A stretch of DNA of 61,496 nt, counting the filler, from Actinomycetota bacterium (GTDB lineage Bacteria; Actinomycetota; CADDZG01; JAHWKV01; JAOPZY01): assembly GCA_025963875.1 (NCBI GenBank). It is 8 parts of 8 records of this genome, joined end to end, with 100 filler letters (N's around TTAATTAATTAA, not from the genome) between each part and the next. Parts side by side here need not be neighbours in the genome. Positions count along the whole stretch, not along the records: positions 1 to 14,002 come from JAOPZY010000273.1; 7 more parts are not named here. One strand, given 5' to 3'. This document shows, one piece after another, positions 1-61,496 of this stretch. Under the pieces are notes generated by a model. The model had not been told where the DNA came from, made no database searches, and saw nothing but the letters and a program-made list of their open reading frames with translations. The first letter of the stretch is position 1; every line of letters begins with the position of its first letter. Position numbers and translations under genes: made by a program.

Positions 1-139
1 ACGCGACGATCGGGTGACCCGTGCGCTGTTCCGTCCCCACCGCATCCTCCAACCACTCGACCTCACGACCGCGCGCTCGACGATGTCGTCCGAGGTCTCG
101 TAGAGGTTTGGCTCACGATGCTGACCGAGGAGCGAGCGG

Positions 140-901
140 ATGTCTGAACGCCTACGGGGCAAGGCCGCCCTGGTCACGGGGTCCACCAGCAACATCGGGA
201 AAGCAATCGCAATCCGGTTCGCCGCCGAGGGTGCGCGCGTTGTTGTGACAGGACGCGACGCCGCGCGCGGCCGCGCGGTCGTCGGAGCGATTCAGGCAGC
301 CGGCGACGAGGCGAGTTTCCTCCGTCACGAGCTCGACGGATCGGTCGAAGGCTCACGTGAGTTGGCGGAGCTGGCGACGAAGGTCTACGGATCGATCGAC
401 ATCCTCGTCAACAATGCGGGCATCTACCCGCCGGGTGGCACACTGGCAATCGACGGGGAGACCTTCGACCGCATCATGGCGGTGAACGTAAAGGCGCCGT
501 ACTTCCTCACAGCCGCACTCGTCCCTGCAATGGCTGAGGCCGGTCGGGGTGTAGTACTCAATTTGGGTTCTTGGGGGGCACGCCTAGGCATTCCCGCTGG
601 AACGGCGTACGCCTCGTCGAAGGGAGCGATAGAAACGCTCACCCGCGCTTGGGCTGCGGAGTTCGGTTCACAGGGGGTACGCGTCAACGCGATCTCTCCC
701 GGCGTCACTTTCGACAGCGCGAGCCCGGTGGCCGAGATAGCCGGGCCGATGATGGCGACCACGCCGCTCGGGCGTCTCGTGACGCCGGACGCGATCGCGC
801 GAGCCGCTGTGTTCCTAGCCAGCGACGACGCTACCGATGTCCACGGCACCGTCTTGGACGTCGACGGAGGGCGGTCCTCGGTGCTGTTCGCGGCCCGATG
901 A
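140..901 (+). CDS. Short-chain dehydrogenase/reductase (classical SDR)
   Basis: TGSTSNIG nucleotide-binding motif, NNAG, YASSK (YxxxK), VRVNAISPG, C-terminal VDGG; GAGGAG RBS upstream. Confidence 0.93.
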   Translation: MSERLRGKAALVTGSTSNIGKAIAIRFAAEGARVVVTGRDAARGRAVVGAIQAAGDEASFLRHELDGSVEGSRELAELATKVYGSIDILVNNAGIYPPGGTLAIDGETFDRIMAVNVKAPYFLTAALVPAMAEAGRGVVLNLGSWGARLGIPAGTAYASSKGAIETLTRAWAAEFGSQGVRVNAISPGVTFDSASPVAEIAGPMMATTPLGRLVTPDAIARAAVFLASDDATDVHGTVLDVDGGRSSVLFAAR

Positions 902-1029
902 CCAAGCTCACCGCAAAGGCGTGGCCGCTTTGTACTTGTCGCCGTGCCTCGTCACGACCCTCACGGGCTCGCCTCCTCTTACATCGCGAACATGCGATCG
1001 CGTCCCAGCGTATTGCACGGCGTCCGCGC

Positions 1030-1157
1030 CCCCGTGCCGGATCCCGCCGCTGCACCTCTGCAATAAGCTCGCTGAGGGTGAAGGGCGAGCCCACACGTTC
1101 TGCGAGTTGAGTCGCCGCCTCGAGTACGAGGGCCCATGTCGGCCGAGCATCAGCCAT
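1030..1157 (-). pseudogene. Probable N-terminal remnant of a small winged-helix-like protein
   Basis: MADARPTWALVLEAATQLAERVGSPFTLSELIAEVQRRDPARGRG is protein-like, then the frame runs into Arg-rich non-protein-like sequence; family assignment tentative. Confidence 0.35.
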
Positions 1158-1527
1158 AGCCAGGACTCTAGCCCGCAGCTGCCCTCCTCCGAGGCAGACG
1201 AACCATGGGAGCCAGGTCCCAGGGGTCTAAGCCCAATCGAGCGATGAGCCGCCCCAAGGTTCCAGGTGCCTCGGGCAAGGAGCATCCTCGTGACAACCTC
1301 AGCACCTACAAGGGATGTTTGCGGCCGTCTGCCCACGCACGCACGGGACCACGTTTCAGGGGCACTGCAGCGCTCGACGAGGCTGGGGCATGGATTGACC
1401 CCAGGAAGGAGGTGATCGGGGCTCTCCGTCGATTCCGGAAGTCCAAAACTCAGCGCATAATTCCGGGCACAGCGCTTATCGACGACCTGCGGAAACGCAT
1501 AGATGCACAGCGCTTGGCCTTATTTAT

Positions 1528-1565
1528 TTGCAAAGCAGGCGCTCTACCTACTGAGCTACGGCCCC
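1528..1565 (-). tRNA. 5' half only of tRNA-Ala(UGC) (fragment), copy 1
   Basis: Minus strand GGGGCCG-TA-GCTC-AGTAGGTA-GAGC-G-CCTGC-TTTGCAA: acceptor 5' strand with G3, D-arm, anticodon 5' stem, 7-nt loop with TGC; followed by ATAAA (no 3' stem), no T-arm or CCA. Confidence 0.88.
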
Positions 1566-1576
1566 ATGTCTTGATG

Positions 1577-1605
1577 AGTATAAACGTGTCGCACCAAACT
1601 CGCAA
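1577..1605 (-). promoter_or_regulatory. Sigma70-type promoter directed into tRNA-half copy 1
   Basis: Minus strand TTGCGA (1605-1600) - 17 nt - TATACT (1582-1577), 11 nt upstream of tRNA position 1. Confidence 0.7.
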
Positions 1606-1928
1606 GAATACGTACGTCACGCCCATTCTGAGCCCAGAAACCGCACAGCGCTTGTAGAGCGTCTGCTTTTCGTGCCAGGGCCCTGCGTCAGCAGAATGCG
1701 TCAGCGCGCCGAGCGCTTAAATGCGAGGACGGCAAATGCAGGGGATGGCCCCCCAGCGATTGCGGCCGGTCGGCGAAGTCCCTCCCCTGGCATCTGTGAC
1801 TATCAGGCTTTGCTGCGCAGTGTGGTGATTGCCGGGATGGTCGGCGTCAGTGGGCAATCGCTGGCGGGCGCCGGCGTCCTTGAGGAAGTACCCGTCAAGG
1901 AAGTCGCTCGCGGCGGAGCAGCATCGAC

Positions 1929-2022
1929 GGTGGGATGTTCTGGTTGAGACGAAGGAAGTTGGTCGGGTCGTATCGCGTCTTCAGGGCAACGAGGCGTTCG
2001 AACTTGCGCTCGCCGTACGTAG
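1929..2022 (-). pseudogene. C-terminal remnant of an FAD-linked oxidase (BBE domain)
   Basis: Minus-strand translation TYGERKFERLVALKTRYDPTNFLRLNQNIPP is the typical BBE-domain tail; rest of gene absent; not in the ORF track. Confidence 0.7.
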
Positions 2023-2229
2023 GGATATGACGGCAGACCGGCTTCCCCAAGACGTCGTCGGCTGAGCACCAGATCGCGTAAGTTTCCTGAACGGATCTTA
2101 ACGTGACTTTCCTGTTGAGCCGGGCAAGAATTGCCCGGGGGGAAAGTGCGGCGTGGAATCTGAGATGGAGACAAAGCGTAGTCGCCGAGCCCCCAAGTGC
2201 TGGGACACCGCTCGAGTCAAAGGTCAGCT

Positions 2230-3501
2230 ATGAGACGCCTCCGGGTGCGCAAGTCTCTGTGGATCTCGACGGTGGCCATGATTCTCGGCTCCATGCTCAT
2301 CACAGCACCGAGACCAGCGAGTGCGAATTCCAGCTTCAACGTGCAGTTAGCCACGACCCAGGTAACGGTCGATAACGTGAGTGATTACCCCGACGCCCGA
2401 GTTGGCTTCCTCGTGCAGATGGCCGACAGGGGGATGGGGACCACCGATCCCTCGCACAACAACGTGGCGGGCGAGATGCAAAGCGGCGACCGGGTGGTCG
2501 TCACCCACTATGGGATCTACTGGCTCGACATCGTCCGTCGAGGAGGGCTCCTTTCTGGGATGTGGGCCCTGGTACCGAGCATCAGCACCGGCGCAGACTT
2601 CCAATACGTCGCCAACGCCAACCAGTGGTCACCAAATGAGTTCTTGCCGGGGGCGGACGGGAGCAACGCCAGGATCTACGACACGGGCCAAGGGGTCAAC
2701 GTCCTCGGCACCGGAGGGAATGACGGGAGCTGCATTAAGGGCAAGGGCACCTTCATCATCAAGAACTCCTTCAACTGCGGGATCGCCAACAGTCACGCCC
2801 ACGTAAGCTTTTCCAGCTCGGTCGCCGGCTACGAGCATCTCTACACCCTCTCCGGCACCCTCTATCAGGAGGGGACACGCCACAACACCCAGATGACCGA
2901 CAGCTACGGAAACACCGCCAACATTGACTTCACCCTCACATACCGCCTCCGCGATTACACAGACCCCAACTACGACTACGGGGCCTGCTGCGGCCCCGAG
3001 GCCGAGCGCGTCCGGGTGGAGGTGACCCTCAAGCCCTCACGTGCGATTCACCTCGGGACGCTGGTGGTGGCCGGGAACTCCGACCCGGGGACCATCCCCT
3101 ATCCCTACCGGAAGGTCAACTACTCCAACACCCTGCGACACGGCTACGGCTGCAACGGGGGTGATTTCCCGCCCGGCACGACGGCGACGCTCTGCGAGGG
3201 GGCTCCGAACGCCACCAACTGGATCTCGGAGGGTAACTCGCTCCCGCAGACCCTGAGCCAAGGAAACTTCGTCACCGAGCAGCAGTCCTCCGTGACCGGC
3301 AGCGTGACCGATAGGGAAATAACGTACCTGCTTCCCTACTCATCGGCCTACCGGCTCCCGGAGCGGATCGACCACATATGGAACGCCGGTCTGGGCGTGA
3401 GCTCGATGGACGTCGACTACTTCAACAACGAGGAGGCTTTCGTGCCCAACGGCGGCTCGCTCACCCTTGGCTTCGACCTCCAGATGCAACCGCATCCCTG
3501 A
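2230..3501 (+). CDS. Secreted hypothetical protein (~423 aa, beta-rich, several Cys)
   Basis: Signal peptide MRRLRVRKSLWISTVAMILGSMLITAPRPASA; strong GC3 codon bias; no family recognised; ATG 2230 preferred over 2197. Confidence 0.8.
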   Translation: MRRLRVRKSLWISTVAMILGSMLITAPRPASANSSFNVQLATTQVTVDNVSDYPDARVGFLVQMADRGMGTTDPSHNNVAGEMQSGDRVVVTHYGIYWLDIVRRGGLLSGMWALVPSISTGADFQYVANANQWSPNEFLPGADGSNARIYDTGQGVNVLGTGGNDGSCIKGKGTFIIKNSFNCGIANSHAHVSFSSSVAGYEHLYTLSGTLYQEGTRHNTQMTDSYGNTANIDFTLTYRLRDYTDPNYDYGACCGPEAERVRVEVTLKPSRAIHLGTLVVAGNSDPGTIPYPYRKVNYSNTLRHGYGCNGGDFPPGTTATLCEGAPNATNWISEGNSLPQTLSQGNFVTEQQSSVTGSVTDREITYLLPYSSAYRLPERIDHIWNAGLGVSSMDVDYFNNEEAFVPNGGSLTLGFDLQMQPHP

Positions 3502-3767
3502 CCCGCCACCGACCGGCTGGGTTGGTTATTTCCGCAATCAGTGGTGCCCCTCGGAGGAAACCCACAAAGTCATATGGATCGCGCCCTGCGTGAAGGGTCC
3601 GGAGGGCACTCCGCTCGTGCCCCACGTCTACCGTGTCAACCGATAGTCGCCTGATTCACTCGTCCTCGAAGCAGCGCTGGCCCCTAGGCTGTGCGCGATC
3701 ACTGAACCTCGCTCCTCCCGCCCCAGGTTGCGCAGTCGCCGAATATCGAGTAAGTGCCTTCGAGAAT

Positions 3768-4145
3768 TCAGACCCGCTCCACCAGGACCGGAGGATCGGC
3801 CTGGATGGCGAGAGCCTTCAGATCCTTCGGGTCCTGGGTGAGCACGACGCCCCCGCTTCCCTCGGCGAATGCGACGACAATGGCGTCGACGGCCGAGCCG
3901 CGGCCAGCTCCGGTCCGCAGTTGCGCGGCGCGGCGAGCGACGGGCTCATCAACCGCTTCCACATCGCACATCCCAAGAAGCCGCTCCTCAAGGAAGTCCC
4001 TCCGGGGATCGCCACGGAGTGCCTCCGTGAGGACCACCGCTGGGACGACCGGGGGCCACAGGCCGGCGCTTCGCAGTTGGCGGAGCCGCTCTCGGGCGGG
4101 AATGCTGCGCTCGGCCAAGCGGGTCAAACCTCCGGAGTCGAGAAC
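3768..4145 (-). CDS. vapC: PIN-domain (VapC-like) toxin, start codon uncertain or damaged
   Basis: VLDSGG...VVLTEAL...SAVDAIVVA...LTQDPKDL carries the PIN acidic residues; directly downstream of an antitoxin; only canonical start (TTG 4127) lies after the first Asp. Confidence 0.75.
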   Translation of the reverse strand, partial: VLDSGGLTRLAERSIPARERLRQLRSAGLWPPVVPAVVLTEALRGDPRRDFLEERLLGMCDVEAVDEPVARRAAQLRTGAGRGSAVDAIVVAFAEGSGGVVLTQDPKDLKALAIQADPPVLVERV

Positions 4146-4152
4146 CGGTGGG

Positions 4153-4422
4153 TTACGCGCTCCGAGGTTTCCTCCGTTGCGCAGTGTCCGGCCCAGTCAG
4201 CTTGCCCACCCAGGCTTCTGCCTCAGTTATCTGATCGCTGGTCGCCGGGCCGAGCTCGTTATCCAGCTCAGCGAGGTAGGCATCGAGCGCAGCAGCCTTT
4301 CGGTGTCGCTCGACTTCTGCCGCGATGGCACGCTGGGCAAGCTCGGACAACGGAAGATGCAGATCCTTCGCTTCCCGGTGCAAGTCCTCGGGGAGCCAGA
4401 TGTTCACTCTCGGCATACGCAT
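4153..4422 (-). CDS. Type II antitoxin (CcdA-like ribbon-helix-helix)
   Basis: MRMPRVNIWLPEDLHREAKDLHLPLSELAQRAIAAEV RHH pattern, ~89 aa, upstream of PIN gene. Confidence 0.8.
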   Translation of the reverse strand: MRMPRVNIWLPEDLHREAKDLHLPLSELAQRAIAAEVERHRKAAALDAYLAELDNELGPATSDQITEAEAWVGKLTGPDTAQRRKPRSA

Positions 4423-4684
4423 ATCATACGTACGTCCTGGGATGATTTGGCAAGCCGGCGGCAAGCCTGGACCCTCCACCCTCTTGGGGCAGCCTCGTCG
4501 TACCTGGATCGATACAGCCCCCTCAGGCCCCAGGGTCGGGCGAGGAAGGCTTTATGCTCCAGCACCAGCCGATCGGGCCTCTGAGGCGATCCTGGGTCCT
4601 CAGCGAAGAGCGGATAATTCTGGCCTCAGCGCTTATCGGCCACCTGCGGAAACGCACTAACGCACAGCGTTTGGGCTTATCTAC

Positions 4685-4722
4685 TTGCAAAGCAGGCGCT
4701 CTACCAACTGAGCTACGGCCCC
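4685..4722 (-). tRNA. 5' half only of tRNA-Ala(UGC) (fragment), copy 2
   Basis: Minus strand GGGGCCGTAGCTCAGTTGGTAGAGCGCCTGCTTTGCAA then GTAGATAAG...; no T-arm or 3' acceptor strand. Confidence 0.9.
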
Positions 4723-4733
4723 GTGTGTTGATG

Positions 4734-4762
4734 AGTATAAACGTGTCGCACGAAACTCGCAA
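4734..4762 (-). promoter_or_regulatory. Sigma70-type promoter directed into tRNA-half copy 2
   Basis: Minus strand TTGCGA (4762-4757) - 17 nt - TATACT (4739-4734). Confidence 0.7.
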
Positions 4763-5561
4763 GAATACGGACGTCAAGCCCATTCTGAGCCCAGAAACCG
4801 CACAGCGCTTGTAGAGCGCCTGCTTTTTGGCCCTGAGGCCCTGCGTCGGCGGGAGCCGGCAGGACTCGGCGGTGACCGCGATGAAGCACGCCGAAGCGGC
4901 CGGTGCCGACTGGCTCACGCACGCGGCGTTCCAAGGCAAATCCGGCGGTCTGCCGCGCGGCCGGGTCTCTGGGCTTGGAGGCGGTTGCGTCGTCGCACGC
5001 GTTGAAGAGTGCGGCTCACGGGGGGCGCCTTGGCGCGATGGTGTTTGGGTCTCTGATCGCCCTTGCCTCGTGCACGGGCCACTACCCCTAGGGGCGCGGC
5101 ATTCCCGACGGCCCAACCCACGGCGGATGTCACCGCAATAGCCTGTCGGCCGGGCGGACAGCGACAGGTGTTGTATGCGGCTTCGCCGTCGAGACGCTGC
5201 GAGCAAGCTACATTCCGACTGGCCCTCGGCCTGATCCAAGGAAATGAAGACCCCTTCGGTGGCTCGGTAAACGTACATGGACGGCTCCGGAACGTTTGTG
5301 CGCAGCGTCATCGTCACAAGGGGACTTCTCGACCGGTCCGCCGGACGAGTTCTTCGCAACGCATGTCGAAGAGGCTCCTATCTCGATCCAGGGTCACGGC
5401 GGCGTGATCGAGTTCCCTCCGGCCGCCCCGTACTCGGCCACACGCATCGCCTGGAAGCCCCTGCCCCAACATAACGATCAAGGGGAGGCCGGGTTGCGGT
5501 TCCCTCTGTTCGGTAAAGCATCGCCGGGATCAACCGGCTGTGCCTCCGTCGACCAGGCGCG

Positions 5562-6935
5562 ATGATCGGAGCGAGACTGATGGCCGAGGGGCTACCCATG
5601 GTGTCCACCGAGGCGCGGACGGCTGCCGGCAAGCGGCTGCGGCGCGTCGTTCCCCGAGAAGCACACGGTGAGTGGAAACCGGGACCGGAGAGGGCCGACC
5701 CGCTCGCGTTGTTGGACGAACAGAACCTTGCCCGGATCCCGGAGCTGGTGCCGGTCCGTATGGGACGCATGGCCGCCTCGCCCTTTGCGTTCTACCGGGG
5801 TGCCGCCGCTGTCATGGCGGCCGACCTGGCCTCCACCCCGGTGACGGGCATCGAGGTCGCCGCAAGCGGCGACGCCCACCTCTCCAACTTTGGGCTGTTC
5901 GCGTCGCCGGAGCGGCGGCTTCTCTTCGACCTCAACGACTTCGATGAGACACTCGCGGCGCCCTGGGAATGGGACGTCAAACGCCTGGCGGCCAGCGGCA
6001 TGATCGCTGCCCGGCAAAACGGGTTCGACCGAGCGCTCAGCGAGGAGGCAGCCCTGGGAGCGGTTCGAACCTACCGGGAGCGCATGATCAGCTTTGCCCA
6101 GTTGGGGGCGCTCGACGTCTATTACAGCACGGTCGACACTGATTCCCTCGTCCAGGTCATGGCCGCCGTACCGCGTAAACAGATCGATAAGGTGGTCGCG
6201 GCAGCACGACGCAATACCGCGGCCAGGGCGATGGCCAAGCTGACCGTCACCACTGACGGCTCGCCTCGAATCGTGGACCAGCCGCCGCTGGTCGTCCATC
6301 CGCCCAAGTTTCTATCCGACCGGCCTCTCGTCGACGCGGCCGTGGCCGCCTACACGACGTCCGTACGCGAGGACGTCGCCATGCTGCTGTCGCGGTTCCG
6401 GCCTGTCGACGTAGCCCACAAGGTCGTCGGGGTGGGAAGCGTCGGCACCCGCTGCTTCATCGTCCTGCTCCTCGACGACCAAAACGCTCCCCTGTTCCTG
6501 CAAGTCAAGCAAGCCCAACAGTCCGTTCTGGAGCGGTACTGGCGACCAAGCTCGATCAAGCACCCCGGCCAGCGCGTCGTCTCCGGTCAACGCATCATGC
6601 AATCGGCCAGCGACATCTTTCTCGGATCGAGCAGCGCCCACGGACATCACTTCTACGTCCGGCAACTCCTTGACATGAAAGGATCGGCGCCCATCGAGGC
6701 GCTTCCACCGGCTGCGCTTGCCGAGTACCTCGGGTTGTGCGGATGGGCACTCGCCCGAGCACATGCGCAGAGCGGACGGGCAGCCGAGATCGCCGGCTAC
6801 CTCGGCTCCAGTAGCGCCTTCGACGAGGCCATCGTCCGCTTCGCGGCCGCCTACGCCGATCAGAGCGAAATTGACCATCAGAAGCTCCTTGCCGCGATCA
6901 AAGCCGGCCAGATCTCAGCCCAACCGGGCGCCTGA
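5562..6935 (+). CDS. DUF2252 family protein (kinase-like fold)
   Basis: RMAASPFAFYRG, GDAHLSNFG, FDLNDFDE, WEWDVKRLAAS, KVVGVGSVGTR, FYVRQLLDMKGS, CGWALARAHA; start 5562 or 5580. Confidence 0.92.
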   Translation: MIGARLMAEGLPMVSTEARTAAGKRLRRVVPREAHGEWKPGPERADPLALLDEQNLARIPELVPVRMGRMAASPFAFYRGAAAVMAADLASTPVTGIEVAASGDAHLSNFGLFASPERRLLFDLNDFDETLAAPWEWDVKRLAASGMIAARQNGFDRALSEEAALGAVRTYRERMISFAQLGALDVYYSTVDTDSLVQVMAAVPRKQIDKVVAAARRNTAARAMAKLTVTTDGSPRIVDQPPLVVHPPKFLSDRPLVDAAVAAYTTSVREDVAMLLSRFRPVDVAHKVVGVGSVGTRCFIVLLLDDQNAPLFLQVKQAQQSVLERYWRPSSIKHPGQRVVSGQRIMQSASDIFLGSSSAHGHHFYVRQLLDMKGSAPIEALPPAALAEYLGLCGWALARAHAQSGRAAEIAGYLGSSSAFDEAIVRFAAAYADQSEIDHQKLLAAIKAGQISAQPGA

Positions 6936-7246
6936 ACCAAGCCCGCCCACACCCGACCAACGCAAGAACGTTGGACACAACGAGTTGCTCGGCCTCAGCG
7001 TTCCTCGTCCCAAGACTTGGCGAGCAGGCCGCCATTGACGTCGGGCGTGTGGCCAGGGAAGCAACCGTCCGCCTCTTCCCCGACCGCCCGGCACGGGACT
7101 CTAAATCATCGAAGTTCAACGCCTAGCCTAACGAGCATAGCCCCGGCAGCGAGGTCACCTGGCGACGAAGCCTCATCCGGGCCAACCAGGCGCTCACTGC
7201 AGTCGACGAGCTTGACTTACCAGCAGGCTACCGGCTGTCGCTGTCG

Positions 7247-7483
7247 TCACTTCGGCGCTCGATGGAGGTGTCTCGCACCGGTGGCAATACCTGCGAGTCC
7301 GACCAAGAGTGCGATCAGTCCTGCGATCATCCACGCTGCCGACCCGCCCGTCACAGGCTTGCAGTCTGCCGCACACAGAATCGGGCGGATGTGTACCACG
7401 TCTGCTCCCTGCAGGAACCACAAGCCGCCGAGACCTGTCAGGACCACACCGGCAAGCAGAAGCGTGATGTTCCGCCAACTCAT
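7247..7483 (-). CDS. Small membrane protein (2 TM, CxxxC loop)
   Basis: MSWRNITLLLAGVVLTGLGGLWFLQG...ILCAADCKP...WMIAGLIALLVGLAG; GGAGG RBS upstream of ATG 7483. Confidence 0.7.
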   Translation of the reverse strand: MSWRNITLLLAGVVLTGLGGLWFLQGADVVHIRPILCAADCKPVTGGSAAWMIAGLIALLVGLAGIATGARHLHRAPK

Positions 7484-7806
7484 GTGCCGTCCCCCTCCCT
7501 TCGATGCCGTTGTCGCTCGGCCAAGGGGTGCAGCTGTAGGAAGCTCACCAACCCCAGCATCTAGCGAAAGGGGTTCTCGGTTCCAGGGCCACTTGACGGG
7601 CTCCCCAGGTGCCATTCGACCCCTGGTTCCGCTCGACGAACTAAACAACCCGGCGCCTTTGGGGATCATCTGCTGGGGATCATCTGCTGGGCTAGAGGTC
7701 TCCCCCGCCTCAAGGAGCGGTTTGGTGTCCAGCGCGCGGCGGTCAAGCCAGAAAGGCAGTACCTCCTCATTGCTGTTGAACAGCTTGCCTTTACTGACGG
7801 AGGCAC

Positions 7807-8200
7807 ATGGACGACGCGGCAGCAGCAGAGATCGAGGAGATCTTCCAGCGTCGTGCGCTCGACCTGCGGATTCCCGGCGCCACATTAGGAGTCGCCGACC
7901 CCGTCGCGGTCGGGAGTTCGCTCTCGGTGTCCTCAACGTCGAAACGGGCGTGGAGACCACCGTTTGACAGCCTCTTTCAGATCGGCTCCGTCATCAAGCT
8001 CCTCACGGCAACCCTCGAGATGCAACTCGTCGACGACGGCCTGGTCGACCTCGATGCCCCGGCGTCTGAGTACCTGCCGGGCCTGCGGTTCGGCGAAGGC
8101 TGCACCGTCCGCGACCTCCTCACGCACTCCAGCGGGGTCGACGGAGACTTGGTCGAGGATTTCGGCCGGGGCGACGACGCGATCGGGCGCTACGTTGATG
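7807..8200 (+). pseudogene. Truncated serine hydrolase (beta-lactamase class C-like), N-terminal fragment
   Basis: FQIGSVIK (SxxK), LVDDGLVDLDAP, TVRDLLTHSSG; similarity lost after ~8200 where it meets the convergent PucR gene. Confidence 0.7.
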
Positions 8201-8276
8201 CCAGGGCTTGCCGATCCGAACCCCAGGGCTCGGCCTGCCGTCGGTCAGTGCGTGTCGTCCGGATGGACGCGCGAGT

Positions 8277-9539
8277 TCAGGAGCCCGTTTGCAGCACCAC
8301 GCTGCCGAGCCAGTGGCAGGCGAGGAGCGCGAGCTCCACATCGAGCCGGCCCTCTCGGAGGGGACGGCCGCGAAGCTCCTCCGCTTTCTGGACGCGGTAC
8401 TGGGCCGTGTTGCGATGGAGGAAGAGCTGGTCGGCCGTCGCGGTGTAGCTGCCGCCGGTCTGGAGGAACACCCGTGCGGTCTCGCGAAGTCGCTCGTGGC
8501 GATCGGAGTCGATCGCCAGCGGGCCGAGTGTCTCGCCGACCCACTCGCGGGCCGACTCGATGTCCGAGCACATCATCGCGACGGGAGCGACGTCGGTGAA
8601 GTACGTCACCTGGACATGGGCCGGCCCGGCGGTCACGGCCACGGACTGGGCGCTGAGGGCCTGGCGATGGGTTCGGCGGAACCCCTCGACCCCGGACGCC
8701 GGCTCGCCGAGGGCCACCGAGACGGTCCGGTCGGACTCGCCGATCACCGCCTGAGGGTCGTCCCGCCGCAGCACAGCTCCGGGCGTGACCGCAAGCCAGG
8801 CCCAGGCGCTGGTCTCGTCGCAGGGGACGAACAGGGGGGCCTGGGCGGATCCGGCCGCCACCGCCAGCGCGGACGCCACGCGGTCGAGCCTGCCGAGCGG
8901 ATCGCGGTCTGCGGCCCCCCGCTCGACCCAGAGGACGACGCCGAGGTGCCGCTGGAGAAGGCGGTACCCGAGTGCTGCCTCTGCCACCTTGGGGTCGACG
9001 TCGTCTCCCGCCAGCACCGACTCGACCCGCATGATCAGCACCGCCTCGCGGTTCTGCACCCAGCGCTCCCGGGCGCTCTCGTAGGCGGCGAGGACCTGGC
9101 CGACCACCCGATCAATGGACTCAGAGACGTGCTCGACCATCCAGTGGGTGCTCATCCCCTCGACGTGGTCCCCGTGGGTCTGGGCCAGCAACTCGTCGAT
9201 GCAGTGGTGGAGGAACCGGGCCTGACCGACACGGTAGGCGCGGATCAGGGCCGTGGCCGGGACGTCGTGCTGGGCCAGCCGCCGGGCGTACTCGAGGGCG
9301 GCGGTGGGAGCCTCGACGTGGGCCGTGACGATCCCGTGCCGGAGCATGTGGACGAAGGTGACGACGTTCTCCTCGACACTGGCATCGAGAAGACTGGTCA
9401 GCTGCGGGTCGGCCCCCAACCTGGGGATGTCGCGCTGGATCAGGTCGCGGATGTCGGCGGCCAGCTCGGCGATCCGCGGTTCCAGGCTAGCTGCGACCGA
9501 GGCGACCTGCTCCCCGACTCGAGGATCGGCGATCTTCAC
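8277..9539 (-). CDS. PucR/CdaR family transcriptional regulator
   Basis: RsbRD-like N-terminus (YARRLAQ...LIRAYRVGQ), central GGDEF-like region, C-terminal HTH LRETARVFL...LFLHRNTAQYRV; start GTG 9539 or 9581. Confidence 0.9.
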   Translation of the reverse strand: MKIADPRVGEQVASVAASLEPRIAELAADIRDLIQRDIPRLGADPQLTSLLDASVEENVVTFVHMLRHGIVTAHVEAPTAALEYARRLAQHDVPATALIRAYRVGQARFLHHCIDELLAQTHGDHVEGMSTHWMVEHVSESIDRVVGQVLAAYESARERWVQNREAVLIMRVESVLAGDDVDPKVAEAALGYRLLQRHLGVVLWVERGAADRDPLGRLDRVASALAVAAGSAQAPLFVPCDETSAWAWLAVTPGAVLRRDDPQAVIGESDRTVSVALGEPASGVEGFRRTHRQALSAQSVAVTAGPAHVQVTYFTDVAPVAMMCSDIESAREWVGETLGPLAIDSDRHERLRETARVFLQTGGSYTATADQLFLHRNTAQYRVQKAEELRGRPLREGRLDVELALLACHWLGSVVLQTGS

Positions 9540-9834
9540 AGACTGATCGTAGGCCGGGCCGGGGTCCGTGCCAATGGGCACAGGACCGTCATCGGCATGA
9601 CTGCCGAGGCCTGTGGGCCCGGATGTGGGGAGCGGGTCGCCCCCAAGCGCTGTGCTGAGGCCACGAAGCGCACAGGAAATTTCGTCGTGAGGACACGATG
9701 CCCCGGTGGCCCCCCAACCGCTAGCGTGGGTTCCGCGTCGACGTGAAGAGCGAGCTTCTCATCAGCAGCGAAAATCCCCCGGGCCCTGCCTGGCAAGCGT
9801 CAGGCAGCGTCCGCCAGATAAGAGAGGAGTTGTC

Positions 9835-10389
9835 ATGTTCCGTTCCCTGTCGAAATCACTGCTCTGGCGCGGTCTGCTGGCCATCGCCATCGGCATCGTC
9901 TCCATCGCGTGGCCGGGGGTGACCATTACCGCGGTCGTGGTCATCTTCGCGGTCGCCGTCTTCGTCGACGCAGTTCACCAAGGCAGCCGGGCCTTCTCCA
10001 GCGAGCGGGCAGGACCCGTCGCCGGCCATCTGCTGCTCGCTCTCCTCGACATCGCCGCCGGTGTCGTCGCCATCGCCTGGCCGGGCATCACGGCCTACGT
10101 GTTGACGATCTGGATCGGGGCCTGGGCCGTCGTCACCGGCATCGGCGAGTTCGCCATGGCGTTCGCCTCGCACGAGGCCGCAGGCCAGCGAGCCCTGCTC
10201 GGCTTCGGCGGGTTGCTCTCCGTGGCACTCGGCGTCGCGCTGTTCGCCCGCCCGGACCTGGGCGCCGTGTCGCTTGCCGAGGTCTTCGGGCTCTTCAGCC
10301 TCGCCTTGGGGACCTGGAGCCTCGTCGTCGCCGCCTCCGCCCAGCACGCTCACTCGCAGATCGAGGGCGCGCTCCGATCGGGCGCCTGA
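9835..10389 (+). CDS. HdeD/DUF308 family membrane protein
   Basis: LLWRGLLAIAIG...WPG...IGAWAVVTG repeated TM hairpins; GAGGAG RBS before ATG 9835. Confidence 0.88.
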   Translation: MFRSLSKSLLWRGLLAIAIGIVSIAWPGVTITAVVVIFAVAVFVDAVHQGSRAFSSERAGPVAGHLLLALLDIAAGVVAIAWPGITAYVLTIWIGAWAVVTGIGEFAMAFASHEAAGQRALLGFGGLLSVALGVALFARPDLGAVSLAEVFGLFSLALGTWSLVVAASAQHAHSQIEGALRSGA

Positions 10390-10497
10390 CCCTGCCGATC
10401 ACCACAGATGCCCAGGGTGGGGCGGTCGGCGTCGTGCTGGACGCCCGCCCCGCTCTGGGTGCCTACCACCAGAGCCACACATGAGAGGAGCACGACC

Positions 10498-11457
10498 ATG
10501 AGTCAACGATTCTTCCCTGATGCGGCCGCAACCTCCGGCCTGGCCGCTTGGCCCGCCGAGGGCGTCACCTCGGCCGAGGCAGGGACGGACGCGGAGCACG
10601 CGGAGGGACTCCTCGCAGGGGCCGGCGGCGTCGAGATCTACTGGCAGGCCTGGGTGCCCTCTAGGGAGCCTCGGGCTGTCGTGGTCATCGCCCACGGCAT
10701 CGGCGGGCACTCCGGGTGCTACGGGCATGTCGCTGCCCGCCTCAACGCCGCCGGCTTCGCCGCCTACGCACTCGACCACCGCGGGCACGGCCGCTCCTCG
10801 GGACCGCGAGGCCTCATCGACCGCATGGACAACACGGTCGAGGACGTCGACTCCCTTGTGAGCCTCGCCGCCACCCGGCATGCGGGCCGCCCCCTTCATC
10901 TTCTCGGGCACAGCATGGGCGGCGCGATCGCGATCGCCTACACGCTGCGTCACCAGGAGCGGCTCCGTGGGCTTCTCCTCTCCTCGGCCGCGGCGTCGCT
11001 TGGCAGCGCCCCGGCCTCAACACGCCTTGAGGCCAAGGCTCTTGGTGCGGTCGCCCCTACGGCGGGGATCATGGAGATCGACCCCTCGCTGATCAGCCAC
11101 GATCCGGCGGTGGTGCGCGCCTACCGTGAGGATCCTCTCGTCTACCAGGGCAAGCTCCCCGCTCGCACCGTCGCCGAGGTCGCCGCCACGATCGAGGGCT
11201 TTGCCGCCGGGGTGCCGGCCCTGCGCGTGCCGCTGCTGGTCATGGCCGGCACCGGTGACCGCATCGTCCCTCCGTCGGGCAGCCGCATGGTGTACGACTG
11301 TGCCGGTTCGCCGGACCGCACCCTGCGGCTCTACGACGGCCTGTATCACGAGCTGTTCAACGAGCCCGAGCGCCGCGTGGTGCTCGGAGACGTCACCGCG
11401 TGGCTCGATGCTCGCACCGTTCCCCAGCACGTGGAAGCTCAGGCGCTGAGCGCGTGA
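10498..11457 (+). CDS. Alpha/beta hydrolase (lysophospholipase/monoacylglycerol lipase-like)
   Basis: AHGIGGHSG, DHRGHGRS, GHSMGG nucleophile elbow, GTGD, HELFNEPE; GAGGAG RBS before ATG 10498. Confidence 0.92.
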   Translation: MSQRFFPDAAATSGLAAWPAEGVTSAEAGTDAEHAEGLLAGAGGVEIYWQAWVPSREPRAVVVIAHGIGGHSGCYGHVAARLNAAGFAAYALDHRGHGRSSGPRGLIDRMDNTVEDVDSLVSLAATRHAGRPLHLLGHSMGGAIAIAYTLRHQERLRGLLLSSAAASLGSAPASTRLEAKALGAVAPTAGIMEIDPSLISHDPAVVRAYREDPLVYQGKLPARTVAEVAATIEGFAAGVPALRVPLLVMAGTGDRIVPPSGSRMVYDCAGSPDRTLRLYDGLYHELFNEPERRVVLGDVTAWLDARTVPQHVEAQALSA

Positions 11458-11694
11458 ATGTCCACGGGGGCGCCCAGGGCGCCTCCCTCGCCTCGAAGAC
11501 GAATTCCAGCCGACCTCGGGGCATCCCAGGCCGTGGTCCCAACGCCACGGCGAGCTGTTCTGCTGCCGCGGATCATGATCTGGCGCCTGATTGTCTCCGT
11601 ATCGATCCCGTTGCTCATCGGTGCGGCCGGCTGCCTTCCCTTCCCGGCGGCGCTCCCCAATCATCAGTCCAGGCTGCTCGGCGACGCCGGGGTA

Positions 11695-12852
11695 ATGGTC
11701 ATGGCAGCTAGAGAGGTGCCCCTCGCCCCGTCGACTGCCGACCGCACGAGGCGAGCCCGCCTCTTCGAGGCCGCGCGGGAGCAGGGCGTCCCCCTGGCAG
11801 CGATCCTCACCTCCGTCGCCGTGGTGGTCGGCCTCTACCTGGTGGGCAAGCTCGCCTACCGGTTGCGTGACATCCTGCTCATCTTGCTGATGGCTGGATT
11901 CGTGGCCGTGGTTCTGAACCCGTTGGTGGTGGTCCTTCAGAGGGTGGGGATCTCACGAAGGGGAGACGCCGTGGCGGTGGTGACGGTGCTGGCGGTCCTG
12001 GCGTTCGCCGGCCTGGCGGTGGCGTTCGGGTCCCCCTTGATCACCGGGGTTACCCACCTCCCCCATGGCCTACCGGCTTACGTGGCTCAGGCGCAGCACG
12101 GGAAAGGCTGGATCGGGCACCTGGTGCGCCGCTACCACATCGAGGCCTGGGTGCAGAAGAACGCTCCCAAGCTGGCCGGTGTCGGGTCGAGCCTCGCAAG
12201 GCCGGCCCTGACCTTGGGGAGGGGCGCCGTGACGCTGATGATCACGCTGTTGACCATCTTCGTCCTCGTAGTGCTGTTCCTCCTTGAGGGCCCGAAGTTC
12301 CGCACCTCAGCGCTTCGGATGATGTCCCCCGAGCGAGCAGCACGATACGCCCGGGTGGCGGGGGAGGTCAGCAGGTCGGTCGCCGGTTACGTGCTGGGAG
12401 ACCTGATGACCTCCTTGATCGCCGGCACCGTGGTCCTCCTTACGCTGGCGGTCCTCGGCGTCCCCTTCGCATTCTTGTGGGGCCTGTGGGTGGCGCTCGT
12501 TGACTTTCTCCCCGAGATCGGCGGCGCCCTCGCGGGGATCCCCACGGTGTTGTTCGCGGCCACGCATTCAATCACTGCAGGCATCGTGACCCTGGTGGTC
12601 TTCCTCGTCTACACGCAGTTCGAGAACCATGTGCTCAACCCCGTGATCATGAGCCGGACCGTGAAGGTCAACCCCTTGCTGGTGCTGGTATCCATCCTGG
12701 TCGCAGCCTCGATAGGCAGCTGGATCGGAGGAACCTTCGGCGGCTTCGTGGCAGCGCTGCTCGCCATTCCCGTCGCCAGCTCAATCCAGGTGATCGTGCG
12801 TGAGGTCTGGACTGCCACCGCTCCGGTGGACCACCGCGAACTTGAGCGATAG
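11695..12852 (+). CDS. AI-2E family transporter
   Basis: Multi-TM; FVAVVLNPLV, LPEIGG, QFENHVLNPVIMSRTVKVNPL, ALLAIPVA; start uncertain (11695/11701; ORF opens at 11458). Confidence 0.88.
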   Translation: MVMAAREVPLAPSTADRTRRARLFEAAREQGVPLAAILTSVAVVVGLYLVGKLAYRLRDILLILLMAGFVAVVLNPLVVVLQRVGISRRGDAVAVVTVLAVLAFAGLAVAFGSPLITGVTHLPHGLPAYVAQAQHGKGWIGHLVRRYHIEAWVQKNAPKLAGVGSSLARPALTLGRGAVTLMITLLTIFVLVVLFLLEGPKFRTSALRMMSPERAARYARVAGEVSRSVAGYVLGDLMTSLIAGTVVLLTLAVLGVPFAFLWGLWVALVDFLPEIGGALAGIPTVLFAATHSITAGIVTLVVFLVYTQFENHVLNPVIMSRTVKVNPLLVLVSILVAASIGSWIGGTFGGFVAALLAIPVASSIQVIVREVWTATAPVDHRELER

Positions 12853-13302
12853 GGGGACAGGTTCGCCAAGCCGTGTCAAGCCTTGGTCGGGGACCCTGAC
12901 CGCTCGAGTCTTCGCCGAGAATCCCGGCGTTCCGCGCTTGCCTGGAGCCAGATCCAAGAAGGTCGTCATTGGGTATCCCCGGCCCTTTGGTGGCCGACCG
13001 GCCGGCCTCGAGCGCGCGCAGTTCCTCCAGCAAGGCTTCGGTCCAGACGCCGTCGGTAAGAGGTGGAGCCCGGGATTACCTCGGACTTCGCAATCCTTCA
13101 GGAGGCGAAGGTTAAATCCCTGACCGGAAGCTTCCGATTGCTAGGCTTGGCATAAGGCTGGAAGAGGGTTTCACGTACGGAGGCACCCGATCGACCCTCT
13201 GAGGCGATCCTGGGCCCTCGGCGAAGAGCGGATAATTCTGGCCTCAGCGCTCACGGCCCACCTGCGGAAACGCACTAACGCACAGCGTTTGGGCTTATCT
13301 AC

Positions 13303-13339
13303 TTGCAAAACAGGCGCTCTACCACTGAGCTACGGCCCC
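13303..13339 (-). tRNA. 5' half only of tRNA-Ala(UGC) (fragment), copy 3
   Basis: Minus strand GGGGCCGTAGCTCAGTGGTAGAGCGCCTGTTTTGCAA (D-loop 1 nt shorter); no 3' half. Confidence 0.88.
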
Positions 13340-13355
13340 ATGTTTACTTATGCTT

Positions 13356-13384
13356 AGAATCTCCTAAACGGGCCAGGATGTCAA
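13356..13384 (-). promoter_or_regulatory. Putative promoter directed into tRNA-half copy 3
   Basis: Minus strand TTGACA (13384-13379) - 17 nt - GATTCT (13361-13356); perfect -35, weak -10. Confidence 0.5.
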
Positions 13385-13593
13385 GCCGTTTCCCGGCCGA
13401 GAACCGCACAGCGCATGAAGAGCGGATAATTGTCGATCTGGGCCCCACCGAGCACGCTGTCCTCCTGGCCGACAGGACCTGCGAGTCGTCCAAGTGGGGC
13501 GGCCCAACGCCGCAGGCTGGGTGGCCTACCGGAACCACCAGCGACCGCCAGAGGCCACTGAAGTTCGACATCCCCGGGCGGAACAAGAGCGCT

Positions 13594-13845
13594 CTATCGC
13601 CAGCGGAGCGTCTCGGCGATGGCCCGGAACAGCTCGCCGAACGCCGTCTCAAACCCGACGTTCGGGGTGGCGAAGCTGAGTGTCACGATGTCGCCAACGG
13701 TTGGCACGAAATACTGAACACTGCAGGCCTCCGCTCGGACGTCGTGACTAGGCAGGGGAATGGTGACGCGCCTGAGCAGACGGACGGCCAGCCCGACGGG
13801 AAGCTGCACCAGGTCAGCGTCGACATTCGCTTCCCCTGAAGCCCG
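13594..13845 (-). pseudogene. C-terminal remnant of an actinobacterial hypothetical protein
   Basis: VQLPVGLAVR...VQYFVP...LSFATPN...FGELFRAIAETLRW is protein-like; 5' part replaced by IS3-like sequence. Confidence 0.5.
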
Positions 13846-13876
13846 GACCCGCTCAAGCAGCTGGGAGGCCTCTGGC

Positions 13877-13981
13877 CTGCGGGCTGAGCACCCCAACCAC
13901 GTCTGGGCGGTCGACTTCCAGTTCGACGAGACCGAGGAGGGACGAAGACTGAGGCTCACCAACATTGTCGACGAGCACACT
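13877..13981 (+). mobile_element. IS3-family transposase fragment (integrase core)
   Basis: LRAEHPNHVWAVDFQFDETEEGRRLRLTNIVDEHT matches the IS3 OrfB W-x2-D...VDE region. Confidence 0.8.
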
Positions 13982-14002
13982 TCTGGTGATACTCGACGGG
14001 GG

Positions 14003-14102
14003 NNNNNNNNNNNNNNNNNNNNNNNNNNNNNNNNNNNNNNNNNNNNTTAATTAATTAANNNNNNNNNNNNNNNNNNNNNNNNNNNNNNNNNNNNNNNNNN
14101 NN
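14003..14102. other. Artificial contig spacer
   Basis: N44-TTAATTAATTAA-N44 six-frame-stop linker, identical at seven places. Confidence 0.99.
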
Positions 14103-14151
14103 CCCTTAGGAGGGGTGCGTCAAAACATGCCATTAAGAGTCTTTAATCCAA

Positions 14152-14213
14152 TACATGGGTTGGTGTAGAGATGGGCGAGCCACTACATGGGTTGGTGTAG
14201 AGATGGGCGAGCC
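14152..14213. repeat. Perfect 30-bp tandem duplication
   Basis: TACATGGGTTGGTGTAGAGATGGGCGAGCC at 14152-14181 and 14184-14213. Confidence 0.95.
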
Positions 14214-14326
14214 GATGCAGGCATGCCTCCTGTTGGGGAAACGTGTCCTGGCGGGACCTTGAAGGCAGTCTTGGGCGCTATGGCGCGATTGCCGAAGACA
14301 AAACGTCGCTCAAATGGCGCATATGG

Positions 14327-14986
14327 TCAGGGCACGCGGCCAGATGGCCTCAGCGATGGTTCCATCAGTTCCCAGAACGTCTCGAGCCGGTCGAGGAGGT
14401 CCTGCCGCTCGCTCAAGGCCTGCGAGACTGCCTGAGCGCCGTAGAAGAACGAGACCATGAGCTGCGCAGCCGCCGCCGAATCCACGCCGGTGCGCACCTG
14501 CCCACGGGTCTTGGCACGTTCGAGAAGCTGGGTCACGCGCTCGATCCACCCCACGAAGGGCGCCGGCAGGTCGATCCTTATGAGGTTGCGCTCGTTCGAG
14601 AGCCGGGTGGCCGCACGGGTGAAGCTGTCGGTCTGGTACCCCCGCCCCACCCGGTAGCTCATGTCGATCAGGGCGTCGACCAGGTTGTCGTGCTCACCCG
14701 CGACGCGGGAGGCCAACCGTTCCCATGCCGCGAAGTGGCGGCGGACGATCTCTGCCGCGAGGCGTTCCTTCGTGGGGAAGAAATGGTAGAGGGCTCCCTT
14801 TGTGAGACCCAGTTCCTGCACCACGTCGTTCAGGTTGACCCCGAGATAACCCCGGCGATCGAAGGCCCGGGCGGCCGCCTCCAGAATCCGCTCGCGGGTG
14901 GCCTCACCCCGCACGGACCTCCGGTTCGCAGCTCGCCGGCGTGGTTCGTCCTGCTGCCCAGGAGCCTGTGGCCGGGACGGCCTCAT
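14327..14986 (-). CDS. scbR: ScbR/ArpA-family TetR regulator (gamma-butyrolactone autoregulator receptor-like)
   Basis: RGEATRERILEAAARAFDRRGY, LTKGALYHFFPTKE, RAATRL, PFVGW, FFYGAQ, RLETFWELMEP; divergent from an AfsA gene. Confidence 0.87.
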   Translation of the reverse strand: MRPSRPQAPGQQDEPRRRAANRRSVRGEATRERILEAAARAFDRRGYLGVNLNDVVQELGLTKGALYHFFPTKERLAAEIVRRHFAAWERLASRVAGEHDNLVDALIDMSYRVGRGYQTDSFTRAATRLSNERNLIRIDLPAPFVGWIERVTQLLERAKTRGQVRTGVDSAAAAQLMVSFFYGAQAVSQALSERQDLLDRLETFWELMEPSLRPSGRVP

Positions 14987-15023
14987 GACAACGTCAGCCT
15001 CATGGCAACGTCATGCCCGCTGC

Positions 15024-15041
15024 ATACCTACCGGACGGTAC
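15024..15041. promoter_or_regulatory. ARE-like operator between scbR and afsA
   Basis: ATACCTACCGGACGGTAC fits the AWAC-NN-ACY-NNN-CGGTW pattern of ArpA/ScbR autoregulatory elements. Confidence 0.7.
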
Positions 15042-15088
15042 GATGCTACGCTGCTCCCAACCGGCCGCAGTACTAGCACACGGAGTCG

Positions 15089-16054
15089 GTGGCGAAGGTG
15101 AGGGGACTAGGAACCGTCGGCACCAGATCAACATACCTTACCCAAGGGCTGAATTGGACGCGCCCCGTGCTCTTGGAGCTGGTTCACCGATCCGCCGAGT
15201 CCGAGGTTCTCATCACGAGCGTCTCCCGTGACGGCGACGATGCCTACCTGCTCGCTGCACGCTGGCCGAGGGAGCACACGTTCTACCAGCCGGACGAGAC
15301 AGGCCGCCACGATCCGATGCTCATCCCCGAGACCATGCGGCAGGCAGGGATCGTTGTGGCCCACACTGGTTACGACGTGCCCTTCGGTACTCAATTCATT
15401 ATGGCCGACATCTGTTTTTATCTGGTCAATACCGCCCCCCTGATCGTCGGAACTGGCCAGCAGCAGATCGTCGTATCGCTCTCGTGCTCCGAGTTTGTCC
15501 GCAGGGGCAGGATGCTCCGGCGGGCGCGCTTCCACGTTGGCCTTCTCCGGGATGGCGTCCGATTCGCCTATGGGTCGGGCCTTCTGGTCTGCCTCCCGTC
15601 CGGCGCCTACGAACGGCTTCGAACGCGGCGCGGTCCGCCGTCCTCGGCTCCGTGCCGGAGGCAGCCGACGCTGCATCCGGCGGTCGTGGGGCGGCGGTGG
15701 GAAGGCGATGTCCTCCTCTGCGACGGGCCGGACTGGCGCCGCGGGAGCTCCACAGCGTCCTGGGAGGTGCAGGTCGATCCGGCCCACCCCGCCCTCTTCG
15801 ACCACCCGTTGGATCATCTGCCTGGCATGGTCCAGCTCGAGACGTTCCGTCAGGCTGCCCTTGCGCTCACGACGCCGGCGGGTGATGCGAACCGGCACCG
15901 GTTCCTCGGCTGTGACGTCCGGTTCCTCCGTATGGCGTATGTCCCCGCATCGGTGCGCTGCTGGGCCCGGCGGCTTGAGTCGCATACCGTCCAGGTCGAG
16001 CTCGCCGACGAGGGTCTGACGCCTCTGACCGAGGGCTCCGTGCGGCTGGGTTGA
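15089..16054 (+). CDS. afsA: AfsA/ScbA/BarX-family autoregulator synthase (double hot-dog)
   Basis: LVHRSAESEVLIT, ARWPREHTFY, HDPMLIPETMRQAG, HTGYDVP, VGRRWEGDVLL, HPALFDHPLDHLPGMVQLETFRQAA. Confidence 0.92.
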   Translation: MAKVRGLGTVGTRSTYLTQGLNWTRPVLLELVHRSAESEVLITSVSRDGDDAYLLAARWPREHTFYQPDETGRHDPMLIPETMRQAGIVVAHTGYDVPFGTQFIMADICFYLVNTAPLIVGTGQQQIVVSLSCSEFVRRGRMLRRARFHVGLLRDGVRFAYGSGLLVCLPSGAYERLRTRRGPPSSAPCRRQPTLHPAVVGRRWEGDVLLCDGPDWRRGSSTASWEVQVDPAHPALFDHPLDHLPGMVQLETFRQAALALTTPAGDANRHRFLGCDVRFLRMAYVPASVRCWARRLESHTVQVELADEGLTPLTEGSVRLG

Positions 16055-16108
16055 CCGGCCGCGGTAGCACGCGGTTCGTCGGACGGAAGGTTTGGCGCTT
16101 CGGCAAAT

Positions 16109-16137
16109 TGGACATCATACCTTCCGTAAGGTATGCT
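16109..16137 (+). promoter_or_regulatory. Promoter upstream of etfB overlapped by a perfect ARE-like palindrome
   Basis: TGGACA - 17 nt - TATGCT; CATACCTT-CCGT-AAGGTATG (16116-16135) covers the spacer and -10. Confidence 0.72.
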
Positions 16138-16281
16138 TTATCTGTATCTTTGCTGTCGGGCGCGTCCGGGTCTCGACTTCCTTGCGAGACCCTGGCGTCC
16201 CCGCCAGGACGTCCTCCCCCTGCGGCCATTCGCCGAGCCAGACGCCATCTCAGGACCGGCACCTCGTAGACTCACCGGCGG

Positions 16282-17061
16282 ATGGACATCATCGTCGCTC
16301 TGAAGCAGGTGCCAGACGTGGGCGCCGGCATTGCGATCAACGACGAAGGCACCGACCTCGCCCGGGACCGGCTCGGCTTCGTCACGAACCCCTTCGACGA
16401 GTGGGCGCTGGAGGAGGCGCTGTTGTTGAAGGACATGACCGACGGGTGGGTGACCGTCGTCTCCCTCGACGATCCCGGTATCGACCACGCCCTCTACCGC
16501 GCCCTTGCGCTCGGCGCCGACCATGCGGTGAAGCTCGTCGGAACCGGCCCGGCGTGGATCGACTCCCATCGACGGGCCGGCATCATGGCGTCCTGGATCC
16601 GCGAGCAGCTCTACGACCTCATCCTCTCCGGCGTGCAGGCCCCCGACGACCTCGATGGGCAACTCCCGGCCCTGCTTGCCGCGGGCCTGGGTCATCCCTT
16701 CGCATCGGTGGTGGTGGCCGTGGAAGTCACCGAAACCGGCCTGATCGCCACCCAGGAGTTCGGCGGCGGCCGCGTCGGCCGGATCGAGCTTGCACTGCCG
16801 GCCGTGCTCGGCATCCAGGGGTCGCTCCGGGATCCACGCTACGTCTCGGACATGCGGATCCGCCTTGCGAGCATGGGCGGAGGCATCGAGGAGGTGCGCT
16901 CTGATGGAGAAACCGGTGTGCCAACCGCCGGCTCCGGGCTCAGCGTTCGCCGTGTGTTCACGCCCGAGGCGTCCCGGCGGGCGGTGATGCTGCCGGCATC
17001 GCCCCACGAAGCGGCCGATGCCATTCTCGGCCTCCTCCGCGAACGCGGCCTGATCGCTTGA
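16282..17061 (+). CDS. etfB: Electron transfer flavoprotein beta subunit
   Basis: IIVALKQVPD, NPFDEWALEEA, ALALGAD, DLILSGVQA, LPAVL...PRY. Confidence 0.93.
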   Translation: MDIIVALKQVPDVGAGIAINDEGTDLARDRLGFVTNPFDEWALEEALLLKDMTDGWVTVVSLDDPGIDHALYRALALGADHAVKLVGTGPAWIDSHRRAGIMASWIREQLYDLILSGVQAPDDLDGQLPALLAAGLGHPFASVVVAVEVTETGLIATQEFGGGRVGRIELALPAVLGIQGSLRDPRYVSDMRIRLASMGGGIEEVRSDGETGVPTAGSGLSVRRVFTPEASRRAVMLPASPHEAADAILGLLRERGLIA

Positions 17062-18017
17062 ACCACGACGTCCTCGTCCTGGCCGAGGCGGCCGGCGACA
17101 GCTTCATCGACCCCACCTTCGAGCTTCTCGGCAGAGCCCGGGACCTCGCCACCGCGTGGGGTGGCCGCGTGCTGGCGCTGGTCCTCGGCCCGAGCCCGGA
17201 CCCGAGCATGCTGAACGCCGACGTCGTCCTCACGGTGTCCCATCCCAAGCTCGACGCCTACACGCCCGAGGCGCACGCCCGGGCGGCGCAGCATGTCGTC
17301 GCCGAGCTCGACCCCAAGCTCGTCCTCCTCGCCAATACGACGGAGGGCATGGATCTCGGCGCTGCCCTTTCCCTGTGGTGCCAACGACCTCTGGTCGCGT
17401 ACGCCGTCGATGTCCGGGCCGAGGATGACGCCATCGTGGCGACCAGCCAGCTCTTCGGGGGCAGGCTGCTGGCCGAGGTCGCCCTCGAGGGGGACCGGGG
17501 CATCTGTGCCGTCGTCGGTGGCTCGTTTCCGCCGGCCCGCGTCCCAACTCGCCCTCCGGTGGTCGAAGTCGTGGCACCGCCGGTGTCGCTCGACGGCGTG
17601 ACGACGGTTCCCCGCGGCATGCCCCCGGGCGAGGACGAGGACATCGACATCACCAAGGCCCCGATGCTGGTCGCCATCGGCCGCGGCCTCAAGTCGCAGG
17701 ACAACGTCGCCGTCGCCCAGGCGCTGGCCGAGGCACTGGGGGCCTCGCTGTCGGGCACGTCCCAGGTGTGCGATCTCGGCTGGCTGCCCCGCACCCGCCA
17801 CGTCGGCAAGTCAGGCGTGAAGGTCCGGCCGCGCGCCTACCTGTCGTTCGGTATCTCCGGCGCCCCCGAGCATCTCGAAGGCATCAGGGAATCGGAGCTG
17901 ATCATCGCCTGCAACACCGACGAAGCCGCCCCGATCTTCGACGCCGCACAGTACGGGACGACGGCCGACGCCATCGAGTTGCTCAGGGCGTTGACGAGCC
18001 GAGTCCAGCAGCGCTGA
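17058..18017 (+). CDS. etfA: Electron transfer flavoprotein alpha subunit
   Basis: LVAIGRGL, LAEALGA, WLPRTRHVGKSGVKVRP, FGISGAPEHLEGI, NTDEAAPIF; 4-nt overlap with etfB. Confidence 0.93.
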   Translation: MNHDVLVLAEAAGDSFIDPTFELLGRARDLATAWGGRVLALVLGPSPDPSMLNADVVLTVSHPKLDAYTPEAHARAAQHVVAELDPKLVLLANTTEGMDLGAALSLWCQRPLVAYAVDVRAEDDAIVATSQLFGGRLLAEVALEGDRGICAVVGGSFPPARVPTRPPVVEVVAPPVSLDGVTTVPRGMPPGEDEDIDITKAPMLVAIGRGLKSQDNVAVAQALAEALGASLSGTSQVCDLGWLPRTRHVGKSGVKVRPRAYLSFGISGAPEHLEGIRESELIIACNTDEAAPIFDAAQYGTTADAIELLRALTSRVQQR

Positions 18018-18051
18018 GCCCCAAGCCCCCGGCTCTACACTGGTTCTCGCA

Positions 18052-18627
18052 ATGTCCTGCAGGCGGTGTGTCGTGATCCTGATGCTGGTTTCGGTGCTGC
18101 TTGCCGCCTGCACCAAGAAGGCGCCGCGGGCTCAGAGTGGCTCCCGGACCCCAACCACCGCCACGGCGACGTCGCCTGCCATCTTCCCCGCGACCACGCC
18201 GACCTCGGCCCGCCCCACCTCAAACGTCAACTGCGGCATCGTCAGCGTCGCCGAGGTCAACGAGGCCTTGGGGACAGCCGTGGGCGGCCGCCATATCGAC
18301 AACAGCAACCTGCCGGCGACCGTGTGTACGTACTCGGGCGGGACGGCTGCGAAGACCGTCATCATCCGCTTCCAGACCGGTCAGGACAACTTCACCTTCG
18401 CAGATGACAAAGCGAGCCTCAGCAGCAACGGCCAGCAGATCACCGATGTCAGCGGCTACGGCGACGAGGCGTACACCTCCGTCCTCACCGCTCCCGGCGG
18501 CATCGCGGTCACGACGCTGGTGGCCCGAAAGGGCGACGTCGTCGTCCTCATCAGTGCGCCCACGGCGCTCGGGCCCGTCGAGACCCTGATGCAGAAGATC
18601 CTGTCCCAAGTACAAGTACAAGGTTAG
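18052..18627 (+). CDS. Lipoprotein (DUF3558-like)
   Basis: Lipobox LLAAC, Thr/Pro-rich linker, C...EVNEALG...CTY...VSGYGDEAY. Confidence 0.75.
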   Translation: MSCRRCVVILMLVSVLLAACTKKAPRAQSGSRTPTTATATSPAIFPATTPTSARPTSNVNCGIVSVAEVNEALGTAVGGRHIDNSNLPATVCTYSGGTAAKTVIIRFQTGQDNFTFADDKASLSSNGQQITDVSGYGDEAYTSVLTAPGGIAVTTLVARKGDVVVLISAPTALGPVETLMQKILSQVQVQG

Positions 18628-18664
18628 GAGCCCAGCGCGCGCATGTGCGCGATCTGCTCCTAAG
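18622..18664 (+). repeat. 43-bp REP-like imperfect palindrome, copy A
   Basis: GGTTAGGAGCCCAGCGCGCGCATGTGCGCGATCTGCTCCTAAG aligns without gaps to 51839-51881 and the reverse complement of 57269-57311. Confidence 0.75.
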
Positions 18665-18698
18665 TTCGGGCGGGTCGGGGCCGGAACCGCGGAGGCCG

Positions 18699-20078
18699 TC
18701 ACGAGGCCAGTTCAGAGGCGATCGCGTAGTGGCCCCCCGGCAGGGGATCGAGCACCAGCGTGGCGCCATAGGGGGCTCCGTTCTTCGTGCCATGCACCGT
18801 CATCCCGATCCGGGGCGCATCCTGGGGCCGGAGCGGGTTCCTCACCAGCACCACCGTCATCCGGTCGAAGACGTAGGCGGCCGGACCCTTCGCCGCCAGA
18901 TCGCCCACCACGTCCTGGCCCATCGCCTGGGCCGCCTGCTGCGTGATCGAGGCGGCGATCCGCTGGACGCCGGGGTCGATCGCCACCTGCGGGATTGCCG
19001 CTGCCGGCGCGACGAACCGCTCGCCGGCCACCGGACGCGACACCGCTCCGGCGGGCCGGGCCCGCACGCCTGCCACGAACAGCAGCCCGCCGCCCACGAC
19101 CACGGCCACCAGCACCGCGAAGGCGGGCACACGGATCCGGCCCCCCCGAGTCGCGACGAGGCGCTCGACCAACGGCCGTGCGGCGCAGACGACCGCGAGG
19201 CCCGCCAGCACGCCGACCTTCGTCGAGAACTCCGTGCGGGCCGGGGCCAGCAGCAACGCCGCCACGAACCCCACGGAGGCGCCGTAGACCGCTCGGGCCA
19301 GCTTGCCCGTTGGCGTCGTCTTGGGGTCGGTGATCATGAAGAACATGAAGACCAGGATCTCGGGTGACAGGGCCAGCACCGACCAGAACGACCCGCCACA
19401 CACCTGACCCACGTGCCACCGGGCGGTCATGCAGTGCCCGGACAGGGCGAGCAGCCCCGTGCAGGCCGCGAAGGTGAACCAGAAGGCCACGACGAGACCC
19501 AGCATCCGCAGCCGCGACACGATGACGAGGCCCCCGGTGACGATGACGGCGAGGGTGAGCACGAGCCCCGGCGACATCGGCCCCCACCAGAGGTCCTGGG
19601 GGTTGACCAGCCGGGTGCCGAGCAGACCGAAGACCACGACGAGGCCGAAGTTCGAGGGGTTGAACACGTGCCGGTCCCCGACCCGGATGACGTACTTCGA
19701 CAGCAGCGAGATCGCCGCGGCCCCAGCGAAGATGCCGGCCCCCCGGAGGCTCCACCAGTCGCCGTGGACGGTGCCGGGGACTCGCAGGATGAATGCGACG
19801 CCGTTGCCGGTCAGCAGCGCGCTTGCCGGCCACATGAGGACCCGGCGCCGCCAGAGTGTGAGGCCGACCTCGAGGGCGGCGCACGTCAGGATCGAGACGG
19901 CGATCTGGGCAATGGACAGTTCGAAGCCCAGGACGGTCTGGCCCAGCACCTGCAACGAGATGATCACCGCCGCCAGGTGCAGCCGGGGATCCCGCAGCGT
20001 CGGCACCACCAGGGGGTACTGCCGGCCCGCGATGCGAACCGACCGCGCCGGGACGGGAGCGAGGGCCTGGGTGGTCAT
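18699..20078 (-). CDS. RnfD/NqrB/UnbU-like multi-pass membrane protein
   Basis: DPRLH, WPASALLTG, SKYVIR...HVFNPSNFG, FFMITDPKTTP. Confidence 0.8.
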   Translation of the reverse strand: MTTQALAPVPARSVRIAGRQYPLVVPTLRDPRLHLAAVIISLQVLGQTVLGFELSIAQIAVSILTCAALEVGLTLWRRRVLMWPASALLTGNGVAFILRVPGTVHGDWWSLRGAGIFAGAAAISLLSKYVIRVGDRHVFNPSNFGLVVVFGLLGTRLVNPQDLWWGPMSPGLVLTLAVIVTGGLVIVSRLRMLGLVVAFWFTFAACTGLLALSGHCMTARWHVGQVCGGSFWSVLALSPEILVFMFFMITDPKTTPTGKLARAVYGASVGFVAALLLAPARTEFSTKVGVLAGLAVVCAARPLVERLVATRGGRIRVPAFAVLVAVVVGGGLLFVAGVRARPAGAVSRPVAGERFVAPAAAIPQVAIDPGVQRIAASITQQAAQAMGQDVVGDLAAKGPAAYVFDRMTVVLVRNPLRPQDAPRIGMTVHGTKNGAPYGATLVLDPLPGGHYAIASELAS

Positions 20079-20107
20079 CCCTGAAGTATCCGCCGGGGGC
20101 GGCAGGC

Positions 20108-22182
20108 TCAGACGGAGGTGATGGCCTTCAGCACGTCGAGCTTGGAGGCCCGGTGCGCCGGGAACAGCGCGGCGAGGATGGCGAAGAGGAAGACGGCGAT
20201 CAGGACCTCGATGATGGTCGCCACGGGGATCACGACCTGCGTGATCCCGGCCCCCGTCCCGGAGAGCGTGGATACGAGGGCGGCGCCGAGTGCGACGCCA
20301 AGGACCAGACCGAGGATCGCGCCAAGGATGGAGACCACCACCGCCTCGCCGCGGATCATGCGGCGGACCTGCCGGCGGTGCATGCCGATCGACCGGACGA
20401 GGCCGATCTCCCTGGTCCGCTCCAGGACCGAGAGCGCCAGGGTGTTGATCACGCCGACCATGGCGATGATGATCGACAGTGCAACGAGGGCGTAGATGAA
20501 GTAGAGGAAGCCCTTGATCGCCTTCTTCTGATCTTCCTTGAATTGTGTCCCCGTCCGCACCTTCAGGTCGGGGAATCCGGCGACCGCCTTCGTGAGGGCC
20601 GCCTGGACCGGGCCGGTGGTCGAGGAGGTCTTGACGAGGATGAAGCTGTCACGAACCGAGTTGCTGTTGGCGGCGATGAGGGCACTGGAGGCGACGTAGC
20701 TCCCCAGGAACTGGTTGTCCTGGAAGATCCCGGCCACGGTCAGCGTCTTGTCGCCGGTGGCGGGGAAGGTCATGGTGAGCCTGTCCCCCACGTGCACGTG
20801 GTCGTTGGTCGAGGTGGTCTCATCGACGAGGAGCTGGTCACGGGCAAGGGCCAGCGATCCCTTCGTCACCGTGATCCTGAAGACCTGGGGCCCCTGGACG
20901 GGGTCGATGCCGGCGAGGTCCTTGCTCGCCCCCTTCAGATGGACCAGGGACTGCGAGAAGCCGCTCATGGCCGTCACGCCGGGCGCCGCTTTGATGGCGG
21001 CCTCGGCCGGCCCGGCGGGGAACGGCTGCCCGGTGTTGGTCGAGACGACGTAGCTTGCCTGGAAGCTGTGGTCGAAGAGGCCGTTGAACGATCCCAGCAG
21101 CGACCCTACCAGCGTGGCGATCGCTGCCACGACCGCGATGCCGATCATGAGGGCCGACGCCGTGGCGGCCGTCCGCCGTGGGTTGCGGACCGAGTTGGCC
21201 CTTCCCAGCGTCCCGCTCACGCCCTGCACCAGCGGCAACGGTGCGCCGATCAGCTTGGACATTGGCCCTGCGATGAGCGGTACGAGCATGGCCACACCCA
21301 GGAAGATGACGAGGGCGCCGAGCCCGACGGGCAGCAGGGTCTTGCCGGCCAGCCCGATAACGAGCCCGGCGATGCCGACTGCAAGCACGGAGGTGCCGAA
21401 GATCGCCCGCCGCCGCAGCGACCCTTCGGCGACGACGATGTCGTCCCGCATCGCGGCGACCGGGGGGACCCGGGAAGCCCGCACCGCGGGAACCACTGCA
21501 GAGATCACGGTGATCAACGTTCCGGCAGACAGGCTGATGATGATCGTCCGCGGAAGGATCTGCAGGCTCGTCGCCGACAGGCTGAGTTGGCTCTTCAGGA
21601 CGAAGTAGAGGCCGTAGGCCAGCGCGATGCCGAGCCCAAGCCCGATCGCCGACCCGAACAGCCCTGTCAGGAGGGCCTCGACCATCACCGAGGTCAGCAC
21701 CTGCCCGCGACCCGCCCCGACAGCACGCAGGAGGGCGAGCTCGCGGGTGCGCTGCCCGATCAGGATCGTGAAGGTGTTGAAGATCAGGAAGGCGCCAACC
21801 AGGAGGGCGATGACGGCGAATACGAGCAGGAACGTGTTGAAGAGACTGAAGAAGGAGTCGAAGCTGGCGGCGGCCTCGGAGGCGGCGGTGGCGGCGCTGA
21901 CCGCCTCGTAGTGCGGAGGCATGACGGCGCCCACGCGGGTGACGAGCTGGGGGGTGGTGACGCCGGGCGAGGCGCCGATGTCGATCTCGGTGAAGGAGTC
22001 CGGCCGGCCGGCGACTGCCTGCGCCGTTGCCGTGTCGAAGGCGACCAGCGCCGCGCCGGCGATGGTGTCCTGGGTGCCGAAGCCGATGGTGCCGACCACG
22101 GTGTAGGGCTGGGGACCCGGGTTGCCGGTGACGGTGATCGTGTCGCCGAGCTTCACCTTCTTCGAGGTAGCTGTCTTGGTGT
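20108..22182 (-). CDS. FtsX-like ABC transporter permease (5' partial)
   Basis: Two FtsX modules: FLIFNTFTILIGQRTRELALLRAVGA and INTLALSVLERTREIGLVRSIG; RNPRRTAATASALMIG; runs off contig end. Confidence 0.92.
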
Positions 22183-22282
22183 NNNNNNNNNNNNNNNNNN
22201 NNNNNNNNNNNNNNNNNNNNNNNNNNTTAATTAATTAANNNNNNNNNNNNNNNNNNNNNNNNNNNNNNNNNNNNNNNNNNNN
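22183..22282. other. Artificial contig spacer
   Basis: N44-TTAATTAATTAA-N44. Confidence 0.99.
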
Positions 22283-23736
22283 TTGTGCCCATTGGCCTTG
22301 TGGCCATTCGCCGAATTGCCATTGGCCGAGGGTGCGAAGGAGACCGTCTTCGGGCCCGACGAGGAGACCCGGCTCAGCCGCTCCGGCAACCGGCCCCAGG
22401 TGTGGCCCAGGGCGCCGAGCATCCGCCTGACCCTTCCCGGTTTCTTCTCGGCCGGCTCGGCCGGCAGGACCGGCAGGGAGTTGCGCGCCCATACCGGTCG
22501 CTCATCCGCGAGGGCGGCGACAGCCTCCGCCTCCTTTCGGCGATCACGCCGGCTCGGCCGGGTCACTGTGGCCGGGCGCACCATGCCGGCGGTGCCACCC
22601 ACGAGGAAGGTGGGAACGGTCGCCCGCGATCGGGACCGCCGCAGCTCCGCCGCCAGCTTGAAGGTGCGGGTGTGGGCAATGCCCAGCGTCCCCAACACGA
22701 GCAGGACGAACAGGACCACGGGAACGGTCGGCTGCGAAATGATGTGCCCGCCGGCCAGGAGAACGGAATTCATGAGGCCCCCGACGTTGACGCCGGGCGC
22801 AGGCTGCGGCCCAGGTGCCTCGAGCCCCTCGACGGGCACGACGCCGCCGGCCTGGGCGATGGCCCGGTTCAACATGTCGTCGAGCCAGGACTTCGGGTCC
22901 ACCGGGGATCCCCAGGCATGCCCCGGCGGGTAGAGCTGGAAGTGCAAGTGGGGGCTTCCCCCGGCGGCGTCGCCAGTGTTGCCGACGAAACCGAGGACGG
23001 TCCCGGCGTCCACGTGGGCGCCGGTCTTCAGGCCCGGGGCGAAGCTCTGCAGGTGGGCGCCGTAGAGGCCGTAGCCGTCGTCGCCCATGAAATACACGGA
23101 GTTGCCGCCGACGCTCTCGAATCCGTAGCGCTGCACCGAGCCCGCCTCGGGGGCCACGAAGGGAGTCCCGAAGTTGGCGAAGATGTCGTTGCCCTGGTGC
23201 AGGTGGGGGCACGGGGTCGAGCGTGGCTCACCCCAGTCGTCACGGTAGGAGGCGGGCCCGGCCAGCGGGAAGGGGGCGGCCACCCGCAGCATGGTGGCCT
23301 GGACGCTGCCGCCGGGCGGGGTGACCTTGGTCGCCGCGTCGAGCAGCGGAAGGGTCGTCCGGGGAGCGGTGCGGGCGAACCTCAGGGGCGCAGGCACCCC
23401 TCCGCAGTGGACCTCGACCTGCGCTGGGATGGGGCCCGGGATCGGGGTGGCGCCGGCGACCCCGGTGTTGGGCTTCGGCTGGCCGGGGGCGCCACCCGCA
23501 GGCGCCGTGGGCTTCGCGGACGGGTTGAGGATCGGCGCGAGCGGTGCGAGGAGGTTGGGCAACAGAGACTCGAGCGGATTGGGAGCAGGCGTGGGTGCCG
23601 ACTGCGCGACCGCAGGACCGGCTAGAGCCAGCGAGCCAAGCATCACTCCCAACATCATTGTGGCGGCGACCCCCCACCGCGCACCGGTGTTCGAAGCTTT
23701 CGGCATCAAGCTCCCGATGGCTTTTGCTCGACACAC
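22283..23736 (-). CDS. M23 family metallopeptidase, signal peptide and C-terminal TM (3' partial)
   Basis: HQGND (HxxxD), YGAHL, GFVGNTGDA, PHLHF (HxH), VDP; start uncertain. Confidence 0.88.
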
Positions 23737-23870
23737 ACAGGCCCCTGGCCGCGGGCGCCGTATTCAAACACGAGAAGGGGGGCGGTCTCAAACTTTTCCC
23801 GTATAGATGAAACGTCCTGAATGCCTTGCATCGACCGCTCGCAGCGGCGAACAAGGGGACGAACGAACGC

Positions 23871-25127
23871 TTACGGTGGGGTGATGCCGAGCGCCGAGCG
23901 AACGGGCCGCAGCTTGAGGCGAGCCTCCTCCAACTCGGCGCCGGGGTCTGACTGAGCGACGATGCCGCAGCCGGCAAAGAGCCTCGCGGTCGTGCCGGAC
24001 AGCTCGGCACAGCGCAGCGCAATGGCCCACTCGCCGTCACCCCGGGCGTCCACCCAACCGACGGGGCCCGCATACCGCCCGCGGTTGGGTCCCTCCAGCT
24101 CCCGGATCAGGGCGAGCGCCTTGCGGGAGGGCGTGCCGCAGACGGCGGCCGTCGGGTGAACAGCGCCCGCGATGCTGAGGGCATCCGGCACGGGGTCGCC
24201 CGAGAGCTCCCCCACGACCTCCGTGGCCAGGTGCTGGACGTTGGCGAGCCGCAGCAACGAGGGCTCCGGGTCGATCCGCAGCGTGCGGCAGAGCGGGTGC
24301 AGGGCCTCGACCACGGTCACGACGGCGAGGTCGTGCTCCCAGCGGTCCTTGGTCGAGGCCAGGAGCGCGGCACCCAACCCGGCGTCCTCCTCCGGGTCGG
24401 CGCCCCGGCGAGAGGAGCCCGCCAGGGGCTGCGACCGGAGCGCCCGGCCCTCCCGCCGGACCAGCAACTCGGGGCTGGCACCGACGAACGAATCGAAGGC
24501 GAACGTGTAGCACTCGGGGTACTCCCCGGCAAGCCGGGCAAGGACCCGCCGCTGGTCGAACGGGGATGCAGAGGTGGCGAGCACCTGGAGGGACAGGACG
24601 ACCTTGTCGAGCCTGCCGTTGCGGATGGCGTCGCGGGCCGCCTCGACGGCCCGCGTGAAGGAACCCTCGTCGAGTGCCCCCGGTTCGGCCCCGGCCTTGG
24701 CTATCGTCCCGCCGTCTGCGTGGGTTTCGACGTCGGCAGCCCCCCGCCCGGTCCGTGTGACCCATGCCCTTCCGCCCGAAATGCCGATGATCACCGCGGG
24801 GATCACCAGGGCCGACGCTGGGGAATCGGGGTCGAAGGCGAAGCTCCCGAAGGCGAGGGGGCCGGTCCCCCACCCGCCGACGGCGTCATCGATATCCGCT
24901 CCCCCGAGCAAATCCGCCATGGCCGCAGCGGCACGCTGGAAGCGCCCGCGGCCCGTGCCCACCCGGACGCGGGCCGCCTCACCCCAGCCAATGAACCCCT
25001 CGCCCTCACGGATCCAGGCAACCCCTCCGGTGGCAGGCAGGCGAGCGATGAGCTCTGGCATCTCGTCGAGCGGGTCGGTGCGGGACACCAGGCCCGCGGG
25101 GTCCGCCCGGTGGGCGGGCAGGCTCAC
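23871..25127 (-). CDS. menF: Isochorismate synthase
   Basis: LDKVVL, FVGASPELL, LAGS, KDRWEH, NVQHLAT, HPTAAVCGTP, RGRYAGPVGW, IALRC, FAGCGIV. Confidence 0.92.
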   Translation of the reverse strand: MSLPAHRADPAGLVSRTDPLDEMPELIARLPATGGVAWIREGEGFIGWGEAARVRVGTGRGRFQRAAAAMADLLGGADIDDAVGGWGTGPLAFGSFAFDPDSPASALVIPAVIIGISGGRAWVTRTGRGAADVETHADGGTIAKAGAEPGALDEGSFTRAVEAARDAIRNGRLDKVVLSLQVLATSASPFDQRRVLARLAGEYPECYTFAFDSFVGASPELLVRREGRALRSQPLAGSSRRGADPEEDAGLGAALLASTKDRWEHDLAVVTVVEALHPLCRTLRIDPEPSLLRLANVQHLATEVVGELSGDPVPDALSIAGAVHPTAAVCGTPSRKALALIRELEGPNRGRYAGPVGWVDARGDGEWAIALRCAELSGTTARLFAGCGIVAQSDPGAELEEARLKLRPVRSALGITPP

Positions 25128-25816
25128 GCCCGGGTGCCGGTGATGAGCTGTGCCGCGCCCATGAAGAGGAGTTGCCGCCGGGCGTCGGGGAAACCTGAGG
25201 CCCGCAGCATGGCGAGCATGTCTGCCGGTTCGGGGAGGTAGGCGGTGGACGCCGGGAGGTAGCGGTAGGCGGCCCGGTCCGACAGCAGGCCCCCGATGAG
25301 CGGGACCACCTTGCGGAAGTACATGCCGTGGACCACCCTGGCCGGGCGCCAGCGGGGCTCGGCGACCTCGAGGAGGCCGATCCTCCCGCCGGGACGGACC
25401 ACCCTCGCCACCTCGCCGAAGAAGCTGCCCAGGTCGGCCACGTTGCGGAGGGCGAAGCCGCAGGTGATGCCGTCGGCCGAGGCGTCCTGGACCGGCAACT
25501 TGAGGGCGTCGGCCAGGACGAGCGGGGCCGCGGTCGTCGCCGCGGACAGCATCCCCGCGGAGTTGTCGAAGCCCACGGAGCGGAGGCCGGCAGCCGCCAG
25601 GTCATTGCAGAAGTCGCCCGTCCCGCAGGCCAGGTCGAGCACGAGCGACCCCGGGGGGAGGCCGAGGTCCGCAACCGTCTTGCGGCGCCACCCCGTGTCC
25701 ATTCCGAAGGTCAGAATGCGATTGAGCAGGTCGTAGCGAGGGGCGATGGCGTCGAACATCGTCCGGACCGCCTTGACCTTCTCCTGGCCGGTGGGCAGGG
25801 TGTCGCGGGGCTTCAT
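25124..25816 (-). CDS. menG: Demethylmenaquinone methyltransferase (UbiE/MenG)
   Basis: MFDAIAPRYDLLN, LDLACGTGD, FALRNV, RVVRPGG, AYRYLPAS. Confidence 0.92.
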   Translation of the reverse strand: MKPRDTLPTGQEKVKAVRTMFDAIAPRYDLLNRILTFGMDTGWRRKTVADLGLPPGSLVLDLACGTGDFCNDLAAAGLRSVGFDNSAGMLSAATTAAPLVLADALKLPVQDASADGITCGFALRNVADLGSFFGEVARVVRPGGRIGLLEVAEPRWRPARVVHGMYFRKVVPLIGGLLSDRAAYRYLPASTAYLPEPADMLAMLRASGFPDARRQLLFMGAAQLITGTRA

Positions 25817-26565
25817 GGAACCTCCTCGGGGGTGGCGGGTCCTTCGAAGCGGGCCTGGGCGGTCGCCAGAAGGACCCGCTGGAAATGGTGGGCGACCAGC
25901 CGGGTCGTGGCCGGCAGCAGGGTGCGGAAGGCCTCCACCAGCCGCTCCGCCGCCTCGGCGTCAGACTGCGACTCCTCGCGGATGGGAGCCCGGACGTATG
26001 CGTCGAAGAGCTCCACCGCCCGGGCCGCGGTGGCACGGGCCGCCCGGTCGTGCTCCTTCGCGAGGGCGAGCAGCTCGTCGAGCGGGAGCCCCGCCTCCAG
26101 CAGGGCGATACCGGCGGACGCCGCCCGGACGTCGGCCGAGGTGTAGCGGGGCCCGTCGCCGGGAGGGGCGACGAGCAGGCCCTGGCGCTCGATGACCTGG
26201 ATGAGGGCCTCCGGGATCCCGGTGCGCTCGGCGAACTCCTCGAGGGTCAGGAGCTCCTCGGGGTCCTTGTCCCCGCCGCCGTCGTCGCCCGGCAGGGCCC
26301 CGGGAAGCGTCCGGGCGAGGGCGCTGGCGAGGGCCTCGTCGGCGGCGTCGAGCTCACCGGCCAGCAGCCGGCGGATCGTGGCGAGCGAGAACCCCTTCTC
26401 CTTCAGGTCCCGGATCCGGGCGAGCCGCAGGCGATGCTCCTCCGAGTACCAGGAGACCCGGCCCTCCCGCTGGCCGGGCGGCATGAGGCCCTTGGCCTGG
26501 TAGAAGCGGACCGTGTCCACGCTGACGCCGCAGTGGGCTGCCAGCTCGTCGACCCGATATCGCAT
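25813..26565 (-). CDS. MerR-family regulator with two HTH regions
   Basis: YRVDELA...SVDTVRFYQAKGL...RLARIRDLKEKGFSL; second LTLEEFAERTGIP..GLL region. Confidence 0.88.
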   Translation of the reverse strand: MRYRVDELAAHCGVSVDTVRFYQAKGLMPPGQREGRVSWYSEEHRLRLARIRDLKEKGFSLATIRRLLAGELDAADEALASALARTLPGALPGDDGGGDKDPEELLTLEEFAERTGIPEALIQVIERQGLLVAPPGDGPRYTSADVRAASAGIALLEAGLPLDELLALAKEHDRAARATAARAVELFDAYVRAPIREESQSDAEAAERLVEAFRTLLPATTRLVAHHFQRVLLATAQARFEGPATPEEVP

Positions 26566-26618
26566 GAGCGCCCACTCTAGGAGTCCTCGCTCGCAGTGTC
26601 CACTGGGGAGCGCCAGTC

Positions 26619-26668
26619 GGAGGTTTGGTGTCTTTTTGTTCGCAGCGAACGGAAAAACGCCAAACTTC
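26619..26668. repeat. Imperfect inverted repeat in the merR/bioA divergent intergenic region
   Basis: GAGGTTTGGTGTCTTTTTGTTCGC-A-GCGAACGGAAAAACGCCAAACTTC. Confidence 0.6.
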
Positions 26669-26755
26669 AGCTTTAACAGGCTGTCAAAATGGCGAGCGGG
26701 ATTCCGAGGCCCCCTCAGGGGAATCTCGCGACGCCCTGTTAACCGCTAGATTCGG

Positions 26756-28120
26756 GTGATGACCCGGAACGACCGCGAGCATCTCGTCGCTCTCGACAAG
26801 GCCCACGTGTGGCATCCCTTCACCCAGATGCAGGGATGGCTCGCCTCGGAGCCACTGATCGTCGAGCGGGCGGAGGGATGCTGGCTCATCGACACCGAGG
26901 GACGCCGCTACATCGATGGCGTCTCGTCGTTGTGGGTCAACGTCCACGGCCACGGGGTCCCCGAGATCGACGAGGCCATCACCGAGCAGCTCGGCCGGGT
27001 GGCGCACTCGACGCTGCTGGGTCTGGCCGGCGTGCCCTCGATCGAGCTGGCCGCCGAACTGGTGGCGCTCGCTCCCCCGGGCCTGGACAAGGTCTTCTAC
27101 TGCGAGGCCGGGGCCAGCGCGGTCGAGGTCGCCCTGAAGATGGCGTTCGGGTACTGGCGCCACCGGGGGGTCGAGAGCAGGACGACGTTCCTCTCGCTCG
27201 AGAATGGCTACCACGGCGACACGCTGGGGGCCGTGGCGGTGGGCGGCATCGACCTGTTCCACCGGGCGTACCGCCCCCTGCTGTTCCCCACCTACCGGGC
27301 TCCCTCGCCCTACTGCTACCGGTGCCCGCTCGGCCTGGCGTACCCCTCGTGCGGGATCGGCTGCCTCGAGCCGATGGCCGAGGTGCTCGAGCTGCATGCG
27401 GACGAGATCTGCGCCGTGGTGGTGGAGCCGCTCGTCCAGGCTGCGGGCGGGATGATCACGGCTCCGCCGGGGTACCTCCGCCGGGTGCGGGACCTGTGCG
27501 ACAGCCACGACGTGCTGCTCATCGTCGACGAGGTCGCGACCGGGGTCGGCCGGACGGGCACGTTCTTCGCCTGCGAGCACGAAGGCGTCGCGCCCGACAT
27601 CCTCGTCGCCGGCAAGGGCCTGACCGGCGGCTACCTGCCCCTGGCAGCGACGTTGACCACCCAGCGTGTCTTCGACGCCTTCCTCGGCGACCCCGCGGCA
27701 GGCAAGACGTTCTTCCACGGGCACACGTACACCGGCAACCCCCTGGCCTGCGCGGCAGCTCTCGCCAACCTCGACCTGATGCGCAAGCGGGACACGCTCG
27801 GAGGGGTGCGGGAGCGGGGCGAGATCCTCGCGGAGGCGCTGGCGCCGCTGAACGGCCACCCACACGTCGGCGACATCCGGCACCATGGCCTCATGGTGGG
27901 CATCGAGCTCGTTGCCGACAAACCGAGCCGGCGGCCCTACGAGGCAGCGGAGACCATGGGCGCCAGGGTCGCGGCCGCGGCCCGGGAGGCGGGGGCGGTC
28001 ATCCGGCCGCTCGGCGACGTCGTGGTCCTCATGCCTCCGCTTGCGATCCCGATCCCGGAGCTGCTCCAGCTCGCATCGATCACCCGGGCAGCCATCGAGG
28101 CCGTGACCGGTTGTGGCTGA
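26756..28120 (+). CDS. bioA: Adenosylmethionine-8-amino-7-oxononanoate transaminase
   Basis: WHPFTQM, DGVSSLWVNVHGH, VEVALKMA, YHGDT, EPLVQAAGGM, DEVATG, GKGLTGGYLPL, HGHTYTGNPL. Confidence 0.96.
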   Translation: MMTRNDREHLVALDKAHVWHPFTQMQGWLASEPLIVERAEGCWLIDTEGRRYIDGVSSLWVNVHGHGVPEIDEAITEQLGRVAHSTLLGLAGVPSIELAAELVALAPPGLDKVFYCEAGASAVEVALKMAFGYWRHRGVESRTTFLSLENGYHGDTLGAVAVGGIDLFHRAYRPLLFPTYRAPSPYCYRCPLGLAYPSCGIGCLEPMAEVLELHADEICAVVVEPLVQAAGGMITAPPGYLRRVRDLCDSHDVLLIVDEVATGVGRTGTFFACEHEGVAPDILVAGKGLTGGYLPLAATLTTQRVFDAFLGDPAAGKTFFHGHTYTGNPLACAAALANLDLMRKRDTLGGVRERGEILAEALAPLNGHPHVGDIRHHGLMVGIELVADKPSRRPYEAAETMGARVAAAAREAGAVIRPLGDVVVLMPPLAIPIPELLQLASITRAAIEAVTGCG

Positions 28121-29793
28121 TCCCCTGAGCTGGTGCGCCGCCGAGCTGGCCCGGCTGGAACGAGAAGGACTCCGGCGCCACCCCGTGACGCTGGCAAGCC
28201 CTCAGGGGCCGGAGGTGGTCATCGGCGGCCGGCGGGTGGTCCAGCTCTGCTCCAACGACTACCTCGGCCTGGCCGCCGATCCGCGGCTTCGCCGGGCGGC
28301 TGCGGCCGCGGCCCGGCGGTGGGGAGCCGGCACCGGCGCCTCCCGGCTCGTATCGGGCACCAGCGACCTGCACCGGGCCCTCGAGGCGTCGCTGGCCGGG
28401 TTGAAGGGATGCGAGGACGCGATCCTCTTCTCCTCCGGCTACCTGGCCAACGTCGGCACGATCCCGGCGCTGGCCGGCAAGGAGGACGCCGTGTTCTCCG
28501 ACGAGCTGAACCACGCCAGCATCATCGACGGGTGCCGGCTCGCGGGGGCCCGGGTCGTGGTCTACGGGCACGCCGACGTGGGCGACCTCGAGCGGGCACT
28601 GAGCTCCGTCGACGCCCGGCGGCGGCTGGTGGTGACCGACACCGTCTTCTCGATGCAGGGCGACCTCGCCCCCGTAGCCGACATCGCCCGGATCTGCGAA
28701 CGGCACGAGGCGATGCTGATGGTCGACGACGCCCACGCCACCGGCCTGCTGGAGAGCAACGGGGCCGGGGCCGGCATCGTGATGTCGACGCTGTCCAAGG
28801 CGCTCGGCTCGGCCGGTGGTTTCGTGGCAGGGCCACGTGACGTCGTCGAGTGGCTGCGCAACCGCGCTCGCAGCTACGTCTTCGACACCGCCCCCAGTCC
28901 CGCCGCCACCGGTGCCGCCGCCGAGGCGCTCCGGATCGTCGCGGCGGAGCCCTACCGCGGACCCGGGGTCGTGGCCGCAGCTGCCCGGCTTACCCAGGCG
29001 CTCGCGGGCCTGGGCTACGACGTGGGTCGCCCGGCGGCCGCCATCGTCCCGGTCTTCGTCGGCGGGGGCCCCGAGGCCATGGCCCTCTCGTCCCGCCTGC
29101 TCGACCACGGGATCTTCGTCCCCGCCATCCGGCCCCCGTCGGTCCCCCCGGGGACGGCCCGGCTGCGGGTGACGGTCACGGCGGCCCACACGGAGGAGCA
29201 CCTCGCCGCTGCCGTGGAGGCGTTTGCATCGGTGCGCCGCGGCGCCGGACCGCGCCAAGCGAGGCGGCAACCGGGCGCCACGGGCGTTATCGATCCCCGC
29301 ATGCTGGGAGCCGGTGGGATCTTCGTCACGGGGACCGGCACGGGGGTCGGCAAGACCGTCGTGGCCGCAGCCGTTGCGCGCACGCTGCGGCGGGCCGGCC
29401 TCGGCGTCGCCGCCATGAAGCCGGCCCAGACCGGAACGAGCGAGGGGGCCGACGACCTCGCGTTCATCCGGCTCGCCGGCGGCGTACCGGCGGCCCGGTG
29501 CTCGGCGGCGTATAACCTGCGGCGTCCGCTGGCGCCCTCGGTTGCCGCGCGGATGGAGGGCATCAGCCTCGAGCCCGGGCGCATCATCGACGACTTTCGC
29601 CGGCTACGCCGGCAGGCAGACGTCGTCGTGATTGAAGGCGCCGGGGGGCTCCTGGTGCCTTTCAACGATTCCGCCGACATGGCGGACCTCGCCTCGGCGC
29701 TGCAGGTCCCGCTGCTGATCGTCGCCCTGCCGGGCCTGGGAACGCTCAACCACATCGCCCTCACCCTCGACGCCGCGAGGACGCGCGGCCTGG
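28113..29793 (+). CDS. bioF: Fused 8-amino-7-oxononanoate synthase / dethiobiotin synthase (BioF-BioD), 3' partial
   Basis: BioF: SNDYLGL, SGYLAN, DELNHASIIDG, DDAHA, TLSKALG, IRPPSVP; in frame BioD from ~29300: FVTGTGTGVGKT, KPAQTG, IEGAGG, LGTLNH. Confidence 0.93.
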
Positions 29794-29893
29794 NNNNNNN
29801 NNNNNNNNNNNNNNNNNNNNNNNNNNNNNNNNNNNNNTTAATTAATTAANNNNNNNNNNNNNNNNNNNNNNNNNNNNNNNNNNNNNNNNNNNN
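29794..29893. other. Artificial contig spacer
   Basis: N44-TTAATTAATTAA-N44. Confidence 0.99.
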
Positions 29894-30289
29894 CGCTGCG
29901 TCTATTGGATCGTCGACAATGGTTCGTCGCACCGCGGCCAGGCCTCCATCAAACGTCTGGAGGGGCGTTACCTGAAGGAGGGCCACCGGCGGCTGCGGCT
30001 GATCCACTGCCCGGTCCACGCCTCGTGGCTGAACCAGATCGAGATTTTCTTCTCCATCGTCCAGCGCAAGGTGCTGACGCCCAACGACTTCACAGACCTC
30101 GACGAGGTCGAGCAGCGACTGTTGGCCTTCGAGCGCTACTACGAGGAGGCGGCTCGGCCCTTCGAGTGGAAATTCACCCGCAAGGATCTCGCCGACCTCA
30201 TGAAGCGACTGGCTGAGAATGAGGCCCTCCGGCTGGCCGCGTGAGAGCGAGCTCCCGATCCGTCACCGAATTTATGGCCCAGAGCACTA
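29894..30289 (+). mobile_element. Right end of an IS630-family element (transposase C-terminus, stop at 30244, plus terminus)
   Basis: WIVDNGSSH...HCPVHASWLNQIEIFFSIVQRK...PFEWKFT; ends ...CCCAGAGCAC|TA consistent with TA target; frame not in ORF track. Confidence 0.88.
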
Positions 30290-30336
30290 AGGACCCGCGA
30301 GGTAACAACCTGCGCGATCATGCCGGGCGGTGAGGA

Positions 30337-31347
30337 TTGGCCACTGAGGGGACAGATCGGACGACGGACCTGCCGCTGGTGGCCGTGAGCTACCCGGTGG
30401 ACGAGGAGTTCGAGCGGATCAATAGAGAGGTCCTCGGCAGCGACGCCCGGATCACGTTTCTCCAGCGGCTCCCCCGGGAGGACTGGCCGGCCGTCCTCGC
30501 TGAGACGGAGGTCCTGCTCGCCTGGAATCTGCCCCGGGAGGTTCCGGTCGAGCTGCTGGCGGCGGCCAAGACCCTCCGGTTCATGCAACTGCTGTCGGCA
30601 GGGCTCGACCACGTCGATTTCGGGCAGATCCCGGATCGGGTCGTCGTGGCCGGCAACGTCGGCGCGTACGCCCAGCCGATGGCCGAGCACGCGATGGCCA
30701 TGACGCTTGCCCTTGCCAAGCGGCTGCCCCAGCACCATGCCGAACTGGCCCGGGGTGTGTTCGACCAGGAGACGCCGTCGCTCACGCTTGAGGAGAGCAT
30801 CTGCGGGATCCTCGGTTTCGGAGGAATCGGCAAGGCCACCGCCCGACTGATGCGTCCGTTCGGGGCCCGCATCTTTGCGGTCAACACGTCGGGCCGCACC
30901 GACGAGCCCGTCGATTTCGTCGGAACGCTGGGGGACCTGGACGCCTTCCTTGGACAGCTCGACGTCGTGATCGTCGCCCTGCCGCTGACCCGAGCCACTC
31001 GAGGCCTGATCGGGCGCGCCCGTCTCGAGCTGATGAAGCCGACGGCCATCCTGGTGAACGTCGCCCGGGGGCCGATCATCGACGAGGGGGCGCTCTACGA
31101 GCACCTGCGGGCGAACCCGAAGTTCTGCGCAGGCATCGACGCATGGTGGCAGGAGCCGTTTGGCCAGGGGAGCTTCGCCACGAACTATCCGTTCTTCGAG
31201 CTCCCCAACCTGATCGGCTCGCCGCACAACTCGGCGATAGTGCCGGGCATCCTCTACCGGGCTGCACGGCAGGCCGCTGCGAACGCCCGCCGGTTCCTGC
31301 GGGGCGAGCCCGTCGCCGGCGTCGCCCGGCGGGAGGACTACGCCTGA
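30337..31347 (+). CDS. D-isomer-specific 2-hydroxyacid dehydrogenase
   Basis: SAGLDH, MAEHA, GILGFGGIG, LPLT, VNVARG, GIDAW..EP, SPHNS. Confidence 0.92.
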   Translation: MATEGTDRTTDLPLVAVSYPVDEEFERINREVLGSDARITFLQRLPREDWPAVLAETEVLLAWNLPREVPVELLAAAKTLRFMQLLSAGLDHVDFGQIPDRVVVAGNVGAYAQPMAEHAMAMTLALAKRLPQHHAELARGVFDQETPSLTLEESICGILGFGGIGKATARLMRPFGARIFAVNTSGRTDEPVDFVGTLGDLDAFLGQLDVVIVALPLTRATRGLIGRARLELMKPTAILVNVARGPIIDEGALYEHLRANPKFCAGIDAWWQEPFGQGSFATNYPFFELPNLIGSPHNSAIVPGILYRAARQAAANARRFLRGEPVAGVARREDYA

Positions 31348-31748
31348 GCGTGGGGCGCCTCGGGGCGGGGGTCCGGGAGGTTGACGACGATCGCCTCCTG
31401 GGTGGATCGGGCAACCGCCATGCGGACGGGCTCGGTGTCGCTGCGATTGGCTTCCACATGCACCTCGTGCGGAGGCACCCAGACGAAGTCGCCGGCCTCT
31501 GCGTCGTGCGAATGGGAGAGGTCGGCGCCCGACCAGAAGCGCGCAGAGCCGGAGATCACGTAGATGGCACTCTCGGACTCCCCGTGGTGGTGGACCGCCG
31601 AGACGGCCCCGGGCGCCAGCTCCACGTAGCCAAACCACAGCGCTCCTGCGCCGACGACCGCGTTCGAGACGGCTGCCTCCCGGCGCATTGCGCCGCTGGC
31701 GGTGTCGGGGAGGCGATCCGACGGCCGGATGACCCGGAACTCGCTCAT
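31338..31748 (-). CDS. Cupin domain protein
   Basis: HHHGESESAIY...AGDFVWVPPHEVHVE. Confidence 0.9.
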   Translation of the reverse strand: MSEFRVIRPSDRLPDTASGAMRREAAVSNAVVGAGALWFGYVELAPGAVSAVHHHGESESAIYVISGSARFWSGADLSHSHDAEAGDFVWVPPHEVHVEANRSDTEPVRMAVARSTQEAIVVNLPDPRPEAPHAQA

Positions 31749-32708
31749 CTATGGCACCTCCACGGGAGGGTCGAGGGAAGCCGGGTCGGAGGTCACCGCC
31801 GGCTTGGGCCGGGTATCGACGGTCAAGCGGAACACGTCGCGGCGGGCGTAGTGCCCCACAGGATCGAACTCGATCCGTGAGGCGCGGGCGGCCCCGGCAT
31901 CGAGCTCGGCGTAGAGGATGCCCTCCTGCTCCTTGAGCGGCCCGGCCAGCAGCGACCCGTCGGGCTCGACGATGGCAGACCAGCCAGGGCACATCCAGTC
32001 CTCGTCTCCGCCGTAGAGAGCGTCGCGCCCGGGGAAGTCCTTCGGGACATCGGACCCGCGCAGCACCGAGCCGACGCCGATGACAAAGACGCGGCCCTCC
32101 CGAGCGTTGTGGCGAAGGGTGCAGATCCAGTTCTCACCGTTGTCCCAGGTCGGGGCCAGGAGGATGTCGATGCCCTGCGCGTACATCGCGTACTTCGCCA
32201 GCGGCATGTACTGCTCCCAGCAGGTGAGGGCGCCCACACGGCCGAACGGTGTGTCGAAGGCTGCCAGGGTCGAGCCGTCGCCCATGCCCCAGACGAGGCG
32301 CTCCCCGCCCGTGGGCATCAGCTTGCGGTGGCGGCCGACGATCTCGCCCTCCGGGGAGAAGGACAGCAGCGTGTTGTAGAGGGTGCCCCCGGCCTCGTCC
32401 AGCTCGTTGACGCCGACGCAGAGGTAGGCGCTCGCCTCGCGTGCGGCCCCGGCAAGGGCCTCGGTCGCCGGCGACCCAACGACGACCGACGCTTCCAGGA
32501 GCAGCCGGTACCGGGCCCTGGCGTCCTTCCAGGGCTGCGAGCGCCAGACCCAGTCCGGGTACCCCGGGACGAAGGCCTCGGGAAGGACGATGAGCTCGGC
32601 GCCGTTGGTCCCGGCCTCCTTGGCGAGGCGGCAGGCCTTCTCGATCGTCGCCTCACGGTCGAGGAAGACCGGGGTCGCCTGCACGGCTGCTGCCAGCACG
32701 GTGCGCAT
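31749..32708 (-). CDS. Nitrilase (carbon-nitrogen hydrolase)
   Basis: LPEAFVPGYP, HRKLMPTGGER, TCWEQYMPL (E-K-C triad), FDPVGHY. Confidence 0.93.
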   Translation of the reverse strand: MRTVLAAAVQATPVFLDREATIEKACRLAKEAGTNGAELIVLPEAFVPGYPDWVWRSQPWKDARARYRLLLEASVVVGSPATEALAGAAREASAYLCVGVNELDEAGGTLYNTLLSFSPEGEIVGRHRKLMPTGGERLVWGMGDGSTLAAFDTPFGRVGALTCWEQYMPLAKYAMYAQGIDILLAPTWDNGENWICTLRHNAREGRVFVIGVGSVLRGSDVPKDFPGRDALYGGDEDWMCPGWSAIVEPDGSLLAGPLKEQEGILYAELDAGAARASRIEFDPVGHYARRDVFRLTVDTRPKPAVTSDPASLDPPVEVP

Positions 32709-33280
32709 CAGACAACCTTACGCCCGGACTCGGCCAGCAGCAGGGTCTGCGGATCGGCGCCGGGCGCAGTCTCGGCGGCCGGCCCCAGGGCGCCGTGCCG
32801 GCGCCACAGGTCGGCCTTCTCGGCGAGGACCTTGCGGGCGACGTCCACCAGTTCCGGGTCGAGCCGCTCGTCGGCACCGACGGCCCGGGCGACGTCCCAG
32901 GCGTGCATCACAAGGTCGAGGATGCGCTCCGCCACGTAGTCCGCGGCAGGCGTATCCCCCGCGGACAGGTGCACGAGGCGCTGCATCGCACCGTCCGCGG
33001 CGCAGGCGTCGACGGCGGCCCCGACGGCGCGGCGCCACGCCCCCGAGGGGTCGTCGCCCAGCAGGTCGCCGTCGAAGCGGTCGCCGACCTCGGCGATGGT
33101 CTGCCCCTCCACCAGCGGGCCGACCCAGCTCGTGCCGGAGACGAGGTGGCGGACCAGGTCACGCACGTTCCATTCCGTGCAGGGCGTTGGGAGGTCCCAC
33201 TGCCCGTGGGTGATCCGCTCGACCCGGCTCGTGACCTGGTCGCAGGCCCGTCGGTGAAGCTCGGCGATATCGGATTGCAT
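32708..33280 (-). CDS. TIGR03086 family (DinB/MDMPI-like) metal-binding protein
   Basis: QWDLPTPCTEWNVRDLVRHL, DLVMHAWDVARA, LLAESGR; true start ATG 33280 with GAGGAG RBS. Confidence 0.9.
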   Translation of the reverse strand: MQSDIAELHRRACDQVTSRVERITHGQWDLPTPCTEWNVRDLVRHLVSGTSWVGPLVEGQTIAEVGDRFDGDLLGDDPSGAWRRAVGAAVDACAADGAMQRLVHLSAGDTPAADYVAERILDLVMHAWDVARAVGADERLDPELVDVARKVLAEKADLWRRHGALGPAAETAPGADPQTLLLAESGRKVV

Positions 33281-33294
33281 CGTGGTCTCCTCTC

Positions 33295-34074
33295 TCATGA
33301 GCCTTGTGGGCTCGCTGGTAGCACGTCGGTCGCCCAGCTCTCCTGCTTCCAGTCGGGCTCCGGCGCCCGCCGGCCGGCGTGGGGGACGAACTTCGAGCGC
33401 TCGACCAGCCGGTAGCGGTGGATGTAGCGGGGGCAGTTGGGGAAGACGTCCCGGACCGCCACCCGCACGATGAACTGCGCCCCCGGGTAGGCCGCCATCA
33501 GCTCGTCGTTGCCGTCGATGGTCGCGGTCCCGTTCAGGCGCATGCGGTGGCCCCGTTCGAAGTCGATGAACAGCAGCCCCACCTCGGGGTTGGCCAGGGC
33601 GTTGCCCCACGACAGGAACATCCCGTTGCCGTCGTAGTTCGGGAAGGCGATCGTCGCATCGTCGACCACCGTCACGAAGCCGGGATCGCCGCCCTTGTAG
33701 GAGCAACTGGGGCGCCCCTCCGCGTCCGCCGTGGCCAGGAAGAACATGTCGGCCCGCTCGACGAACGCACGATCGCCGGGCTCGAGGCGGTCCTTCACGA
33801 ACTTCTCCGTGATGCGGTCCGCCAGCGGCCGGGTGCCGAAACGGTCCTGGAGGCTGCGGCTGCCGGCGTGGAACCAGGCCGCATCGGGCGACTGCTTGAG
33901 GGCCAGGCTCGCCCGGTCGAAGTCGCCCAGGATCCGCTCCAGCTCCCCGGTCTGCTCCCCCGGCTGGGCCGCGAGGGCGTGCCTGGCGACCCTGGCCCCC
34001 GCCACCAGGGCGGCGAGCTCCTCGACCTTCACCGTCATCCGGACGACGCCCCGGCGCTCCCAGGCCAGCCGCAT
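33295..34074 (-). CDS. Pyridoxamine 5'-phosphate oxidase-like FMN-binding protein with extra N-terminal segment
   Basis: LQDRFGTRPLAD, FFLATAD, CSYKGGDPGFV, FPNYDGNGMF, FPNCPRYIH; start ATG 34074. Confidence 0.88.
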   Translation of the reverse strand: MRLAWERRGVVRMTVKVEELAALVAGARVARHALAAQPGEQTGELERILGDFDRASLALKQSPDAAWFHAGSRSLQDRFGTRPLADRITEKFVKDRLEPGDRAFVERADMFFLATADAEGRPSCSYKGGDPGFVTVVDDATIAFPNYDGNGMFLSWGNALANPEVGLLFIDFERGHRMRLNGTATIDGNDELMAAYPGAQFIVRVAVRDVFPNCPRYIHRYRLVERSKFVPHAGRRAPEPDWKQESWATDVLPASPQGS

Positions 34075-34076
34075 GG

Positions 34077-34466
34077 CTACGCTGCCGCCTGGGACGAGAC
34101 GTGGGCGACCACACGGCGCACCTCGTCGGCAAACGCCTCGTAATCGACCTGCAGGCCGTTCAGGTAGACGCTCCACCCGCTGACGAGCTTGGCGTAGTGC
34201 ACCGCCTCCTCGACCTCGGCGGCTGTGGCGCCGAACAGCTTCGCGGCCTCGGTGTGGAACAGGGAGCAGTACCGGCACCGGGTGACCGCGGCGATCGCCA
34301 CCCCCATGAGCTCCTTGTACTTGTTGGGGATCAGCGTCTCGCCGAACTGCACGCGCTTGATGAGGTCCCACTCGGCGTCGATGTAGGCGTCGGGGATCTG
34401 GTCGACGAACGAGATCACCGTGCCGAACATCTGCCGCATCTCGTTGTGGACGTCCTGCCTGCTCAT
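34077..34466 (-). CDS. Carboxymuconolactone decarboxylase / AhpD-like protein
   Basis: KYKELMGVAIAAVTRCRYCSLFH (CxxC), GATAAEVEEA; GAGGAG RBS before ATG 34466. Confidence 0.9.
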   Translation of the reverse strand: MSRQDVHNEMRQMFGTVISFVDQIPDAYIDAEWDLIKRVQFGETLIPNKYKELMGVAIAAVTRCRYCSLFHTEAAKLFGATAAEVEEAVHYAKLVSGWSVYLNGLQVDYEAFADEVRRVVAHVSSQAAA

Positions 34467-34571
34467 CGGCCCCTCCTCTCCTCCGGGGCTGCCTCCCAGC
34501 CCGTCGGGGGCCAATCTAGGAGGGAGGCATTGCCGTTTCGTTGCCGGTGCGCTGCAATGGGGGTGGGGAGC

Positions 34572-37500
34572 ATGGCCATCGAGATCAGGGTGCTGGGCCG
34601 TTTCTCGGTCCGGCGGGACGGTGTCGAGATCCCCGCGGGCGCGTTCCGTGGCAGGCTCGTCCGCTCGCTGGTGCGCATGCTCGTGACCCGCCGCGGGAGT
34701 TTCGTCTCCCGAGACCTGCTGATCGAAGCCCTGTGGCCGGCCGGCCCCCCGGCCGATCCCGACCTGAACCTCAACGTCCTCGTCACGCGGGCGAGGAGTG
34801 CCCTCGGCGCTCCGTCGCTCATCCTCACCGGCCCCGGCGGCTACTCCTTTGCCCGCACCGGTGGCTGTAGCGTCGACGCGGAGTCGTTCCTGGAGCTCGT
34901 GGCCGCCGGGAGAATGACCGACGCCCTGACCCTCTGGGGCGGGGAGCCCCTTGCGGAGGATGCCTACGCGGACTGGGCGCAGGACTACCGCGACCGCCTG
35001 AACCGGGCCTACCTCGAAGCCCTGGAGGGTGCGGCGGCGGCCGCGCTCGTGGCTGGGGCGCCTGCCCGTGGCGTGGCCTGGGCACGGCTGGCGGTGGCGG
35101 ATGCTCCGTTGCGGGAAGCGTCGTACCTCCTGCTGGCTAGAGCCCTGGCGGCGTCGCGCGACATTGCCGGCGCGCTTGCGGTTCTTGCAGGGCTGCGCGA
35201 GAAGCTGGCCGAGGAGCTCGGCCTGGACCCGTCCGAGGAGACCCGGCGGTTGGAGACCCGGATCCTGCGGGGCGAGGAGGTCGGGGTCCCCGTGGCCCTC
35301 CCGCTCGGGGAGACCGCCCGGCAGCTCGGAAGCCTGGTGTTCATGGGGCGGGAGGCCGAGCTCGGCGCCATCCTGACGATGGGGGAGGGCGCCGCCCTGG
35401 TTGCAGGGGGCTCCGGCTCCGGCAAGTCACGACTGCTGGCGGAGGCGGTTGCACGCTCGCCGCGGCGGGTGCTCTTGGTCCGGGCATCGCCGTCAGAGCG
35501 CGACGAGCCGTGGCACCTAACCCGGGCGCTGGTGCGCGCGGGCTTGGCGCTGGAGCCCCGGGCCGCAGATGCCCTGGCGCAGCTTCCAGCCGAGGCGCTC
35601 GCGGAGGCCGTGCCCGAGCTTGCGGCCCTCCGCCCGACCACCGGGGGCGTGCTGGACGTCGAGAGCCGGCGGGCCCTGGTGCTGGAGGGAGCGGTCCGGT
35701 TCGTGGAGGCCGCCGCAGGAGCGTCCTGCCTGCTGGCGGTCGACGACCTGCAGTGGGCCGACGCGAGCAGCCTCGCGGTGCTCGAGCGGGCCGCGGCTCG
35801 GCTGCCCGGCATGGGGCTGATCCTGGCGTTCCGTCCGGAGGAAGTCGCCCCCGGCGGGCCGGCGGCGCTCTATTTCGAGCGTCTGGCCGCCCTGGGCCGG
35901 CCGCTGACCCGGATCGATCTCGGCCCGCTCACCGGGCCGGCGCTGGGCGCGGCGGTCGCGGATCCCGAGCTCGTCCGCTGCGTCGTCGAGGACACCGACG
36001 GCTCCCCCATGGCCGTCGCGGAGCTGGTGCGGGAGCTCGCCGCTCAGGGGGCACTCGAAGCCGGCCCGGACGGGCGCTGGATGGCCGCTTCCCCGGACGC
36101 CCACGCCCTGGCCCGGAAGGCCGCCCGGCGGGGGCAGCGAACCACGATCGAGGCCCGGGTGGACCGCCACCCGTCCGCACGCCGCGAGCTTCTCGCCCTG
36201 CTGGCGCTCCTCGGCCATCCCGTACCGGCCCGCCTGCTGGCGCTGTCCGTGGGCGCTCCTGCCGGTCTCGTCCTCGGCGACCTCGATGCCCTGGGGCGGA
36301 CGGGACTCGTCAACGCCGGGGCCGACGGGTGGTCGGTGACCCACGACCTCATCGCCGAGGTCGTGGCCGGCCGCATCCCGGCTACCTCGCGAGCCCGCCT
36401 GCACGAGCTGCTGGCGTCTGCGCTGCGTCACGAGGGGGCGGATCCCTCGGAGGTCGCCCGGCACCTCGCCGGCGCCGGGGACGCGCCGGCCGCCGCCGGG
36501 GCGTTTGCCGAGGCGGCGGCGCAGCGACTCCGGCGCTTCGCCCACCGGGAGGCCGAGCAGGTGGCGGAGGCGGGACTGGCCCTCGGCCCGTCCGAGGAGG
36601 TCCGGTCCTCGTTGCTCGAGGTGCGGGCGGAGGCCAGGGCGACAACCGGGGACCTTGCGGGCGCCCGTGAGGACCTCCGGGGCGCCCTCGCCGGAGCTCG
36701 GGGGGGAACCCGGCGCTCGCACCTGCTGACGAGGATGGCCCTCCTGGCCTCGGGGTCGGAGGATCTGGACAGGGCGAGCGAGCTGGCGGAGCTGGCGATG
36801 GCCGAAGCCGGGCGGGACCCCGCCGCCCGCGCCGAGGCGCTCTCGGTCGCCGCCATCATCGACATGAACGCCGACCGTCGGGCGCGGGCCGGCCAGCGCT
36901 CCGAGCAGGCCCTCGAGCTGTTCCGCCAGGCTGGCCATGCCCGGGGCATCGCCGACGTCCTCGACGGCCAGGCGATGGCGACGTTCCTCGGTGGCGACAT
37001 CCGCGGAGCGGTCGTCACCTTCGACCGGGTGGCCAGGCTGTTCGAGGACTCCGGGGACCTGCTGCGGGTCGGCACGCCGCGCTCGACGCGGGGCCACGCC
37101 CTCACGTTCATGGCGCGGCCCCGGGAGGGCCTTGCCGACGCACGGGCGGCGCTGGAGCTTGCCCGGACCCTGGGCCACTCCGAGGGGGAGGCCTATTCGC
37201 TCTGGCACTGCAGCGAAGCTCTCGCCGCTCTGGGGAAGCCGGGCGAGGCCCTGGAGGCGGCCACCGCCGCGCTGGCAATTGCGGAGCGCATCGGCCACCG
37301 GGAGTGGACGGCTGCCTCGCTGCGGGCCGTTGGTATCGCGCGGCAGGCCGCGGGCGACCAGACCGGGGCGGAGGCGGCGTTCCGGCGCTCCCTGGCGACC
37401 TCGGAGAACCTGTCCCTTTTCGCCGGATGGGCGTCGGCCAGGATCGCCCTCGTGCTCGTCGCCGGGGGGGATGCGGCACGCGCGGCCCCCCATGTTGCCC

Positions 37501-37682
37501 GGTCCCTGGACGAGGGACCGGAGCTGAGCCGCTATGAAGGACGTCTGGCCCGGGCCGAGGTCGCCGTCGCCTCGGGCGACGTGGGCGCCGGCCAGATCGT
37601 GGCGGAGGCGTTGGCCCTCGCGGAGCGGGGCGGTCACATGCTGAGCGCTCGTCGCCTCTTCGAGCTGAAGGCCACCCTCTAA
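34572..37682 (+). CDS. SARP/BTAD-AAA ATPase-TPR transcriptional regulator
   Basis: IRVLGRF, LIEALWP, PLRE...EELGLDPSEET (BTAD), FMGREAEL, GGSGSGKS, VDDLQWAD, GSP, HDLIAE, helical repeats; start ATG 34572. Confidence 0.9.
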   Translation: MAIEIRVLGRFSVRRDGVEIPAGAFRGRLVRSLVRMLVTRRGSFVSRDLLIEALWPAGPPADPDLNLNVLVTRARSALGAPSLILTGPGGYSFARTGGCSVDAESFLELVAAGRMTDALTLWGGEPLAEDAYADWAQDYRDRLNRAYLEALEGAAAAALVAGAPARGVAWARLAVADAPLREASYLLLARALAASRDIAGALAVLAGLREKLAEELGLDPSEETRRLETRILRGEEVGVPVALPLGETARQLGSLVFMGREAELGAILTMGEGAALVAGGSGSGKSRLLAEAVARSPRRVLLVRASPSERDEPWHLTRALVRAGLALEPRAADALAQLPAEALAEAVPELAALRPTTGGVLDVESRRALVLEGAVRFVEAAAGASCLLAVDDLQWADASSLAVLERAAARLPGMGLILAFRPEEVAPGGPAALYFERLAALGRPLTRIDLGPLTGPALGAAVADPELVRCVVEDTDGSPMAVAELVRELAAQGALEAGPDGRWMAASPDAHALARKAARRGQRTTIEARVDRHPSARRELLALLALLGHPVPARLLALSVGAPAGLVLGDLDALGRTGLVNAGADGWSVTHDLIAEVVAGRIPATSRARLHELLASALRHEGADPSEVARHLAGAGDAPAAAGAFAEAAAQRLRRFAHREAEQVAEAGLALGPSEEVRSSLLEVRAEARATTGDLAGAREDLRGALAGARGGTRRSHLLTRMALLASGSEDLDRASELAELAMAEAGRDPAARAEALSVAAIIDMNADRRARAGQRSEQALELFRQAGHARGIADVLDGQAMATFLGGDIRGAVVTFDRVARLFEDSGDLLRVGTPRSTRGHALTFMARPREGLADARAALELARTLGHSEGEAYSLWHCSEALAALGKPGEALEAATAALAIAERIGHREWTAASLRAVGIARQAAGDQTGAEAAFRRSLATSENLSLFAGWASARIALVLVAGGDAARAAPHVARSLDEGPELSRYEGRLARAEVAVASGDVGAGQIVAEALALAERGGHMLSARRLFELKATL

Positions 37683-37706
37683 GCGGTTCCGCGGTTGCTG
37701 TGAACA

Positions 37707-37753
37707 AACTGTGTTTGCTACACCGCGTATGGCGCGGCAAAACAAACAAAGTT
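37707..37753. repeat. AT-rich imperfect hairpin downstream of the regulator
   Basis: AAACTGTGTTTG-CTACA-CCGCG-TATGG-CGCGG-CAAAA-CAAACAAAGTT. Confidence 0.55.
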
Positions 37754-37764
37754 GATTCTCCGCC

Positions 37765-38130
37765 GCTGCAACCGGTGATCAAGGCGCTGCTGCAAGAGGA
37801 GCCCGGGGAACTTGTGGTCCCGGCGCCCATCACCGCCGAAGTGGACCACCTGCTCGGTGGCCGACTCGGACACACGGCTCGGCTGGCCTTCCTTGACGAC
37901 CTGGCGGCGGGGCGGTTCACGGTTGCGTGTCTCGACGCCGACGATCACGATGTTGTGGCCGATCTGAGCGTCGCTACGATGACCTGGACGTCGGGCTGGC
38001 AGACCTGAGTCTGGTCGTGATTGCAAGGAGGTTCGGCACCCGGCGGCTCCTCACGTTCGATGAGCGCCACTTTCGAGCCTTACGGCCCCTGGACGGCGGC
38101 ACGTTCTCGCTGTTGCCTGCGGATGCACCG
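37765..38130 (+). pseudogene. vapC: VapC/PIN toxin pseudogene (5' truncated, frameshift ~37965)
   Basis: LVVPAPITAEVDHLL...DVVADL in one frame continues as ERRYDDLDVGLADLSLV...LLTFDERHFRALRP in another; first PIN Asp strand missing. Confidence 0.8.
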
Positions 38131-38155
38131 AAGCGTGAGCCGCCGCGGGAGGACT

Positions 38156-38722
38156 TCAGCGATCCTTCAGCTCCTTCTCCCACTCCTCGACGGTCATGAC
38201 AAGGGCTTGGCGGGGGAAGACCTTCTCGATCAGGACCCTGTGGACCTCCTCGTCGGCGTCGGCGCACCCGTCCGCGAGGACGGTGAGCTCGTAGTCGCGG
38301 TCGGCTGCCTCACGCAGGGTCGACAGAACAACCCCGCTCGTAGCGATCCCGGTCAGCACGAGGCGGGTCACACGACGAGAGCGCAGCAGCACCTCGAGGT
38401 CGCTGCCCGTGAAGGCGCTGACGCGCTTCTTGAGGACGACCGGCTCGCCGGCACCCGGAGCCAGTGCGGGGTGGATCTGCGTTGCCGGGCTGCCCTCTGT
38501 GAAAGCCTCGCCAGCCGCCTCGGTGGTCGCACGGAAGGTTCGGTTCGCCGGGCTGACCTCGGGAAAACCAGGTCGGAACGCGACACGTACGAACATGACA
38601 GGCACGCCGGCCTCGCGAGCTGCGGCGACCGCCCTGGTGAGGCGGTTCAGGAGTCCACCGGCACCGCCGTAGCGGTCGACGATTCCCCGCCGGACGTCCA
38701 TGACGAGCAGAGCGCTACTCAT
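38156..38722 (-). CDS. Isochorismatase-family cysteine hydrolase
   Basis: ALLVMD, KKRVSAFTGSDL, TGIATSGVVLST, DGCAD. Confidence 0.9.
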   Translation of the reverse strand: MSSALLVMDVRRGIVDRYGGAGGLLNRLTRAVAAAREAGVPVMFVRVAFRPGFPEVSPANRTFRATTEAAGEAFTEGSPATQIHPALAPGAGEPVVLKKRVSAFTGSDLEVLLRSRRVTRLVLTGIATSGVVLSTLREAADRDYELTVLADGCADADEEVHRVLIEKVFPRQALVMTVEEWEKELKDR

Positions 38723-38743
38723 TTCTTGTCCTCCCTACCTCGG

Positions 38744-39733
38744 CTAGGCCGGGGCGAGCTCCATGGAGTCGGCGAGCAGTTCCACCGAGCGGAGCATGGC
38801 TTCCGTCGTGGATGCCTGGTGGGCGACGATGAGCTCGTCGGCGTCGGCATGCTTGGCGAAGGCCTCGACGTACTCTCTGACCTCGGCCGGCGTTCCGACG
38901 GCGGAAAAGGTGAGCATGTGCTGGACGTGTTGCCCGGCGGGTGAGCGCAGCACCACGTCCGCCTCCTCGTCGCTGAATGTTCGCCCCTGGCCGAACAACA
39001 AGGTCACGCGGCTTCGCTTCGTTGCCAGGAACTGCGCCTGGGCCTCGGCCGTGGTATCCGCAGCAATGACGTTGACCCCGGCGATGACGTACGGCCGATC
39101 GAGCTGCGCCGAGGGCCGGAACCCTCGGCGGTAGGTAGCCACGGCTTCCTGCAGCGCGTCGGGGGCGAAATGGGATGCAAAGGCGTAGGGCAGGCCGAGG
39201 GTTGCGGCGAGGTTGGCCCCGAACAGTGACGAGCCCAGGATGTAGAGGGGCACATTGGCCCCCTTGCCGGGCGTGGCATCGATGCCTGGGATCCGGGACT
39301 TGCCGGTGAGGTAGCCCTGGAGCTCGAGGACGTCGTCTGGGAAACTCTCGGCCGACATCGGGTTGCGGCGCAGGGCGAACATGGTGTCCTGATCCGAGCC
39401 GGGGGCTCGCCCCAGACCGAGGTCAATGCGCCCAGGATGTAGGGCCTCGAGCGTGCCGAACTGTTCCGCGATCACCAGCGGGGAGTGGTTCGGGAGCATG
39501 ATGCCGCCGGCACCAAGGCGGATGCTGTGGGTGAACGCGGCGACATGGGCGATGAGCACGCTGGTGGCCGAGGACGCGATTGTGGGGATGTTGTGGTGTT
39601 CGGCGTACCAGACCCGCCGGTAGCCCCGCTCTTCCGCGCGCTGGGCCAGGGCCACGCTGGCAGCGAAGCTGTCGGTGGTCGTTTCGCCGGGACGGATGGG
39701 CGCCAGGTCAAGGATGGAGAGCGGAATGGTCAT
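38744..39733 (-). CDS. LLM-class flavin-dependent oxidoreductase
   Basis: [57 protein letters not shown]. Confidence 0.93.
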
Positions 39734-39817
39734 TTGCAGGTCCCCCGATTCGTAGAGTCCCCCTCAACAAGTGTACGTACGGAGGCTCAGAGGGGGCCAT
39801 CTCGGGCGATGTCCGGG

Positions 39818-40493
39818 TCACTGGCCGGGCGGGAGCCTCCGGGAGCGGCTTGGCGAGTCGAAGAGGTAGCTGGTTGCCAGGCTGCGGTAGGGTCGCCAGG
39901 CCTCGGCGATCCGAAGGACCTCTTCTTGGCTGGGCAGGTGATCGAGTGCGTAGACGTCCCGGATGATCTTCCGTAACGCCAAATCGCCGGGCAGGACGAC
40001 ATCCTGACGGTCAAGGGCGATGATCAGAAAGCCCTGTACCGTCCACGGACCGATGCCCGGGATGGTCGTCAGCCGGGCTTCGACCTCCTGGTCGGACATC
40101 GTCTCCAACGATTCATCGCTCAACCGGCCGTCGACAAACTGCTCGGCAAGCGTTCGGATCGTCGCCACCTTGCGCCCCGACATCCCGACCCGGCGCACGT
40201 CGTCCGGATCGGCGACGACGAGCTCGGCAGGGGTCGGGAGCTTCCCCCCAAAGTGGTCCCGGAGACGGCCCAGGATACGTTGCGTCGCGACGACCGAAAG
40301 TTGCTGGCCGATGACCTGGAACACGAGGACAGTCGAAGGGCTCCATCGGTGGCATCTCGGCGAGCCAAGCCCGCGGATCGAAGTCGGGACAGGCGTCAAT
40401 CAGTCGGGCGAGGACGGGGTCTGCGTTCCGCAGATAGGCGCGTTCCGACGAACGCTGGGCCGGGTTGGGTGCGTTTTGGCCCGGGGATCTCAT
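39818..40493 (-). pseudogene. alkA: DNA-3-methyladenine glycosylase II (HhH-GPD) with frameshift ~40335
   Basis: YLRNADPVLARLID...PPMEPFD in one frame, VLVFQVIGQQLSV...PGIGPWT...LPGDL...WRPYRS in another. Confidence 0.8.
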
Positions 40494-40597
40494 GTCGGCT
40501 GATCCTAAAGACTGATCGCCTCCGTTTGTGGTGGACTGTCGATCTCAAACGCGGTCCACATTCCTCCGCCGGGGGGGAAGATTGGAGGGTTGACGCT

Positions 40598-40813
40598 GTG
40601 GCCAGCTCAAATTTCCGTGACACTGTCGCAAACTTTCGGGAGTACGATGCTCCCCTCCCGACCAAGCTCAGGTTGGCGCTCAGCAACACCTGGATCAAAC
40701 TACGGACCAGATCCAGCTGCTGCGGGCACCTGGGCCAGCCCGGCTGTTGACAGCGGGCTGACGGATCCCGTGAGGGTCCTTCCCACGACCACGACCACAA
40801 CCACGATCACTGA
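40598..40813 (+). CDS. Small Cys-rich protein; 50 aa to TGA 40748-40750, or 71 aa candidate selenoprotein if that TGA is Sec
   Basis: GGAGG RBS, GTG start; ...RSSCCGHLGQPGC-TGA-QRADGSREGPSHDHDHNHDH-TGA in frame; hairpin 12 nt after the first TGA. Confidence 0.65.
40763..40779 (+). promoter_or_regulatory. Candidate bacterial SECIS hairpin
   Basis: GGA-U(bulge)-CCC-GUGA-GGG-UCC starting 12 nt after an in-frame UGA. Confidence 0.45.
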
Positions 40814-40825
40814 CAAGTTGCGCCA

Positions 40826-42523
40826 TTAAGGAAAGCAGAAGCCTCCGGCGAGGGCCGGGCAGGTCCCGGGCGTGAAGGAGACTCCCCGCAACACGCTGCC
40901 GGCCGCGGAAGTCTGAAGGGTCTTGAAGCTCTCCCCGGCCGGGAGCGTGCCGGCCGCGGTCCGGTCGGTGATGGCCACGAGCCGGTTGGGGTCGGCGCCC
41001 TGATCCCCGCCGCCGCTCACCGTCGATGACATCGCCCAGATCGTTACCGTCCCGTCAGGGTTGACCCGACCCGTGAGGTTGCGCAGCCCGTCTGTGGCAG
41101 GTGCCCACGGAAGCCCAGTCGCGGCGTTGTTCCCTGTGGGGTAACCGGGCACCGTGTAGGGCTGGCCGAGATTCAGGCCCGACTGGAGCGTGTACGCCAG
41201 CTTCCACATGCCTGCCGTGGCGTCGAAGACCCACTTCTGGAGACCGGCCGTGGTGGAGGCGGCGGCATCCGTGTACTGGCCCGAAGACGACGAGTACGTG
41301 TTGCTACCCGTCCCCTCGTCGGCGACGTAGAGGGTGGTGGGATTGGCGAACCACACCCCGAAGGGGAACATGGTCGGCGCTGCCTTCGCCAACGTCGTCG
41401 GGAAGCCGGCCAGGATGCACATGTTGCTGGGCAGGCCCGTGGTTGTCACCGTTGAGGCGTTGTAGGCCACCGGGGACGTCGGAAGCGTTGCGCCCGGCTG
41501 CGGGAGCCCCACGCCGTTCGGGCACGCGTTGCCGGTCGTGTCCACGAAGTACACCGTGTCCACGCCGTTGCCACCGCTGCCCTTCGTGTAGTAGAGGACG
41601 TTGTTGTGGACACCGATACCGCGGAAGTTGTCGTCCTTCCCGATCTTGTCAGCCTTGTCGCCGAGCTGGGTGATATTGAAGCTGCCGACCGGGGTTGGAG
41701 TCCCTGGATTCTGCAGCGCTTCTGGTTGGAGAGAGGGCTGCGCGATCTGGGCGCCGGCGCCCTCGACGATGCCGGCAGGCTGCGGGTTGGCGCCGTTGCC
41801 GGCGTTGCCGGCCATGTACAGGAAGTTGGCCCCCGACTTGTTGTTCAAGATCGCGGCCCGCCCGTTGTTACCGCTGTAGGCGTTCGTCTCGGTGAAATGG
41901 AACTTGCCATCCCGGCCGAGTTCCGCGACAACCCGGTAATAGGCGCTCGGCACGGGGTTGGTGGGGTCGATCGCGCCAGGAGTGTTGGAGTTGGAGGCGT
42001 CGAGGGTGCCGACCGGGGCTCGATACCCCATGAAGGTCAGGTACTGACCGTCCGTCGAGAGGTTGAGCCCGATCTCCGACTTCGAGGGGAAGCTGGTCAC
42101 CATCTGGTCGGCGCCCGCTGAGATGCCAGGCTGCGAGCTGTTCGGGACGTCGATGGAACCGAGCTTGAAGCCCCACGGCGTGAGCTCGTTCAACACGATC
42201 TTCGAGGTGATGCCGAAGCTTGCGTCGACGAGGGCGTTGTTGAAGACGTACGGATAGGAACCACCCGCGGTCGCGGTCACACACGTGCTGCCCGTGCATC
42301 CCGGGGGGAGCTGGGTGCTGCCCGCTACGATGTTCGGATCATTTTGGAAGACGCTGCTGCTGACGAGCAGGGCTCCGGGCAGCAACGGCAGCTGTGGCGG
42401 AGAGGGGATGTCGGAAAGACCGGCTACCGCTCCGGATTGAGCCACCAGCGCAGCCATCGCAGCAAACGCCGATATCAGGGACCCTCGGCGGAGAGCGTTA
42501 CGGAAAATATGCTTCGGGCGCAT
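40826..42523 (-). CDS. Secreted hypothetical protein (~565 aa, beta-propeller-like)
   Basis: AAGGAGG RBS, signal peptide, SFPSKSE, NAYSGNNGRAA, KDDNFRG, LYVADEG, GLQKW, DGLRNLTG; strong codon bias. Confidence 0.85.
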   Translation of the reverse strand: MRPKHIFRNALRRGSLISAFAAMAALVAQSGAVAGLSDIPSPPQLPLLPGALLVSSSVFQNDPNIVAGSTQLPPGCTGSTCVTATAGGSYPYVFNNALVDASFGITSKIVLNELTPWGFKLGSIDVPNSSQPGISAGADQMVTSFPSKSEIGLNLSTDGQYLTFMGYRAPVGTLDASNSNTPGAIDPTNPVPSAYYRVVAELGRDGKFHFTETNAYSGNNGRAAILNNKSGANFLYMAGNAGNGANPQPAGIVEGAGAQIAQPSLQPEALQNPGTPTPVGSFNITQLGDKADKIGKDDNFRGIGVHNNVLYYTKGSGGNGVDTVYFVDTTGNACPNGVGLPQPGATLPTSPVAYNASTVTTTGLPSNMCILAGFPTTLAKAAPTMFPFGVWFANPTTLYVADEGTGSNTYSSSSGQYTDAAASTTAGLQKWVFDATAGMWKLAYTLQSGLNLGQPYTVPGYPTGNNAATGLPWAPATDGLRNLTGRVNPDGTVTIWAMSSTVSGGGDQGADPNRLVAITDRTAAGTLPAGESFKTLQTSAAGSVLRGVSFTPGTCPALAGGFCFP

Positions 42524-42866
42524 TGACGCCTCCTTGGGTGGGGTTCGGGCAATGCCGCCCGAAGGTCCATCGACCCTAGCGAGGCGATCTGAACGGGAGA
42601 TGACGGGTGCGTAACGGGAGGGTGATTTGTTAAGCGTCCGCCTCTGGACCGACACACAGCGGTCGGCGACGCTGAGGCGTTAGGACGCACCGCTAAATAG
42701 ATTGCCCGATTGACAAGCGTCGTGCGACAGCCGGACCAGAGAGATTGCGCCTCCATGCCGGAAGATTGCGTCAAAAAGTCGCGTCGGCGGTCCTTTTGGC
42801 GGAATCTTGGTTCGAGGTGCCGCCGGGGCTGGCCGGGTGAAGCGGCCCTGGGTCCTGCTGGGCGTC

Positions 42867-42966
42867 NNNNNNNNNNNNNNNNNNNNNNNNNNNNNNNNNN
42901 NNNNNNNNNNTTAATTAATTAANNNNNNNNNNNNNNNNNNNNNNNNNNNNNNNNNNNNNNNNNNNN
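42867..42966. other. Artificial contig spacer
   Basis: N44-TTAATTAATTAA-N44. Confidence 0.99.
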
Positions 42967-43750
42967 AAGCCCGACACCCGACACCGGCGCCATCTCCACG
43001 ACCTCCTCGTCGAGCACGTCCACGCCGTGTGTGGCGAAACTCGGCGACCTGCTGAGCGCCAAGATCCTCTGTGCCAACGTCACCACGGAGGGATTCCCCG
43101 GCAAGTCGACGGCCAGCGCGTCGCTCGCCGAGGCTACCGTGGGGACGCCCGACCGCTCGTGCACGAAGAGCGACCCCGACAAGACGGGTGACCTCCACGG
43201 GAAGGGCGAATTCTACGGGAGCGCGTCCGCCGGAAAGGGTCACTCCTGCGTTGAGAGCGACCCGTACGAGCAGAAGAGTCTCTCGTACGTGATGAGCGAT
43301 TACATGACGAGCGAGTCCGACGTGGCGAGAGATTCTTACGTGACAAGGGACTCTTACCCGAAGAGCCACTCCTACGACGACGACGAGAAGGGCCAGGACG
43401 AGGACCGCGAGAGCGAGTCTGACGACGAGAGCCCGGGCTCGTCAACGATCACCGTGCGGGCCGTCAAGTCGACGTCGACGACCACGTGCGATGGGTCCAA
43501 CGGCACCACCACCATCGACTACCTCGCGGTCGGCAACAAGGTGGTGATCTCCACACCCACACACGTCGCCCCCAACACGACGATCACCGTGGGCCTGGTG
43601 AAGCTGGTGCTCAACGAGCAGATCCCATTCGGCACTCCCGACAGGGGCCTCACGGTGAACGGCGTGCACGCCACCATCAACGCCCTCGGCCTTGCGAAGG
43701 TGGATGTGGTCGTCGCGTCGTCCGAGAGCGACATCGGCAACTGCCCGTAG
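42967..43750 (+). CDS. Choice-of-anchor-P-like beta-rich protein with acidic insertion (5' partial)
   Basis: AVKSTSTTTC..GTTTI..L.VG, APNTTI, LVLNEQ, LTVNGVH, VVVASSESDI..C; frame open to contig edge. Confidence 0.7.
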
Positions 43751-43779
43751 AGACGGCCCGTCGCCATGTGCCAGCGGAG

Positions 43780-44313
43780 TTAGTCGGTGAAGGCTGGCTC
43801 CGCAATGGGGGCGGCAGCGGCGGCCTTCCTGGCCGCGCTGGTCTCTTTCTTGGCGGCGTTCTCGGCCTTCTTCGTGGCCGCGGCGGCTCTCTTGATGACG
43901 TTCTCAGCCTTCTTCGCTGCCGCAGCGGCCTTCCTGGCCGTAACGGCGGCTTCCACTTCGTCGAGGATGACCCGCTCACGCTTGAGCCTGAGACCCCGAA
44001 GGAAGTTGGAGGCAATCACGTTGGCGGGGTCGAGGGCGAGGATTTCGACGTAGAGCGCCTCGGCGGCCTCGGCGTCACCCTTGTCTCTGAGGCATCTGGC
44101 GAGCCGGGTCATGGCAACCTTGCGCTGCGGATCCAGCTCGAGAAGACGGCGGTTCACCTCCTCGGCCCCGGGTCCCCAGTCGCCCATGCTGGCGAGCTGA
44201 TCTGCCTGCCGCTGGAGCGCGCCGGTACCCGCAGGAAGGGGGTTGTCGCCGCCGCCCAAGGCCCGTCGGGCCGCATTCAGAGCGGCGAGATCCTTCTGGT
44301 CATCGGCCATCAT
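43780..44313 (-). CDS. TPR-containing protein with Ala/Lys-rich tail
   Basis: NRRLLELDP..AMTRLARCL..AEALYVEILALDPAN TPR pattern; tail KAAAAAKKAE...AAKKE; GAGGGTG RBS. Confidence 0.72.
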   Translation of the reverse strand: MMADDQKDLAALNAARRALGGGDNPLPAGTGALQRQADQLASMGDWGPGAEEVNRRLLELDPQRKVAMTRLARCLRDKGDAEAAEALYVEILALDPANVIASNFLRGLRLKRERVILDEVEAAVTARKAAAAAKKAENVIKRAAAATKKAENAAKKETSAARKAAAAAPIAEPAFTD

Positions 44314-44524
44314 CTCGCCACCACCCTCTCTGCTGTTAAGCCTCGTGTGCCTCTAAGCCCACGCCCCGACGTACCGTGGCTCGATCCTCCTCGGAGGAGA
44401 GCTGATTACGGTGATCGATGCTGCAGGCGTGCCGCCAACCCAAGCCCGCGGACGTGCTTCGCTGATGTCAGTATAGCACCGTATCTGATACGGATCGGTG
44501 TCGTATTGGAATTATCGGACCTAC

Positions 44525-46195
44525 TCAGCCGACACCTGCGCAGTGTAGTGGGGCGGCGTTCGAGCCCGGGGCGGCGACGAGGCCCAGTGCCGACGGCTCG
44601 GCGATCCCGCTGACCGTGAGCGGGCGCGGCGGGCCTCCCACGAAGGCGTTGGGCGGTTGGCGGTTGAGATCCAGGTAGCAGGCGACGAGCGCGGCGAGTT
44701 GGCGCTGGCCGTCCCCGGTCGGGTGGAACGAACCCCCGTCCACCGGCCTCGACACGTTGAGGATGGGCTTGATCGAGTTCACGTACTGGCCCAAGGTCGC
44801 GCAGGGCTCGTGGCCGGCCCAGACCGCCACCGGGGAGACGAACTCGATGCGGGCCGCGACGGCCTGCTCGTAGAGGGCGTTGTTGAACTGGTCGCTCAGC
44901 GCCCGGATCCCCGTGCGCTCGACCAGGCTGTAGCGCCGCAGGATGCTGGCGCAGTCGTTGGGCTGGAGGCCCGCCCGGCCCCCGGGGAACAGGTACGGAT
45001 AGCCGATGGCGACGATCCTGGCGTTGGGATAGCTCTGGCGCAGCTTCCCGTACAGGGTGGCGGCCCGCTGGCTCACGATCTGCACCGCCGCCGGGCCCCA
45101 GGTCTCGAGACGCTGGGACGGGGGCCAGGTGAGCGTTGGTCGCTCGAACAGGTGCCCCGGTGTGACGAACAGCGTCTTCATGCAGTTGGGGGAGCTGAAG
45201 CAGATCTGCACGATGTCCGAGAACAGGGCGTCGTTGCCCCCGATCGTGAGGGTCACCAGCCCGACGTCGGGGTGGACCGCACCGTCGACCTGGGGTCCTA
45301 CCGTGGTGGGGGGACGTCCCGTCGCATACTTGTGGAACGCCGAGTAGATATCGGGGATGACGGCACCGGAGCACGCTGGGAACTGGACCCCCGCCGGCGC
45401 AGGGTCGAAGACGAGGAGCTGCGAGTACGCGCCACGGGAACGATCGCAACCGTTCCCGCCTTGGGCGACGGCCCCGGTTCCGGGGTCGAACGGGGCCAAC
45501 CCTTCTCCCGCAGAATACGAGTCCCCGAGAGCCATGTACCTGCCCGAGATGCCGTGGACGACGGGGATCGCGATCGACGCCTTCGGCAGGTTGGCCTGCC
45601 GGTACCACGCCAGGACACCGATCACTCCCGCCATGAGGCCGGCGCCGAGGGCCAGGCCCACCAGGCCGGCGAGCACGTGGATGCTCATACTCTCCGTCTG
45701 GCCTTCGAAGCCACCGGGCCGCATGGTGAGGTAGGTCAGGACCGCCATCACGACGGAAACGACGCCTGCGGAGATGAAGTAGCCCCAGGTCGCCGCGGTC
45801 CCGAGGCCGACGTGGATCACCCAGCGGTCCTGGACAAACAGGCCCACCAGGAGTGCCAGCGTGACCACGGCCATCAAGATGTACTCCCCCGTTCCAAGGA
45901 AGGTCCACGTCGGATGGCGGGCCTCGTTGACGGCCGCGACCAGCAGCGAGACGGCGAGGCCGTGCGCGGCCCCCTCGAGCAGGTAGCCCAGCACGTAGGC
46001 GGCGATGATCCCGGCGAAGGGATAGACGGCGAACGCAGCCAGAAGGACCACGGCGACGCCGGCCAGCCCACAGATGCCGAACACCACCAGGTCGAGCAGG
46101 CTCAGATCGTCCCTGTCGACCTTGTGCGGGTGCACGGCTGTTTGGGTTGCCACGGCGGCAACATTCTCGCCAGCCTCGTCGCTTCCGTCCAGCAT
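44525..46195 (-). CDS. SGNH/GDSL hydrolase with multi-TM N-terminal domain
   Basis: ~6 hydrophobic segments then ALGDSYSAGEG, ACSGA, TIGGND, GYP, GHEPC, SFHPT. Confidence 0.88.
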   Translation of the reverse strand: MLDGSDEAGENVAAVATQTAVHPHKVDRDDLSLLDLVVFGICGLAGVAVVLLAAFAVYPFAGIIAAYVLGYLLEGAAHGLAVSLLVAAVNEARHPTWTFLGTGEYILMAVVTLALLVGLFVQDRWVIHVGLGTAATWGYFISAGVVSVVMAVLTYLTMRPGGFEGQTESMSIHVLAGLVGLALGAGLMAGVIGVLAWYRQANLPKASIAIPVVHGISGRYMALGDSYSAGEGLAPFDPGTGAVAQGGNGCDRSRGAYSQLLVFDPAPAGVQFPACSGAVIPDIYSAFHKYATGRPPTTVGPQVDGAVHPDVGLVTLTIGGNDALFSDIVQICFSSPNCMKTLFVTPGHLFERPTLTWPPSQRLETWGPAAVQIVSQRAATLYGKLRQSYPNARIVAIGYPYLFPGGRAGLQPNDCASILRRYSLVERTGIRALSDQFNNALYEQAVAARIEFVSPVAVWAGHEPCATLGQYVNSIKPILNVSRPVDGGSFHPTGDGQRQLAALVACYLDLNRQPPNAFVGGPPRPLTVSGIAEPSALGLVAAPGSNAAPLHCAGVG

Positions 46196-46219
46196 TCGGT
46201 CGCATCGAGGCTTCGGTTG

Positions 46220-47128
46220 TCAGCCCTCCGGGGTGGGGTGGCCCAGAAGGTCGTCAGGCCAGTCCATGAGTTCGGCACAGGCCTCGTACGTGCTGTCGAG
46301 GAACTCGGCGATGGCCTGCGCCGGGTCCGGGGCTTCCCGGACTGCGTCGTACCGCAGCACGAACAGGCCGGCTTCCTGGATCCACGATGCGCCCTCCGGC
46401 CGGCACACCACGCCGTCGCAGCCGCTTGGCTGGGGGTAGCCGTAGGCAAAGAACGCCGGGAACGGCATCCGCTCGTCGCCGGGCCAGAAGCCCGCAGCGA
46501 TCTGCTCCGCGTCCTCGGAGTAGCGCATGATCGTCCCGGCCCCGGCCGGAGGCGTCGCCGGGCGCCCGGAGAAGCGGGTGGTCGCAAGGTCGAAGGAGCC
46601 CCAGAAGAAGTGGACCGGGGAGGTCTTGCCCCAGAAGTGCGCCCGGTGCCGCTTCATGACCGTGTCGATCCGGGACAGGACCTCCCAGAACCGCCGGGCG
46701 TCGGCCGGATCGTAGGTGTGGTGCTCCCGATCCTTCGGGAACGGGATGGGATTCGGCACCTCCTGCGGCAGTTCGGTGATGGCGACGGGCATCCCCACGT
46801 GCTGGAGCTCCTCCATCACCTGATGGTAGAAATCCGCGACGTCCTGGCCGGTGAGGGCGATGCGCTCCACCGCGCCGTTGCTGGTTCGGATGACGAGCTC
46901 GTGGTCGATGAAGTCGAACTCCGCGTCGAAGCTCGCGAGGCCGTGGGGAATTGCCGACGTGGTGAGGCCGCGAGGGGTGAGATACAGGGCAACGTTGGCC
47001 CACTCGGCCTCGAAGGGCGACTGCGCGAGGCGCAGCTTCCCCACGACCTGCGTGTACATGTGCAGCGTTTCAAGGGTGTCGTGCCATGCTTCGTACGGAA
47101 GAGCCGGCCAGGTTTCCAATGACATCAC
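46220..47128 (-). CDS. DUF5996 family protein
   Basis: WPALPY..W..T..TLHMYTQVVGK, RGLTT, GKTSPVHFFWGSFDLATTRFSGR, GFWPG, FFAYGYP, FLDSTYEA. Confidence 0.9.
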   Translation of the reverse strand: MMSLETWPALPYEAWHDTLETLHMYTQVVGKLRLAQSPFEAEWANVALYLTPRGLTTSAIPHGLASFDAEFDFIDHELVIRTSNGAVERIALTGQDVADFYHQVMEELQHVGMPVAITELPQEVPNPIPFPKDREHHTYDPADARRFWEVLSRIDTVMKRHRAHFWGKTSPVHFFWGSFDLATTRFSGRPATPPAGAGTIMRYSEDAEQIAAGFWPGDERMPFPAFFAYGYPQPSGCDGVVCRPEGASWIQEAGLFVLRYDAVREAPDPAQAIAEFLDSTYEACAELMDWPDDLLGHPTPEG

Positions 47129-47175
47129 CTCCAGGCCTCAGTCTGCCGCACCTGGCAGGTTTGTAACTCGTCGAG

Positions 47176-47769
47176 TCAGGCGAGGAGGCGGAGCGACGTT
47201 TCCCAGAGGCGCTCGGCGTTGTCGGGATCGAGAGCGTAGGGGGCGACGGACCTGAAGATCTTCGCGAAGTCGCTCGGGCGGTGGTCGACCACGACTCCCT
47301 CGTTGCAGTCGTTGAAGTAGCGGCCGCCGATGCCGTCGAGCAGCGGTGAGGTCGCTAGCAGGACGGTGGTTGCCGCGCTTTGCTGTGTGGTCTTCCGGCG
47401 TTCGGGCGGGGTGGCAGGCCAGCCGTTGGCGTAGCGCTGCAGGTTGGTCTCGACCGCGCCCGGGTTGAGCGCGTTGGCGGTGATGCCGTCGCCGGCCCAG
47501 CGGGCGGTTGCGCCGACCGCGAAGAGCACGTTTGCGGTCTTGGACTGCCCGTAGGCCAGCAGCCGGTCGTAGGGACGGAAGGCGAACTGGAGGTCGTCGA
47601 AGACGACGGGCGAGGACAGGTGCCCGCTCGAGCTGACCGCGACGATGCGAGCGCCACCGTCGCGGCCGCCAGCGGCAAGCGCGCTGTGGAGGCCGGTGGC
47701 CAAGGCGAAGTGGCCGAGGTGGTTGGTGGCGAACTGCAGCTCCCAGCCCTCGGGGGTGCGCTGCTCGCC
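47176..47769 (-). pseudogene. SDR oxidoreductase (retinol dehydrogenase-like), C-terminal part only
   Basis: RTPEGWELQFATNHLGHF, VSSSGH, YGQSKTAN, NALNPG, AERLWETS; Rossmann N-terminus absent. Confidence 0.82.
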
Positions 47770-47988
47770 AATGCGACCTTCGGCGACTACCTGATCCCGG
47801 TCAACGCGGACGTGCCCGACCTCGACGTCGTCTCCGTCGGCGAGCCGGACAGGTTCAGCCCCCTCGGGATCAAGGGCCTCGGCGAGATCGGGATCGTGGG
47901 CGTGCCGGCCGCCATCGCCAACGCGGTGTACCACGCCACGGGCCGGCGCATCCGCTCGCTGCCGATCACCGTCGAGCAGCTGTTGTAG
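47764..47988 (+). pseudogene. Xanthine dehydrogenase-family molybdopterin subunit, C-terminal fragment
   Basis: ANATFGDYLIPVNADVP...GIKGLGEIGIVGVPAAIANAVYHATGRRIRSLPIT. Confidence 0.85.
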
Positions 47989-48085
47989 CCGGAGGCAAGC
48001 TCCTGGGCTTTCCTCCGCCGTTTCTCTGATTCGGTTCTGAGCAACCCTCAAGGTCGGGCGCAGGTCCCGAGCCCATCTTTGGGCT

Positions 48086-48792
48086 ATGGACACATCAGTC
48101 GCTCTCCGCAACGCTCCCCCGCCCCTTGTGGCGGGACCGGTCGAATCCCTGGGCGGCCGCCCCACGGTCGAGATTGTGGTGCCGGTCTACAACGAGGAGG
48201 GAGACCTCACTGCAAGCATCCGCCGCCTGCGCCGCTTCCTCGACGACCGGTTCCCGTTCCCGGCCCTCGTCACCATCGCCGACAACGCCAGCACCGACGC
48301 CACCTGGGACATCGTCCAGGCGCTCGCCGCCGCCGATGCCTCGGTGCGGGCGGTGCACCTCGACCTCAAGGGGCGGGGAAGAGCGGTCAAGGCGGTCTGG
48401 CTGTCCAGCGAGGCCGACGTCGTCGCCTACATGGACGTCGACCTGTCCACCGGCCTCGACGCCCTGCTGCCGCTGGTCGCACCGCTGCTGTCGGGCCACA
48501 GCGACATCGCCATCGGCAGCCGGCTCGCCAACGGCGCCCGCGTCGTGCGGGGCCCGAAACGGGAGCTGATCTCGCGGGCCTACAACCAGATCCTCCATGC
48601 GACGCTGCACCTCCACGTGGCCGACGCCCAGTGCGGCTTCAAGGCGATGCGCGCCGACGTGGCTCGCCGGCTCCTGCCGCTCGTGGAGGACACGGGCTGG
48701 TTCTTCGACACCGAGCTCCTCGCCCTCGCCGAGCGCAACGGGCTGCGCATCCACGAGGTGCCCGTGGACTGGGTCGACGACCCCGACTCACG
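48086..48792 (+). CDS. GT2 glycosyltransferase (polyprenyl-phosphate glycosyltransferase-like), 3' partial
   Basis: VVPVYNEE, ADNASTD, KGRG, YMDVDL, GSR, DAQCGFKA, WFFDTELL, EVPVDW. Confidence 0.92.
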
Positions 48793-48892
48793 NNNNNNNN
48801 NNNNNNNNNNNNNNNNNNNNNNNNNNNNNNNNNNNNTTAATTAATTAANNNNNNNNNNNNNNNNNNNNNNNNNNNNNNNNNNNNNNNNNNNN
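48793..48892. other. Artificial contig spacer
   Basis: N44-TTAATTAATTAA-N44. Confidence 0.99.
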
Positions 48893-48929
48893 ACGCACCG
48901 AGGGCTACATCACCGGAAGGTTCGGGTAA
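48893..48929 (+). CDS. pstB: Phosphate ABC transporter ATPase, last codons only
   Basis: RTEGYITGRFG-stop is the typical PstB C-terminus, abutting phoU ATG. Confidence 0.8.
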
Positions 48930-49682
48930 ATGGTCGAGACGCGCTGGCACTTCCACGAACAGCTCGCCGAGCTGGAGTCCATCATCATGCGCATGGGGCT
49001 GGCCGCCCACGAGCTCTTCGGCCGCGCGCTTGAGGTCGTGGTGAGCGGCAACGAGGCCGATGCCGACGAGGTGATCGCGGGCGACGATGAGATCGACGCC
49101 TTCTACATGGAGATCGAGCGCGGCATCGTAGTGGTCTTCGCCACCCAGGGTCCCGTGGCCTCCGACCTGCGCTTCCTGGCCACGCTGCTCCACATCAACC
49201 TGCACCTGGAGCGCATCGCCGACATGGGCGTCAACATCGCCAAGATCGTCAAGGCCGCACACGGCCTGCCGCCCAACCCCAGGGTGCTTGCGACCTTGCA
49301 GGAGATGGGCGGCATTGCGCTCGGGATGCTGACCGTGGCCATGGACGCGTTCGCCCGGCGCGACGTGGCCGTTGCCCGTTCGCTGCCGGCCATGGACGAT
49401 CCCCTGGACGACCTCAACCGCGGGATGCTTGCCGAGGTCCTGATGGAGTCGCACGGCAGGCCGATGCTGGAATGGGGCATCCACATGCACGTCGTGTCCC
49501 GGCAGATCGAGCGCGTCGGGGACCACGCCGTCGACATCGGCGAGCAGGTTGCCTACCTGGTGACGGGCGTCTTCCAGGAGTTCACCGACGCCTCCCATCC
49601 CGAGGTGGAGGCCAGCGCGCGGCTGGGGGACACCATCGGGCTCGGCGGCAACGGCCTTGGCACTGAGGGAGGTGAGGGGTGA
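48930..49682 (+). CDS. phoU: Phosphate signalling complex protein PhoU
   Basis: DDEID, QGPVASDLR, LERIADM..NIA, DDPLD, IERVGDHAVDIGE. Confidence 0.94.
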   Translation: MVETRWHFHEQLAELESIIMRMGLAAHELFGRALEVVVSGNEADADEVIAGDDEIDAFYMEIERGIVVVFATQGPVASDLRFLATLLHINLHLERIADMGVNIAKIVKAAHGLPPNPRVLATLQEMGGIALGMLTVAMDAFARRDVAVARSLPAMDDPLDDLNRGMLAEVLMESHGRPMLEWGIHMHVVSRQIERVGDHAVDIGEQVAYLVTGVFQEFTDASHPEVEASARLGDTIGLGGNGLGTEGGEG

Positions 49683-50419
49683 CGGTCGACGCCGCCAACG
49701 GAGCGACTGGCGAGGGCTCGACGCCGAGCGGGCCGATCCTCGTCGTCGAGGACGAGGAGGCCCTGGTCGGCGCCATCTGCTACCAGCTCCAACGGGAGGG
49801 GTTCGACGCCGTGTCGGCGGTCGACGGCCTCCGGGGCCTCGACCTGTTCCGTGAGCGGGCGCCGGTCCTGGTCATCCTCGACCTCATGCTCCCCCACATC
49901 AACGGGCTCGACCTCTGCCGGATCATCCGGGGCGAGTCGGAGGTCCCGATCATCATCCTCACCGCCAAGGATGCGGAGGCCGACAAGGTGGCGGGCCTGG
50001 AGATCGGCGCCGACGACTACGTGACGAAGCCGTTCTCCATGCGGGAGCTCGTGACCCGGGTCCGGGCGCACCTGCGGCGGGCGAGCATGGCGTCGGGCGC
50101 CCGCTCCGAGGGCGAGGGCGGCAACCTCGTCGCCGGGCCGATCCAGATGGACACCCAGCGCCACGAGGTGTACGTGCGCGGTCGCCTGATCGAGCTGCCC
50201 CCCAAGGAGTTCGCCCTGCTCGAGGCCTTCATGCTTCGGCCTGGCAAGCTGGTGACGCGCCAGATCCTGCTGTCCGAAGTGTGGGGAGTGGAGTACTTCG
50301 GCGACACCCGGACCCTCGACGTCCACATCAAGCGACTGCGGGCCAAGATCGAGGAAGATCCCCGGCGACCCGAACACGTGAAGACGGTGCGGGGGCTCGG
50401 CTACAAGCTCCAGCTCTAG
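49679..50419 (+). CDS. regX3: OmpR-family response regulator (RegX3-like)
   Basis: LVVEDE, LDLMLP, LTAKD, GADDYVTKPFS, KEFALL, YFGDTRTLDVHIKRLR, TVRGLGYK; follows pstB-phoU. Confidence 0.88.
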   Translation: MTVDAANGATGEGSTPSGPILVVEDEEALVGAICYQLQREGFDAVSAVDGLRGLDLFRERAPVLVILDLMLPHINGLDLCRIIRGESEVPIIILTAKDAEADKVAGLEIGADDYVTKPFSMRELVTRVRAHLRRASMASGARSEGEGGNLVAGPIQMDTQRHEVYVRGRLIELPPKEFALLEAFMLRPGKLVTRQILLSEVWGVEYFGDTRTLDVHIKRLRAKIEEDPRRPEHVKTVRGLGYKLQL

Positions 50420-50489
50420 ACGCGGGGCAGCCCGGGTGGGTGGATATGACCGGGGCCCCGTGCAGATCCCCTGGGGAAGGGGAGTTCGA

Positions 50490-50534
50490 GGAACCCCGAG
50501 GGTGGAGGGGGGGGTTCGCCACCCCCGGGGGTCC
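50490..50534 (+). terminator. GC-rich hairpin downstream of regX3 (possible terminator)
   Basis: GGAACCCCGAGGGTGG ... CCACCCCCGGGGGTCC imperfect stem; no clear U-tract. Confidence 0.35.
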
Positions 50535-50767
50535 CGTTAGCCTCTGCAGCGCCTTGGGTGTTGAGGTCCCATGCCCTGCACGACCATCGAACTGCGGCCA
50601 ACGTACCAGGACAAGATTGCGGGAATGTAACGGGGACTGGACGGGAGTACGAATTCTTTGTGAACACGCCTGGTTTTAACTGCCAGGCTCTTGCCGTTCA
50701 CATGGCGTTCATGCTAGGCAAATCGCTGTCGAATTTGGACAGTCTCATGACATCCTCCACTGCCTCG

Positions 50768-50802
50768 GGCTCATTTGTCCAGCGGCCAGGCTCATTTGTC
50801 CA
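50768..50802. promoter_or_regulatory. 14-bp direct repeat pair, 21-bp period, upstream of SCO5389-family gene
   Basis: GGCTCATTTGTCCA at 50768 and 50789. Confidence 0.55.
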
Positions 50803-50882
50803 AGAGCCACCAACCGACTAAAGTGGAAACGAGAATGGGAACGGTTCCCACTCTACGGTTCCTAGAAGAAGGAGGGGTCGCC

Positions 50883-51284
50883 ATGTCACTGGACGTTGCA
50901 CCGAGTCTCATCGAGCAGGCCGAGCGGGGTCAGGTGGACCAGAGTGAGTTCGTCGCAACCGTGGAGAGGTCCCTGCCCTACGCCTGGTCGATCATGAGCG
51001 GGGTGGCCGGGGAGCTGGCCGGAGGGTTCACCAACCGCGAGGGCTTCGCCGACCATGCCTCGCCCCCGCCCTCCGAAGCCGAGCGCGGCCAGCTTCTGCG
51101 GGCACTTGCCAGCGACGCCATCCGGGGAGCACTGGAGCGGCACTTTGGTGTCCGGTTCGCCTTCCAGAACTGCCACCGGGTCGCGGCCTTCCGCCCGGCG
51201 GACGTGGGGGGCGATAGCTACCGGGAATTCGTCTCGATCCGCAGCCAGATCCTCAACCAGAGCCCGGCCCTGCGGGACTGCTAG
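50883..51284 (+). CDS. SCO5389 family protein
   Basis: MSLDV, SLPYAW, RGQLLRALASDAIR, FQNCH, QILNQSP..RDC; AGGAGG RBS before ATG 50883. Confidence 0.85.
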   Translation: MSLDVAPSLIEQAERGQVDQSEFVATVERSLPYAWSIMSGVAGELAGGFTNREGFADHASPPPSEAERGQLLRALASDAIRGALERHFGVRFAFQNCHRVAAFRPADVGGDSYREFVSIRSQILNQSPALRDC

Positions 51285-51807
51285 CGGCCCCTCCGGCCAG
51301 GGACAGCGCTCTGCCGAAAGCCTCGTACGCTGCGGCGTCGAACAGCACGAACCGTATCTCCTCCAGACGGGTCTCGGCCTCCCGCACCGCACGGATGGCC
51401 ACGGTCGCCGCCTGGTCGAGGGGGTAGCCGTAGGCTCCCGTCGAGATGGCGGGGAAGGCGATGCTCCTCGCCCCCAGCTCGTCTGCCAGCCGGAGGGCCT
51501 CGGTATGGCAGGCGGCCAGGAGGCCCGGGGCGTCACGTTCGCGCCTGTAGACCGGGCCCACGACGTGGATGACGTGGCCGGCCGGGAGGTCGCCCGCCGT
51601 CGTGGTCACCGCGCGCCCCACCGGCAGTCCGTCCGGATAGCGCTCCTCCCGTACACGGCGGCACTCCGCCAGGATCCGGGGTCCGCCCCGCCGGTGAATG
51701 GCGCCGTCGACGCCCCCGCCCCCGAGCAGGCTCCGGTTGGCGGCATTGACGACCACATCGACCTCCTGGGCCGTGATGTCGCCCTCGACCAGTGTGATCC
51801 GTGCCAC
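51253..51807 (-). CDS. Macro domain protein (O-acetyl-ADP-ribose deacetylase, YmdB-like)
   Basis: GDIT, VNAAN..LLGGGGVDGAIH, VIHVVGP, AFPAISTGAYGYP. Confidence 0.94.
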   Translation of the reverse strand: MARITLVEGDITAQEVDVVVNAANRSLLGGGGVDGAIHRRGGPRILAECRRVREERYPDGLPVGRAVTTTAGDLPAGHVIHVVGPVYRRERDAPGLLAACHTEALRLADELGARSIAFPAISTGAYGYPLDQAATVAIRAVREAETRLEEIRFVLFDAAAYEAFGRALSLAGGAASSPAGPGSG

Positions 51808-51838
51808 CGCTGCATCCTCCGCATTCGGGGTTCCGGGA

Positions 51839-51881
51839 GGTTGGGAGCGTATCGCGCAAATACGCGCGATTGACTCCTATC
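51839..51881 (+). repeat. 43-bp REP-like imperfect palindrome, copy B
   Basis: GGTTGGGAGCGTATCGCGCAAATACGCGCGATTGACTCCTATC. Confidence 0.8.
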
Positions 51882-51965
51882 CTCTCCGGCCGGTCCTCCG
51901 GTCGGGGCCTCCGGACCGTCCGAAATTCGCTCAGGTTGGGAAATGTCCTATAGCATGTCGCCCGC

Positions 51966-53093
51966 ATGCCAACCCCACGACGCCAGCAGGGACTCCGGCA
52001 CGTGCTTTTCCGCCGGCCCCTCCGTGCCCTCGCCTGCCTGCCTGCCCTGGGTCTGCTCGTCATGGGCCTGCCCTCGGCTCCCGTCGCTGCCGCCACCCAG
52101 AAGGACGTCCAGGCCCAGATCGACAAGCTGGGGGCCGAGATCTCCGACCTGGACGAACAGTACAACCAGGCCAGCATCCGCCTCCAGAAGGTGCAGAGCG
52201 AGATCCAGGATTCCCAGAACCAGGGCGCCAAGGCGCAGGCCGATTTCCTGGCGCTGCAGAAGGTGGCCTCCGCCCAGGCGGCGGCAATCTACCGGGCCGG
52301 CGCTCCCAGCCTGGTGGTCGCCTTCCTGTCGTCGAAGAACCTCGACGACTTCAACAAGAAGATGGAGCTGATCTCCCAGGTGAGCGACTGGCAGTCGGGC
52401 ATCATGACCTCGCTCCAGATTGCGGATCAGCGGGCGAAGGTGGCGCAGTCGGATCTGTCCCGCCAGCTGGCCCAGCAGAAGTCGATCAACGACTCCCTGG
52501 CGAAGCAGCGCAACGCCTTGAACGACCGCCTCGCGTCCGAGCAGAAGCTGCTCGGCCAGATCACCGAGGCCAACCGGCAGGCCGCCGCGAAGGCCGCCGC
52601 CGACCGGGCGGCCGCGGTCCGATCGGCGATGGCCGTGGCCAAGGCGGCCGTGGCGGCCACGAAGTCCTCCAGCTCTCCCAGCCCGTCCGGTTCTTCCGGC
52701 TCTTCCGGGTCTTCCGACGCCCTGCCGGCCATTCCCTCGTCCGACCAGGCCGCGGTCGCCGTGCGGGCAGCGATGTCGCAGATCGGGAAGCCCTACGTGT
52801 GGGCGGGGTCCGGGCCGGGGTCCTACGACTGCTCGGGACTGACGATGTCCTCGTGGCGGCAGGCCGGCGTGATGATGGGGCACTCGGCGGCCGACCAGTA
52901 CGCCTCGTTCAAGCACGTGAGCACCGATCAGCTCCAGCCGGGCGACCTCGTCTTCTTCGGCCATCCGATCCACCACGTGGGCATGTACGTCGGGGGCGGC
53001 ATGATGGTCCACGCCCCCGAGACCGGCGAGCTGGTGCAGGTCAGCCCGGTGAGCCGGGGCGACCTGGTGGGGGCCTCCCGGCCCGGCGTCTAG
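51966..53093 (+). CDS. NlpC/P60 peptidoglycan endopeptidase with coiled-coil
   Basis: Signal peptide, coiled coil, QIGKPYVW, DCSGL, PGDLVFF, HHVGMYVG, HAP. Confidence 0.93.
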   Translation: MPTPRRQQGLRHVLFRRPLRALACLPALGLLVMGLPSAPVAAATQKDVQAQIDKLGAEISDLDEQYNQASIRLQKVQSEIQDSQNQGAKAQADFLALQKVASAQAAAIYRAGAPSLVVAFLSSKNLDDFNKKMELISQVSDWQSGIMTSLQIADQRAKVAQSDLSRQLAQQKSINDSLAKQRNALNDRLASEQKLLGQITEANRQAAAKAAADRAAAVRSAMAVAKAAVAATKSSSSPSPSGSSGSSGSSDALPAIPSSDQAAVAVRAAMSQIGKPYVWAGSGPGSYDCSGLTMSSWRQAGVMMGHSAADQYASFKHVSTDQLQPGDLVFFGHPIHHVGMYVGGGMMVHAPETGELVQVSPVSRGDLVGASRPGV

Positions 53094-53103
53094 TCCGAGG
53101 CGC

Positions 53104-53871
53104 TCACCGGGCGGCGGCCCGAAGGCGGCGCAGGGTGTCGACGCTCACCATCGGCCCGACATCGATGCCGTGCGGATTGGCGACGACCGTGGCGGGCACG
53201 CCGGGGCCGCCGATGTCCTCGACCACCAGGTCGGCGAGTGCGAAGTCGTGGTGCAGCGTGTAGCCGTTGCGCACCGCCAGGCAGGCCAGCCCCGCCCCCT
53301 TTGCCGCCGCAACGCCCACCTCGGAGTCTTCGATCGCCACCGCGCTGGCGGCGGCGCAGCCGAGGCGGTCGAGAGCGATCAGGTAGACCTCGGGACCCGG
53401 CTTGCGGATGGCCACGTCCTCGCCCGTGACGACGGCCTCGAAGCGGGCAGCCCGCCCGGCGCCGAGCAGCGTGGTCAGCAGCTCGCCGACCCACGTGCGC
53501 CCAGCGGTCGTCGCCACCGCAACCCGGATGCCCGCCGCGGCAAGCTCGTCGAGCAGCCGGTCGATCCCGGCCCGCAGCGGCGCCGCCCCCCGCCGCATCA
53601 GGTCGACGAAGATTGCCTGCTTCAGGCGGTGGAGGTCCTTGGCGAGGCCTGCCGCCTTTTCCTCGGCCAGACCCTGGGCGCCGAGGTAGGCCTTCAAGCG
53701 CTGTTCCCCGCCGGGTGTCTCCAGCAGCCGCCCGTACTCCTCCTCGCCCCACCGGTAGGGGAGACCGAGACGCTCGAACGCCTGATTGAAGGCCACCCGG
53801 TGGCCGTGGCGCTCGGTATCGGCGATGGTGCCGTCGACGTCGAAGATCACCGCTTCCAGCGCCGGGGGCAC
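53104..53871 (-). CDS. HAD-IA family hydrolase (CbbY-like)
   Basis: IFDVDGTIADTERHGHRVAFN, ATT, KPGPEVY, IEDSEVG; start GTG 53871. Confidence 0.9.
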   Translation of the reverse strand: MPPALEAVIFDVDGTIADTERHGHRVAFNQAFERLGLPYRWGEEEYGRLLETPGGEQRLKAYLGAQGLAEEKAAGLAKDLHRLKQAIFVDLMRRGAAPLRAGIDRLLDELAAAGIRVAVATTAGRTWVGELLTTLLGAGRAARFEAVVTGEDVAIRKPGPEVYLIALDRLGCAAASAVAIEDSEVGVAAAKGAGLACLAVRNGYTLHHDFALADLVVEDIGGPGVPATVVANPHGIDVGPMVSVDTLRRLRAAAR

Positions 53872-53882
53872 GGGCTGCAGGC

Positions 53883-54911
53883 TCAGACGATCCAGCGCTG
53901 CTGGCGGTACCAGTCGATGGTCTCTGCCACGCCGGTGATGAGGTCCGGCTCGTTCCCGTACAGGAACTCGTACCCCGTGCCGAGGAGGGCGTCGGTGCTG
54001 AGGCGGTTGTTGCGGTTCGCCTTCTTCAGGAAGCGGAAGCGCTCCTCGGTGAAGAGGATCGCCTTCTCCATGCCCGACGCCAGCATGGCCTCCCAGGCCT
54101 GCCGGCGCTGCTCGAGGCCGAGGCCCGGGTGGGAGCCGTCCGCCTCCTCGACGGGCATGGCGAAGAGGGCGGCCAGCATCCCGGCCAGCTCCACGCTGGT
54201 GGGGTACCAGGGGGCCACGACGTTGTACGCCTGCCCCTCCGCGCCCTCCGCGCCCGCCAGGTGCATCGCCGCCCCGACCACGTCGGCGACGTGGACCAGG
54301 CGCAGCTCCACGGGCGACGCCTCGACGTCGATGGCCCGGCGCCCGGCGAAGCTCTCGATGGCCACGTCGAGGATGGCGCTCGCCAGCAGCTTCACGGCCC
54401 CCGGGCCGAACACCGAGACCGGACGGAGCACCACCGCGGGCAGGCCTTCGGCCACCGCCGCCCACACCGCCTCCTCGGCTCCCCACTTGGCCTTGCCATA
54501 CCCGCGGCTCGGATGCGGCTCGACCGACTCGACCACGGGCTGGGGGAGCGGGACCTCCTCGCCGTAGACCGACGTCGACCCCATGTGGACGAAGCGCCCC
54601 ACCCCCGCCGAGCGGGCGGCGGCCACGAGGTTGGTTGTGGCGACGACGTTGGACTCGTGCATCTCCTCGGTGGACGACAGCGAGCTGGTGGCGCCAGCGA
54701 GATGGAAGACGACGTCTGCCCCGTCGCAGAGGGCCTCGAGAGCACCCTCGGTCGCGAGGTCGGCCGCCTCGTAGGCCACCTCGGGCGGCAGCCAGCCGGG
54801 CCTCGCCCTGCGGCCGCTGGCGCGCACCTCCCACCCCTCTTCGACGAGATCGGGAATCAGGTGCTGGGCCATGAAGCCTGTGGCCCCGGTGACGAGCGCA
54901 AGCCGTGCCAT
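53883..54911 (-). CDS. NAD-dependent epimerase/dehydratase
   Basis: TGATGFMA, VFHLAG, STSVYG, YGKAK (YxxxK), LRP..VFGPG. Confidence 0.9.
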   Translation of the reverse strand: MARLALVTGATGFMAQHLIPDLVEEGWEVRASGRRARPGWLPPEVAYEAADLATEGALEALCDGADVVFHLAGATSSLSSTEEMHESNVVATTNLVAAARSAGVGRFVHMGSTSVYGEEVPLPQPVVESVEPHPSRGYGKAKWGAEEAVWAAVAEGLPAVVLRPVSVFGPGAVKLLASAILDVAIESFAGRRAIDVEASPVELRLVHVADVVGAAMHLAGAEGAEGQAYNVVAPWYPTSVELAGMLAALFAMPVEEADGSHPGLGLEQRRQAWEAMLASGMEKAILFTEERFRFLKKANRNNRLSTDALLGTGYEFLYGNEPDLITGVAETIDWYRQQRWIV

Positions 54912-54916
54912 GCCGG

Positions 54917-55016
54917 NNNNNNNNNNNNNNNNNNNNNNNNNNNNNNNNNNNNNNNNNNNNTTAATTAATTAANNNNNNNNNNNNNNNNNNNNNNNNNNNN
55001 NNNNNNNNNNNNNNNN
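54917..55016. other. Artificial contig spacer
   Basis: N44-TTAATTAATTAA-N44. Confidence 0.99.
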
Positions 55017-56287
55017 CGGCCAACGACAAGGGTCTCAGCCTCACCCTGAACGTGGCGCGGGGGGTCCCAGGGTGGGTCCGCGGCGACTCGGTGCGGCTTC
55101 GCCAGGTCCTCATCAACCTCCTGGGCAACGCCGTCAAGTTCACCGAGCGAGGCGGTGTGGAATTCACCATCGGGCAGGCCGCGTCCGGAGACCTGCGCTT
55201 CGCGGTCCGGGACACCGGCATCGGCATCGACCCGTCCAGCAAGGAACGCCTCCTTGAGCCCTTCACGCAGGCCGACGCATCGACCACCCGCCGCTTCGGT
55301 GGCACCGGCCTCGGTTTGGCCATCTGCCGTCAGCTGGTTGAGCTCATGGGCAGCAGCCTCAAATTCACCAGCGAGCCCGGCGCAGGAACCACGTTCTGGT
55401 TCGAGGTCGCTCTCCCGGCTGTGGAGGTGGGTGACGGCGAGGGCGCCCCGCGCGGCACCCGGCCCGCCGGGGACCACGCCGCCGACCGGGCGGCACCCTC
55501 GTTGGGCGAGGGCGCCCGCATCCTGCTGGTGGACGATGCCGAGATCAATCGAGAGGTGGGCAGGGGGCTGCTGGAAAGCCTCGGCTACCGGGTCGAGATG
55601 GTCTCCTCGGGTTCGGAGGCAGTCGAAGCCGTCCGGCACAGCCCGTACGCCGCCATCGTGATGGACTGCCTGATGCCCGACATGGATGGCTACGAGGCGA
55701 CGCGGCGCATCCGGACCCTCGAGGGTCCCGGCCGGCACACCCCCATCGTCGCCCTCACCGCTGCCGCGATGGCGGGCGACCGCGAACGCTGCCTGGCGGC
55801 CGGTATGGACGACTACGTCTCGAAGCCCCTCGACCTCGACCTGCTGCACGCCGCACTGCAGCGGTGCGGGCGCGGGGTGGGCCGGCAACCGGTCTCGGAG
55901 TCCCCGGAGGCGAGCCCCGCGGGGGCGGACGAGCTTGCAGACCTCGCCCTCCTGGACCGGCTGGAGCTCATCGGACGGAAGATCCCCGCCGATGCCTTCG
56001 CCCGGATCTGCCGCCAGTTCCTTGCGGGGACACCGGAGCTGATCGCGGAGCTCAGGGTGGCGGTCCGGGCCAGCGACACCGATACGGCAATCGCGCTGGC
56101 CCACAAGCTGAAGGGCAGCATGGCCACCCTCGGAGCGGTTCGGCTGAGCCGTCTTGCCCGGCGGGTGGAGGAGGGCGAGAAGGACGGCGCCGCCGGCCTG
56201 GAAGCCGTCCTCGGCGAGATGGACGAGGCCTACGGCATGGCGCAGGCGGTCGTGGTTTCGCTCATGCCCCAGGACCCGGCGGCCTAA
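55017..56287 (+). CDS. Hybrid sensor histidine kinase (HATPase-REC-HPt), 5' partial
   Basis: RLRQVLINLLGNAVKFT, DTGIGI, FGGTGLGLAI; REC LLVDD..MDCLMP..SKP; HPt AHKLKGS. Confidence 0.93.
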
Positions 56288-56290
56288 GCG

Positions 56291-57235
56291 ATGCAGATCC
56301 TCATCGCCGACGACGACGATCTCCTCCGGGAGCTGCTGCGCGAGCTGCTCCGCAGCTTCGGGCACGAGTGCATCGCCGTCGGCGACGGTGAGGCCGCCTG
56401 GCAGCACCTGGTCGCCCACGGCGCAGATGTCGTCGTCAGCGACTGGCAGATGCCGGGGCTGACCGGCGTCGAGCTCTGCGAACGGGTGCGGGCCCACCCG
56501 GAGATCGCCTACCCCTACTTCATCCTGCTGACCGCACGTGGCAACCGGCCCGACGTCCTCACCGCGCTCCGGGCCGGCGTGGACGACCACCTGGCCAAGC
56601 CGGCTGACCTGGACGAACTCGAGGCCCGGCTCATCGTGGCCGAACGAGTGAGGGGGCTGCATCTCGAGATCCTGGAGACCCGGCGGGCGCTGGAGGCGGC
56701 GAACGCCCGCCTGGACGACGCGGCCCACCGCGATGCCCTCACGGGTCTGGGCAACCGGCTCCGCCTGGCCGAGGATCTCCCCAGCATCCACGGACGCTTC
56801 GTTCGCCAGGGCCACCGCTACAACATCGCCCTCCTCGATATCGACCATTTCAAGGCCTACAACGACACCTACGGCCACCAGGGTGGCGATGCCCTCCTGG
56901 CCGAACTCGGACGGGTCATCGCATCCGAGTTGCGCCGGGGCGACCTCGCCTACCGTTACGGAGGAGAGGAGTTCCTGCTCGTGCTCGCCAACGGCACGAT
57001 CGAGGGAGCCGGCATGGGGGCGGAACGCCTGCGCCGGTGTGTGGCCCAGGTGACGGCGGGCTCCCATCTGCCGGGCGCCGCCACGCTGAGCGCCGGTGTG
57101 GCGGAAGCCATGCCGGGCGAATCCATCGAGCAGGTGATCGGACGGGCGGACGGCGCCCTGTACCGCGCCAAGGACGCCGGGCGCGATCAGGTCGTGATCG
57201 ACCGCAGCGTGGCTGAGGAGCAGCCGGTCCGGTAG
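56291..57235 (+). CDS. Response-regulator diguanylate cyclase (REC-GGDEF)
   Basis: LIADDD, DWQMP, DALTGLGNR, DIDHFKAYNDTYGHQGGD, RRGD (RxxD I-site), RYGGEEF. Confidence 0.94.
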   Translation: MQILIADDDDLLRELLRELLRSFGHECIAVGDGEAAWQHLVAHGADVVVSDWQMPGLTGVELCERVRAHPEIAYPYFILLTARGNRPDVLTALRAGVDDHLAKPADLDELEARLIVAERVRGLHLEILETRRALEAANARLDDAAHRDALTGLGNRLRLAEDLPSIHGRFVRQGHRYNIALLDIDHFKAYNDTYGHQGGDALLAELGRVIASELRRGDLAYRYGGEEFLLVLANGTIEGAGMGAERLRRCVAQVTAGSHLPGAATLSAGVAEAMPGESIEQVIGRADGALYRAKDAGRDQVVIDRSVAEEQPVR

Positions 57236-57268
57236 GCCGCTCCGTTTCCGACCAGCCCCTGGTGCGAA

Positions 57269-57311
57269 GTTGGGAGGGAATCGCGCGTATTCGCGCGCTA
57301 GGCTCCCAACC
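57269..57311 (-). repeat. 43-bp REP-like imperfect palindrome, copy C
   Basis: Reverse complement GGTTGGGAGCCTAGCGCGCGAATACGCGCGATTCCCTCCCAAC. Confidence 0.8.
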
Positions 57312-57438
57312 TCCGGCCCTGGCTGGCGTCCGGAGGTCCGGACAAGCCATACCCCGGTATCCCGGCCGGAGCCTCGAGGGGCGCCCAGGGCGCTGTATAC
57401 TCGCCATTCTTTCGCGAGTGGTACGGGAGACTTGGGCG

Positions 57439-58472
57439 GTGCCCGGACGCCAATCCAGCCCCGAGATGGTCGGCAGATCCGCAGAGATGGACCTCCTGGG
57501 CCGTGCGTTCGACCGAGCCGCAGAGGGCCGCGGCGGCGCCATTCTTCTTTCCGGGGAAGCCGGTGTGGGCAAGACCCGGCTGGTGACCGAGTTCGTTGCC
57601 GCCCGTGGTGCCGGCGCCACGGTCCTGGTCGGAGGCTGCCTGGCCCTCGCCGACGGCGCTCCCCCCTACTGGCCGGTGCTCGACGCGCTCCGGACCCTTC
57701 GCCGCCGGGAGGAGGAGCCGGCCCTGGCCCGCATCGCCGCCCCGGGCTTGGTCGATGCCGAGCCCGTCGCCGGGCATGCCGCTGCGGCACGGCCCGAGGC
57801 CGTCCGCGGGGCCGAGGACCAGGTCTTCGAGCCCGTCCTGCGCCTGATCGAGCAGGCGACCAGGCTGGGCCCCGTGGTGCTGGTGGTCGAGGACCTCCAC
57901 TGGTCCGACCGCTCGACCCAGGACCTGCTCACCTTCCTCGCCGGCAACCTCCGCCGGTACCCCTTCCTCTTCATCGGCACGTATCGCAGCGACGCGCTGG
58001 TGCCGGGGCACGCACTCCACACCTGGCTCGCCGAGATGGTGCGCGGGGTCGCCGCCGACCTCCTCGAGCTCCGGCGGCTGAGCCGGGCGGAGCTGACCGG
58101 CCAGCTGAGCAGCATCCTGGGGGCTCCGCCCCGACCCGACATCGTCGATGCGATCTGGACTCGCTCCGGGGGCAACGCCTTCTTTGCCGAGGAGCTGCTC
58201 GCAGCCATGGTCGCCGGTCAGGAGGACCTGCCCCCCACGCTGCGCCAGGTGCTGCTCGCCCGTATCGGCAACCTGAGCCCGCAGGCCTCAACCGTGCTCG
58301 CCATGGTCGCGATCACGGGGTCACCGGTCCGCCACGAGCTGCTGGCCGCCCTCGGGCGCCTCTCCGACGACGACCTCATCCGGGCGATCCGCGAATGCGT
58401 GGACCGTCAGATCCTCCTCGTGGACCCACGCGGCGGCGGCTACACCTTCCGTCACAGCCTCCTGCGGGAGAC
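57439..58472 (+). CDS. AAA ATPase domain regulator (LAL/LuxR-type), 3' partial
   Basis: MVGRSAE, GEAGVGKTRL, VEDLHWSD, TYR, SGGNAFF.EEL, FRHSLLRE. Confidence 0.9.
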
Positions 58473-58572
58473 NNNNNNNNNNNNNNNNNNNNNNNNNNNN
58501 NNNNNNNNNNNNNNNNTTAATTAATTAANNNNNNNNNNNNNNNNNNNNNNNNNNNNNNNNNNNNNNNNNNNN
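58473..58572. other. Artificial contig spacer
   Basis: N44-TTAATTAATTAA-N44. Confidence 0.99.
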
Positions 58573-59150
58573 GCCAGAGCCACGGTCCGCTCGCCGTGCG
58601 GACCGGCGACGTCGATGACGGCGTCGAAGGCGATCAGCGCAACGGCGAAGTCGCCGGGGTAGGTCGCGATGCACGCGTCGCTGACACCGAGGACGGCGTG
58701 CCCAGCATCGAGGCCGCCACGGGCGTCACATCCGCTGCCCGGCTCCCGCTTGTTGCAGGCGTAGGTGGGTCCGCCCCGGAAGTAGCCACACCGGGTGCGC
58801 TGCAGCAGGTTGCCACCGAGCGTTGCCATGTTGCGAAGCTGCGGTGATGCCGCCCGCCACAGTGATTCCGACACCGCCGGGTACTCGGATTTGACGATGG
58901 GATCCTCGGCGACGTCGGACATCCTGGCGCCGGCACCGAAGACCAGCTGGGTCGGCCCGGCGGTGTCGATGGTGTTGAGCTCGGCGAGGCGGTGGATGTC
59001 GACGACCGCCGGCGGTGTCTCGACCTCCAGCCGCATCAGGTCGTAGAGGGTGGTGCCGCCGGCGAGGAACTTCGTGCCAGGTCCCGAGGCGACGAGCGCG
59101 TCGATGGCCTCAGCGACGGTCGCCGGGGCGACGTACTCGAAGGGCCGCAC
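58573..59150 (-). CDS. Xanthine dehydrogenase-family FAD subunit (YagS/PaoB-like), 3' partial
   Basis: FLAGGT, ASPQLRNMATLGGNLLQRTRC, CNKR.PG.GC, CIAT.P.D. Confidence 0.92.
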
Positions 59151-59153
59151 GCG

Positions 59154-59672
59154 TCATGCCTCCGCACGATCGGCGACCTCGCGGATCGCCGCCACGATGC
59201 CGACGTACGCGCCGCAGCGGCACAGGTTGCCGCTCATGTACTCGCGGATCTCGTCGTCGCTGGTGGTGTGCCCCTCGGCGATGCAGGCGAGGCCGGACAT
59301 CACCTGGCCGGGCGTGCAGTACCCGCACTGCAGCGCGTCGTGGTCGATGAACGCCTGCTGCAGCGGGTGCAGCGTGCCGTCGGGGGCCACGACTCCTTCG
59401 ATCGTCACCACCGCCTGGCCGTCGACCTGGACGGCCGGCGTGAGGCAGGAGACCACCCGGCGACCATCGAGATGCACCGTGCAGGCGCCGCACTGGCCCT
59501 GGTCACAGCCCTTCTTCGTGCCGCTCAGTCCGAGACGCTCCCGCAGCACGTCCAGCAGCGACTCGCGCGGGTCCAGGGTCAGACGTACGGACGCAGCGTT
59601 GACCGTGAACCCGGCTACCACCGTGGGCCTTGCCGGGGCGACACCTTCAGGCTGCATTGTGACGGACGTCAC
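59154..59672 (-). CDS. Xanthine dehydrogenase-family (2Fe-2S) subunit (YagT/PaoA-like)
   Basis: GTKKGCDQGQCGACTV, QCGYCTPG, GNLCRC. Confidence 0.94.
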   Translation of the reverse strand: MTSVTMQPEGVAPARPTVVAGFTVNAASVRLTLDPRESLLDVLRERLGLSGTKKGCDQGQCGACTVHLDGRRVVSCLTPAVQVDGQAVVTIEGVVAPDGTLHPLQQAFIDHDALQCGYCTPGQVMSGLACIAEGHTTSDDEIREYMSGNLCRCGAYVGIVAAIREVADRAEA

Positions 59673-59937
59673 GACCCCCTCCTGGTCCGTCGCCGGATGA
59701 CCCCGCCTCTGTCGCGAACGTCACGCTGCAGGTCGGAGGCCCCCGTTTCGCGTCATTAAAGACGCCCCTATCGTACGCCGATGCAGCCGCCGGGTGGACG
59801 AGTTGGGTGAATTTGCTCGCTCATCGACCAACGATCCCGCGGCCATCGCCAAGGGGGTACCAGCGGATTTTCGAGCGCCACCCGGACCGGTTCCTGCTCG
59901 GAGGCATCTCTCAGAACCAGCTCAGGCTACGGCCGGG

Positions 59938-61496
59938 TCACAGGTAGTCGCGGCGGATCAGGTCCTCGGTGGCGAACCATCCCGGGATCGCCGGGAGGTA
60001 CGTCACCACGAGCTGGTTGGCGAGCACTGCCCCGACCGCCGCTTCCTGAGGGACGCCGACGGCGATGAGCGCGCCCGAGAGCCCCACCGCCGAGAGGGCG
60101 GTCCCACCACCGGGGATGGGCACCAGGGCTGCGATCCCGGAGATCGCCACGTTGAGCGCAAGGACGGTCCAGAAGGATACGTGGGCGCCGAAGGCCACCA
60201 GGCAAGCCAAGAGGCACACCCCGAGAAGAAGGGCGACGACGAGGTTCCCGCCCAGCAGCAGGGCAAGGCGTCGAGGGGAGCGCACGGCATCCCAGACCGC
60301 CGAGGCGGCATGCCGGACCGGGGGGACCACAATCCTGCGGAGCATCGGCAGGCCCATGACGAGGGCAGCCGCGAGGGCCGAGACGAGGACCACCGCCAGG
60401 GCGACGGTTGGGAGGCTTCCCGGGGGGAAGTTGCCGACGTGGATGGCATGGGGCGAGAGCGCCACGGCCACGAGCAGCAGCGCTCCCCAGGCCACGGCGC
60501 TCCCCACCGTTGAGAGCAGGCCCCCGGCGGCGATTGCGGTCGCGAGGTCGGAGCCGTGGTGCTGGAGGTACCGGACCTGCATGGCCGTCCCCCCCATCGG
60601 GACCGCCACGTTCGAGAGCGAGAGCGCTACCTGCAGCTCGATGGTCGGCCAGAGGGGGAGGCGCTGGGTGACGGTGCCGAGCAGCGCCACCCCATACGCG
60701 ACGTTGGTGCTCATGGAAATGGCGAACGCCGCCGCCAGCCAGTTCCACCGGGCGTGCCGCGTGGCTGCCGCAAGCTGGGCCGGGCTGCCGACGGCGGCGA
60801 GCAGGCCCCCGACCGCCAGGAGCGTGCCGACGGCCAGGAGAAGGTTGGCGCCGCTCACCCTGCGGAGTTGCTGCAGGGCCGGAGGGGCCGTGCCGGTGGC
60901 GGTGGCTCCCGTCTCCCGGAGGCGGGAGAGCAGGTCCGTCCCGGCCTTTCGGGACCCCAGCGCCGACCTGGTCTGCGGGGTGAGTGCCGCAGGCTGGAGC
61001 AGGGGCAGGGCGGGGGCCACGTGGAGACTCTCGGCGCCGGCCATCGCCGAGGCGAGCGCCCGTTCGGGGCCGACGACGGAGGCGAGAGAGGCGAGCAGCT
61101 CCGCGACGTCTCCGGCGACGGAGGCTCCCGCTGGCGTGCTGCGGGCGATGTCGAAATGGGTGAGCGCCGGACCGTCCGCAGTGACGATCACGGCATCGGC
61201 GTTGAGGCGCCCGTGGAGGAGGCGGGCCGAGTGCAGCAGTCCGGCCTGGCGCCAGATCCCGGCGAGAAGCTCGTCGCTGACGAGGCCGAGTTCGATCTCC
61301 GAGAGGCGGACCCCCTTCGACTCGCACAGTGCCAGGATGGCGGCCCCGGGACCCGCCATCCCGGCGGCGACCACGTCCGGTGCCCGCACGCCGGCATTGC
61401 GTGCCACGAGCACGGTGTACGCCTCGTGCTCCACCTCCTGGAGCCGGGTGAGCTGCAGCATCCTGCCGTTCTCCTTGTACAGCAGCGACCGCCAGA
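59938..61496 (-). CDS. Membrane protein with kinase-like region and lysylphosphatidylglycerol synthase TM domain (5' partial)
   Basis: QEVEHEAY..A.P.VVAAG, LH..RLLHGRL, DVAELL, then TM domain with PIPGG and TYLPAIPGW; frame open to window end. Confidence 0.82.
   Translation of the reverse strand, partial: WRSLLYKENGRMLQLTRLQEVEHEAYTVLVARNAGVRAPDVVAAGMAGPGAAILALCESKGVRLSEIELGLVSDELLAGIWRQAGLLHSARLLHGRLNADAVIVTADGPALTHFDIARSTPAGASVAGDVAELLASLASVVGPERALASAMAGAESLHVAPALPLLQPAALTPQTRSALGSRKAGTDLLSRLRETGATATGTAPPALQQLRRVSGANLLLAVGTLLAVGGLLAAVGSPAQLAAATRHARWNWLAAAFAISMSTNVAYGVALLGTVTQRLPLWPTIELQVALSLSNVAVPMGGTAMQVRYLQHHGSDLATAIAAGGLLSTVGSAVAWGALLLVAVALSPHAIHVGNFPPGSLPTVALAVVLVSALAAALVMGLPMLRRIVVPPVRHAASAVWDAVRSPRRLALLLGGNLVVALLLGVCLLACLVAFGAHVSFWTVLALNVAISGIAALVPIPGGGTALSAVGLSGALIAVGVPQEAAVGAVLANQLVVTYLPAIPGWFATEDLIRRDYL

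Follow-up and report, generated by a model that had tools for sequence, protein, structure and literature searches.

Candidate attP-like joints carrying tRNA-Ala 5′ halves border integrase-less gene blocks in an actinobacterial contig

The stretch of DNA analysed here (the window, 61,496 nucleotides from an Actinomycetota bacterium, GenBank assembly GCA_025963875.1) comprises eight MAG contigs, the joints of which are N runs and TTAATTAATTAA linkers. One of these contigs, at positions 1-14002 only, contains three units of ~340 bp each, designated A, B and C, which were located by repeat search and by a family profile, lie on the minus strand and border two blocks of cargo genes. Within each unit a left arm with a promoter is followed by a tRNA half, a right arm and a tail. 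The features of the contig are as follows.

1352..1701, minus strand: unit A, putative attP-like joint (profile E 9.5e-92, repeat family, alignment)
1410..1527, minus strand: right (non-tRNA) arm of unit A (motif positions, conservation by segment)
1528-1565, minus strand: tRNA-Ala(UGC) positions 1-38 of unit A
1577..1605, minus strand: promoter-like site of unit A, TTGCGA-17-TATACT (consensus scan), ending 11 nt before G1
1648..1672, plus strand: hairpin and T-run in the upstream module of unit A (consensus match only)
1702..4508, no strand: cargo block 1, between units A and B, missing from the relative L059
2197-3501, plus strand: 434-aa frame with no Pfam match, in cargo block 1
3768..4196, minus strand: PIN-domain (VapC-like) toxin frame, stop to stop (PF01850, E 1.7e-07, 32.3 bits)
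4153..4479, minus strand: antitoxin-like frame, CcdA-type match (PF07362, E 4.8e-05, 24.1 bits)
4509..4859, minus strand: unit B, putative attP-like joint (profile E 3.3e-103)
4567..4684, minus strand: right arm of unit B (motif positions)
4685-4722, minus strand: tRNA half of unit B (Rfam tRNA, 28.8 bits)
4734..4762, minus strand: promoter-like site of unit B, TTGCGA-17-TATACT (consensus scan)
4805..4829, plus strand: hairpin and T-run in the upstream module of unit B (consensus scan)
4860..13125, no strand: cargo block 2, between units B and C (Pfam scan of frames)
13126..13461, minus strand: unit C, putative attP-like joint (profile E 1.3e-87)
13304-13340, minus strand: tRNA half of unit C (Rfam tRNA, 27.3 bits)
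~13357-13385, minus strand: candidate promoter of unit C, of another class, TTGACA-17-GATTCT (read by eye; unflagged by the consensus scan)

The repeat search returned direct repeat cores at 1409-1549, 4566-4706 and 13184-13324, with start-to-start spacings of 3157 and 8618 bp, as described in an earlier note on this sequence, which had recognized the three same-orientation repeats and taken them to be ~250-280 bp long. Units A and B are 88% identical over 232 nt, and a 63-member family profile matched the window at these three places only (E ≤ 10), with E values from 1e-87 to 3e-103. On the minus strand G1 of the tRNA lies at 1565 (A), 4722 (B) and 13340 (C), and the end of the anticodon loop (TTTGCAA) at 1528, 4685 and 13304, the positions that the earlier note had called cores. 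Its observation that each unit carries positions 1-38 of tRNA-Ala(UGC) is borne out: in all three, likeness to tRNA ends after TTTGCAA(G), in the anticodon loop, a known sublocation of crossover. In unit C the D-loop is shorter by one base and position 31 is U. The Rfam scores of units B and C fall slightly below the 29-bit cut-off of the tRNA model, by which unit A is not listed at E ≤ 5. No 3′-half-like tRNA sequence was found in 1-14002 with the same model, and ARAGORN reported no tRNA across the window. An intron-bearing or split tRNA gene is not supported: no T-arm or acceptor 3′ strand follows the tRNA half in cis, and the variable 3′ segment, read by eye, is not matched by any compensating change in the invariant GGGGCCG. 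In blastn searches of plasmids and phages, the best matches listed span positions ~127-182 of the 321-position query, which are the tRNA-Ala half, and no plasmid or phage record covered 80% of the unit query.

Conserved non-tRNA sequence extends for ~120-150 nt beyond the loop, further than the 80-120 nt first proposed. Counted in nucleotides after the loop, the right arm of unit A contains CTGTGC at 17 and 55, TTTCCGC at 32 and CCGGAAT at 61 and 89; that of unit B contains CTGTGC at 17, TTTCCGC at 32 and CCAGAAT at 61, and that of unit C CTGTGC at 17 and TTTCCGC at 32. The promoter claimed for every unit is flagged by the consensus scan in units A and B, which hold two of the three promoter-like sites in the 14 kb, and was recognized in unit C by eye. 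The hairpin and T-run at 1648..1672 looks like a terminator for antisense transcripts entering unit A.

Cargo block 1 holds a toxin-antitoxin pair coded on the strand of the units; the antitoxin-like frame, the PF07362 score of which barely exceeds the 22.4-bit cut-off, lies directly downstream of unit B. Cargo block 2 encodes DUF2252, a beta-lactamase-family fragment, a PucR regulator, DUF308, an alpha/beta hydrolase and an AI-2E transporter, and no mobility gene was found in it. None of the 70 distinct window frames searched with Pfam (sets of 21, 12 and 38, one frame of the second being a wider reading of a first-set frame) has an integrase domain, and in the contig these frames, ARAGORN and the Rfam model agree with the earlier note on the absence of an integrase and of a tRNA 3′ half. 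Across the unit family, the 147 neighbouring frames include frequent PIN toxins, DUF5615, ribbon-helix-helix antitoxins, four DDE transposase frames, a Mu-type transposase, a primase fragment and a sub-threshold resolvase-like match; no neighbour gene is conserved, flank protein clusters having at most four members. By our own tally, the first Pfam-supported gene downstream of a unit lies on the same strand in 12 cases and on the opposite strand in 11, and no tendency toward cargo fed by the unit promoter is seen.

At least 75 distinct members of the family are present in contigs from soil metagenomes. The exact junction pattern was found in 96 metagenome stretches and three genome stretches (from two contigs), which gave 75 distinct full cores, several of the matches lying within 100 nt of a contig end; viral contigs gave no match to the pattern, and a scan of them for the intact tRNA form returned generic phage tRNA-Ala genes only. 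Among 63 units, the mean pairwise identity is 0.95 in the tRNA half, in which common variation is confined to D-loop positions 16/17 and to position 31 and 34 of the 38 positions are conserved at 95% or more; it is 0.98 at +39..+47, 0.76-0.83 at +48..+156 and just 0.47-0.55 in the upstream module and promoter. Across the family, several unrelated classes are seen for each of these two parts and for the tail; those of the promoter number at least four, are mutually unalignable and each have -35/-10-like hexamers (read by eye). All nine adjacent unit pairs, on seven contigs, are head-to-tail, in keeping with the tandem stacking in one direction that had been suggested. No intact tRNA of any kind occurs in the searched flanks of the unit-bearing loci L001-L102, which reach at most 2 kb on either side, or in the window, where only 1.4 kb of contig follow unit A on its downstream side. 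The exact 5′ half, as tRNA or as unit, is absent from 300 other sampled genomes of the class of genome G001, the own tRNA-Ala(UGC) of which differs from the units in the anticodon stem; because of this difference from its units, their interpretation as simple attL sites of the host's own tRNA was rejected.

A link to integrases is provided by related loci. At L226 a tyrosine integrase (8183-9118; PF00589, 59 bits, with a SAM-like N-terminal domain) starts 77 nt from a unit with the tRNA-Ala 5′ half only and is directed away from it; this unit is divergent, its profile match stopping at ~+45. A truncated homologue, cut after ~105 residues, occupies the same position at L065, and class-d units retain only ~20-30 nt of the integrase start; no intact integrase was found adjoining a canonical unit. 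Of the two neighbours that the earlier note had advised looking for, a recombinase is thus present beside related copies (L226 and L065), and an intact tRNA-Ala is not found beside copies. In eight of the 12 closest relatives of the L226 integrase, an intact tRNA gene lies divergently beside the integrase start, and one of the 12, L240, has a tRNA-Lys 5′ half only. A displaced 5′ fragment was found within 20 kb of none of six integrase relatives, and a search of whole genomes detected one in G386 and, in G375, nothing but a canonical 3′ fragment. The G386 fragment, from which the island there is inferred, is a 46-nt, 100% identical copy of tRNA-Met positions -4..+42 located 106 kb upstream of the integrase-proximal intact tRNA-Met. 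In the arm past it, GTGTGC stands 18, 56 and 117 nt from the loop and TTTCCGC 43 and 82 nt from it; the host-derived arms of G386 lack these motifs at the corresponding places. All six element-type right arms carry NNGTGC 17-18 nt after the loop, and window unit A and the G386 arm share a second copy at 55-56. By these motif positions, the window units share their arm layout with the non-tRNA arm that adjoins the displaced fragment of G386.

The anticodon loop also stands out in the covariation of the units. Linkage is found between promoter columns and tRNA positions 17 and 31 (normalised mutual information 0.25-0.32) and between +62/+66 and +97 (0.31-0.34), and position 31 shows none with +48..+115 (0.00-0.05). 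Measured across a sliding point, bias-corrected linkage falls from 0.20 in the promoter to a global minimum of 0.006 at 36-48 and reaches 0.15 at 100-114; it is low past +120. The minimum coincides with the place at which attP-like junctions had been proposed. DNA beside the units varies between close relatives: the 33 units with both flanks present include 13 flank-sharing pairs, 11 of them one-sided (eight on the downstream and three on the upstream side) and two sharing both flanks, which agrees with the expectation that the copies flank variable cargo. The pair L052/L070 has three differences over -60 to +52 and differs at the level of paralogues from +53 onward. The linkage and flank data support a role of the units as recombination joints, with the anticodon loop as the exchange point. 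None of the outcomes that the earlier note had listed against itself was encountered, namely single copies in random orientation, a fixed cargo order or the lack of any linked recombinase.

Some observations depart from this pattern. In the downstream-only pairs high identity begins at ~+87 to +140, rather than at +39, and the right arm sometimes fails to travel with the downstream flank, so that a further process has to be invoked, for example gene conversion or migration of the junction. In L059, a 94.8% identical relative, a single unit stands in place of unit B, the 3157 bp and unit A; since the promoter class differs, this presence or absence of 3157 bp is not a clean single crossover and requires an additional promoter swap. 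Both observations would be expected if the units were relic att sites, now dispersed as 190-nt repeats, among which RecA-dependent crossover and gene conversion reshuffle DNA with no integrase, and the same holds for T1/T2 hybrids inside the right arm, the low linkage past +120 and the canonical units without an adjoining intact integrase. However, the tRNA half and +39..+47 form one continuous near-identical stretch, along which linkage is kept over 1-31 and lost over 32-47, and a break so localised argues against homology-driven exchange, which would spread it. Neutral relics, moreover, would not hold 34 tRNA positions at the level of conservation observed, nor would their promoters be expected to retain hexamers after diverging past alignment. 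We therefore regard relic sites reshuffled in this manner as unlikely.

Multi-copy small RNA genes, encoding an independently acting RNA of ~160-190 nt with the tRNA-Ala 5′ half and a structured tail that could act, for instance, as a decoy for anticodon nucleases such as the nearby PIN toxins, are a still less probable explanation. The promoters of several unrelated classes are all directed into the unit, PIN toxins are common beside units, and the consensus fold retains the D-arm, with GCAGG closing the anticodon stem after a 37-nt insert. A G-C to C-G swap was seen by eye in the tail hairpin. RNAalifold, with three and with 71 copies, recovers only the D-arm, the GCAGG-closed anticodon stem and a never-varying pairing of the loop insert, and folds of single units disagree with one another. 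The 3′ domain is without consensus structure, the strongest covariation reflects a swap of whole blocks between two types rather than compensatory pairs, and no Rfam family is matched at threshold. Most RNA-library pieces at 4684-4723 are real tRNA-Ala genes from other organisms; three family-member pieces of 186-194 nt, with 9-16 differences from unit B, occur in contigs of three of the four libraries (records 9, 17 and 25), toxin-antitoxin gene pieces with 0-1 differences occur in all four, and positions 4734-5100 are covered by no piece in any of the four runs. So small a number of pieces proves nothing; such libraries can contain DNA, and the contig depth of 3-6 is not above that of pieces of neighbouring genes (2.4-3.9). 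The linkage break, the head-to-tail arrays, the association with integrases and the common DNA-arm motifs would all be left unexplained.

A MITE- or SINE-like element derived from a tRNA gene and spread by a transposase or reverse transcriptase is hardly credible, even with numerous copies in varied contexts, contig breaks often in or beside a unit and transposases nearby, given that inverted repeats were not found in or around units, that sharp common ends are lacking among the unrelated module, promoter and tail classes, that orientation is non-random (all nine pairs direct) and that the 147 neighbouring frames include no reverse transcriptase. Transposon ends, an idea raised by the Mu-type transposase in L063, were rejected because the blocks are not bounded by inverted copies of the motifs; the sole exact inverted match in the window, at 9645, is within the PucR gene.

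The interpretation that we consider probable is that the units are attP-like hybrid attachment sites for an actinobacterial clade of tyrosine integrases and that the blocks are stacked head to tail. Crossover by integrases of this clade would take place at the anticodon loop within a tRNA gene, with the elements sitting upstream of the gene, unlike most tRNA-targeting elements, so that the element itself would bring the promoter and the 5′ half by which the gene is rebuilt. The left arm, composed of an upstream module with a CTGTGC site, the promoter and tRNA positions 1-38, would then be part of the element on the upstream side, and the right arm, with CTGTGC 17 nt after the loop (and again at 55 in unit A), TTTCCGCAGGT, CCRGAAT and the tail hairpin, part of that on the downstream side. 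Stacking may have proceeded by successive integrations or by unit-by-unit exchange. Since the 3.2- and 8.6-kb blocks hold ordinary and toxin-antitoxin genes and no integrase, they would be decayed or dependent members. We infer two further points: these blocks were made, and can still be moved, by an integrase acting in trans, and a real tRNA-Ala 3′ half adjoins the array's last left arm.

A bolder and decidedly tentative proposal is that the array is a working cassette platform rather than debris, a tRNA-gene-based functional counterpart of integrons in soil Actinobacteria, in which an integrase encoded at another locus would capture, excise and reshuffle blocks of 1-9 kb at the anticodon loop. 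These blocks would have no integrase of their own, and each would end in a promoter and an exact tRNA-Ala 5′ half. On such a platform left arms would stay tRNA-competent because any excision may turn one of them into the 5′ half of the working tRNA-Ala of the cell.

If the attachment-site interpretation is true, an uncultured soil actinobacterial lineage assembles its variable gene regions from small blocks stacked at a tRNA-derived site with its own promoter and 5′ half. Such an arrangement is a minority type, a displaced 5′ fragment being present in 159 of the 3919 islands tabulated for Islander (PMC4383910), and here it would recur in dozens of contexts, in the form of one highly conserved site. 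The abrupt loss of linkage at the anticodon loop offers population-level evidence of the place of exchange from sequence alone, and the test is transferable to other repeat families. Units of this kind break metagenome assemblies and may be miscalled as tRNA pseudogenes or small-RNA genes, and the cognate integrases, with their compact two-armed site, could be useful tools for Actinobacteria.

Integrons resemble the array in outline, as promoter-bearing sites bound short, variable and often toxin-antitoxin cargo in one orientation. The designation integron-like used in the earlier note is nevertheless not supported: IntI, attI and a common promoter are absent, each unit having its own promoter, and there is no attC-like palindrome, the units being without inverted repeats and their motifs being direct repeats. 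The site would be a two-armed att of the lambda type, whereas integrons fold attC from single-stranded DNA, and cargo orientation is unbiased toward the promoter, unlike that of integrons.

A further parallel is offered by the cis-mobilizable elements of streptococci, in which accretion places integrase-less, att-flanked blocks in tandem with related elements, where an incoming integrase could move them. The blocks at 1702-4508 and 4860-13125 likewise appear att-flanked, stand in tandem and carry neither integrase nor transfer genes, as befits a cis-mobilizable element. The streptococcal elements belong to Firmicutes, target gene 3′ ends, for instance in fda or tRNA genes, and have been demonstrated to be mobilized, whereas for the blocks described here mobilization is a proposal.

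A comparable case is that of the tRNA-targeting tycheposons of Prochlorococcus, which have tyrosine recombinases and pile up at one tRNA; neighbours are described as divided only by a partial tRNA, with integrase fragments and further partial tRNAs dispersed across the island. They belong to another phylum, have other integrases and usually carry their own recombinase (bioRxiv 10.1101/2020.12.28.424599). The tRNA-dependent lysogeny described for actinobacteriophages also involves a tyrosine integrase at a tRNA gene and joins part of a tRNA to foreign DNA; attP and attB there have ~10 bp in common, the tRNA is not rebuilt and a whole spare tRNA is carried (PMC10865867), whereas the element in the window carries a promoter and an exact 5′ half.

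Among the closest counterparts are the 5′-fragment islands of Islander, which, as tabulated, share with the system proposed here a tyrosine integrase, crossover in the anticodon region, a tRNA part supplied by the element, displaced fragments that lie upstream and point the same way, and tandem arrays; the table gives 2083 sites as anticodon-centred and lists 125 tandems with at least two members, with filters that set a lower size of 2 kb and require one integrase per island (PMC4383910). As displaced-5′-fragment islands, tandem arrays and integrase-less att-flanked blocks have already been described, the array does not represent a new system, and the novelty that the earlier note attached to it is reduced by the islands and arrays tabulated there. 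Relative to the islands in that table, the observed array is without an intact tRNA or integrase, its blocks are small (1.1-8.6 kb) and one ~340-bp site recurs in at least 75 versions (PMC4383910); moreover, since both arms of every joint in the window are of the element type, the joints would be attP-like and not attL.

The first contig of the window (1-14002) carries three direct copies of a repeat, spaced 3157 and 8618 bp apart in a repeat search, and a profile of 63 relatives gave three matches in the window, and no others, at E <= 10, all on the minus strand:

1352-1701, minus strand, unit A, profile match
4509-4859, minus strand, unit B, profile match
13126-13461, minus strand, unit C, profile match

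Since the window consists of eight MAG contigs strung together, linkage is meaningless across the seven linkers, which are runs of N around TTAATTAATTAA:

14003-14102, window linker
22183-22282, window linker
29794-29893, window linker
42867-42966, window linker
48793-48892, window linker
54917-55016, window linker
58473-58572, window linker

Each copy, read on the minus strand, comprises an upstream module, a promoter-like region, a tRNA half and about 120-150 nt of conserved non-tRNA sequence. The tRNA half, GGGGCCGTAGCTCAG..GGTAGAGCGCCTG(C/T)TTTGCAA, corresponds to positions 1-38 of tRNA-Ala(UGC) and ends with the anticodon loop (TTTGCAA), and a consensus scan located a promoter-like TTGCGA-17-TATACT site in units A and B. 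ARAGORN detected no tRNA in the window; with the Rfam tRNA model, units B and C scored 28.8 and 27.3 bits (cut-off 29 bits) and no tRNA 3' half was found in 1-14002. In blastn comparisons with plasmids and phages the tRNA half alone matched, among the best matches listed, and no integrase domain occurred among the 70 distinct window frames scanned. The repeat, profile, ARAGORN, Rfam, blastn and frame searches thus confirm the earlier note, which had described three tRNA-half repeats with neither an integrase nor a 3' half. On the opposite strand, the upstream modules of units A and B carry a hairpin followed by a T-run (1648-1672 and 4805-4829, plus strand), which could act as a stop for transcripts entering the unit antisense.

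The junction pattern was found in three stretches (two contigs) from two MAGs among species genomes and in 96 stretches of soil metagenome contigs, with no matches in viral contigs, and yielded 75 distinct full-length cores. Conservation differs markedly along the unit.

Mean pairwise identity for each segment (63 fully flanked units; +n and -n are counted from G1 of the tRNA)
Upstream module: 0.47
Promoter: 0.55
tRNA half: 0.95
+39 to +47: 0.98
+48 to +156: 0.76-0.83

Across these 63 units, common variation in the tRNA half is confined to D-loop positions 16/17 and to position 31. Promoters of at least four classes occur, not alignable with one another, and in our reading most of them keep -35/-10-like hexamers. 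A subset of units (L013, L023, L046, L051, L083, L004, L014, L073, L088, L018 and L090) displays GTTCC...CCGGAAC...GGAAC words at about -190 to -120, which look like a candidate regulator binding site. At locus L003 (about 1960-1992, minus-strand reading) expansion has turned the right-arm octamer GTGCGTTA into four tandem copies, and the unit no longer has TTTCCGC. Units are cut short, with unrelated DNA beyond, in L015 and L019 (past about +99) and in L017 (past about +79); in L015 a resolvase-like frame lies on the other strand about 450 nt past the cut (20.5 bits, below the 23.3-bit cut-off). At five loci a full unit is directly followed by a second, partial inner right arm (about +55 to +160), possibly what is left of a block that has lost its cargo:

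L038, 2023-2126, partial second right arm
L048, 1313-1387, partial second right arm
L011, 59-133, partial second right arm
L035, 216-320, partial second right arm
L025, 2222-2273, partial second right arm

The units are likely to be the attP-like joints of integrative elements of the 5' type, standing in tandem, and of derivatives of such elements that lack an integrase. With both flanks available for 33 units, a common flank at 85-99% identity was found in 13 pairs; the common side is downstream only in eight of these pairs, upstream only in three and both in two. Locus L059, which shares 94.8% identity with the window across 1366 nt, contains a single unit. The upstream flank of this unit corresponds to the DNA that lies upstream of unit B, and its right arm and downstream flank correspond to those of unit A, so that one strain has the 3157-bp block and the other lacks it. 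The promoter of the L059 unit belongs to a class other than those of A and B, which implies at least one further exchange.

To locate the exchange, linkage was computed as normalised mutual information for variable columns in the alignment of 63 units. It is present between promoter columns and tRNA positions 17 and 31 (0.25-0.32) and between +62/+66 and +97 (0.31-0.34); position 31 is unlinked to all variable sites from +48 to +115 (0.00-0.05), and the four combinations of positions 31 and 53 were seen 29, 18, 9 and 7 times, as expected under independence. In a sliding scan with permutation correction, linkage reached its global minimum, 0.006, at 36-48; it was 0.20 within the promoter, 0.15 at 100-114 and about 0.04 past +120. 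The near-invariant stretch extends from +1 to +47 and the break is limited to its last third. Homology-driven exchange would not readily leave a break in this place, but a crossover at the loop easily would. Two further observations agree with the loop as the exchange point: loci L052 and L070 show three differences from -60 to +52 and paralogue-level difference from +53 on, and in L226 the divergent unit linked to an integrase is matched by the profile up to about +45. What speaks against a simple loop-crossover picture is the pairs with the downstream flank alone in common, in which high identity starts at about +87 to +140 and not at +39, so that the inner right arm must also have been exchanged or converted between copies. 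That the units are relic repeats shuffled by homologous recombination is considered unlikely.

The reading of the units as attP-like joints also draws on a recombinase found in relatives. MAG G001 contains two canonical units, belonging to the family of the window units, and a third, divergent unit with the tRNA-Ala 5' half only; an intact tyrosine integrase starts 77 nt from this third unit and points away from it. At L065 a truncated homologue of this integrase adjoins a canonical unit in the equivalent position, and several other units of the L065 promoter class retain 20-30 nt of the integrase gene start. Relatives of the enzyme were present in 30 of the 121 genomes sampled from its order. 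Of the 12 nearest (44-55% identical), eight start divergently next to an intact tRNA-Arg or tRNA-Met gene, one (L240) lies beside a tRNA-Lys 5' half alone, and beside the start of the other three nothing recognisable was found; in more distant relatives the tRNA faces the integrase with its 3' end, as is usual. L240 (G319:C1, about 11.5 kb), where the tRNA-Lys(UUU) 5' half without a 3' half is divergent to the related integrase and TCGTGC repeats lie in both arms, adds a second attP-like case, this time on a different tRNA. In genome G386, where an intact tRNA-Met lies next to the integrase, positions -4 to +42 of tRNA-Met recur 106 kb upstream of that gene as a perfect 46-nt copy. Such a displaced fragment is the mark of an island in which the element brings the promoter and the 5' half. 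Within 20 kb of the integrase, no displaced 5' fragment was found in six genomes. Only the canonical 3' fragment was found in G375 (L263/L267, G375:C1 5564208-5583208), as a perfect 46-nt copy 19 kb downstream of a tRNA-Arg beside a related upstream integrase; the other side of this tRNA-Arg may hold another island, one of the usual kind.

Six element-type right arms, that is, arms ascribed to a mobile element, were compared: those of the three window units, of L230 and L240, and the arm beside the displaced G386 fragment. All six have an NNGTGC hexamer beginning 17-18 nt past the loop. It recurs at 55-56 in unit A and beside the displaced G386 fragment, and at 66-67 in the L230 and L240 arms. 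For TTTCCGC the offset is 32 in the window units; the G386 arm has it at both 43 and 82. Left arms have a motif copy as well, between 61 and 83 nt upstream from G1. At corresponding places, none of these motifs occurs in the host-derived arms of G386. The shared layout ties the non-tRNA sequence of the window units to integrase arms and not to an RNA. A small-RNA gene family is very improbable as an explanation of the units.

The genes flanking the units vary from copy to copy, with no neighbour universal to all units. In a scan of 147 flanking frames, genes of toxin-antitoxin systems, transposases and further mobile-element genes were often met with; downstream of unit B, on the strand of the unit, come an antitoxin-like frame and a PIN toxin. 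Seven contigs bear two or three units, and all nine adjacent pairs are head to tail, at spacings of 1095 to 8618 bp; a MITE/SINE-like element is scarcely credible. The gene content of the window includes AfsA, PucR and DUF2252, in keeping with an uncultured soil actinobacterium. A beta-lactamase-family frame (7807-8448, plus strand) covers just the first 125 of 329 profile positions, overlaps the opposite-strand PucR regulator gene (8277-9581, minus strand) and is probably a truncated gene; 6936-7800 is without clear coding signal. In the second contig, a TetR-family regulator adjoins the AfsA gene (A-factor type butyrolactone synthesis), the two together spanning 14330-16051, and a 32-nt tandem duplication lies at 14148-14211, and a DDE_3 transposase fragment (29894-30241, plus strand) occupies the very start of the fourth contig.

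The window arrays resemble in their working a known kind of system, the cis-mobilizable elements. They also work like Islander-type islands and tycheposons, for which published accounts describe the following: 5' tDNA fragments in 159 of 3919 islands, 2083 anticodon-centred sites and 125 tandem arrays for Islander (PMC4383910), and, for tycheposons, elements side by side with just a partial tRNA between them, and islands with fragmented integrases and additional partial tRNAs (bioRxiv 10.1101/2020.12.28.424599). tRNA-dependent lysogeny is set apart, since there the tRNA is reported not to be rebuilt (PMC10865867). In contrast to the known systems, every joint in the window has element-type arms on both sides, the blocks are small and without integrase, one site of about 340 bp recurs in dozens of versions, and the tRNA half of the family is exact everywhere.
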